Shown here: positions 1-33,531 of the stretch, piece by piece
How the letters are laid out: the number at the start of each line of letters is the position of its first letter
Numbering within the stretch: position 1 is the stretch's first letter
Origin: Clostridia bacterium
Lineage (GTDB): Bacteria > Bacillota > Clostridia > HGM11327
Reading direction: 5' to 3'
Length of the DNA: 33,531 nucleotides
Assembly (NCBI GenBank): GCA_017935525.1
Contig: JAGBHJ010000122.1
Location: forward strand, 1-33,531
Position numbers and translations under genes: made by a program
The notes under the pieces: model-generated
Databases searched by the model: none
The model's input: the letters and a program-made list of their open reading frames with translations, nothing else
Told to the model about the DNA's origin: nothing

Positions 1-330
1 GGCATAGTCCTCAACCGAAAAGCCCGAGATGTTTGCCATAACCTTTTTGTTGAAGCATTTTGAAAGCTTTGGAAGCTCTTCTGAAATGACCTTTTCTACG
101 CCGGGGTTCTGGAGCCCGACTGCGTTTATCATACCTGCGGAGCACTCAGCTATTCTGGGCGTAGGATTGCCAAATCGGGGATCCTTTGTTGTGCCCTTAA
201 ACGAGAAGGTACCCAGACAGTTTATATCGTAAAGCTCTGCAAATTCGTACCCAAAGCCAAACGTACCGGAGGCGGGGATCACGGGGTTGTCCAGCTGAAT
301 GCCTGACAACGTAACCTTTGTATTTACCAT
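1..330 (-). CDS. pyrD: dihydroorotate dehydrogenase catalytic subunit (class 1B PyrD), first 110 codons; gene runs off the left edge
   Basis: My reverse-strand translation from ATG 330-328 reads MVNTKVTLSGIQLDNPVIPASGTFGFGYEF...CSAGMINAVGLQNPGVEKV, a typical PyrD N terminus. The start overlaps the pyrK stop (324-326). It is the last gene in the order pyrC-carA-carB-pyrK-pyrD. Confidence 0.85.
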   Translation of the reverse strand, partial: MVNTKVTLSGIQLDNPVIPASGTFGFGYEFAELYDINCLGTFSFKGTTKDPRFGNPTPRIAECSAGMINAVGLQNPGVEKVISEELPKLSKCFNKKVMANISGFSVEDYA

Positions 331-1058
331 ATTATCTCCTCCTTTACAAGCACGGGGCCGTCCTTGCATATTCTCTTGTTGCCGTATTTTGTCTTGCAGC
401 TGCAGCCCATGCAAGCACCAAAGCCACAGCCCATTCTCTCCTCAAAGCTGAACTGACCGCTTGTCTTTGTTGCGTTGTACACAGCCTTGAGCATGGGCTC
501 GGGACCACAGGTATAGAAATATGTATAATCGCCAACCTCGTCAAAGGCGTTTGTTACAAAGCCCTTGATGCCGTAGGAGCCGTCAACCGTTGTCACAAGC
601 ACTCTTGCTCCCAGATCGGCAAAGTCCTTTTCGCAGAATATCTCGTCCTTTGTGTTAAAGCCCAGTATCACGCTGACCTGCTTGCCCTCCGCTATCAGCT
701 TTTTGCAGAGGTTATACATGGGCGGCACGCCAACGCCACCGCCGATAAGCATTACCTTGTCGCCGGAAACGGAGGTATCGTAGCCGTTGCCCAAGCCAAC
801 AAGAACGTCCAGCTTTTCCCCTGCCTGCATTTCTGCCATCTTTTCCGTGCCGACGCCAACCACCTTGTATATTATGGTAATGCTGTCCTCGGTATAATCC
901 GCCACGGAAATAGGTCTGCGCAAAAACAAGCCGTCCAGCTTTATGTTTACAAACTGACCCGAGGCTGTAACAGCCGCCCCATTGCCCTCAAGCGTCATTT
1001 TGTAAACGCTTGAGGTAAGGGGAATATTTTCTTTTATAGTATAAATATCCTGTATCAT
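324..1058 (-). CDS. pyrK: dihydroorotate dehydrogenase electron-transfer subunit (PyrK)
   Basis: 244-aa ORF with ATG at 1058-1056. It has ferredoxin-reductase-like blocks (RRPISV, MLIGGGVGVPP) and a C-terminal 2Fe-2S Cys cluster (CGFGACMGCSC...C). It lies between carB and pyrD. Confidence 0.9.
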   Translation of the reverse strand: MIQDIYTIKENIPLTSSVYKMTLEGNGAAVTASGQFVNIKLDGLFLRRPISVADYTEDSITIIYKVVGVGTEKMAEMQAGEKLDVLVGLGNGYDTSVSGDKVMLIGGGVGVPPMYNLCKKLIAEGKQVSVILGFNTKDEIFCEKDFADLGARVLVTTVDGSYGIKGFVTNAFDEVGDYTYFYTCGPEPMLKAVYNATKTSGQFSFEERMGCGFGACMGCSCKTKYGNKRICKDGPVLVKEEIIW

Positions 1059-1077
1059 TTTATATCTTATATCCTTA

Positions 1078-4000
1078 TTATGCGTCGATGGTGGAGATGC
1101 ACAACGTGGTCTCCTCCAGCACGTCCAGAAGCACCTTAACAGTATCCAGCGCGGTAAACATAGTTACGTTGTTTTCAACTGCAGCTTGGCGGATCTCATA
1201 GCCGTCAGATGCGCCGCCGGGAGAATTCATATCCCTTGTGTTGATAACGTAAGTCACGTAGCCGCCTCTGATACCCTCAAGTATCTCGTCGCTTCCCTCG
1301 CTGATCTTCTTTACAGCGTGAGTACGGATACCGTTCTCCTTAAAGAAGTTTGCTGTGCCCTCGGTAGCCTGAATGTTAAAGCCCATATTGTAGAAACGTC
1401 TGATAAGGGGCAATGCCTCCTGCTTATCCTTGTCCGCAATTGTGGCAAATACAGTACCGTAGTTCATCACGTTCATTCCGGATGCCTGCAAAGCCTTGTA
1501 CAATGCTCTTGTAAGGCTGTTGTCGTAACCGATAGCTTCGCCCGTGGACTTCATCTCAGGTGAAAGGTATGCATCCAAACCTCTCAGCTTGGAGAATGAG
1601 AACGCAGGTGCCTTTACGTAGTAGCGCTTCTTCTCCTCGGGGTAGATTGTGGTAAAGCCCTGCTCCTTAAGAGATACGCCCAAAATTGCCAGCGTACCGA
1701 TGTCTGCCAGACTGTAGCCCGTTGCCTTGGAAAGGAAGGGCACTGTTCTGGAGGATCTGGGGTTGACCTCGATTATATAAACGTCATCCTTTTCATCAAC
1801 GATAAACTGGATGTTGTACAGACCAATAATTCCGATGCCCAAGCCCAGCTTAACTGTGTAGTCAAGGATGGTATCCTTTACCTTCTGTGTGAGAGTAAAT
1901 GAGGGGTAAACGCTGATGGAGTCACCGGAGTGGATACCTGTTCTCTCTACCAGCTCCATGATGCCGGGTACGAATACGTCCTTGCCGTCACATACCGCAT
2001 CGATCTCTACCTCTCTGCCCTGGATGTACTTGTCAACAAGCACGGGCTTGTCCTCGTCTATCTCAACGGCTGTTTTGAGGTAATGTCTGAGCTGATCCTC
2101 GTCCGCAACTATCTGCATTGCTCTGCCGCCCAATACAAAGGACGGACGTACAAGCACGGGGTAGCCGATCTCTCTTGCGGCGTTTACGCCGTCCTCTATC
2201 TTTGTAACTGCCTTGCCCTTGGGCTGAGGAATGTTGAGGGATCTGAGCACCTTTTCAAAGGCATCACGGTTTTCTGCCTTTTCGATGGCGTCGCAATCCG
2301 TACCGATGATCTTAACACCTCTTGAAGCCAAAGGCTCTGCAAGGTTGATAGCCGTCTGTCCACCCAAAGATGCGATAACGCCGTAGGGCTTTTCCAGATG
2401 GATGATGTTCATAACGTCCTCTGTACAGAGAGGGTCAAAGTACAGCTTGTCGGAGGTTGTGTAGTCCGTAGAAACTGTTTCGGGGTTGTTATTGATGATA
2501 ATAGCCTCAAAGCCTGCCGCCTTGATGGTCTTTACCGCATGAACTGTGGAGTAGTCAAACTCTACACCCTGACCAATTCTTATAGGACCGGAGCCAAGAA
2601 CGATTACCTTTTTCTTGTCGGACACGATGGACTCATTCTCATCCTCATATGTTGAGTAGAGGTAGGGGATGTCGCTCTTGATCTCTGCCGCGCAGCTGTC
2701 TATCATCTTGTAAACCGGGAAGATATCGTTCTTCTCGCGGAGGTTGTATATCTCTATTTCCTTTGTATTCCAGAGCTTTGCGATGTAAGCGTCGGAGAAG
2801 CCCATCTTCTTTGCCGCCTTAAGCACGCTGATGTCGCCCACGTTTGCCTTTACCTCATGCTCCATAAGGATGATGTTCTTTATCTTCTCAAGGAAGAACA
2901 TATCGATCTTTGTAGCATCCCAGATAAGGCCCATGTCGGCACCGTGCCAAATAAGCTCTGCAATTGCGTAAATTCTGTCGTCCGTGCCGTCCTTGATGTA
3001 CTCCATCAGCTGGTCGTAATCGTAGGAGTCGAACTTTTCCATATGTACGTGGTTAACGCCTATCTCCAATGATCTGCAAGCCTTCAGCAAGCTCTCCTCA
3101 AAGGTTCTGCCGATGGACATTACCTCGCCCGTAGCCTTCATCTGTGTGGAAAGCTTGTTGTTTGCGGAGGTGAACTTATCAAAGGGGAATCTGGGCATCT
3201 TTGTTACGATGTAGTCGATGGAAGGCTCGCAAGCAGCCAGCGTGTTTGCGATCTTGATCTCGTCCAGATTCATACCAACTGCGATCTTTGCAGTAACTCT
3301 TGCAATGGGGTAACCGCTTGCCTTTGACGCCAATGCGGAGGAACGGGAAACTCTGGGGTTTACCTCAATGAGGTAATACTTAAATGAGTGAGGATCCAAC
3401 GCAAACTGTACGTTGCAGCCACCTGCAACCTTCAACGCCTTGATGATCTTGAGGGCGCTGTCACGGAGCATATGGTATTCCTTGTTTGTAAGCGTCTGTG
3501 CGGGAGCAACAACTATGGAGTCACCTGTGTGGATACCAACGGGGTCAAGGTTTTCCATGCTGCAGATGGAGATTGCAGTGTCATTACCGTCACGCATAAC
3601 CTCAAACTCTATTTCCTTGTAGCCCTTGATGCTCTTTTCTACCAGCACCTGATGTACGGGGGAAAGATGGAGAGCGTTCTTAAGAATATCTGCGCACTCC
3701 TTCTCGTTGTCAGCAAAGCCGCCGCCTGTTCCGCCCAGCGTAAATGCGGGACGAAGCACTACCGGGTAACCTATCTCCTCTGCCGCCGCAAGGCCCTCCT
3801 CTATGGAGTAAGCGATCTTTGAAGGGATAACGGGCTCGCCCAATCTTTCACAAAGCTCCTTAAAAAGCTCTCTGTCCTCTGCCATCTCGATGCTTTCAAC
3901 AGAGGTACCCAAAAGCTCTACGTTACACTCCTTAAGTATGCCCTTTCTGCCCAGCTGCATAGCCAAGTTGAGGCCTGTCTGTCCGCCGATGCCGGGGACG

Positions 4001-4257
4001 ATAGCGTCGGGACGCTCGTATCTTATAACCTTTGCGATATACTCCAATGTGAGAGGCTCCATATATACCTTGTCTGCAATGGATGTATCCGTCATTATAG
4101 TTGCAGGGTTGGAGTTGCACAGCACAACCTCATAGCCCTCTTCCTTGAGTGCGAGGCATGCCTGCGTGCCTGCATAGTCAAACTCAGCAGCCTGGCCGAT
4201 AACTATCGGGCCGGAGCCAATAACCATTATCTTTTTTAAGTCAGTTCTCTTTGGCAT
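1078..4257 (-). CDS. carB: carbamoyl-phosphate synthase large subunit
   Basis: 1059-aa ORF starting [33 protein letters not shown] second ATP-grasp half is present ([19 protein letters not shown]), as are [14 protein letters not shown] and a C-terminal MGS-like domain. SD GGAG lies upstream of ATG 4257. Confidence 0.95.
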
Positions 4258-4282
4258 TTTCTTTTCTCCTTTACCTGCGTAA

Positions 4283-5362
4283 TTATTTCTTCATGCTGTC
4301 AATAAACTTGTCAAACAGGAACGCGCTGTCCTGAGGACCGGGCGCACTTTCCGGCTGGAACTGCACGGCAAAAACGTTGTCCTCAACGCACTCGATGCCT
4401 GCCACCGTGCCATCCATAACGTTCTGATGAGTGATCACCAATCCCGTACCGCAAAGGGACTCTGCGTCAACCGCATAGGAGTGGTTCTGATACGTGCTTA
4501 TCACCTTACCGTCAGCCAGGCTCTTTACTGCCGCGCCGCCCCTGTGGCCGCACTTGAGCTTGTACGTCTTTGCGCCGTAAGCAAGGCTCAGTATCAGATT
4601 ACCCAGGCCGATGCCAAACATGGGGAACTTGCCCTTAAGCTCTCTTACCAGCTCTATTACCTCCGCCGCATCCTCGGGATTGCCGGGACCGTTGGAAACC
4701 AGCACGCCATCGGGGTTCATTCTTGTGAGAGTTGCCGCATCAATGTTGTGAGGAACCACAGTAACGTTACAGCCTCTTGCGTTAAGCTCGCGGATGATGC
4801 CGTTTTTAACGCCGCAGTCGATAACCACTACCGTGTACTTGGCGCTTGCCGTTCTGGAGTACCATCTCTTTTTGCAGCTTACCCTTGCAACACCGTCAGT
4901 AGGCACGGGAGTATTCTTGATGATCTCCAACGCCTCCTCCACGGGTGTGGAAGCTGACGTCATCAGCACGCGCTTTGTGCCGGTATCTCTGATGCTTCTG
5001 GTGAGCTTTCTTGTATCTATACCTGCAATACCGGGAATGTGGTATTCCGCCATAACCTCGGAAAGGGTCTTTGTATATCTGAAGTTGGAGGGCTGGTCGT
5101 TATACTCTCTTACTACAAGACCGTCAATAGTGGGGGTCTTTGCCTCGTCGTCCTCGTCAGTCATACCATAATTACCGATGAGAGGATACGTCATCACCAC
5201 CATTGTATTTGTGTTGGAAGGGTCAGATAGTATCTCCTGATACCCGACCATGGACGTGTTAAACACGATCTCGCTGACCTTGTCGCAGTCATCGCCAAAG
5301 CCGTAGCCGTAATACTGGCTGCCGTCTTCAAGAACTATTTTTCTGTCAAAATCCTTTATCAT
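4283..5362 (-). CDS. carA: carbamoyl-phosphate synthase small-subunit homolog with degenerate glutaminase active site
   Basis: 359-aa ORF collinear with CarA (N-terminal CPSase small-chain domain plus a class-I GATase fold, SNGPGNP). The nucleophile elbow reads FGIGLGNL instead of FGICLGHQ. The His-Glu motif reads FQPE instead of GHPE. Its ATG overlaps the pyrC stop (ATGA at 5362-5359). Confidence 0.85.
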
Positions 5363-6594
5363 ACCGCTTTACCTCCGTATATCGTTGCTATAAGCTTGCC
5401 ATGGACCTCCTCACCGTCAAAGGGTGTTGCCCTGCCCATGGAAGCGAAGCACGCAGAATCTATAATATTTTTATTTTTCAAATCCCAAATGCACCACTCG
5501 TCTGCCCTTTGCTCTATGCCAAAGCGCTTTCTGGGGTTTATCGCCATCAGCTCCACCAGCTTTTCCAGAGTGATGATGCCTTCCATCACCAGCTTGGTAT
5601 AAAGTATGGGGAACGCTGTTTCCAGCCCCACGATACCCATTGCGCTGCCTGCCAGGCCCTTGGATTTTTCCGCATGGCTGTGGGGCGCATGGTCCGTAGC
5701 AATCATGTCTATGGTGCCGTCCTTGATGCCTTCTATAAGCGCAAGCCTGTCCTCATCGCTTCTCAAGGGAGGATTCATCTTGTACCTGCCCTCCTCCTTC
5801 AGCATCATATCGTTCATGGTAAGGTAGTGGGGGCCTGTTTCGCAGGTTATATCCACTCCCCTTGCCTTTGCCTGTCTTATCAGCTCCACGCTCTCCTTTG
5901 TGGAGATGTGGCAAACGTGGTATTTTACCCCCGTTTTTTCCGCAAGGCGTATATCTCTTTCTATCTGACCCCATTCGGACTCCGAGCAAATGCCCTTATG
6001 CCCGTGGAGCCTTGCGTATTCGCCGTCATGTATGTAGCCGCCCTTCAAAAGGTCGTTTACCTCGCAATGCGCCGCGATGATCTTGCCAAGGCTCTTTGCC
6101 TTTATCATCGCCTGCTCCATCATACCGTCACTCTGCACGCCCTTGCCGTCATCGGAAAAGGCAATAACGTCCTTTGCCATGCCGTCCATATCGCTGAGCG
6201 TTTCCCCCGCCTCGCCCACGGTGATCGTACCGTAGGGATACACGGGTATTCTTGCCGTTTTTGCTATTATATCCCGCTGGATGGCAAGGTTTTCCACGCT
6301 GTCGGGGGCGGGCTTCAGATTGGGCATGGAGCATACCGCTGTATAGCCACCCTTTGCCGCCGCCGCAGTTCCTGTGGCAATAGTCTCCTTATATGAAAAA
6401 CCCGGCTCACGTAAATGCACATGCACATCGCAAAAGCCGGGGATAATAACACAGTCAGAAATAACAATACCGTCAAAAGTGTCAACGTTGACAGATTCAT
6501 CGACGATTTGGAAATAGTTGTCCCTCAACTCGGCGTTGCATATAACGAATTTTCCGTCACGGTATATCTTCGAATTCTTGATGAATACGTTCAT
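5359..6594 (-). CDS. pyrC: dihydroorotase
   Basis: 411-aa ORF with the amidohydrolase metal-ligand blocks DVHVHLREPG, AAHCE, HVCHIST and ATDHAPH. It is the first gene of the pyr cluster. Confidence 0.9.
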   Translation of the reverse strand: MNVFIKNSKIYRDGKFVICNAELRDNYFQIVDESVNVDTFDGIVISDCVIIPGFCDVHVHLREPGFSYKETIATGTAAAAKGGYTAVCSMPNLKPAPDSVENLAIQRDIIAKTARIPVYPYGTITVGEAGETLSDMDGMAKDVIAFSDDGKGVQSDGMMEQAMIKAKSLGKIIAAHCEVNDLLKGGYIHDGEYARLHGHKGICSESEWGQIERDIRLAEKTGVKYHVCHISTKESVELIRQAKARGVDITCETGPHYLTMNDMMLKEEGRYKMNPPLRSDEDRLALIEGIKDGTIDMIATDHAPHSHAEKSKGLAGSAMGIVGLETAFPILYTKLVMEGIITLEKLVELMAINPRKRFGIEQRADEWCIWDLKNKNIIDSACFASMGRATPFDGEEVHGKLIATIYGGKAV

Positions 6595-6687
6595 TTATAT
6601 CTACCTTTCCAAAATCCTTGAGACACATTTTCATTTATGGGCAAAAGCACAAAATGCGCCCAGTCGCCCAATTTTCATATTTGTGAT

Positions 6688-6716
6688 ATTATACCACAAA
6701 ATGGCGATATTGTCAA
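6688..6716 (-). promoter_or_regulatory. sigma-A type promoter of the pyrC-carAB-pyrKD operon
   Basis: The minus strand reads TTGACA (6716-6711), a 17-nt spacer, then TATAAT (6693-6688), with TG two nt upstream of the -10. It lies about 95 nt upstream of the pyrC ATG. Confidence 0.7.
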
Positions 6717-6800
6717 GTTTGCTTCATGATAAGTTCATATATCCCCGCAAAACACCCTCTGCAATTTTATACGGAAAAAACCGATGTTTTCTGCAGAACA

Positions 6801-6830
6801 AAGCGGCACCGTAACGTGATGCCGCTTTTT
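6801..6830 (-). terminator. hairpin terminating the paralog array
   Basis: Stem AAGCGGCA (6801-6808) pairs with TGCCGCTT (6820-6827) around an 11-nt loop. On the minus strand it is followed only by a weak TTTGTT tract. It sits 10 nt downstream of the stop of the last array gene. Confidence 0.5.
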
Positions 6831-6838
6831 GCCGTCAA

Positions 6839-8032
6839 TTATTTTCTGTCTATGCGGTACATTGCCATCTGTCCGGGGTAAAGACTGATGTATTCTCCGC
6901 TTTCGTACGGCTCCGTCACCTTGCCGTTAAGTATCAGTCCTGTCAGACTGCACTTTTCGTCGTCATAGGTTACGTGCACCGTGGTAGGATCCTTCATTTC
7001 TGCATTTACAAGGCAGAGGTACTCCGTACCGTCCTTGTCCTCAAAGGTACTGATGACCATTCTCTCAAAGGATCTTACATCCTTGATAAGCGGGTGGCTG
7101 TTTTCGCCAAACATGGGGAAGCACATTCTCTGGAAGCCCAGCATCCATGATTCCTTTCTCTTGAGCGTCACCAACAGCTCGCCAAACTGGTCGTTAAACC
7201 TCTTTTGGCAACGACCCAATCTGTCAAAGGTCAACGTTGTATTGCCGTATTCGTCAATAGGTGATCCATGGTAATTGGGAGCAATAATTCTGTCGTAAAA
7301 TCTGAACCAAGTGATACCTTTGATGCCCAGCGCCGCAGAGGTTGTGATCTGCCACATATACTGGTATTCGGTAAACTGCTTGTAGGAGCCGTGAGCAGAG
7401 CAAATGGGAGTTTCCCAGCACTCCATTCCTGCCGCCTCTGCCGCCTCAACAAATGCCTGTATAGTGCGCAGATATCCTGTTACACCGCCGTCACCGTCAG
7501 CCTGGCCGTAATTGTCAAAGCAGATCTCTTTGCAGCCCGTTTCGTCCTTCATCTTTATAAGGTAATTCTTTAACCACTCGGGACTGCTGAAATCCCACCA
7601 TGGAGTATCACCCGACATATTAAGGTAAGGATTCAGCTCGGGAGCGACCCTCTTATGGATGCCCATGGCTCTGATAGCATTGTCAAGAGACTTAGGCGTT
7701 CCCGGCTCGTCACCAACGTGAAAGCCGCGCAATGCGGGGTGACCCTTAAAGCGCTCGTAGTTCTTTCTTACCTGCTCTTCTCTTTTGGCGGCAGCCTCCG
7801 CAGTACAACCGTGGTATCCGCCTCCGCAGTCCAGAATCAGCTCGATGCCCAGCTCGTGGGCTCTGTCCAAGAACTCCAGTGTCTTTTTTGTTTCAGCCTC
7901 GCTGCCTCCGATTATACCCGCAAGCATGACCGTACAGCCGCTTTCAGCCCATTTATCTATTTCCTTTACCGTGTAATTCTCATCGGACATATTGAAGTAT
8001 ACCCAACCTCCGATAGGAAATTTTTTACCCAT
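6839..8032 (-). CDS. uncharacterised cytoplasmic glycoside-hydrolase-like (TIM-barrel-like) protein, array paralog P1
   Basis: The track ORF 6839..8053 begins at a TTG, so I trimmed it to ATG 8032 (MGKKFPIGGWVY), which has a GAAAGGAA SD upstream. It is homologous over its full length to P2-P6, carries KGHPALRGFHVGDEP, and has no signal peptide. The functional label is tentative. Confidence 0.85.
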   Translation of the reverse strand: MGKKFPIGGWVYFNMSDENYTVKEIDKWAESGCTVMLAGIIGGSEAETKKTLEFLDRAHELGIELILDCGGGYHGCTAEAAAKREEQVRKNYERFKGHPALRGFHVGDEPGTPKSLDNAIRAMGIHKRVAPELNPYLNMSGDTPWWDFSSPEWLKNYLIKMKDETGCKEICFDNYGQADGDGGVTGYLRTIQAFVEAAEAAGMECWETPICSAHGSYKQFTEYQYMWQITTSAALGIKGITWFRFYDRIIAPNYHGSPIDEYGNTTLTFDRLGRCQKRFNDQFGELLVTLKRKESWMLGFQRMCFPMFGENSHPLIKDVRSFERMVISTFEDKDGTEYLCLVNAEMKDPTTVHVTYDDEKCSLTGLILNGKVTEPYESGEYISLYPGQMAMYRIDRK

Positions 8033-8122
8033 ACTATTCCTTTCCCTCGGCAAAGCCGAGATCGTTCGTTAATAAATTTTCTCGCAGCCCCGGTCCGCCT
8101 CGTGCCACGCCTTGCCTGCGAC

Positions 8123-9322
8123 TTACCTTCTGTCGATGCGGTAGATCGCCATCTGACCGGGATACAACGAGATATTGCCTCCGCTTCTGTAGCGGCCTTC
8201 GATAGTACCGTTGAGTATCAGCTCCGTCAATCTGCACTTTTCCCTGTCATACGTAACCTGCACGGTTGTATGCTGCTCAAGCTCTGCATTTACAAGGCAA
8301 AGGTATTCCGTACCGTTTTCATCCTCAAAGGTACTGATGACCATTCTCTCAAAGGACTTTATGTCCTTGATAAGCGGGTGGCTGTTTTCGCCGAACATAG
8401 GATAGCTCATTCTCTGGAAGCCCAGCATCCAGGATTCCTTCCTCTTGAGTCTCATCAGCAGCTCGCCAAACTGGTCGTTAAACCTTCTGTGGCAACGCAT
8501 CATCCTTTCGTACGTCAACGTTGTATTGCCATACTCATCAATGGGTGAAGCATGATAGTTTGGTGCGATCTGTCTGTCGTAAAATCTGAACCAGGTGATA
8601 CCCTTGATGCCCAGCGCCGCAGAAGTTGTGATCTGCCACATTATGCCGTACTCGTCCATGCTTTTGTACGCAATATGCGCGGAGCAAAGAGGAGTTTCCC
8701 AGCATTCCAGCCCTGCCGCCTCTGCTGCCTCAACCATGTTTTTTATGATCCTGAAATAATCTGTCCTGCCGCCGTCGTTTATGGTCTGAGCGTAGTTGTC
8801 AAAGCAGACAACTCGGCAATTCGCCTCGTCCTTAAGTCTTTTCATCCATTGAGTAAAGGTAAGGCCGTTGAATTTGCCGTCCATCTTCCACGTGCTGCCA
8901 GCCAGGTTAATGTACGGATCCAGCTCGGGAGCTACTCTCCTTTGGAGACCCAGTGCCAGCACCGTGCCCTCCAAGCCGTCAGTAGTGCTGGGCTCATCAC
9001 CTGCATGGAATCCATACAGCGCAGGATGACCCTTGAATCTTTCGTAAACCTTACGGAAGGCCTCCTCCCGCTGAGCTACGTTGGACTCGTTGCAGCCGTA
9101 GTACGAGCCGGCGCCGCAGTCAAATATCAGCTTCATGCCATACTCTTGGGCCTTGTCCAAAAACCGTTCTGCCTTGCTCCAGTGCTCCTCAGTAGAGCCG
9201 ATACCGCCTGCCAGCATCACCGTACAGCCGCATTTAGCCCATCTTTCAACCTCTGCCTCTGTATAGCTCTTGTCGGACATATCAAAATACACCCAACCGC
9301 CTAACGGAAATTTTCTGCTCAT
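8123..9322 (-). CDS. uncharacterised glycoside-hydrolase-like protein, array paralog P2
   Basis: 399-aa ORF with ATG at 9322, 6 nt after the P3 stop. It carries KGHPALYGFHAGDEP. The C-terminal half is near-identical to P1. Confidence 0.85.
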   Translation of the reverse strand: MSRKFPLGGWVYFDMSDKSYTEAEVERWAKCGCTVMLAGGIGSTEEHWSKAERFLDKAQEYGMKLIFDCGAGSYYGCNESNVAQREEAFRKVYERFKGHPALYGFHAGDEPSTTDGLEGTVLALGLQRRVAPELDPYINLAGSTWKMDGKFNGLTFTQWMKRLKDEANCRVVCFDNYAQTINDGGRTDYFRIIKNMVEAAEAAGLECWETPLCSAHIAYKSMDEYGIMWQITTSAALGIKGITWFRFYDRQIAPNYHASPIDEYGNTTLTYERMMRCHRRFNDQFGELLMRLKRKESWMLGFQRMSYPMFGENSHPLIKDIKSFERMVISTFEDENGTEYLCLVNAELEQHTTVQVTYDREKCRLTELILNGTIEGRYRSGGNISLYPGQMAIYRIDRR

Positions 9323-9328
9323 GTTATC

Positions 9329-10531
9329 TCACTTTCTATCTATGCGGTACATACACATAAGACCGGGGTAAAGGATAGCGCCCTCTCCGTCCTCTATGTC
9401 GATAGGTCTTTCTATCTTACCGTTGAGCAAGACCTCCTTAAGCTCACACTTTGTACCATCATACTTGATGCGAACGTTATTGAGCTTTTCCATCTCCGCG
9501 TTAACGATGCAGAGGTATTCCTTGCCGTTTTCGTCCTCAAAAATGCTGACAAGAGTTTCCTCAAACGTCTTTATTTCCTTGATAAGCTCGTGGCTGTTTT
9601 CGCCAAACATGGGCAAGCTCATTCTCTGGAAACCCACCAACCATGACTCCTTCCTCTTGAGACCCATTATCAGCTCACCAAACTGCTGCTGGAATCTTCT
9701 CTGGCTGCGGAGCAAGCGATAGAACGTCAATGTCTTGTTACCAAATTCGTCAATGGGAGAATCGTGGTAGTTTGCAAGGAAGTTTCTGTCGTACAGTCTG
9801 AACCACGTAATGCCCTTAACACCCAGCGCCGCCGCCGTTGTGATCTGCCACAGCAGCTGGAACTCCGTAAGAGGTCTGTACGCCATATGCGCGGAGCAAA
9901 TAGGAGTTACCCACAGGTCAAGCCCTGCCTCCTCAGCCGCCTCCACAAATGCCTTTATGGAATGGAAATACGCCGTTACGCCGCCGCTGTTTATGGCTTG
10001 AGAATAAACGTCAAAGCACACCTCTCTGCAGCCTGTTTCTGCCTTAAGTCGCTTCATCCATGCCTTAATGCCGCCCTCGCCCCATATATCGCTGTCAGGT
10101 GTTCCGCCTGAGAAATTGATGTACGGGTGCAGCTCGGGAGCGACCTCCTTCTGCAGCTTTACACATCTGATGGTGTTTTCAAGAGCTTCTTTGGTTGACG
10201 GCTCGTCACCTGCGTGGAAGCCGTACAGCGCGGGATGTCCCTTAAATCTCTCGTAGACCTTGCGGAAATTCGCCTTCATGGTCTCATAATTTGCCTCCGT
10301 ACAGCCGTAATAACCGATACCGTCCATACAGATTATCAGCTTCATGCCGTACTCCTGAGCCTTGTCCAGGAATTTCTCCTGTATATCCCAGTCCTCCTCA
10401 CAAAATCTGGAAAGACCGGAGTGGATAACGTTAAATCCACACTCATGCCATGCTTCTACGTCAGCAGGAGTAAAATCCTCCTCTGTAAATTTCTTGTAGA
10501 CCCATGCGCCAAATGGATATTGTTTAGCCAT
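9329..10531 (-). CDS. uncharacterised glycoside-hydrolase-like protein, array paralog P3
   Basis: The track ORF starts at GTG 10540. I prefer ATG 10531 (MAKQYPFGAWVY) because an AGAGGTGA SD lies 6 nt upstream and the N terminus then aligns with P4 (MAKKFQFSAWVY). Confidence 0.85.
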   Translation of the reverse strand: MAKQYPFGAWVYKKFTEEDFTPADVEAWHECGFNVIHSGLSRFCEEDWDIQEKFLDKAQEYGMKLIICMDGIGYYGCTEANYETMKANFRKVYERFKGHPALYGFHAGDEPSTKEALENTIRCVKLQKEVAPELHPYINFSGGTPDSDIWGEGGIKAWMKRLKAETGCREVCFDVYSQAINSGGVTAYFHSIKAFVEAAEEAGLDLWVTPICSAHMAYRPLTEFQLLWQITTAAALGVKGITWFRLYDRNFLANYHDSPIDEFGNKTLTFYRLLRSQRRFQQQFGELIMGLKRKESWLVGFQRMSLPMFGENSHELIKEIKTFEETLVSIFEDENGKEYLCIVNAEMEKLNNVRIKYDGTKCELKEVLLNGKIERPIDIEDGEGAILYPGLMCMYRIDRK

Positions 10532-10543
10532 ATTCTTCACCTC

Positions 10544-11761
10544 TTACTTTCTGTCAATGCGGAACAGCATCATCTGTCCGGGGTAAAGTATCAAGCCCAT
10601 GCTCTCTGAATTCGGGTCAGACGAGCCGTTAAACGGCATCTTAACCTTACCGTTCAGCCTGTATTCTGTCACGGATGCCTTTGTGGAATCATAAACAAAG
10701 CGATAATCCGCAGGCTGCTTTCTTTCTGTGTTAACAAGGGCACAATACTCATTTCCCTCTGCATCCTCAAAAAAGCTCAGCATACCGTTCTCAAAGCTTC
10801 TGATCTCCTTGATAATGTCGTGACACTTGTTGCTGAATATGGGGAATGAGCCATACTGGAAGCCTATAAGATACGTGCTCTTTCTCTTAAGAGTGGGCAT
10901 GATCTCACCAAACTGCGCCATAAATCTTCTCTGGCAACGCATAAGCATCCAATACTGCTCCGTCTTGTAGCCGAATTCATCAATGGGGGAACCGTAGCAC
11001 TCGGGACCAACTGCTCTGTCGTACAGTCTGAACCAGGAAATACCCTTTGCACCTGCCGCAGCCGCCGTTGTGATCTCAAGCATGAATTCATATTCCGTAG
11101 GCACCCTGAAGCACCAATGTCCCGACGCAAGGGACGTCAGCCACCAATCAACACCGGCAGCCTCTGCAGCCTCCGCATGAGTCTTAAGGCTATGGAGGTA
11201 TCCTCTGAAGCCTCCGTCATTTATCATCTGGGAATACTCGTCCCACGTGTAGTAATCAACACCGGTTTCGTCCTTAAAGTATTTCAGCCATTCGGTAAAC
11301 GTTCTGCCTCCCAGCTTTTCCCTGGAGTCATTCATAGTGCTTCCGCGCAGATTGATCCACGGATTAAGCTCGGGAGCTACCTTCTTTTGTATCTTAAGTG
11401 CCTTTATCGTATTTTCAAGCGCATCCTTACTGTTGGGCTCATCGCCACAGTAGAAGCCGTACAAGCCGGGGTGACCCTTTACCTGCTCGTATATTCTGCG
11501 GAAGTTCTCCTCGTACTTTTCCTCACCCATTGAACCCAAAGCCCAATAAGATGTTGAGCCGACGTTGGCTATAAGCTGGATGCCGTTTTCAAAAGCCTTA
11601 TCAAGATACTTTTTCAGCTCAACCAAGTCTTCATCGCTGCCACTCATAGAAGCCGACATGGGCACCGTCAAGCCAAGCTCTGCCCAGCTGTCCACGTCAT
11701 CGGGTGTGATCTCCTTTATAGTAGGGTACACCCAAGCACTAAATTGAAATTTCTTTGCCAT
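10544..11761 (-). CDS. uncharacterised glycoside-hydrolase-like protein, array paralog P4
   Basis: 405-aa ORF with ATG at 11761. It carries KGHPGLYGFYCGDEP and is closest to P5. Confidence 0.85.
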   Translation of the reverse strand: MAKKFQFSAWVYPTIKEITPDDVDSWAELGLTVPMSASMSGSDEDLVELKKYLDKAFENGIQLIANVGSTSYWALGSMGEEKYEENFRRIYEQVKGHPGLYGFYCGDEPNSKDALENTIKALKIQKKVAPELNPWINLRGSTMNDSREKLGGRTFTEWLKYFKDETGVDYYTWDEYSQMINDGGFRGYLHSLKTHAEAAEAAGVDWWLTSLASGHWCFRVPTEYEFMLEITTAAAAGAKGISWFRLYDRAVGPECYGSPIDEFGYKTEQYWMLMRCQRRFMAQFGEIMPTLKRKSTYLIGFQYGSFPIFSNKCHDIIKEIRSFENGMLSFFEDAEGNEYCALVNTERKQPADYRFVYDSTKASVTEYRLNGKVKMPFNGSSDPNSESMGLILYPGQMMLFRIDRK

Positions 11762-11772
11762 ATCTTAACCTA

Positions 11773-13008
11773 TTACTTTCTGTCAATACTAAACAGTATC
11801 ATCTGTCCGGGGTAAAGTATCAAGCCCATATTTGCAGCTTCGGGGTCGGATGAGCCCGTAAATGGCATCTTGACCTTACCGTTGAGCCTGTACTCCGTAA
11901 AGGAGGCCTTTGACCCGTCATAAATAATTCTGAAATCTGCCTGCTGCTTCTTTTCAAGATTTACCAGCGCACAGAATTCCTTGCCGTCCGCACCCTCAAA
12001 GAAGCTTACCAATCCGTTCTCAAAGCATCTGATCTCCTTGATCACGTCGTGGGACTTGTTACTGAATATGGGGAACGAGCCGTACTGGAAGCCAATCAGG
12101 CAGGTCTTCTTTCTCTTAAGACCCAGCATGATCTCACCAAACTGCTGCTGGAATCTTCTCTGACAACGCATCAAAGCCCAGTAATGCTCCGTCTTGCAGC
12201 CATACTCATCAATGGGTGAGCCGTGGTAGTTGGGGGCAATCTTTCTGTCATACAGTCTGAACCAGCAAACGCCCTTTACACCGCAAGCCGCCGCAGTTGT
12301 GATCTGCCACATATATTCATACTCCGTAGGAATACGGAACGCCTCATGGGCGCTGGAAAGCAACGTTGCCCAGCACTCAACGCCTGCCTCATCCGCCGCA
12401 TCAGCGTTTGCCTTAAGTGTTTCAAGATATATTCTTACACCGCCATCGTTGATGGTCTGTGCGTATTCATCAAACGTATAATAATCAACGCCTGTTTCTT
12501 CCTTAACGTACTTGAGCCACTGGGGAAACGTTCTGCCGCCCAAAAGGTCGGGAGTGTACTCCTTTGCCGCACTTCCCTGAAGGTTTATCCACGGATTAAG
12601 CTCGGGAGCGATCCTCTTTTGTATCTTTAACACCTTTACTGTGTTCTCAAGGCTTTCCTTTGTGCCGGGCTCATCACCGCAGAAGAAGCCGTACAGCGCA
12701 GGGTGCCCCTTGATCGCATTATATATTCTTATAAAGTTCTTCTCATACGCTTCTTCCGTCACACCGGCATTCAGAGAATAGTATGCCAGACAGGGCACGT
12801 TTGCAATAAGCTTTATTCCAAGCTCCTGAGCTCTGTCGAGGTATTTTTTGAATTCCTCAAGCTCTGCTTCGCTGCCGCCAATGCTTCCGGCAAGTGTTAC
12901 AGTCAAGCCCAGCTCCGCCCACGTATCGACCTCATTGGGTGTAAACTCCTTCTGGTCCGGATATACCCATGCTCCAAAAGGATATTTTGTTGTGGTATCC
13001 TTTGTCAT
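11773..13008 (-). CDS. uncharacterised glycoside-hydrolase-like protein, array paralog P5
   Basis: 411-aa ORF with ATG at 13008 and an AGAGGTGG SD. It carries KGHPALYGFFCGDEP. Confidence 0.85.
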   Translation of the reverse strand: MTKDTTTKYPFGAWVYPDQKEFTPNEVDTWAELGLTVTLAGSIGGSEAELEEFKKYLDRAQELGIKLIANVPCLAYYSLNAGVTEEAYEKNFIRIYNAIKGHPALYGFFCGDEPGTKESLENTVKVLKIQKRIAPELNPWINLQGSAAKEYTPDLLGGRTFPQWLKYVKEETGVDYYTFDEYAQTINDGGVRIYLETLKANADAADEAGVECWATLLSSAHEAFRIPTEYEYMWQITTAAACGVKGVCWFRLYDRKIAPNYHGSPIDEYGCKTEHYWALMRCQRRFQQQFGEIMLGLKRKKTCLIGFQYGSFPIFSNKSHDVIKEIRCFENGLVSFFEGADGKEFCALVNLEKKQQADFRIIYDGSKASFTEYRLNGKVKMPFTGSSDPEAANMGLILYPGQMILFSIDRK

Positions 13009-13019
13009 TTTGCCACCTC

Positions 13020-14201
13020 TTACTTCCTGTCAATTCTGAACAAAAGCATCTGACCCGGGTATGCATCCAACGGCTCACCGTAGTCTCCAAGCTTATGCTG
13101 GATAGAACCGTTGCGCTCAAGCATTACAACGTCAGCCTTTGAGCTGTCATAGGTAAGATCAAAATGTGTCGGCTGAGTCATTTCGGCGTTTACAAGTGCA
13201 AAATATTCCTTACCCTCAGCATCCTCAAAGAAGCTTATAACGCCTCTTTCAAACAGATCGAGGGACTTAACAACGTCGTGGCAATGCTCGTTGAACATTG
13301 TATAGCTCATTCTGGGGAAGCCTGTAAGATATGATTTCTTCCAATTAAGATCCAGCATTATCTGACCAAACTGATCCTGGAATCTTCTCTGGCAGCGCAT
13401 CAGCATATTATACTGCTCCGTCTTGTAGCCAAACTCATCAATAGGTGAGCCATGATACTCGGGAGCGATGGCCTTGTCGTACAGTCTGAACCACACGATA
13501 CCCTTACAGCCCAATGCAGCCGCATGAGTGATAGCCCACATAAACTGGTATTCCGTAGGAATTCTGTATGACCAGTGTGCGCTGGAAAGCAGAGTTGCCC
13601 AGCAATTAACGCCTGCAGTCGCAGCAGCCTCGTTCTGCGCCTTCATGCATCTGTAGAAGTTTGTTACGCCACCGTCGTTGATGGTCTGATCGTAAATATC
13701 AAAGCAGAATTCGTCACAGCCGTTTCTCGTCATAAATTACGTAATAAAATCGGGGTACTTTTTGCCGGGGAATATGTGGCGATGCTCAAATGTGCCGCCC
13801 ATAAGGTTGATGTAGGGATTCAGGTTGGGAGCGACCTCCTTCTGTGCCTTCATCTCCTTAATAACGTATTCTACTGCGGCGGGATTGCCCGGCTCGTCAC
13901 CAATAAAGAAACCGTAAATTGCAGGGTGCTTCTGCAGCTTTACCTCATAAAGCTCCTTAAAACGCGCCTTGTACTCGTCTTCGTTATTGGCGTTGCCAAT
14001 ACCCGTTACCCAAACGATCAGCTGAATATCTCTTTCCTGCGCTCTGTCAAGAAAAGGAAGAAGCTTCTCCGCCTCATCGTAACCTGCGATGGACGACATC
14101 GTTACCGTCAAGCCCATGTCAGCCCAAACGTCTACCTCATCGGGAGTAAACTCGTTTACAGAATTGTACACCCATGCTCCAAAAGGGAATTTTTTAGTCA
14201 T
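13020..14201 (-). pseudogene. array paralog P6, interrupted by one in-frame TAA (or a naturally split gene)
   Basis: ORFs 13737..14201 (154 aa, N-terminal part with FFIGDEP) and 13020..13733 (237 aa, C-terminal part) are in the same frame. They are separated by TAA (13739-13737), one Phe codon, then an ATG (13733-13731). Together they align collinearly with P5. Confidence 0.65.
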
Positions 14202-14284
14202 AAATTATCCATCCTTTCAATATAAAAAACCTGCGTTAGCCCTGCAGGGATGTTGTGCTGTTTCATTATCTTTGCATAGTAATA

Positions 14285-14313
14285 AGTTTATCACACCGGC
14301 TGTCATTTGTCAA
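14285..14313 (-). promoter_or_regulatory. promoter of the paralog array
   Basis: The minus strand reads TTGACA (14313-14308), a 17-nt spacer, then TAAACT (14290-14285), preceded by TGa (extended -10). It lies about 85 nt upstream of the P6 ATG. Confidence 0.6.
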
Positions 14314-14368
14314 TAGTTTTTTAGATATCTAACTAATTTTTTATTATCAAACTGCCAACTATTCTTAA

Positions 14369-14404
14369 TAAAAAATCGACAGAGGACTGATCTCCTCCGT
14401 CGAT
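14369..14404 (-). terminator. rho-independent terminator of the acyltransferase gene
   Basis: A 12-bp stem with one mismatch (14375-14386 pairing with 14393-14404) and a 6-nt loop. It is followed on the minus strand by TTTTTATT. Confidence 0.75.
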
Positions 14405-14465
14405 ATCGTGCCTTATATATTCCCCGTTAAACGCAACCGTCAACAGCCGCACGAGGAAAAATCCA

Positions 14466-15524
14466 TTATTGTAAAGTACGTTTTTTCCGTCCCAGCAATA
14501 TAGGGCAGAACCTATTGATCACCAGCTCCGCCACAACGCACATCACTATGCATATCACGGACACAGCAATGCCCACTATCACGGAATTCTGCTTCAGATA
14601 CACCTTTACCACGGGGCACAGCGTCTGAAAGAACACCACGGGGAATTTGTGCATCACCATTATGCCAAGGGTATTCTGTCCCACAAATTCAAGGGAGGTA
14701 CAGCTTTTGATGGACATACAAACCAGCACTATGCCCACCACGCTGCACAGCGCAGCCAGAAAATACAGCTCTATGTGTCCGTAGGCGTTGCTGGTGTAGC
14801 CAACCTTGCCGTTCAGGATCGACAGCACCAAGCCCGACAGCATAAACAAGCCGCCGTAGCCCAGCTTTGTGCCCGTGGGAAGTCCCAATATTGTCCTCTC
14901 CATTCCCGAAAGCCTGAACACGTACCCCAGCATAAAGAACGCAAACAGATGAATGCCGCTTTGCATACTATACGGGATAAACTTAATATGCAGTAGGTAC
15001 TTATTGACAGGCAACCACAACGCGCACAGCACAAGCACAAGCAACGCTCTGTTTTTCCTTACAATATAAACATTGGACTTTTTTATCCATTTGTCAATTC
15101 GCCATGCACCCAGCTGGAGCAAGAATATACACGGCAGATACCACAGCGGAGCGTTGGTATCGCATATACCAAGGATAACGTTTTTGATCTGCTGAGGAAT
15201 GGACCCCACCACTCTGTTGCTCGCTAACGAATCCTGCACAAAGGAACCCATCACGGCAAATATGCTGACGCTGATTACCGAAAAGATAGCGTATGGCACC
15301 AAAAAGCTAAACGCCCTTTGACTTGCAAACCTCTTAAAGCCGTCCTTCCCTGCAGAAAATACAAATCCCGACAAAAACAGAAACAACGGCAGATGGAACG
15401 AATACACATACTTATTTGCATCGCCTGCCTGCACCGCGTGGCCAAAAACTATGGCAAAAATACCTATTGCCTTGGCGTAATCCACCCACGGGATATGCTT
15501 TTTATTTATGGAAAGAATTTTCAC
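14466..15524 (-). CDS. acyltransferase family 3 (AT3) integral membrane O-acyltransferase
   Basis: 352-aa polytopic membrane ORF whose N terminus (KHIPWVDYAKAIGIFAIVFGH) is typical of AT3 proteins. GTG start at 15524 with an AAGGATAAGGGA SD region. Confidence 0.75.
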   Translation of the reverse strand: MKILSINKKHIPWVDYAKAIGIFAIVFGHAVQAGDANKYVYSFHLPLFLFLSGFVFSAGKDGFKRFASQRAFSFLVPYAIFSVISVSIFAVMGSFVQDSLASNRVVGSIPQQIKNVILGICDTNAPLWYLPCIFLLQLGAWRIDKWIKKSNVYIVRKNRALLVLVLCALWLPVNKYLLHIKFIPYSMQSGIHLFAFFMLGYVFRLSGMERTILGLPTGTKLGYGGLFMLSGLVLSILNGKVGYTSNAYGHIELYFLAALCSVVGIVLVCMSIKSCTSLEFVGQNTLGIMVMHKFPVVFFQTLCPVVKVYLKQNSVIVGIAVSVICIVMCVVAELVINRFCPILLGRKKRTLQ

Positions 15525-15562
15525 GGCACGTTCCCTTATCCTTTACAACATTATACTATTAT

Positions 15563-15591
15563 ATTATAACATACATCCCTTAAATTTACAA
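15563..15591 (-). promoter_or_regulatory. candidate promoter of the acyltransferase gene
   Basis: The minus strand reads TTGTAA (15591-15586), a 17-nt spacer, then TATAAT (15568-15563). It is divergent from the HAD gene promoter. Confidence 0.5.
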
Positions 15592-15652
15592 TCAGTTTGA
15601 TCGGCTTATTATTTGAAAAAACTGTTTTGGAAAAACTGTTTTGGAAAAGGAC

Positions 15653-15681
15653 TTGACAAACCGTCGATTACAAAGTATAAT
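15653..15681 (+). promoter_or_regulatory. promoter of the HAD phosphatase gene
   Basis: TTGACA (15653-15658), a 17-nt spacer, then TATAAT (15676-15681). It lies 27 nt upstream of ATG 15709, with an AAGGAGG SD at 15697-15703. Confidence 0.7.
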
Positions 15682-15708
15682 ATTGTATATTACTTCAAGG
15701 AGGTCCCC

Positions 15709-16467
15709 ATGGTAAAATTACTGGTATGTGACGTTGACGGCACACTTCTCCCCTACGGCAAAGCCGCACTTCCCACGGATATAGCAGATGCACTTTTATC
15801 CGCAGCGGAAAAGGGTATCACTCTTGCCATTGCATCGGGCAGGGCATATACGGACCTCTCAGAGCTTTTTTCGCCCCTTGGCAGCAAGCGGGACGATATC
15901 TATTTTATCTCACACGACGGCGCTCTTACCGTCCACCACGGCAAGGTGCTTTTCCACCAGGCGATCTCCATGGATGCTATCCGCAGGTTTGTTCAATTAT
16001 ACAGGGACTGCCCCACGCTGGCGCTTTACTCTGCGGAAAATTGCTACCTGCTTAAGGGCAACAGCAAATTTGTAAAGGGCAACTCCACCCCCATCAGCAA
16101 TCTATTTGACATTAAGGAGCAGATATACAAGGTAGCGGCGTATGACGACGCCCTCACCCCCATGCAGGAGCCCACTTTCCCAATTACGGGGCTCAGGCTT
16201 TGCTCAAAAAGCCCGGGATGTATTGAATACGTCACATCCTTGGCAAGCAAGGGCACGGCGGTTTCCGACCTGCAGATGAGGTTGTTTATGAACAAGCTGG
16301 ACACTGCCGCCATTGGCAATTACCTCAATGACGTCAAGATGCTGAAAAACGCAAAATACTCCGCCGCAATGGCATCCTCCCCCGAGGAAGTCAAGGCTTC
16401 TGCCCTTTGCACGGTGGATAACGCCGCCGATTTTATCAAGTGGTGTATCACGCAAACGGGGAAATAA
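15709..16467 (+). CDS. Cof-type HAD-IIB family phosphatase
   Basis: The track ORF 15613.. starts at a TTG and would read through its own promoter, so I trimmed it to ATG 15709 (MVKLLVCDVDGTLL, the DxDxT motif I). ASGR is motif II. Motif IV reads GNYLNDVKM rather than the usual GDxxND. Confidence 0.8.
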   Translation: MVKLLVCDVDGTLLPYGKAALPTDIADALLSAAEKGITLAIASGRAYTDLSELFSPLGSKRDDIYFISHDGALTVHHGKVLFHQAISMDAIRRFVQLYRDCPTLALYSAENCYLLKGNSKFVKGNSTPISNLFDIKEQIYKVAAYDDALTPMQEPTFPITGLRLCSKSPGCIEYVTSLASKGTAVSDLQMRLFMNKLDTAAIGNYLNDVKMLKNAKYSAAMASSPEEVKASALCTVDNAADFIKWCITQTGK

Positions 16468-16481
16468 ACAAGAAATAAAAC

Positions 16482-16525
16482 AAGAGCAAGAAAGCGGCAG
16501 ACTGCCCAATTCTTGCTCTTTTGTT
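16482..16525. terminator. bidirectional terminator between the convergent HAD and udk-like genes
   Basis: An 11-bp perfect stem, AAGAGCAAGAA (16482-16492) pairing with TTCTTGCTCTT (16510-16520). T-rich tracts follow the stem on both strands. Confidence 0.7.
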
Positions 16526-17081
16526 ATTGGTTTACACGTTTTAATATTGCATCCTTTACCATGTCGCAGACAAGGCTCTTGTCCCCCGAGCCGTTGACGA
16601 TCACATCTGCGATCCACTTGGTAGGCTCCACATACTGGTCATGGCGAAATCTTACCATATTAAGGAACACGTCCGTTACCTGTTCAAAGCTCTGTCCCCA
16701 CTGGGCATTTCGTTTGATCCTTCGGGCAAGCCTTTCGTCAGATCTGCAATCCACAAATATCTTCAGATCCAGGCAATCCCTGGTATGCTCATCCCACAGC
16801 ACCAAAAGTCCCTCGGCAATGATCACGTCATTATCCTCTGCTATCATGCCGTCAAGGTCCCTGTGGAAGCCCTGCCAGTCGATAGTGTCGGGACAATTGT
16901 CGTCAACATAAACCTTGCCGTTCAGATGGGACGCCACGTGAGGTCTTTCACTCTCCCGCTTAAAATAGCTGTCCATGTGGATAACACCGATCTTTACATC
17001 GCCAAGCGCGTCCACCAAAAGGTCTGTAAAGGTGGATTTGCCGCTGGCGGTACCGCCCGCTATTCCCACAACCGTTTTCAC
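16524..17081 (-). CDS. udk: uridine kinase / PRK-family nucleoside kinase
   Basis: 185-aa ORF with the P-loop GIAGGTASGKST plus MDSYF and a VIIAEG...LDLKIFVDCRSDERLARRIKR block that is collinear with Udk. GTG start at 17081 with a GGGGGTGA SD. Confidence 0.6.
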   Translation of the reverse strand: MKTVVGIAGGTASGKSTFTDLLVDALGDVKIGVIHMDSYFKRESERPHVASHLNGKVYVDDNCPDTIDWQGFHRDLDGMIAEDNDVIIAEGLLVLWDEHTRDCLDLKIFVDCRSDERLARRIKRNAQWGQSFEQVTDVFLNMVRFRHDQYVEPTKWIADVIVNGSGDKSLVCDMVKDAILKRVNQ

Positions 17082-17116
17082 ACTTTCACCCCCAATCGTT
17101 TTTATACATCCATGAT

Positions 17117-17145
17117 ATTATATAACAAAAGGTATTATTTGTCAA
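17117..17145 (-). promoter_or_regulatory. promoter of the udk-like gene
   Basis: The minus strand reads TTGACA (17145-17140), a 17-nt spacer, then TATAAT (17122-17117). The -35 box overlaps a 19-bp perfect palindrome. Confidence 0.65.
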
Positions 17146-17244
17146 TCAATCATTGATTGATGAAGATATTTATTTAGATCAGGATAGCTTCCTTAAAAAT
17201 ACAAGATGATAAATTGTGGTCCTTTCGTAAAAAATTCTCAAAAG

Positions 17245-17457
17245 CATAAAAATAATACAAAAAAGCACTCGACAAATTCAATAAGCATATGTTAAAATAA
17301 TAATAGGTAACGGTAACGTACCAATAAAATTAAAAGAAGAATTATTATGAGAAGTTTTATCAGAATCATGCTGGCATCATTACTTTGTATTGCTATGCTG
17401 GCAGGCTGTGCGGCTGACCCCGGTGGCTCTCCAAGTCTTGATGGCACACCTACGGCT
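17245..17457 (+). repeat. inverted-repeat copy B (decayed copy of the lipoprotein gene promoter, leader and signal-peptide region)
   Basis: It aligns collinearly with the reverse complement of 23272-23483, with one 1-nt indel. Identity is roughly 85-90 percent by eye. Confidence 0.85.
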
Positions 17458-17466
17458 GACGGATGA
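17347..17466 (+). pseudogene. 39-codon relic of a lipoprotein (solute-binding-protein paralog) gene
   Basis: It encodes MRSFIRIMLASLLCIAMLAGCAADPGGSPSLDGTPTADG-stop, compared with MRSFIRIALASLLCIAVLTGCAADPSGSPSLEGTPTAV... in the 740-aa gene. Its -35 box is TCGACA and its SD is GAAG, both degraded relative to the intact copy. Confidence 0.7.
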
Positions 17467-17497
17467 GAGGTTACAAGCCCCCTACCATCGTGTATAT

Positions 17498-17531
17498 AAA
17501 AAAACCCTCGCACAAATTCTACGTGCGAGGG
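17498..17531 (-). terminator. rho-independent terminator of the beta-helix/GH172/SGNH operon
   Basis: Perfect 9-bp stem, CCCTCGCAC (17505-17513) pairing with GTGCGAGGG (17523-17531). Seven T residues follow on the minus strand. Confidence 0.8.
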
Positions 17532-17540
17532 TATATGATC

Positions 17541-18218
17541 TCAAAGAATGATCTTGAATAATTCTTCCGCAAAAAGCTCGTGCATTTCCCGCGTAGGGTG
17601 GTTGACCCTGTTGACAAGAAGCTGCGTTACGTCCTCCGTCTTGGCAAGCTCCTTCCACTTGCCGTAGCAATCGCACACGGTGACCCCTGCCCTTTGTGCA
17701 GAGCTGATACCTGCGTCAACAAAGGCGTCCATTTTTCCGCCGTTCTGCATTTGGGCGGTCTTTGCCGCAAACTCACGAAGCTCGGGTGCCACGTCGGGGG
17801 CTACGTAGGTGTTCATCATGTTTGGCGTCATAAATATGACCTGATCACACCTTTCCTTGCAACGGGCAAATATCTCGTCAAGGGCGTTGACGTATTCGTT
17901 TATGTCGCCATGGACGTCATTCAGCCCAAAGCAAATTATAATGCAATCGGGGTTGTGGCAGAGGGCTTGGCTTTCCAGCCTTTTTACACCCATTGCGGCA
18001 GTGGTGCCGCCAATACCCGCATTGATCACGTTTACATTTATCTGGTGACTTACCGCATTGATCTTTTTGCGGAGTCTGTTCCAATACACCGTATCAAAAT
18101 CAGCCTCGTCGCCATCCAGCCAACCAAAGGTTACGCTGTCGCCAAATGCAACGATGGTTATTGGGCCTTTTTCTATCAGATCATAAACGTTTCCAAAAAG
18201 CTTTTCTTTAATACTCAT
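17541..18218 (-). CDS. SGNH/GDSL-family hydrolase (esterase)
   Basis: 225-aa ORF with block I VAFGDSVTFGW, block III FGLNDV and a C-terminal NHPT block. It has no signal peptide. The ATG lies 11 nt after the GH172 stop. Confidence 0.75.
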   Translation of the reverse strand: MSIKEKLFGNVYDLIEKGPITIVAFGDSVTFGWLDGDEADFDTVYWNRLRKKINAVSHQINVNVINAGIGGTTAAMGVKRLESQALCHNPDCIIICFGLNDVHGDINEYVNALDEIFARCKERCDQVIFMTPNMMNTYVAPDVAPELREFAAKTAQMQNGGKMDAFVDAGISSAQRAGVTVCDCYGKWKELAKTEDVTQLLVNRVNHPTREMHELFAEELFKIIL

Positions 18219-18229
18219 CTTCTACTCCA

Positions 18230-19348
18230 TCAGAACATATATGTCGCTATCATTCTGTCCGTCCTTGCAGGTCTGGGCATACGTTGCTCCACAGGGATCA
18301 TGGGCTCAAAGCTGTGGGGAGAATGTGGCTCCTCCTGATACCAGTACGCCGTGCAAGCCCAGTCGTCCTTTCTGTCGTTTGCCGTGCCGTGCTCCATGCT
18401 TACTCGTATCTTCTTTTCAAAAGGAATGGCGTCCGCCACGTGGAATCTGTACACACTCACCTTGCCATGACAGTTGTGGGCGCGCAAAAAGTCCTTGTCC
18501 TCGCACCATGACTCGCCGCAGTACATATGCTGGTAGCTTTGCATACCCCACGCATGGCACAGATAATCCTCGCTGCCCGTGCCGTGAAGCTCCGGCGGCC
18601 AATTTCCACCCCAATCGGGAGTGCCCTCGGGTCGGTCGATAAATATCATATCGTCGCCCTCGCCCCACCATTCGCCTGTTATATTATCAATATAAAGGTT
18701 TATACCAAGGTAATTGCCCCTGCCCTCTGCATAGAGAATGGGGAAATTGTATTTGTCCGTCTGATTACTGCCCTGCATCATCTTGTCGTACAGCTCATCG
18801 CCCGTATCGTCGGGGTTGACTGTGGGGTTGCGCCTTCTCCACGTTGCGTGAAAACGGAACGGGTCAACGTCCTCTTCGGGCATTTCCCGCCAATCCACGT
18901 AATAATATACGCTCATTCCGAGGCTCGACTGGTTTACAAGCTCTATCCTTGCATGGGACGAAAACGGCATCGGCACCCAGCTGTTGAGGGAAACACCCTC
19001 GCCCTGCCTGCGCTCATCATTCACCGTTGTGGAAAAGCATACGCTGGTATGGGTGTATGACCTTGCATGGCCTACGCCAAAAAAATCACCGACAGGCGCC
19101 TCTACGGATGGAGTCTCCTCGTTGTCCCAATACATTCTGATAAGAATGGATCTTAAATAGAACGGGTCAGGGGATGCTATTGCCATCCAGATATGCCTTA
19201 CTTCGCCTGCGGCATCCACGTCTATCAAAGGATATGTCTCTCCTGCACCTACCCCTTGCGAATCAGAGTTGCCGCCGTTTCTGTCGTAACTGCTCTCTCT
19301 GCGGGACTTAAAGTGCAGAGGGGCCTTCAAATCATCTAAATTCCTCAT
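18230..19348 (-). CDS. DUF2961 / glycoside hydrolase family 172 protein
   Basis: 372-aa ORF with the family-typical N-terminal block SSYDRNGGNSD...GEVRHIWMAI. A GAGGAGAA SD lies upstream of ATG 19348. Confidence 0.75.
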   Translation of the reverse strand: MRNLDDLKAPLHFKSRRESSYDRNGGNSDSQGVGAGETYPLIDVDAAGEVRHIWMAIASPDPFYLRSILIRMYWDNEETPSVEAPVGDFFGVGHARSYTHTSVCFSTTVNDERRQGEGVSLNSWVPMPFSSHARIELVNQSSLGMSVYYYVDWREMPEEDVDPFRFHATWRRRNPTVNPDDTGDELYDKMMQGSNQTDKYNFPILYAEGRGNYLGINLYIDNITGEWWGEGDDMIFIDRPEGTPDWGGNWPPELHGTGSEDYLCHAWGMQSYQHMYCGESWCEDKDFLRAHNCHGKVSVYRFHVADAIPFEKKIRVSMEHGTANDRKDDWACTAYWYQEEPHSPHSFEPMIPVEQRMPRPARTDRMIATYMF

Positions 19349-19383
19349 AATTTCTCCTCATTGTATTATCTTTGTCCAATGCG

Positions 19384-20736
19384 TCAATCTGCCTTATTTA
19401 TAAGATCGATGTCGCACGCCTTTACGTTGACCTTGCCCGTGTACGTTCTTGGCTCATCATCCATACTGATGCTGTTGACAATGGAAACGTTAAGGCTTCG
19501 CTTGTCCTCGCACCGTATCAGCTCCGACTCTCCGCCAAAAAACGTAGTGCCGTTGATCAGCACGTTACACACGGGGTACTCAAGCTCCGGGTAATCCAAC
19601 TGCTTCAACCATATCTTACTGTTGCCCACGGTGGAGTTGATCAGCTTGACACAGTCAAACGCCGTCTTTGATGATATCAATGCCGTGATCTCGTTTTCGC
19701 AGGTGATATTCTCAAATACCAGATTTTTCTGTACGGGCGGTTGAGAGCCGGGGTAATAGCTTCTGGAAAAGGCGTCGTCATCAAAATGTCTGGAAAGTGC
19801 GGCAGATCTCTTTTTCTGCAGGTGGATGTCACGGAAGGTTATATTCTCGCAACCGCAATTGTATATCACATCATCCTGCACCATTACCCACGGAATGCCG
19901 TCCAGCACCTCCACCCCCTCGGTGTGGGTGGGCTGTGTGTTGGAGATGTACTCCTTGCCGTCAACGGGAGTATCGCTTCTGTAAAGTCTGCCGTTGGATA
20001 CTACCGTGTCGGACCTGCGTATGGGCATACCCTGTCGCCAGTCACACCACGAGCCTGCCAGTATTCTGGCAAAAAAGCCCGTTGTATCCTTGTCGTCCAG
20101 ATCCCAGCAATCCTCTATTATGCCGTCCTTTATCCAGCCCAGCTGTGGGTTGGACGTAGTATAGTCGTGAGCATTTAATGCGATGGGGTCATCAAAGGTG
20201 CGGAATATTCCGTGACGAACCACAAATTTTTCGCCTCTGCCAAAGTGGATGGCGTCCTTCCTGCCCTCAATATGTACCCTCTCTATTACCGCATCCTCAA
20301 AGGTGCATATCTGTATGCAGAAGCTGCCCGGCAAAAGATCCATACACTCAAGGTCGTATATTCTTAACCTCTTGATGTAAAAGAACGAAACGTGGGATAT
20401 CAAGCCTACGATGGGGGAATTTCCCCTTGCCTCAATGCCGTTGCAGATAAGGTTAAGACCCCGTATTGTGATGTCGTGGTCATACTCCCTTGTAAAAGCG
20501 CCCTTATTAACAAACACGTATGCCGACACAACACCTGCGTCGGTACATTTTACTCTTTTTATATACACGCCCGGGCTGAATATTACCTCTGTATTCGATG
20601 ACAAAAATATCGTTCTGTCCAGCTCATACACACCCGGCTCGGTGACTCTTACCGTGCCGCCCTTATCGCAGAGCGCCTGCAAAGCCATGCTGTTTTCTTT
20701 GCCCGTGCTGTGGGGCGAAAGCTTGTATTCTGACAT
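19384..20736 (-). CDS. right-handed parallel beta-helix (pectin-lyase-fold, GH28-like) protein
   Basis: I trimmed the track ORF 19384..20970 to ATG 20736 (MSEYKL), which has a perfect AAGGAGG SD 5 nt upstream. The protein shows periodic beta-helix-like repeats and GH28-reminiscent blocks (GRKDAIHFG, FDDPIALNAH). Confidence 0.65.
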   Translation of the reverse strand: MSEYKLSPHSTGKENSMALQALCDKGGTVRVTEPGVYELDRTIFLSSNTEVIFSPGVYIKRVKCTDAGVVSAYVFVNKGAFTREYDHDITIRGLNLICNGIEARGNSPIVGLISHVSFFYIKRLRIYDLECMDLLPGSFCIQICTFEDAVIERVHIEGRKDAIHFGRGEKFVVRHGIFRTFDDPIALNAHDYTTSNPQLGWIKDGIIEDCWDLDDKDTTGFFARILAGSWCDWRQGMPIRRSDTVVSNGRLYRSDTPVDGKEYISNTQPTHTEGVEVLDGIPWVMVQDDVIYNCGCENITFRDIHLQKKRSAALSRHFDDDAFSRSYYPGSQPPVQKNLVFENITCENEITALISSKTAFDCVKLINSTVGNSKIWLKQLDYPELEYPVCNVLINGTTFFGGESELIRCEDKRSLNVSIVNSISMDDEPRTYTGKVNVKACDIDLINKAD

Positions 20737-20766
20737 AATTACCTCCTTAAGAGTGATATCTACTAT

Positions 20767-20795
20767 ATTATAACAACAAAGCAGGATTTTTTCAA
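20767..20795 (-). promoter_or_regulatory. promoter of the beta-helix/GH172/SGNH operon
   Basis: The minus strand reads TTGAAA (20795-20790), a 17-nt spacer, then TATAAT (20772-20767), preceded by TGt. It lies 30 nt upstream of ATG 20736. Confidence 0.65.
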
Positions 20796-20983
20796 GAGAA
20801 AAATGTTCGTGTTTTGTTCCGTCAAGTGGGGCAATACAAATTTGTCGGTATTCTCCGCAAAAATATGTTAAGAATGCAGGAACGGGCACACAACCGACCA
20901 AAAGCGTTTTCCGCAGCCACCCGCCACACACACCCAAAGCAAAAAAGCCTTGGAGCCTGTCGCGCCCCATAAAGGGGTATTAT

Positions 20984-21026
20984 AAAAGCACTCATGATAA
21001 AGAAAGTCTCTCTCATAAGTGCTTTT
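20984..21026 (-). terminator. hairpin downstream of the lipoprotein gene
   Basis: Stem GCACTCATGA (20988-20997) pairs with TCATAAGTGC (21013-21022) with one mismatch. It is flanked by A4 and T4 runs, so it could act on either strand. Confidence 0.45.
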
Positions 21027-21159
21027 GAGTATTTACATAAAGCGTCTCCCGATGTAACGAGTTACCTTGGTTTTAACGCCCCGGGTAATTCATTACGGGC
21101 ACGCTCCGGGGAAACCTCTTTATCACCCGTGTCCATCAACAAATGGGGATGACCACCTT

Positions 21160-23382
21160 TTACTTTGTTGCCCAGACTTTTGTGTAGGTCGTGTAGAAAT
21201 TGTACACGTCATTATAGCCTGCATCCTCAAGGGACTTTTTGTAAGCCTCCCAGTCGGAATCCGACTTTCTGCCCCTCAGATATTCCCTTGTAAAATCCTT
21301 TGCCAATGCGGAAAGCTGTGCGATCTTTGCTTCCATAGCTTCAGCCTCTGCCTTCTGCATTACCTCAAATGCGGAGGGTGCAAACAGCTCGTATATCACC
21401 ATGCCGTTCTTTTTGGTGTTTTCTACCAGCACATCCATTATGGGATACTGCTGTGTCTGCGACTCCGTAAAATTGTATATTGTATACTGCATGGGGAATG
21501 CGGAAACGTCAGCGAAAAAGTCTATACCGCCCGTTCTGCCGCCGTTCAATATCCACAGTCTTGTCTTTTCCGTTGCGGGATAGGGGAAAATATGGTCGTC
21601 CGTAACGTATGGACTGTGGTTTTCGTCCATGTAGTAGGACCAATTCTTTACTCTCACCCTTACCTGGGAGGTCGTACCGTCGTAATTCTCAACGGTTTCC
21701 ATGGTCCACTGCTCGCCTGCTATCCATTCGGGCTTTGTAATGTCCAGCTCCTCATAAGTCAGCTCGGGAGTCCAGTACTTGTCAAAGCCGTAAGGACTTC
21801 TCCACACACCGTCGCCTGACTTAAAGCCGTTGCACACCTGAAACAGCCATGTATAAAGGGGTGAAAGCCTTTCGAAGAATGGCTTACCTGCTCTCCACAA
21901 GGGAGCATCCAGGTCCTCCTCAGCCATATAAAAACGGTCTTCTCCGGCTGCAAATCTGATATATTCCTTACCGTCGGGACCCTCTGTCCAAACAAAATTA
22001 CCTGATTCCTCCCAGGATTCTGCAAAGGGTATGCCCTCTCTGCCGAAGATAGTCTGCAAATAACCCTTCAGATTACAGAATTTGCTCATATAATTCATTA
22101 TCCTTAAAGGAATATCGTAGCCCATTTCAGTTCTGCTTGTTACGGCACGGTTTGAAATTGCGATATAACAATAGTCAAAGCCGGACCCTGCGGAAAGCGC
22201 CGCCTTGTAGCCCTCTGCCGCAATGGGCTGGTCTATCCAATAACCTTCATTACCGACGCCAAGGTGGTATCTGTGCCATGCATCGCCGTACATCATCAGC
22301 TCGCCTATTGCCAACGACCATCTTTGGTCTGCAAGGTCACCCTTAAGTATCTCTCTGATATCATTGGCGCAATCCCAGCCTGCAATAGTGTCTTCATACT
22401 TAGAATCTGTGATAACGTATTCATTCTCTGCCAATCTCTTGACCGCCTGCAAAACCTTAAGGTATGCGTCGTCGTAGTAAGAGAACAAGGGCTTGCCGTT
22501 CATTTCCTTCCAGTCAAATGCCGTATCAAAGTCCAATCCGTAGGCATTTGCCACGGGTGTAATGATGGAATCCAGCGTCACGGTCTCCATATTGTGGATA
22601 AATCCGTAATTGTCAGGGTTTTTCTGCTTATACGCAGCCAGCGCCTCCTCAACCTGCTCCCATGTTTTGGGAACCTCCAGTCCAAGCTCATCAAGTGCCA
22701 TGTGGTTGAATATCAACGCGGACTTTTCCATCATGTACTCTGCTCTGGGCAACGCATACAGGCAACCGTCAGGCGCCAAGAGCGCTTCCTTCATCTCGTA
22801 GAAATACTCCGTATCACCGATCTTTTCGCCCCATACCCAGTTTACGTAATCCTCCAGGATGCCGCCTGCGGAAATAAAGGGGTTAAAGTCGATAAGGTAG
22901 TCCGGGCCAAGCTTTTTGAACACAGCGTCCTTACCTGTATTAAGAGCGTAGAGTGCAGGCAAAAAGTCGGGCATTGTGTTCGGGTCTGCGAATACGCTCA
23001 GCAAAGAGGAATAATACATATCTCTTTGTTCCTGTGAATACAGCGCGTCATACTGATTTATTCTGAAAACTTCGCTGTTTACAGGTGCAATCTTTGCGTC
23101 GATCTTTAAGCCGCATTCTGCCAATGTGGCTATTGCAGCACCGTCCCAAGAGGCCAGATAATTAACCGTATCGTAAATAACTATGCCCTCTAACTGGTTA
23201 AACTGGCCGTTGCTCCAATCTGCCATATCAGAGTTATCCGGCTTGACAGGTGTAGGTGTGGTTGTGGGCACTGCCGTGGGGGTTCCCTCAAGACTTGGGG
23301 AGCCACTTGGATCAGCCGCACAGCCTGTCAGCACAGCAATACAAAGCAATGATGCCAGCGCGATTCTGATAAAACTTCTCAT
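21160..23382 (-). CDS. 740-aa lipoprotein, extracellular solute-binding-protein-like (putative glycan binding)
   Basis: Signal peptide with the lipobox LTGC (Cys21), followed by a Pro/Thr-rich linker (TPTAVPTTTPTPVKP). The body resembles large family-1 sugar-binding lipoproteins. The functional label is tentative. Confidence 0.7.
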   Translation of the reverse strand: MRSFIRIALASLLCIAVLTGCAADPSGSPSLEGTPTAVPTTTPTPVKPDNSDMADWSNGQFNQLEGIVIYDTVNYLASWDGAAIATLAECGLKIDAKIAPVNSEVFRINQYDALYSQEQRDMYYSSLLSVFADPNTMPDFLPALYALNTGKDAVFKKLGPDYLIDFNPFISAGGILEDYVNWVWGEKIGDTEYFYEMKEALLAPDGCLYALPRAEYMMEKSALIFNHMALDELGLEVPKTWEQVEEALAAYKQKNPDNYGFIHNMETVTLDSIITPVANAYGLDFDTAFDWKEMNGKPLFSYYDDAYLKVLQAVKRLAENEYVITDSKYEDTIAGWDCANDIREILKGDLADQRWSLAIGELMMYGDAWHRYHLGVGNEGYWIDQPIAAEGYKAALSAGSGFDYCYIAISNRAVTSRTEMGYDIPLRIMNYMSKFCNLKGYLQTIFGREGIPFAESWEESGNFVWTEGPDGKEYIRFAAGEDRFYMAEEDLDAPLWRAGKPFFERLSPLYTWLFQVCNGFKSGDGVWRSPYGFDKYWTPELTYEELDITKPEWIAGEQWTMETVENYDGTTSQVRVRVKNWSYYMDENHSPYVTDDHIFPYPATEKTRLWILNGGRTGGIDFFADVSAFPMQYTIYNFTESQTQQYPIMDVLVENTKKNGMVIYELFAPSAFEVMQKAEAEAMEAKIAQLSALAKDFTREYLRGRKSDSDWEAYKKSLEDAGYNDVYNFYTTYTKVWATK

Positions 23383-23483
23383 AATAATTCTCCTTTTAGT
23401 TTATTGTAACGTTTCCGTTATCTATTATTATTTTAACATATAGTAATCGGATTTGTCAAGTAATTTTTTGCATTATTTTTATG
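23272..23483 (-). repeat. inverted-repeat copy A (functional promoter, leader and signal-peptide region of the lipoprotein gene)
   Basis: Its reverse complement aligns with 17245-17457. Confidence 0.85.
23430..23459 (-). promoter_or_regulatory. promoter of the lipoprotein gene
   Basis: The minus strand reads TTGACA (23459-23454), an 18-nt spacer, then TAAAAT (23435-23430), preceded by TGt. Confidence 0.6.
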
Positions 23484-23622
23484 TTTCTTGCTGATTTTTA
23501 CAAAAAATCACGGTTTTTCGTTATCTCCGCCCTTGATGGTACAAAATCATTTTCTGCGGACGGCCAATTATCCCCCCTGTTTATCCCACATCTCCCGCTT
23601 TGTATTTTATTGCCCTTCAAGC

Positions 23623-23657
23623 AAAAAACCCACTCCGACACCTACGTCGGAATGGGG
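23623..23657 (-). terminator. rho-independent terminator of the YwaF-like gene
   Basis: Stem 23629-23639 pairs with 23646-23656 (10 bp plus one mismatch) around a 6-nt loop. TTTTTT follows on the minus strand. Confidence 0.75.
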
Positions 23658-23677
23658 TAAAACTCTTAAGAATGTAA

Positions 23678-24460
23678 TTACTCTGCTTTTTTCGCCTTTT
23701 TTGCCTTTACAAATACGGGAACGTAGAACAATGCTACCAGCGACACCGCCAGCACGCCCAAAATACCCAGGTACAAATACCAATGCCACATTTCCGTCAG
23801 CTTGATGCCGTTGATGGGCACACGGAGCAAAAAGAAGAAATTGGGTATGTAGTCCACGCTCACAAGCTTGCCGTTTTCATACACGGGGGATGAGCACAGC
23901 GCATTGAGATATATGGATATCACGCTGACGGCACCCAAAATGCCCATGGATGTAAAATAATGCTTGGGGCGAATGTCCACCTCACCGCTGAGGAGTATGT
24001 AAAAGCCCAGAATTATCAGCATACTGTGGAACAAGAAATACTGGTATGCCTTGGGGTGTACAAACACCTGCTCCGGGGGAATGCCGTTTCTGAACAATGA
24101 CGGCATCAAAAGCGCAAAGATCGCACCCACTATGCAGGTGGGGTACATAAATGCCAGCACAGCCGTCCGCTTGGTGCTTGGTGACGCAAGCTTGGCGTAA
24201 AAAATAAACAGTATCTGCATAGAGCACAGATGGAACGGTAAATGCTGCAGCTCAATGTAGGGATAGACCTTTTTGCCGTTGGCAGACTCCACCATTTCCA
24301 TGGAGCTGAAAAGCTTTACAAGCTCCGAAAGCACGCACACAACGCAGGCTATGGTCAACACCGTACCCAACGGCACGTTGTACTTCCTCAACAAGTACAA
24401 GCCCACGACAACAAGGATCAGACAGATCCCCAACCAGATAAAATGATTAACGCTGAACAT
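23678..24460 (-). CDS. YwaF/TMEM164-family integral membrane protein
   Basis: 260-aa multi-pass membrane ORF with the family-typical LPFHLC block. ATG at 24460 with a GGGAGGA SD. Confidence 0.65.
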   Translation of the reverse strand: MFSVNHFIWLGICLILVVVGLYLLRKYNVPLGTVLTIACVVCVLSELVKLFSSMEMVESANGKKVYPYIELQHLPFHLCSMQILFIFYAKLASPSTKRTAVLAFMYPTCIVGAIFALLMPSLFRNGIPPEQVFVHPKAYQYFLFHSMLIILGFYILLSGEVDIRPKHYFTSMGILGAVSVISIYLNALCSSPVYENGKLVSVDYIPNFFFLLRVPINGIKLTEMWHWYLYLGILGVLAVSLVALFYVPVFVKAKKAKKAE

Positions 24461-24491
24461 CGTTAAATCCTCCCAAAAGATATGTATCTAT

Positions 24492-24520
24492 ATCTTACAC
24501 CCAAACCACCCTTTTGTCAA
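24492..24520 (-). promoter_or_regulatory. candidate promoter of the YwaF-like gene
   Basis: The minus strand reads TTGACA (24520-24515), a 17-nt spacer, then TAAGAT (24497-24492). Confidence 0.5.
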
Positions 24521-24545
24521 TAGTAAATTCTCCGATTTGGAGAAT

Positions 24546-24583
24546 AAAAACATCTCCGCAAGACATTGTGTCCTGCGGAGATA
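24546..24583 (-). terminator. rho-independent terminator of the giant surface-protein gene
   Basis: Stem 24552-24564 pairs with 24570-24582 (12 bp plus one mismatch) around a 5-nt loop. GTTTTTATT follows on the minus strand. Confidence 0.8.
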
Positions 24584-24602
24584 TATGGTTTACTTTACTT
24601 TA

Positions 24603-27600
24603 TCAATGCTTGTGAACAAACTTACGTCTCTTGGGGTCGTACACAAATGTGAGTACAAGACCAAAGAATGAAAGTATTGCAAGTATCAACCATGTGTAGA
24701 TGGGTGCTTCACCAAGCTCGGGGTCATATACGTTTACAAACTTGACCTCAACCTCGCCCAAAGCCTTGCCGTTGATCTTTGTTGTTGCTACAAGCTCATC
24801 CTCTGTCACGTCGCTTTCTGCTACCGTGATTACAACTGTGTAAACAGTCTCATCGTAGATAACATGTACGTCCTTGCCCTTAAGCTCATTCATCGTGAAC
24901 TCGTAAACACCTACCTCAAGGCCTTCCAGCGTAAACTTGAAGTTGCCCTCTGCTGTGTTTGTTACCTTCTGGATAACTTTGCCATCCTTATCCTTAAGAA
25001 CAAACTCAAAGTCGCCTGCATCAAGGCTGTTGCCCTTGAACTCCTTGATACCCTGAATCTCAACTGTGATCGTAGGCTTGGGGATCGTGGGATCGTTGTG
25101 CTTATCGTATGTGTTTTCAAATTCGATGGAGTTTGCAGAGCTGTTCTCTACGCCGTAGCTTGCCGTTGCGGAAAGCGTACCGTCAAGGTTGTCTGTAACC
25201 GTGATAATTACTGTGTACTCTCTGCCGTCATACTCAACGCCGGGCATATTGCCTTCGGTCTCTGTTACGGTGTAGTAATAAGTACCAACCTCGTCAAACG
25301 TGAGAGTTGCAAACTCAAACTTGCCCTTGCCGTCAGGTCCGGGTGCTGCGTTTGTTACCTCGTCCGTATAACCCTCGTTGTTTGCAAGAATGAACTCGAA
25401 CATATTTGCTTCAAGTATCTTGCCCACCAACGTCTTGTGACCAAACAAAGTGATCTCGGCAGGTGTTGTTGCCTTGTACTTGTTGGTAAATTCGATCTCG
25501 GTTGCTCTGTCGTTGCCTACGTAATACATAACGTCTGCGGAAAGGTTGCCCTCGCCATCATCGGTTACGCTGATCTCTACTGTGTAGATCGTTTCGTCAT
25601 AGGTCATGCCGCCAATAGTGCCGCTTACCTCGGAGATAGTCACTACAATGTCTTCAGCCTTTGTAAAGCCCAGCTTTTCGATCAAGAACTCGATGCTGCT
25701 GTCAGCGTCAATGTTCTGGAGAACGTATACGGAAGGCTCCTCACCCTCAACCTCTATCTTGAATGTGAACACGTCACTGTCAAGGAAGTGTCTGCCGAGG
25801 ATGTTCTTTGTAGCGTATATCGGCACCTCAAGGTACTTGGGTGTATATACGTTATTGAACGTAATTGCGTAAACAGGGTTATTGGGATCAAACTGCTCGG
25901 GAATGTCGATCAATGTTCTTGTTCCGTCAGCTGTCTCCTTGTAGCAGATAACCTCTGCCACACCGATCTCGCCTGTATCCACTCCGCCGATGAACTTTTC
26001 ACCAATGGTTACCTCAAAGAGGTATCTTGTCTCGTCGTAAGCAACGCCGCCAAGCTTATCCGTGGGGATCAGCTCTCTTACGATGTAGTAATACTTCTGG
26101 CCCAGGGATGCTGCCATTTCGATCTCTACGTCAAAATAACCGTCTGCATCGTTCTTGCCGGAGTCTATCATGCTGCCCTCTGTCCATGTATCGCCGTTGA
26201 CAGTTGCCTCAAATATAGCAAACTCAAACTCATTTGCCTTAAGGTCTCTGCCTGTAAGTGTCTTGATACCGCGGAGAGCCACGTCGATAGTGCTGGGGTC
26301 ATATACGTTTGTAAATTCCAGCTCTGTGCCGTTTATTGCAACGGGTGCAGGAAATGCATCGCCGTTGGCATCAACGGTCTTTTTGATCTCCATACTGTAA
26401 CCCAGAGTACCGTCCAGGTTATCAATAACCGTTATGGAGATGGTGTACTGACTTTCGTCATACTGCAGATATCTGTTTACACCCTCAAAGGAGCTTACGT
26501 ATTCCTTGACTGTGTAAACCAAAGTTCTGCCGGCGTCTTCTGCCTTAAGCTGGATGTCAAAGGATGCTTCGCCGTTATCGTCCGTTACCGCATATGTGCC
26601 AACAAGGGCGCCGCTTGCATCGTAAAGACCAAACTTAAAGCCTTCGGGTGTAACGTTATGGTTTACGCCCTGAGGATTGGAGATCAGCTTCTTGATGGAA
26701 ACAAGACCGTCAATGTCAAGATCCTCTGCATCGTACTCGTTAACAAATGCCAGCTCTGTCTTTTCTTCGTTGCCTACTGTATAGTCAACAGAAGAAGAAA
26801 GTGTGCCATCGCCGTTATCCGTTATTGTTACCACAACCGTATAAACAGTTTCGTCGTAAGTAACGCCGCCAATGTTGCCCTTAACCTCGTTTACTGTGTA
26901 AGTATATACACCTGCGTGTGTATACTGTCTGGGTGCAAACTCAAATCCTGCGATATTGTTTGCATTAGCCGCGCCGTTATCTGCTGTGTCAAGCACGGAG
27001 CCACTCAGATTCTTCAGCTGGAATGTAAACTCTCCATCCTCAAGCTCTCTGCCGATAAGCTCCTTTGTACCCTCGATCACAACGTCAATGGGCTCGGGAG
27101 TGTATGTGTTTACAAAGTCAATAACGTAAACAGGATTGTTGGGATCAAATGCACCGGGCACGTTGATCTCTGTTTGAACGGTGTTGCCGCCCTCAACTGT
27201 TTCCTTTGTTACCTTGATGGTGTTGATGCCGTAAACGCCGTCAACGTGATTCAAGGTGTAAGAAATCAGATATCTTGACGTATCGTAAGTGATATAATCA
27301 AGCTTGGTCGCAGGAATGATCTCCTCTATGATCACATAGTAGATCTTGCCCTCGTCAGGCTCAGTAGTAAGGTCAAGACGGAATTCTCCATCCTTATCGT
27401 TAAATGCTGTATCAACCGCATCGCCAACCTTGATCCATTGAGAGCCGCGAACCTCAGCCTTCCAGATACCAAACTCAAACTCGCCTGCTTCAACAGCCTT
27501 GCCGATAAGAGTCTTGTGACCCGCTACCGTGAAGTAAACGTTGGAAGGATCGTAAACGTTTTCAAACGCAACAGAAACGTTGGTGTTGTCACTGAGCACA

Positions 27601-30600
27601 CCCTCTGCAATAACCGGAGGCTGTGCAATAGCCGCGCCGTCGCTGCCGATGATCTTTGTTACCTCGTAATCTACCACAAGTGTACCGTCGCCGTCGTCAG
27701 TTACGTCCAGCTTGATCTGATATACGGAGCCATCATACTTCAGCGCAACGTTCTTTCCATCAAAGGGATCTGCGACCTCCTTCAGCGTGTAGTAGAATGT
27801 CTTGCCTACCGCAGCGCCGTTGGTGTTGTCGATCTGGATGGTTACCTTTGCTTCGCCGTTTGCATCTGTTACAACGTAATCGCCAACTCTTACGTTGTTC
27901 TCATCGTAAAGACCGAATACAAAGCCTTCCTTTGTCAAGCCGTTAGGCAATGTAACGTCGGACGTTACAGTCTTGTCGATGGTGATAGCAAATGTCTCAT
28001 CCTCTGCAACGTAGTCGTTGTTAAAGATGATAGCGCCGTCAACCGTGCCGTTGATGGTCTTTACAACGTTCAACGTACCGTCACCGTTGTCAGAAAGAGT
28101 TACCTGAACTCTGTACTCCGTGGAGTCGTATGTTACGCCGTCGATAGTCTGGCCTGCGTTCTTTTCCACTATTACGTAGTAGAAGCTGCGGCCTGCGTTT
28201 ACATCGTCGATATCATACTGGATAGCGTCAAATGCGAATCTACCGTTAGCGTTTACCTTTGCTGTAAGTACGGGTGTAAGTCCGTCGATGGACCAGTTGC
28301 TGCCCGTTCTGTAAAGCAGGATCTCAAACTCGTCCGCTGTGATATCTCTGCCGTCAAGCTCCTTAAGGCCTCGGAAGAGTGCCACGCCCGTAGCGTCGTA
28401 TTCGTTTGTAAATACTATGCCAACGTCTGCATGAGTTGATATTGCGCCCTTCTTTACCACGCTTTCGATAGAAGCCTCAGCGCCGTTGCTCTGTGCATAC
28501 TGTGCAGGGGAAACCTTTACAGTTACCTGCCACTCAGCGGGGTCGTATGTCACACCGGGAAGAGTGCCCTGTTTCTCCTTTACTACAAAGTAGTAATAAG
28601 TTTCCTGCATATTCTCCAACTGCAGGGGGTTGGATGTGATGTTAAAGGAACCATCAGCATCGTTTGTTACCGTTTTTACAGGAGCGTTGCCTGTGATGTT
28701 GAACTGGCTGTCAGCCTCCCAAAGCTCAAACTCAAACTCGCCTGCAAGAGGTCTTCTGCCCGTCATCTCCTTGATGCCGCCGATCTCAACCGTGGGTTCT
28801 CCGGGGTTAAATACGTTGTTAAACGCAAATTCCAATTCCTCGGCGTTTTCAACCGCCTGTGTCAGCTTGTTGTCAAGCATAGCGGAGATCGTGCCGTCGC
28901 CGTTATCCACAGCAGTTACGGAGAATACATGCTCCGTCGTGTCGTATGTGATAGCGGAAATTCCACCGCGGAGCTCCTTGATGCCGTAGTAATACGTCTT
29001 GCAAATATCTGCCGCCGTTACGGATAATGTTGCGTCGATCTCGCCGTCAGCATCGGAGGTTACAGTTGTAATCAAGCTGCCGAATTCGTACTCACCGCCT
29101 ACTACGTTTACGTTGTAAATACCGAATTCAAAGCCCTCCAGGCTAAGGCCAAACTCATCAAGGTTACTGATGGGAGCGCCGCTTTCGTCAAGGATATTCT
29201 TCTGGATGTGGAGCATTGCCGTTGCAGAGCCTGTTGCAGCGTATGTGTTTGTGTATTCTGCCTCAATAACGAACTTGTTGTTTGTTTTCGTTACTGTTGC
29301 GTGAGAGTTTGTTTCGTACACGTCAACGATCTCGTACTGACCGTTCATGTCCCTGTCATCCACAACGATATAGAAGTAGAATACATTGGGGTTGTACGTA
29401 ACGCCGCCGATGGTGCCGGAGATCTCTGTTACGCGGTAAGTATAAGTACCTGCCTTTGTAAACTCAAGATCCTGGAGAGGTACGGAGAAGTCAACTGTCT
29501 TGTTGCTTGACGTTGCCGGAAGAAGTTGTCCAATCATCTGGTACTGACCGTCTGACATACGTCTTTCAAACCTAAAGAAGAATCTGTCATCATCCTTCCA
29601 CTCTCTGCCCTCAAGGTTCTTTGTAATATACAGCTCTACGTTTTCGGGAGAAACCCTTGTAGGCTGGTATACGTTTGTAATAGTTACCTTGTTTACTATT
29701 TGGTCAGAAACCGTAGTTGTGTTGATCGACGTAATGTTTATCCAACCGTTTGACGATACGTTTTCAACCATGGGAACTGAGCCTGCGCTTATTTCCTCAA
29801 CCGTTACCTTTGTACCAACGGGGATATCCTTAAGAACTGCCTGCTGTGATGACGCAAGCTCAAAGTTAACGGTGTAATTGCCACTGTTGTCGGTATTTAC
29901 CTGGAGTGTCTTATCAGTTCCGCCAACGTTTGCCGTTATTCCTGCGCTCAGATCACCTCCGACAACGCCGGTAGTATCAAGTGTTACTCTGAAACCGAAC
30001 ATCAACTGATCCAGCGCGTCCGTTGTGATACCGCCATCGGGGATATCTGTGATCTTTTCAATAATAACGTCGTTGTTCTCAACGTATTCGTTAGTAAACT
30101 CTACCTTAGCAATCCATTCACCAAGCAGTACCGTAGCAGTGTTGCCGTTTGCAGTTGCATTAGCAGCATTGGATGCTTCAACCTCAACGCATGCGTACTC
30201 GGAGTTCTGCGGGAGCACCTCTGTTACGTTATACTCACGACCTGCCACCAGGCCTACGATAAAGAACCTCTCGTTTGCGCCCAGAGTAACCGTTACCACT
30301 CCGTTTGCGTTGGATGTAACAGAGCCTTCCGTTACGTTGCCGTCAACGTCTGTCTTTGCAGACTTATATACCGTGTTTGCATCCAAGCCTGTGATCTCAA
30401 AGTCAAAGGAAGGATTACCGATAACTTCCAAAACGTTCTTTATGATCTCTATACCTGTGGAAGGTGTTACCCTCAGTAAACCGTTGTTACCAAGAGCTAC
30501 GTACTCGTGGAAGTGCTCAATGTTACCCTCTGTATGGTTTTCGGAATAGCTGTAAGCGTGCTCCTCAAGAGAACCTGTAACGTTGGTGATCTTATCATGA

Positions 30601-33068
30601 TCCAGCATGCTGATAGCAGGGTAGTTAACGCCATTCTTAAGATACCAGTTGCCTCCCTGTTCCATAAAGTTATCGTTACCCTGTGCAAGGAGTATCGGGC
30701 TTACGGGGAAGTACGCATAGCTTCTTTCCCAAGTACCACCTACATTGGCAAACATAGCAGATCTGGTGTAGTATGTACCGCTTGCATCAGGTGTACCCGC
30801 AGAAGCCGAATAAGGAACGTAGCCGTTTGCAGTCTCTGTGTACAGAAGGAGATCCTCTGTTGCGTAGTATCTGTCGTTCTCAGTGTTAGGCACAAACCAG
30901 GAATGAGTATTTATCTTTTCGGTCTGTGTCTGGTTCCACTCGTTGGTATAGAAGCGGTACTCTTCGTTTGCATGATTATGTCGGTCTAACTTTTCTACTA
31001 TATTATATACGTTGATATCCTCTCTGAGACCAACCTCAAAGAGCAATCTGATAGGCTCTGCAGCCTCATACTCAACTGTGATAGTACCGGGGTCGTCAAG
31101 GCTGGAGCCCGTCATCTTGATGTTGTAGTGTGCCGTAGGCAACAAGGATGCGGGAACCTTCCAGATAACCTCCTGCTTGCCATTTAGCAGATCTGTTCTT
31201 ACCTGCACAACGCAGAAAAGCATGTTTGATTCCAGCTCTGCAACGGGGTCAATATAACCGTAGGACTTAACCGCGTATCTTGCCTGTGTAAGCACAGAAT
31301 CCTCAGCAGCAAAGTCTTCGTCGTAGAAGCTAAGGTAGTTGCCGTTTACATCTGCATACCAGCCGATGTAGTTGCTGTAAAGGGACTCGCCGTCTACCTC
31401 CTGGTAGTGGAGCTGCTTATACTCCTTTGCCAGCTTTACAAGAGCGATTGCTTCGGTCCTTTCAAGACCAAGTCTTGTTTCAACCGCATTGATAAACTCC
31501 TCGCCGTATGCTGTCAGAGTGCCGTCAAGGTCGCCCAGGTCATAATGGTGCGAGAAGGAAACGTCGCCCTCTGCAAAGCTCATGGAAAGAGCCGCACCTG
31601 TGTAGAGCACGTCACCGATAACAAGACCCTTAACGTCCTTAACGTCCATATACTCGCCGATGGTGTCGGTAAACGTTACGTAGCCGTCAAAGTCTTCGCC
31701 GTTTGTGCCGATGGCAGTCAAGGAATATCTTGTCTGCAGGGCGATATCATCAAGGATAGCTTCAAACATGGAAGTGATCTGATCACTTGTAGGTGCGTTG
31801 TTGTACAGCTTAACGTAATTATCAGAATCGTCAACAGGGAACACCTTTGTGCTGTTGCTTCTGATGCCTGCGCTGATGGACCATGTTCTTGAGTTGTCTC
31901 TGTTGCCTTCTCTCCATGTGGAGGTGATGTTCATCGTAGATGCGGTGATGCTCTTAATGGTTTCCCAGTAAGCGTCAATAGTCGTATTCGTTACGCCGTT
32001 GGGGTTAAGAACGGATTCAGAAATATCGTCGCTGTCACCAAAGCCCATTGTGTAGAAAAGAGCGTCCTCGCCGTATGCCTCTTTTACTCTGTGCTTTGCG
32101 TAAGCCGCTGTCAGCTGTGTTACAAAGTCAAGCTCATCCTGATATACTGCAGATGAGTTTGAGTTACCCGTACCCATGTCAGTATCATCGCTGTCTGCAG
32201 GAGGATTTGCCCAGTCGGAATCCGCATACGTAACAACGCCGTCAGTCATAAGCACCATAACAGGTGTGCGGTTGGTCTTGCCGGAAGCCGCTACCAAAGC
32301 ATCAGCCGCAGCATCGATACCGGACTGAATGTACGTACCGCCGACAACCTCACGGGATGTCTGTGAAACGGTGTTGCCGTTCAGCACCTTAAGACCCTGT
32401 GCAGTTCTGATATAAACCGAGTCATCGCTGAACCAGCCACCATCCTCAACGTCAACTATAAAGTATGCTCCGTTGCTGCCGGATGCATCGTATGAGTTGA
32501 GGGGGAGTATTGTGGATGCGTAGCTTGCATAAAGCACAACACCTACTCTGTTGTTGGGGTTCAACGTAAAGAGTCTTGCCATGGATGTGTTCAACGCGGT
32601 GATCATGTTTTCTACTGCGGTAGGCTCATCCAGCATGGAGCCGGAAACGTCCAGCACGAATATAGTATCCGTAGGCTGTGATTCCTGTCCGTAAACAGAC
32701 TTTGTTGCACCCATTGCAGACAAAGCAACAATAAAGCTGTCAGTATCCACCAAGCCAAGCTTCAGCTTTCTGATGCTGGTTCTGATGGCAGCAAGCTCTG
32801 CTGCATCTGCGCCTGTAAAGACGGACTTATCCGTCCATACAGTACCTGCGTTAACTGTTGAATTTTCGCTAAAAAGAGTCTTCCACTCGTCCCACGTTAC
32901 CGGGTCGGCGTCCTTTTGAACGTTGCCTCCCCAGCCCGCCTGGCTGGATGACGTTACTGCCTTTGCAGACCCAAGGGGCACTGTGATGTGCATGAATGAC
33001 AACGCCATGGCAAACACCAGGACAAGTGAGATGAATCTCCTTGTGCGGTTCATCATGTTCTTAAACAT
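24603..33068 (-). CDS. giant (2,821 aa) cell-surface adhesin/pilin-like protein: signal peptide, vWA domain, Cna-B-like domain, about 13 Spy0128-type isopeptide domains, C-terminal TM anchor
   Basis: I trimmed the track ORF to ATG 33068 (MFKNMMNRTRRF...), which has an AAGGAGA SD. The signal peptide ends at AKA-V. MIDAS elements are DVSGS (about 32637-32651) and LMTDG. Recurring domain signatures are G.K.L.GR.L..GEFEF..., Y.V.E..G...GVTYD and F.N.Y. The tail is IYTWLILAILSFFGLVLTFVYDPKRRKFVHKH. Confidence 0.9.
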   Translation of the reverse strand: MFKNMMNRTRRFISLVLVFAMALSFMHITVPLGSAKAVTSSSQAGWGGNVQKDADPVTWDEWKTLFSENSTVNAGTVWTDKSVFTGADAAELAAIRTSIRKLKLGLVDTDSFIVALSAMGATKSVYGQESQPTDTIFVLDVSGSMLDEPTAVENMITALNTSMARLFTLNPNNRVGVVLYASYASTILPLNSYDASGSNGAYFIVDVEDGGWFSDDSVYIRTAQGLKVLNGNTVSQTSREVVGGTYIQSGIDAAADALVAASGKTNRTPVMVLMTDGVVTYADSDWANPPADSDDTDMGTGNSNSSAVYQDELDFVTQLTAAYAKHRVKEAYGEDALFYTMGFGDSDDISESVLNPNGVTNTTIDAYWETIKSITASTMNITSTWREGNRDNSRTWSISAGIRSNSTKVFPVDDSDNYVKLYNNAPTSDQITSMFEAILDDIALQTRYSLTAIGTNGEDFDGYVTFTDTIGEYMDVKDVKGLVIGDVLYTGAALSMSFAEGDVSFSHHYDLGDLDGTLTAYGEEFINAVETRLGLERTEAIALVKLAKEYKQLHYQEVDGESLYSNYIGWYADVNGNYLSFYDEDFAAEDSVLTQARYAVKSYGYIDPVAELESNMLFCVVQVRTDLLNGKQEVIWKVPASLLPTAHYNIKMTGSSLDDPGTITVEYEAAEPIRLLFEVGLREDINVYNIVEKLDRHNHANEEYRFYTNEWNQTQTEKINTHSWFVPNTENDRYYATEDLLLYTETANGYVPYSASAGTPDASGTYYTRSAMFANVGGTWERSYAYFPVSPILLAQGNDNFMEQGGNWYLKNGVNYPAISMLDHDKITNVTGSLEEHAYSYSENHTEGNIEHFHEYVALGNNGLLRVTPSTGIEIIKNVLEVIGNPSFDFEITGLDANTVYKSAKTDVDGNVTEGSVTSNANGVVTVTLGANERFFIVGLVAGREYNVTEVLPQNSEYACVEVEASNAANATANGNTATVLLGEWIAKVEFTNEYVENNDVIIEKITDIPDGGITTDALDQLMFGFRVTLDTTGVVGGDLSAGITANVGGTDKTLQVNTDNSGNYTVNFELASSQQAVLKDIPVGTKVTVEEISAGSVPMVENVSSNGWINITSINTTTVSDQIVNKVTITNVYQPTRVSPENVELYITKNLEGREWKDDDRFFFRFERRMSDGQYQMIGQLLPATSSNKTVDFSVPLQDLEFTKAGTYTYRVTEISGTIGGVTYNPNVFYFYIVVDDRDMNGQYEIVDVYETNSHATVTKTNNKFVIEAEYTNTYAATGSATAMLHIQKNILDESGAPISNLDEFGLSLEGFEFGIYNVNVVGGEYEFGSLITTVTSDADGEIDATLSVTAADICKTYYYGIKELRGGISAITYDTTEHVFSVTAVDNGDGTISAMLDNKLTQAVENAEELEFAFNNVFNPGEPTVEIGGIKEMTGRRPLAGEFEFELWEADSQFNITGNAPVKTVTNDADGSFNITSNPLQLENMQETYYYFVVKEKQGTLPGVTYDPAEWQVTVKVSPAQYAQSNGAEASIESVVKKGAISTHADVGIVFTNEYDATGVALFRGLKELDGRDITADEFEILLYRTGSNWSIDGLTPVLTAKVNANGRFAFDAIQYDIDDVNAGRSFYYVIVEKNAGQTIDGVTYDSTEYRVQVTLSDNGDGTLNVVKTINGTVDGAIIFNNDYVAEDETFAITIDKTVTSDVTLPNGLTKEGFVFGLYDENNVRVGDYVVTDANGEAKVTIQIDNTNGAAVGKTFYYTLKEVADPFDGKNVALKYDGSVYQIKLDVTDDGDGTLVVDYEVTKIIGSDGAAIAQPPVIAEGVLSDNTNVSVAFENVYDPSNVYFTVAGHKTLIGKAVEAGEFEFGIWKAEVRGSQWIKVGDAVDTAFNDKDGEFRLDLTTEPDEGKIYYVIIEEIIPATKLDYITYDTSRYLISYTLNHVDGVYGINTIKVTKETVEGGNTVQTEINVPGAFDPNNPVYVIDFVNTYTPEPIDVVIEGTKELIGRELEDGEFTFQLKNLSGSVLDTADNGAANANNIAGFEFAPRQYTHAGVYTYTVNEVKGNIGGVTYDETVYTVVVTITDNGDGTLSSSVDYTVGNEEKTELAFVNEYDAEDLDIDGLVSIKKLISNPQGVNHNVTPEGFKFGLYDASGALVGTYAVTDDNGEASFDIQLKAEDAGRTLVYTVKEYVSSFEGVNRYLQYDESQYTISITVIDNLDGTLGYSMEIKKTVDANGDAFPAPVAINGTELEFTNVYDPSTIDVALRGIKTLTGRDLKANEFEFAIFEATVNGDTWTEGSMIDSGKNDADGYFDVEIEMAASLGQKYYYIVRELIPTDKLGGVAYDETRYLFEVTIGEKFIGGVDTGEIGVAEVICYKETADGTRTLIDIPEQFDPNNPVYAITFNNVYTPKYLEVPIYATKNILGRHFLDSDVFTFKIEVEGEEPSVYVLQNIDADSSIEFLIEKLGFTKAEDIVVTISEVSGTIGGMTYDETIYTVEISVTDDGEGNLSADVMYYVGNDRATEIEFTNKYKATTPAEITLFGHKTLVGKILEANMFEFILANNEGYTDEVTNAAPGPDGKGKFEFATLTFDEVGTYYYTVTETEGNMPGVEYDGREYTVIITVTDNLDGTLSATASYGVENSSANSIEFENTYDKHNDPTIPKPTITVEIQGIKEFKGNSLDAGDFEFVLKDKDGKVIQKVTNTAEGNFKFTLEGLEVGVYEFTMNELKGKDVHVIYDETVYTVVITVAESDVTEDELVATTKINGKALGEVEVKFVNVYDPELGEAPIYTWLILAILSFFGLVLTFVYDPKRRKFVHKH

Positions 33069-33224
33069 AATACATCTCCTTATTCTTATCTTATAAAAAA
33101 CATCAAAAGACATTTTCGCAGAAAATATAAAGTAATCATGAGTGAGTGCCGATTTTCAAACCGTTACAAAACGTAACATCATGTTTTTGAGAAAATCTGC
33201 TCGTCCCCCTCATAATCCATGGTT

Positions 33225-33254
33225 ATTATACCATATTTGTGGCACTCTTGTCAA
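33225..33254 (-). promoter_or_regulatory. promoter of the giant surface-protein gene
   Basis: The minus strand reads TTGACA (33254-33249), an 18-nt spacer, then TATAAT (33230-33225), preceded by TGg. A second candidate further upstream reads TTGACA (33320-33315), a 17-nt spacer, then TAAATT (33297-33292). Confidence 0.6.
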
Positions 33255-33434
33255 TAGTTTTTTTGCAAAAAACACGGGCCTGCCCCAAAAAAATTTATAT
33301 TTGGTTCACATTACTGTCAAGCACACTTTGTGCCCCCATGCCCAACGTAACAAAACGTTACATTGCTTACCATAATTTGTCACCACAACTGTAACAACAA
33401 ATTCACAGGGATATATATATATTTATATATGTAT

Positions 33435-33472
33435 AAAAACAAAAAGGGCCGAGTCTTGTAGGACTCAGCCCT
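33435..33472 (-). terminator. rho-independent terminator of a minus-strand gene lying beyond the right edge
   Basis: Stem 33446-33455 pairs with 33462-33471 (one mismatch) around a 6-nt loop. TTTTTGTTTTT follows on the minus strand. Confidence 0.7.
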
Positions 33473-33531
33473 CTCTGTAATAATTTAGGAGTATATCCAT
33501 GCGTATAGCATCAATTCACATATACGATGTA

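Follow-up and report, generated by a model that had tools for sequence, protein, structure and literature searches.

A pyrimidine-operon carbamoyl-phosphate synthetase with a predicted glutaminase-dead small subunit, probably ammonia dependent, in an uncultured gut Clostridia bacterium

The pyr operon of an uncultured Clostridia gut bacterium encodes a carbamoyl-phosphate synthetase (CPS) whose small subunit, CarA, has lost the residues with which its relatives split glutamine, and we consider it probable that this CarAB is an ammonia-dependent enzyme. The gene pair lies on contig JAGBHJ010000122.1 of assembly GCA_017935525.1, within the 33,531-nucleotide stretch that was analysed as a whole and that we call the window (Table 1). 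With Gly at the position of Cys269, Gln at the position of His353 and altered residues at the glutamine site, this CarA should be incapable of class-I glutamine hydrolysis, and, since the glutamine-splitting residues are gone, the enzyme most likely uses free ammonia. An initial annotation of the same DNA had proposed a glutaminase-dead small subunit, either part of an ammonia-dependent enzyme or purely structural, and had likened it to vertebrate CPS I. As far as the sequences can tell, that proposal appears sound: CarA has neither the nucleophile nor the general base and is under constraint, and CarB is intact.

Table 1. Position of the genes, signals and altered codons in the window; all lie on the minus strand.
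Feature	Position	Strand	Description
carA homologue	4283..5362	-	359 aa; CPSase small-chain N-domain and class-I GATase-fold domain with predicted dead active site
carA ribosome-binding site	5376-5372	-	GGAGG
carA start codon	5362-5360	-	ATG; overlaps the pyrC TGA stop (5361-5359) as ATGA
carB	1078..4257	-	1059 aa; intact large (synthetase) subunit with its own AGGAG ribosome-binding site
pyrC	5359..6594	-	Dihydroorotase; upstream gene of the operon, profile match
pyrK	324..1058	-	Dihydroorotate dehydrogenase electron-transfer subunit; downstream gene, profile match
Nucleophile-elbow codon	4607..4609	-	GGC (4609-4607); Gly252 at the position of E. coli Cys269
Codons after the elbow	4595..4600	-	AAT CTG (AAT at 4600-4598); Asn255-Leu256 in place of His272-Gln273
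Second catalytic motif	4349..4357	-	CAG CCG GAA (CAG at 4357-4355); Gln336-Pro-Glu338 in place of His353-Pro-Glu355
Remodelled loop	4529..4540	-	GGC GGC GCG GCA; Gly-Gly-Ala-Ala after tunnel residue Gly293
carB segment, residues 218-608	2434..3606	-	Holds all 15 lineage-specific substitutions

By domain architecture (PF00988 and PF00117), score and genomic context, the window protein belongs to the CarA family. It matches TIGR01368 over residues 8–359 of 359 with 410 bits (cut-off 307.35) and NF009475 with 397 bits, and it is 43% identical to E. coli CarA. An AF2 model of the protein has a mean pLDDT of 87.7, with 96–97 in the region of the nucleophile elbow. Superposed on E. coli CarA (1A9X_B/1JDB) it gives a TM of 0.91, and on human CPS1 (N-terminal moiety) a TM of 0.85–0.88. 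The fold of the model is intact, and the residue equivalences hold in structure as well as in sequence.

Residue equivalence was established with phmmer against E. coli CarA chains (1JDB, 1C30, 1CS0 and others). The alignment is gap-free around both catalytic motifs, where a 13-residue segment of the window protein pairs with E. coli FGICLGHQLLALA and an 11-residue segment pairs with FQGHPEASPGP. Cys269 is thereby aligned with Gly252, His272 with Asn255, Gln273 with Leu256 and His353 with Gln336, and Glu355 is kept as Glu338. We take Gln273 to be a glutamine-binding residue in the E. coli CarA structures. At the positions of the Cys269-His353-Glu355 triad, on which the designation ‘glutamine-hydrolyzing’ depends, the window protein therefore has Gly252, Gln336 and Glu338, and at the G-x-C-x-G elbow, whose Cys characterises active class-I glutamine amidotransferases, it reads FGIGLG in place of FGICLG. 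The precomputed Peptidase_C26 match (PF07722) has disappeared from all Cys-less homologues. The initial annotation had read the Cys, the His of GHQ and the His of GHPE as replaced and the Glu as retained; its codon placements are correct, and its residue equivalences hold in the alignment to E. coli CarA as well as in the AF2 superposition.

An additional change, which the initial annotation had not mentioned, is found directly after Gly293, where GGNHPVK has become GG-AAVK through the deletion of one residue and the loss of Asn294 and His295. The same site reads GG-Y-x in the relatives.

Hydrolysis of glutamine by this CarA through a non-canonical nucleophile or base, such as a new Cys near the pocket, strikes us as very improbable. 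Cys residues have been gained sporadically near the site (F288C in the window and its relative L001, I268C in P0177, H272C and H353C in the L093 group), but these gains are not shared between lineages, and within the core clade to which the window belongs (see below) position 288 is C, C, F, V and A. Across the Cys-less lineages the elbow is occupied by Gly, Ala, Asp or Val, position 353 is Gln, Ala, Cys or Met where the His has been lost, and the glutamine-site positions 273 and 313 drift. An alignment of the Cys-less CarA sequences contained no conserved alternative Cys or His.

The loss of the Cys is not a sequencing error. At least six independent samples in three archives (ENA, NCBI and Logan) yielded the exact window protein, on 11 contigs in all, and in related species the same loss has become fixed, which settles the point for which the initial annotation had relied on the number of independent substitutions. 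Although each catalytic change is a single-base step (TGC to GGC, CAY to CAG), this recurrence, together with the many coupled changes that accompany the catalytic ones, one of them an indel, makes an error of sequencing or assembly in the catalytic codons so improbable that it can practically be set aside. Close relatives with the same substitutions, a possibility that the initial annotation had entertained, do exist, and Cys loss is fixed in whole lineages. A search of 5.8 billion proteins with a profile of the Cys-less sequences recovered at least eight clusters (at 90% identity) with Cys loss, six of them ranking above every canonical CarA and two more lower among the matches listed; all other matches listed carry FGICLGHQ and QYHPE. 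The Cys and His were present in 186 of 195 close homologues, the nine exceptions including the window and its own cluster representative, and in 77 of the 83 CarA proteins encoded in the loci of relatives. All 77 of these canonical proteins also carry GGNHPVK.

The genomic setting of carA is that of a conserved pyrimidine operon. Its start codon and the pyrC stop codon overlap as ATGA, consistent with translational coupling, and carB starts 25 nt past the carA stop in the same orientation, an arrangement that is kept in relatives. The CarB protein matches NF003671 with 1488 bits and TIGR01369 with 1450 bits (cut-off 1027). In three relatives (L001, L090 and L092), carA occupies the same slot of complete pyr operons, the gene order being pyrC-carA-carB-pyrK-pyrD-pyrF-...-pyrE-pyrB-pyrI. 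Profile scores, gene order and ribosome-binding sites are in keeping with the earlier description of the remainder of CarA, the coupled carB and the operon as intact. The window also contains a uridine-kinase-like gene.

The placement of carA bears on the possibility that the dead CarA is structural or regulatory only, and that carbamoyl phosphate is supplied by a second, canonical CarA or CarAB encoded elsewhere, or by a route such as carbamate kinase. Some Firmicutes do have two CPSs (PMC8121099), and we regard this explanation as unlikely, though it is the strongest of the alternatives. In every lineage the dead carA lies in the orthologous slot of canonical carA, between pyrC and carB and with overlapping stop and start codons, which implies that its product is the partner translated with the CarB of this operon; no second carA was found within ±10 kb of carA in 82 loci. 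The CarB changes that track Cys loss, described below, argue that the operon’s own complex has changed its chemistry. Moreover, a second CPS elsewhere would still leave the operon-encoded CarAB glutamine-blind.

CarA is full-length, folded and under purifying selection in its native operon slot. Open reading frames of Cys-less carA are intact in at least 16 sequences spanning 40–95% identity, pairwise carA dN/dS within the core clade is 0.08–0.11 (rough values, as dS is saturated), and the window, L001 and L003 retain the canonical residue in 135 of the 166 CarA columns that are conserved in canonical sequences. At the same time, the constraint on CarA is relaxed relative to CarB. Between Cys-less genomes whose CarB proteins are 92–94% identical, CarA is 69–80% identical, compared with a mean of 90.7% and a minimum of 85.6% for canonical pairs at the same CarB identity, and dN(carA)/dN(carB) is 3.2–3.9 in Cys-less core-clade pairs versus 1.3–1.9 in canonical pairs. 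The canonically invariant CarA positions that changed recurrently (237, 269, 294, 295, 313 and 353) all lie in the GATase domain, and the N-terminal domain showed no recurrent losses across the Cys-less lineages, so that the relaxation appears to be local to the GATase domain.

The roughly twofold faster evolution of CarA relative to CarB, compared with canonical genomes, is also what might be seen if carA were a young pseudogene or dispensable remnant of a CPS on its way out, with pyrimidines and arginine being salvaged, and the uridine-kinase-like gene of the window would suit such salvage. We nevertheless give this reading very little credence, because the carA reading frames are intact and dN/dS is about 0.1, the N-terminal domain has escaped recurrent loss, and the CarB proteins of the core clade are full-length and conserved at the level given above within whole pyr operons that have been kept. 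An ammonia-dependent CarAB that retains CarA remains our preferred reading.

Cys-less CarA falls into five groups. The core clade (group i: the window, L001, L003, L082 and L090) has Gly at position 269 and Gln or Ala at position 353, and group ii (L092, P0141 and L060) has Gly and Gln. In group iii (L093, L096 and L097), position 269 is Ala, position 353 is Cys and His272 has also become Cys; in group iv (L028), position 269 is Asp and His353 is kept; and in group v (four Fusobacterium species), position 269 is Val, position 353 is Met and Glu355 has become Asp. In the alignment, every Cys-less CarA has the one-residue deletion at Asn294 together with a change of His295 to Tyr (Ala in the window). 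Groups iii and v came to light when the DNA of 185,579 species genomes was scanned for K-x-G-H-x-G-G-Y-x-V-K. Among the 15 matches to the DNA pattern, four were chance matches outside carA and were discarded, and the remaining 11 of 11 lay inside a carA without Cys269. As these two groups were recovered through GG-Y-x-VK, the motif is present in them by construction, and the absence of Cys269 alone constitutes independent evidence.

To place these groups we used neighbour-joining trees, in which the position of L093 derives from 360 residues. On the CarB tree the core clade was recovered in 100/100 bootstrap replicates, with the canonical L002 as its sister (100/100), and L092 fell outside the core clade in 100/100 replicates. 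A single origin of all Cys-less CarA was rejected, as their joint monophyly was recovered in 0/100 CarB bootstrap replicates. With CarB and CarA stripped of the signature columns, the nearest relatives of each group outside that group are canonical, and the overall nearest relative of the window is the canonical L002. L028, the exact protein of which occurs on three contigs (NCBI, Logan and ENA), is 93–97% identical to canonical relatives. A relatives scan with the Fusobacterium protein returned itself and distant canonical CarA, and nothing else.

Exchange of DNA between lineages was considered as a source of the shared changes and rejected in two cases. For L028, sliding-window nucleotide identity against its relatives and against the Cys-less lineages revealed no recombinant tract. 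For L092, transfer of carA with the 5′ half of carB was discounted, as no region of its CarB is closer to the core clade, and transfer of carA is countered further by a CarA that resembles canonical sequences more closely than those of the core clade. On the basis of the neighbour-joining trees and nearest-neighbour identities, the pattern thus appears to have arisen at least five times, in four Clostridia lineages and in Fusobacterium. The youngest case, L028, suggests an order of events in which loss of Cys269, remodelling at 294/295 and five CarB changes preceded the losses of His353, Ser349 and Phe237.

The large subunit has changed in parallel. We identified 15 substitutions in the window CarB (E. 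coli numbering: Y218F, T230S, N233S, S253A, R273K, S323T, P345L, F348C, L352I, T531S, S534A, F536I, Y539D, F543L and E619D). Among 59 CarB proteins that pair with a canonical CarA, conservation at each of these positions is 95% or higher; within the core clade, two of the substitutions vary (T230A/S and P345L/I). The canonical sister L002 has 0 of the 15. D244N, at one stage a member of this signature, was dropped as it also occurs in L002. An earlier tally that did not include L090 placed 12 of 13 CarB substitutions within residues 200–553 (hypergeometric P = 2e-5), whereas in four control clades the private CarB substitutions occur throughout the length of the protein.

The same substitutions recur in the other Clostridia lineages. 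CarB of L092 carries 8 of the 15 core-clade substitutions (P = 2e-10) and that of L028 carries 5 of the 15 (P = 1e-7), while L093, whose sequence covers residues 1–378, has 7 of the 9 that fall within residues 1–370 (P = 5e-10). T230A, S323T and L352I are common to the CarB of all four Clostridia lineages, and T531S and S534A occur in all three lineages whose carB extends that far. These five substitutions together are found in 0 of the 59 partners of canonical CarA.

Presumably, Glu217 and Ile352 line the E. coli CarB ammonia tunnel, and the contacts of the E. coli small subunit with CarB are presumably confined to the carboxyphosphate and oligomerisation domains (residues 1–553). The gate of the CPS ammonia tunnel is formed by Cys232, Ala251 and Ala314 (PMC4655335, PMC8674909). 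All three gate residues are unchanged in the window CarB, and two of the substituted positions, 230 and 253, are each two residues away from a gate residue (232 and 251, respectively). Judged by adjacency in sequence to the three gate residues and by these presumed tunnel residues, the recurrent CarB changes appear to flank the tunnel gate.

Taken together, these observations are consistent with a mechanism in which CarA, as the dead S2 domain does in vertebrate CPS I, would assist CarB structurally or allosterically and have no catalytic role, and free NH3 from the ammonia-rich gut would reach the carboxyphosphate site of CarB directly. The deletion of Asn294 and the change of His295 to Tyr or Ala may reshape or plug a glutamine-to-gate tunnel that has become useless, tuning the entry of external ammonia, and the CarB substitutions T230A/S, S323T, L352I, T531S and S534A may act jointly with this loop change on the tunnel and on ammonia entry. 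Direct use of ammonia would spare the ATP that is otherwise spent by glutamine synthetase. The poor Km of E. coli CPS for ammonia means that any efficiency of the window enzyme with this substrate is presumed. Purified bacterial CarB alone works with ammonium, as the citation of Trotta 1971 in PMC8121099 has it. According to the summary of work by Huang and Raushel in PMC4655335, blocking or perforating the tunnel deprives E. coli CPS of the use of glutamine and leaves its ammonia-dependent activity normal.

We lean, by a modest margin, towards a broader interpretation, in which CPS enzymes that depended on glutamine have repeatedly become CPS I-like ammonia enzymes in bacteria, with one such conversion in Fusobacterium and at least four in gut Clostridia, all by a near-identical route: loss of Cys269, deletion of Asn294, His295 to Tyr and later loss of His353, accompanied in Clostridia by CarB T230A, S323T, L352I, T531S and S534A. 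If this is true, a few substitutions would amount to an adaptive recipe for rewiring an intramolecular ammonia tunnel so that it serves external ammonia, as opposed to mere decay, and GG-Y-x-VK would be diagnostic of ammonia-dependent CPS in genomes annotated as ‘glutamine-hydrolyzing’. The appearance of the same few substitutions in both subunits, several times over, provides a natural experiment on the decommissioning of the tunnel and on access by external ammonia.

Vertebrate CPS I (human CPS1; PDB 5DOT/5DOU) likewise keeps a CarA-derived moiety in which the class-I GATase Cys has been replaced, and it uses free ammonia as its substrate (PMC4655335). The two differ in how far inactivation has gone, CPS1 having Ser294 at the Cys position with the His and Glu kept (PMC4655335), whereas the window protein has Gly and has also lost the His. 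The residues concerned at or next to Gly293 differ: human CPS1 blocks the old tunnel with Gln318 at the position of E. coli Gly293 (PMC4655335), while Cys-less bacterial CarA is remodelled at the two residues immediately after Gly293. In addition, CPS1 is one fused chain of about 1500 aa that requires N-acetylglutamate and belongs to the urea cycle, in contrast to the two open reading frames (359 and 1059 aa) in a bacterial pyrimidine operon found here. The window CarA does match the N-terminal moiety of human CPS1 (E = 1.7e-59), but its closest relatives are Clostridia CarA proteins with 72–75% identity, which indicates an origin independent of vertebrate CPS I/III.

Compared with canonical bacterial CarA/CarB, as in E. 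coli CPS, the window pair shares the domain architecture, the pairing with carB, the fold and an above-cut-off score, and is set apart by the lack of Cys269, His353 and Asn294-His295 and by the 15 substitutions in CarB. Engineered E. coli mutants (C269S, 1C30; G359F, 1M6V) are laboratory-made, whereas the state seen in the window is natural, fixed and repeatedly evolved. In the account given in PMC4655335, the E. coli C269S and tunnel mutants have lost the use of glutamine and are left with ammonia-dependent synthesis, and the window protein is similarly without Cys269. The C269S complex was stable enough to crystallise. A C269G mutant of the E. coli enzyme was reportedly made by Rubino, Nyunoya and Lusty in 1986, with the same outcome as C269S. 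Unlike these laboratory mutants, the window lineages seem to carry compensatory changes in both subunits.

Among bacteria, the closest precedent is an orphan CarB, CarB2 (BT3866) of Bacteroides thetaiotaomicron, for which synthesis of carbamoyl phosphate from ammonium when this is plentiful has been proposed from fitness data (PMC8121099). This protein lacks a CarA partner and is found alongside a canonical CarAB, whereas in the window carA is present, linked into the operon, and inactivated. Every eubacterial CPS that has been characterised to date depends on glutamine (PMC8121099), so that a naturally occurring bacterial CarAB whose glutaminase subunit is dead would add a second, independent exception among bacteria and form a prokaryotic counterpart of vertebrate CPS I. 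A full-text literature search, incomplete in its coverage, brought up no natural bacterial CarA without the Cys, and an earlier description may exist. As the family score is still above the cut-off, annotation pipelines will label Cys-less CarA ‘glutamine-hydrolyzing’, and metabolic models of gut Clostridia and Fusobacterium would misplace the entry of nitrogen into pyrimidines and arginine. An ammonia-dependent CarAB would also add to the picture of gut anaerobes that bypass glutamine synthetase when ammonia is plentiful. The suggestion in the initial annotation that the organism lives in an ammonia-rich anaerobic habitat, circumstantial as it is, fits the record titles of the relatives, which come from animal and human guts and include goat colon, roe-deer colon and gut metagenome-assembled genomes.

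Among the CarA homologues that lack the catalytic Cys269 (E. coli numbering), that of the Clostridia locus L028/L103 (CAJGCQ010000018.1) looks like the youngest case of this loss: it is 93% identical to its canonical relatives and carries C269D, a deletion of Asn294 and H295Y, with His353 retained. Its CarB already has T230A, S323T, L352I, T531S and S534A, and the locus may capture the switch in its earliest stages.

Other lineages carry further substitutions. In three Clostridia metagenome-assembled genomes (MAGs; L093, L096 and L097), whose record titles point to the gut of pig, goat or deer, the Cys-less CarA shows SNGPG replaced by AGGPGAP, and Ser47 by Ala. Both the His272 and His353 positions are occupied by Cys in these proteins (FGIALGCQ, VQFCPES), two cysteines gained at former histidine sites. 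The triad is also absent from the CarA homologues of Fusobacterium MAG species (L101, L104, L105 and L106/L107), which carry C269V, H353M and E355D, plus I268E, together with a GG-Y-P-VK loop that matches other Cys-less CarA. In these MAGs carAB lies outside any pyr operon, standing alone with a gene for a helicase on one side and one for a sodium:alanine symporter on the other.

Sporadic cysteine gains were observed close to the dead pocket, namely F288C in CarA of the window and of its core-clade relative L001, and I268C in the homologue P0177. These are the sole candidates for an alternative nucleophile in CarA; neither is kept within its clade, and both gains are probably incidental.

The public name seen for canonical relatives is 'glutamine-hydrolyzing carbamoyl-phosphate synthase small subunit'. 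The predicted glutaminase-dead CarA of the window still scores above the TIGR01368 cut-off, and automatic annotation will therefore assign it this name, of which 'glutamine-hydrolyzing' is probably wrong as a description of function.

Coordinates of the features discussed
Feature	Sequence	Position	Strand	Remark
carA	window	4283-5362	-	public naming considered together with homologues P0010, P0058, P0069, P0098, P0099
Cys271 codon	window	4550-4552		E. coli position 288
Five tandem paralogous ORFs	window	6839-13008	-	directly upstream of pyrC
Uridine-kinase/PRK-family ORF	window	16524-17081	-	pyrimidine salvage
2836-aa ORF	window	24603-33113	-	11 FctA/Spy0128-type isopeptide domains
carA	L028	6269-7348		
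carA	L107	8001-9035		
carB	L107	9089-12298		

Elsewhere in the window, the tandem ORFs (399–411 aa, pairwise identity 44–67%) form an expanded family; none of the five matched in an NCBIfam search, DUF4434 gave sub-threshold matches only, in two of them, and no obvious signal peptide was seen in the first 50 residues of any. The 2836-aa ORF, which additionally has VWA, SpaA-like, DUF7601 and DUF5979 domains, resembles a giant surface protein of the pilin or adhesin-like type. The uridine-kinase/PRK-family ORF lies ~10 kb away from the de novo pyr genes.

Follow-up and report, generated by a model that had tools for sequence, protein, structure and literature searches.

A tandem array of six paralogs of a probably new glycosidase-fold family in an uncultured Clostridia bacterium

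Results

On a 33,531-nucleotide stretch of DNA from an uncultured Clostridia bacterium of the gut or rumen (positions 1 to 33,531 of contig JAGBHJ010000122.1, assembly GCA_017935525.1), which we refer to as the window, there is a predicted operon made solely of six copies of one gene family. The six full-length paralogs occupy positions 6839-14201 of the minus strand in a head-to-tail arrangement (Table 1), and they share pairwise identities of 45 to 67%, with about 100 invariant alignment columns. A preliminary description, made from the DNA letters, had listed six consecutive homologous genes on this strand. The alignment bears this out, as it does all of the conserved blocks proposed to unite them: FP.GAWVY, KGHP.L.GF..GDEP, APEL.P(Y/W)IN, FD.Y.Q, ITT(S/A)AA.G.KG..WFR.YD(R/K), SPIDE(Y/F)G, and YPG(Q/L)M...IDR(K/R). 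The length range of 397 to 411 amino acids given for the copies applies to the five intact ones; c6, which is interrupted by an in-frame stop codon, would have 393 amino acids if read as one gene. The identity between c4 and c5 is 67%, and so is that between c1 and c2, which reaches 77 to 80% in the C-terminal half.

Table 1. Coordinates of the array genes, flanking signals, and neighboring genes in the window
Feature	Position	Strand	Description
c6	13020..14201	-	Subtype A, first gene of array; split by in-frame TAA
c5	11773..13008	-	Subtype B, 411 aa; structure-prediction target
c4	10544..11761	-	Subtype B, 405 aa; duplicate of c5 lineage
c3	9329..10531	-	Subtype C, 400 aa from ATG at 10531
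c2	8123..9322	-	Subtype C, 399 aa
c1	6839..8032	-	Subtype C, 397 aa from ATG at 8032
Sigma-70-type promoter-like site	14285..14313	-	TTGACA-17-TAAACT, TG extension, 10/12 matches; 5' of array
Terminator of acyltransferase gene upstream of array	14404..14375		The acyltransferase gene's own
Intrinsic-terminator-like hairpin	6796..6828	-	11-bp stem at 6828..6800, then UUUGUU; 3' of array
pyrC promoter	6716..6688		12/12 match; beyond array-end hairpin
GH172	18230-19348		Neighbor outside array operon
SGNH	17541-18218		Neighbor outside array operon

Four of the spacers in the array measure 11, 11, 12, and 6 nt, and the Shine-Dalgarno sequences overlap the ...IDRK codons of the gene before, in agreement with the described spacing of 6 to 12 nt and ribosome-binding sites inside the preceding genes. 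The c2-c1 gap is 90 nt long and holds a small hairpin, CTCGGC-TTT-GCCGAG. The one promoter that had been described ahead of the array, TTGACA-17-TAAACT, was located at 14313..14285, and the one hairpin described behind it at 6828..6800, with a dG of -20.9 kcal/mol (z = -3.18). Because the upstream acyltransferase gene terminates at 14404..14375, the array would be transcriptionally isolated on that side. Promoter-like matches inside the array (e.g., 8230..8202) are weak, and their frequency is about that expected from shuffled sequence. The locus is best described as one operon of tandem duplicates, with a single predicted transcript. No hydrophobic segment was found in the array proteins (maximum 19-residue Kyte-Doolittle mean, ≤1.25), which confirms the reported lack of signal peptides and transmembrane segments, and the proteins are predicted to be cytoplasmic.

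The claim of six whole genes fails for c6. A TAA at 13737-13739 lies in frame within this gene, between ...PDFIT and FMTRNG..., and splits it into open reading frames of 154 amino acids (13737-14201) and 237 amino acids (13020-13733). In a contig from another sample (L084), which is 98.1% identical, GAC (Asp) stands in place of the stop codon and the gene is intact, with 393 amino acids; the c3 counterpart in the same contig is called as 400 amino acids, as in the window. The c6 ortholog in SIG351 (L001:3755-5062), 77% identical, is also intact. Subtype A has been inactivated by a nonsense codon, and only in the window's strain.

The window array consists of three old subtypes in a fixed A-B-C order, expanded to A-B-B-C-C-C. 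Four arrays preserve this order: the one in the window, another from the same MAG lineage (L078), and two from a sister species (L001 and L002); in L001, the orthologs of c5 (5056-6306) and c1 (6347-7558) are 79% and 80% identical, respectively. Loci of the family hold 1 to 7 copies, most of them a single one. Arrays of 3 to 7 copies and genomes with 5 to 14 copies recur in relatives, and amplification is therefore a family trait. The idea that a six-fold amplification is unusual does not hold against this recurrence, which includes a four-copy array in a Phycisphaerae MAG. In a two-strain comparison, synonymous changes far outnumbered nonsynonymous ones, which indicates that the copies are under purifying selection. 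The β2α2, β3α3, and β5α5 loops of the catalytic face share only 21 to 25% pairwise identity, compared with 46 to 65% elsewhere; the loops bearing the catalytic motifs are conserved, unlike these hypervariable ones.

The GH172 and SGNH genes that had been named as glycan-related context are real, but they lie outside the operon, with three independently oriented or terminated genes between them and the array, and only 2 of about 89 family loci have GH172 in their vicinity. The operon of the window array includes no gene for a transporter, a regulator, or another CAZyme. Since this operon holds only paralogs and the near-family loci sit among housekeeping genes, gene context leaves the substrate unconstrained. 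Distant family members share operons with genes for GH95, GH112, GH78, and solute-binding proteins (SBP), as in the gene orders SBP-GH95-GH112-member-FucU and AraC-GH78-giant protein-member-GH95; GH2-type genes also adjoin distant members, and a GH20 gene lies near a family member in one locus.

No Pfam or NCBIfam model reached its threshold for the array proteins, which is consistent with the earlier failure to place them in any named family. The nearest and most frequent weak Pfam match was to DUF4434 (PF14488), which we take to be an uncharacterized TIM-barrel family of the glycosidase TIM-barrel clan; it was seen in 16 of 58 members at an E value of ≤1 and covered residues 51-250. The scores of 19.2 bits for the best window copy and 24 to 24.7 bits for the best members (range, 19 to 25) are below the gathering cutoff of 30 bits, and membership was rejected. 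A peripheral family fragment (P0240) has DUF4434 as a precomputed annotation. DUF4434 is not known to have a function and, in the searched literature, was mentioned in a single paper, as a gene label. The weak Pfam matches (DUF4434, GH99, GH42, and apiosidase) were nearly all to TIM-barrel glycosidase-type models, with 13 bits for GH99, 12.5 bits for apiosidase, and about 20 bits for GH42 in distant members. Membership in the Pfam families of GH5, GH39, GH35, GH42, GH99, and GH140 was rejected as well, with nothing above threshold and zero matches to the Cellulase, GH39, and GH35 models. The family has 3,596 representatives at an E value of ≤1e-3 (about 3,600 when clustered at 50% identity). 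Relatives with database names are all called "hypothetical protein," a precomputed Pfam domain is attached to just one, and the literature searches turned up no characterized member. It seems fairly likely that this is a new family of the TIM-barrel glycosidase superfamily, as yet uncharacterized and unnamed.

The AF2 model of c5 (pLDDT, 94.3; pTM, 0.93) has eight β-α units and then a β-sandwich, giving a (β/α)8 barrel of about 295 amino acids and a C-terminal domain of about 115 amino acids, much as the preliminary description had proposed with its (β/α)8 barrel and β-rich tail. In a Foldseek search against the PDB, the top matches were all glycosidases, including GH39 PslG (5bx9 and 9g17), the GH164 β-mannosidase Bs164 (6t5o), and GH35 β-galactosidase, with E values of about 1e-12, TM scores of 0.5 to 0.6, and just 9 to 14% identity; barrels of the GH39, GH164, GH35, and GH1 type were matched at a probability of 1.00. 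The family profile matched GH5 endoglucanases (4lx4 and 4ee9) among PDB sequences (E = 3e-4), with GDEP aligned on NEP. On the strength of the model and these matches, the fold is established and the proteins are remote homologs of clan GH-A glycosidases. They resemble that clan in having a (β/α)8 barrel followed by a β-sandwich, in their best Foldseek matches, and in the β3-β4 region, whose alignment to GH5 pairs the invariant Glu with the acid/base Glu of GH5. They differ from it in the low identity and TM scores, in matching no Pfam model of its families, and in being cytoplasmic, about 400 amino acids long, and tandemly amplified.

Clan GH-A enzymes have the acid/base Glu at the end of β4 in an Asn-Glu(-Pro) motif, in which the Asn binds O2, and the nucleophile Glu at the end of β7. 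We scored conservation in 58 near and 62 to 130 distant family members (c5 numbering), and the placement of D112, H221, E229, and D231 relative to the pocket was deduced from secondary structure. E113 and P114 are invariant in both sets, Q235 is invariant in the distant set and about 93% conserved in the near set, and D112, N142, Y182, H221, W14, and W234 are at least 90% conserved. D112-E113-P114 marks the end of β4, with E113 directly after the strand, and the G-D-E-P motif aligns with the N-E-P acid/base motif of GH5. The residue before E113 is Asp in 96 to 98% of members, where the GH-A motif has Asn. The β7 strand spans 211-217, and positions 214-222 read x-T-L-L-S-S-A-H-x; no conserved Asp or Glu was found at these positions in the 58 near or 62 distant members, and the end of β7 has instead a conserved His, H221 (92 to 97%). 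The conserved Tyr after β6 (D-x-Y) presumably corresponds to that of GH5 H-x-Y. Every copy of the array keeps the full catalytic motif set. The term "glycosidase-like," used for the proteins before, is appropriate for the fold and the structural neighbors, but it cannot simply mean a standard clan GH-A retaining hydrolase, because the canonical β7 nucleophile is missing. The near and distant subfamilies do not agree at D180 or at several Arg positions, and they may differ in chemistry.

Discussion

The interpretation that we prefer, with a probability of about 0.6 to 0.7 judging from the structure model and the conservation pattern, is that the array encodes a glycosidase-fold enzyme battery of a new family. 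The proteins would be intracellular exo- or oligosaccharide-acting glycosidases for imported oligosaccharides, and the copies would combine a common catalytic machinery with differing subsite loops, so that the array is probably a diversified intracellular enzyme battery. A substrate-diversified battery had been suggested at the outset, and it fits the conserved motif loops, the hypervariable β2α2, β3α3, and β5α5 loops, the purifying selection, and the kept subtype order. Gut bacteria have tandem CAZyme paralog clusters, in which glycosidases are duplicated in a lineage-specific manner and their substrate-binding loops diverge. The window array is similar to these in its lineage-specific duplication and in the divergence of its substrate-binding loops. 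It differs in that the operon contains nothing but paralogs, the family has no assigned function, and the A-B-C subtype order is kept across arrays.

With about 3,600 clusters and no name, Pfam model, or characterized member, the family offers good prospects for enzyme discovery. In several uncultured Clostridia of the rumen and hindgut it ranks with the most amplified gene families, at 5 to 14 copies per genome, often in paralog-only arrays. Should the proteins prove to be glycosidases whose catalytic constellation is altered, they would form a new CAZy family and may illustrate a new path leading from classical retention to neighboring-group participation. An oligosaccharide-processing capacity not recognized so far would then be exposed in fiber-degrading gut communities.

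Two changes set enzymes with neighboring-group participation (GH20 and GH123, with their D-E pair) apart from classical retaining enzymes, namely, the replacement of Asn by Asp before the acid/base and the loss of the nucleophile. Since the family has both features, substrate-assisted cleavage with a GH20/GH123-like Asp-Glu pair would be the most likely chemistry, an assignment that we make tentatively and at less than even odds. The substrates would be β-linked 2-acetamido sugars (GlcNAc or GalNAc type), with D112 orienting the acetamido group and E113 as the acid/base. GH20 enzymes have a consecutive D-E pair in an H-x-G-G-D-E motif (PMC10570127), and a DE motif is present in the substrate-assisted family GH123 (PMC11087588). 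Like GH20 and GH123/DUF4091, the array family has a TIM barrel in which a central strand carries Asp-Glu at its C-terminal end (here in the motif [H/Y/F]-x-G-D-E-P); a nucleophile of the enzyme itself is lacking, and a Tyr and several Trp residues are conserved (PMC10570127; PMC11087588). D112 and E113 are at least 96% and 100% conserved after β4, with no carboxylate at β7. The family differs in that sequence similarity to GH20 and GH123 is undetectable; membership was rejected, with zero matches to PF00728 (Glyco_hydro_20) and PF13320 (DUF4091) at an E value of ≤1 in 58 members. Because GH20, GH18, GH84, and GH123 are absent from the top 50 Foldseek matches and from the Pfam matches, it is the residue pattern on which the substrate-assisted idea rests, and the comparison is meant as a "works like" hypothesis, not as membership. 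A bolder and more doubtful proposal is that the family is the first clan GH-A-fold offshoot without a β7 nucleophile, using an Asp-Glu substrate-assisted or other noncanonical (His-containing or phosphate-dependent) mechanism, with the A-B-C triads as three cooperating specificities for a yet undescribed oligosaccharide class that uncultured rumen and gut Clostridia use.

It is unlikely that the family consists of classical retaining glycosidases of clan GH-A that act on neutral plant-derived oligosaccharides and whose nucleophile has moved to a noncanonical position. The candidates for such a residue are E229 and D/E231, where α7 starts, and, in the near subfamily, D254 and D267, which follow β8. 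The glycosidase fold and the acid/base motif aligned to GH5 agree with this reading, as do the GH95, GH78, and GH2-type genes next to distant members, which are of the kind typically used to break down plant glycans. All six copies have E229, as do 51 of the 58 near members; most members have an acidic residue at position 231; and D254 and D267 each occur in 57 of the 58 near members. However, no candidate carboxylate is family-wide (E229 occurs in 36 of 62 distant members, in which D254 is all but missing), the end of β7 is occupied by none of them, and the acid/base is preceded by Asp, not by the O2-binding Asn.

We regard it as improbable that the proteins are cytoplasmic glycoside phosphorylases or other single-acid inverting enzymes, in which E113 would protonate the leaving group and phosphate or water would stand in for the missing nucleophile. 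GH112, whose barrel is GH42-like, provides a precedent, and one distant member is encoded directly 3' of a GH112 phosphorylase gene. An invariant acid without a nucleophile and a strictly cytoplasmic location are compatible with such enzymes, and H102, H221, R225, and R251 or R233 could bind an anion; the Arg positions, however, differ between the subfamilies, the arrays have no linked phosphomutase or kinase gene, and sequence similarity to phosphorylase families is absent.

The chance is slight that the proteins do not cleave glycosides at all and are instead a TIM-barrel enzyme of another kind, such as an isomerase or epimerase, or a noncatalytic sugar-binding protein, with only the fold in common. 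The canonical nucleophile is absent, an ordered E…D…H pattern could bind metal, and 11 of 58 members have weak matches to AP_endonuc_2 (xylose-isomerase-like TIM barrel), but these cover about 50 residues and score far below threshold. The top structural neighbors, the C-terminal β-sandwich typical of glycosidases, the GDEP/NEP alignment to GH5, and the presence of distant members inside glycosidase operons all argue for glycosidases.

Least probable of all, the paralogs could act not as separate enzymes but together, as the subunits of a single hetero-oligomer, which would explain a translationally coupled paralog operon (spacers of 6 to 12 nt and Shine-Dalgarno sequences that lie within the gene before) and an A-B-C order fixed in four arrays, and which recalls the structurally nearest GH164 and GH42 enzymes, which are homotrimers; yet loci have anywhere from 1 to 7 copies and mostly one, each copy is catalytically complete in its motifs, and the window strain has lost subtype A with the other copies intact.

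Array organization

We file the proteins of the array as a glycosidase-fold family that is new by Pfam and NCBIfam, with an altered catalytic constellation and conserved tandem arrays of several subtypes. ORF listing and translation gave six homologous genes on the minus strand at 6839-14201, named c6, c5, c4, c3, c2, and c1 in transcription order. In a MAFFT alignment, the six copies share about 100 invariant columns, c1 is 46 to 67% identical to the others, and all motif blocks listed in the preliminary description were found. Its account of the layout of the predicted operon also held: four of the five intergenic spacers are short (11, 11, 12, and 6 nt; the fifth, from c2 to c1, is 90 nt long), the ...IDRK codons of one gene overlap the Shine-Dalgarno sequence of the next, a promoter-like site precedes the array and a hairpin follows it. 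No copy has a hydrophobic segment, in line with the reported absence of signal peptides and transmembrane segments.

Features of the array and of the c5 model (nucleotide positions in the window; residue numbers of c5)
Feature	Position	Strand	Remarks
c1	start ATG at 8032	minus	397 aa
c2		minus	399 aa
c3	start ATG at 10531	minus	400 aa
c4		minus	405 aa
c5		minus	411 aa
Promoter-like TTGACA-17-TAAACT	14313..14285	minus	TG extension
Terminator of upstream acyltransferase-3 gene	14404..14375		separate from array
Hairpin at array end	6828..6800		11-bp stem, then UUUGUU; dG -20.9 kcal/mol, z = -3.2
pyrC promoter	6716..6688		perfect consensus
β1	residues 11-14
β2	residues 37-42
β3	residues 66-70
β4	residues 105-112
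β5	residues 140-143
β6	residues 176-180
β7	residues 211-217
β8	residues 246-250
β-sandwich	residues 298-410

The first gene is broken. An in-frame TAA interrupts c6 at 13737-13739 (minus strand). In L084, a contig from another sample that is 98.1% identical to the window over 8.1 kb and has the same layout (acyltransferase-c6-c5-c4-c3-c2), c6 is intact with 393 aa and carries GAC (Asp) at this codon, a difference of two substitutions within a single codon. The stop is followed 4 nt later by an ATG (TAA TTT ATG), and the 237-aa remainder is annotated by NCBI as a CDS (J6L92_03850, our P0106). Therefore, the six homologous genes described earlier are real, but the window has five intact copies and one whose reading frame is either interrupted in this strain or wrongly assembled. 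Most differences between the window and L084 are synonymous (synonymous to non-synonymous, 15:3 in c5, 8:3 in c4, and 14:6 in c6), so that purifying selection acts on the copies.

In the array 5' leader (14225-14250, minus strand), a short CCTGC...GCAGG hairpin precedes a run of six U. We considered an attenuator and rejected it because shuffled sequence folds just as stably as the hairpin (z = 0.23). Rfam gave no family match across the whole window, this hairpin included. The only long spacer of the array (c2-c1, 90 nt, 8033-8122, minus strand) contains a 6-bp hairpin, CTCGGC-TTT-GCCGAG, immediately 5' of the c1 Shine-Dalgarno sequence, and a weak promoter-like site is located at 8230..8202 within the 3' end of c2. 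The spacer and this site may mark a place of regulation or processing within the array.

Fold and catalytic residues

No copy matched a Pfam or NCBIfam model at the cut-off, and the family, called unplaced before, found no placement in any library queried. Weak Pfam matches over 58 members were to DUF4434 (16 members, best E = 1e-3), a xylose-isomerase-like barrel (11 members, over a short stretch), and GH99 (5 members). DUF4434, the nearest named family, is itself uncharacterised and appears in a single paper of the literature searched, as a gene label; the array proteins are below its threshold, and a peripheral fragment annotated as PF14488/DUF4434 (P0240) rescored at 24.7 bits against a 30-bit cut-off.

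The AlphaFold2 model of c5, built from a 58-sequence alignment, has a pLDDT of 94.3 and a pTM of 0.93 and forms a canonical (β/α)8 barrel. The top Foldseek matches in the PDB were glycosidases only (E about 1e-12, 9 to 14% identity), among them PslG (GH39, TM 0.53), Bs164 (GH164, TMq 0.60), GH35 β-galactosidases, and a glucosidase. A phmmer search against PDB sequences returned noise only. The family profile matched GH5 endoglucanases (E = 3e-4) over α2-β3-α3-β4, with the GH5 NEP aligned with the family GDEP. The earlier call of a glycosidase-like barrel with a β tail was therefore correct.

Residues were taken as conserved when present in at least 90% of both a near set (58 members) and a distant set (62 to 130 members). 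E113 and P114 are invariant in both sets, whereas Q235 is invariant among distant members only and present in about 93% of near ones. The 90% level is also reached in both sets by D112 (replaced by Glu in a few members), N142, Y182, H221, W14, and W234. D180 does so in distant members and is Gly or Ser in one-third of near members, and E229, D/E231, D254, and D267 are conserved within subfamilies only. E113 comes immediately after β4, which is the acid/base position of clan GH-A. Enzymes of this clan have their nucleophile Glu at the end of β7. In the array family, β7 ends with T-L-L-S-S-A-H, and neither alignment has a conserved acidic residue at 214-222. Compared with the clan GH-A template, Asp replaces the Asn before the acid/base and the nucleophile is gone. 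Judged from sequence and model, the array proteins are remotely related to clan GH-A glycosidases and would work like them. They lack the clan nucleophile and score below every family HMM threshold.

A consecutive D-E pair is a hallmark of neighbouring-group-participation enzymes. The family motif, [H/Y/F]-x-G-D-E-P, compares with H-x-G-G-D-E in GH20 (PMC10570127) and with the DE motif of GH123/DUF4091 (PMC11087588). The change from Asn to Asp and the loss of the nucleophile are features of such enzymes, and from this pattern we infer that the family may share their substrate-assisted chemistry; phosphorolysis and a relocated nucleophile are the other candidates. No GH20, GH18, GH84, or GH123 structure was in the Foldseek top 50, and no sequence similarity to these four families was detectable.

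Amplification and subtypes

Amplification is a trait of the family. The family HMM scan of all loci found at least 7 tandem copies in L011, 6 in L005, 5 in L012 (one clipped by the locus end and set off by a gap), 4 each in L002, L010, and the Phycisphaerae locus L073, and 3 each in seven more loci. Two ORFs of about 425 aa after the L073 array were tested as members and are not in the family. Genomes carry at least 5 to 14 copies, with at least 14 across five contigs in SIG351; these counts are lower bounds because they are drawn from the best 80 stretches. The six-copy array of the preliminary description, a predicted operon, is real, broken copy aside, but not unique, with arrays of 3 to at least 7 copies in relatives.

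A neighbour-joining tree and identity tables resolved three old subtypes, A (c6), B (c5 and c4), and C (c3, c2, and c1), arranged in the window as A-B-B-C-C-C. A sister species has an array in A-B-C order (L001), in which c6, c5, and c1 each have a 1:1 ortholog (77 to 80% identity), and a second array with A-B-C-C (L002). The second array in the window's own MAG lineage (L078; P0004 = J6L92_03400) is again A-B-C. The window array is an ancestral triad; block duplication gave a second one elsewhere in the genome, and internal expansion enlarged it here. After the L078 array lies a same-strand gene for a 746-aa BspA-type leucine-rich-repeat protein (L078:12471-14711), and a GH36/raffinose-synthase-like gene is on the opposite strand.

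Mean pairwise identity among the six copies is 21 to 25% in three loops of the catalytic face (β2α2, β3α3, and β5α5), which carry the indels, compared with 67 to 70% in the β4α4 and β8α8 loops and 46 to 65% elsewhere in the protein. In every pair of copies, divergence is greatest in the N-terminal half (β1-β6). This pattern fits a shared catalytic core with differing subsites.

Distribution

A word-indexed search returned 110 clusters; every one with a database name is a "hypothetical protein", and no precomputed Pfam domain is recorded for any of them. Repeating the indexed search from distant members gave unnamed proteins only. Against 1.84 billion representatives, the family profile found 3,596 proteins at E ≤ 1e-3, 1,646 at ≤ 1e-10, and 278 at ≤ 1e-30. 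The best 80 stretches among GTDB species representatives gave 77 loci, most of them from MAGs of uncultured Clostridia, Eubacteriales, or "Ruminococcus sp." Their sources are rumen, omasum, rectum, and horse faeces, with mouse and human gut suggested by isolate labels. Members with 26 to 34% identity occur in Lentisphaerae, Phycisphaerae, Poribacteria, Latescibacterota, and Brocadiia. Nothing matched in tblastn against 72,556 plasmids or with the PADLOC defence models, and literature searches on DUF4434/PF14488, NEP/DEP motifs, and new GH families turned up no study that characterises the family.

Genomic context and predicted role

The operons of a distant subfamily (24 to 29% identity) contain glycan-related genes. 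The gene orders are SBP-829 aa-496 aa-GH95-GH112 (lacto-N-biose-type phosphorylase)-member-FucU in L089, AraC-giant 1,633-aa protein-46-aa ORF-member-GH95 in L085, AraC-GH78-giant 1,835-aa protein-47-aa ORF-member-GH95 in L086, and SBP-giant protein-44-aa ORF-member in L088, where a GH20 gene follows after about 3.4 kb. These contexts place the predicted role of the family in cytoplasmic oligosaccharide catabolism. The GH112 adjacency is compatible with, and no proof of, a HexNAc-releasing or LNB/GNB-releasing role. The giant protein (1,633 to 1,835 aa), the conserved 44- to 47-aa ORF, and the member that they precede form an unannotated three-gene module (L085:3289-8346, L086:4325-9989, and L088:4834-9887); the giant proteins have only a faint MAM domain match, plus a weak GH42 match in one.

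Near-family loci are surrounded by housekeeping genes, and neighbour clustering over 77 loci found no consistent partner. SLH-domain surface proteins (13 of 77 loci), a Pfam-negative, lipoprotein-like 552-aa protein with a signal-anchor and Cys by eye (8 of 77), and a GH27-like α-galactosidase (7 of 77) recur. We did not use them as functional clues because none is consistently co-oriented or adjacent.

The window array stands alone between the acyltransferase-3 gene and the pyrC-carA-carB-pyrK operon. Its flanks (pyrC/carAB, acyltransferase, HAD, udk, SGNH, and GH172) are conserved around related arrays only in the near-identical strain. More than 3 kb, including an other-strand HAD phosphatase gene and a uridine kinase gene, separates it from the GH172 and SGNH genes. 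A GH172 (DUF2961) gene occurs within a few kilobases of an array in 2 of about 89 loci (window 18230-19348 and L073:15170-16354) and is absent from the other 87 or so. We treat this linkage as unproven because it is limited to the window and the Phycisphaerae locus; it may be due to chance or reflect a weak link in function.

Upstream of GH172, two minus-strand ORFs (19384-20970, 528 aa, and 21160-23382, 740 aa) have no significant Pfam match. The former labels "solute-binding lipoprotein" and "β-helix protein" were not confirmed by Pfam, which gave only a weak SBP_bac_8 match for the 740-aa ORF (E = 1.5e-3). Further along, a 2,836-aa ORF (24603-33113, minus strand) has an N-terminal VWA domain, 11 FctA/Spy0128-type isopeptide domains, and a SpaA-like domain, and its product resembles a giant surface protein of the pilus or adhesin type.
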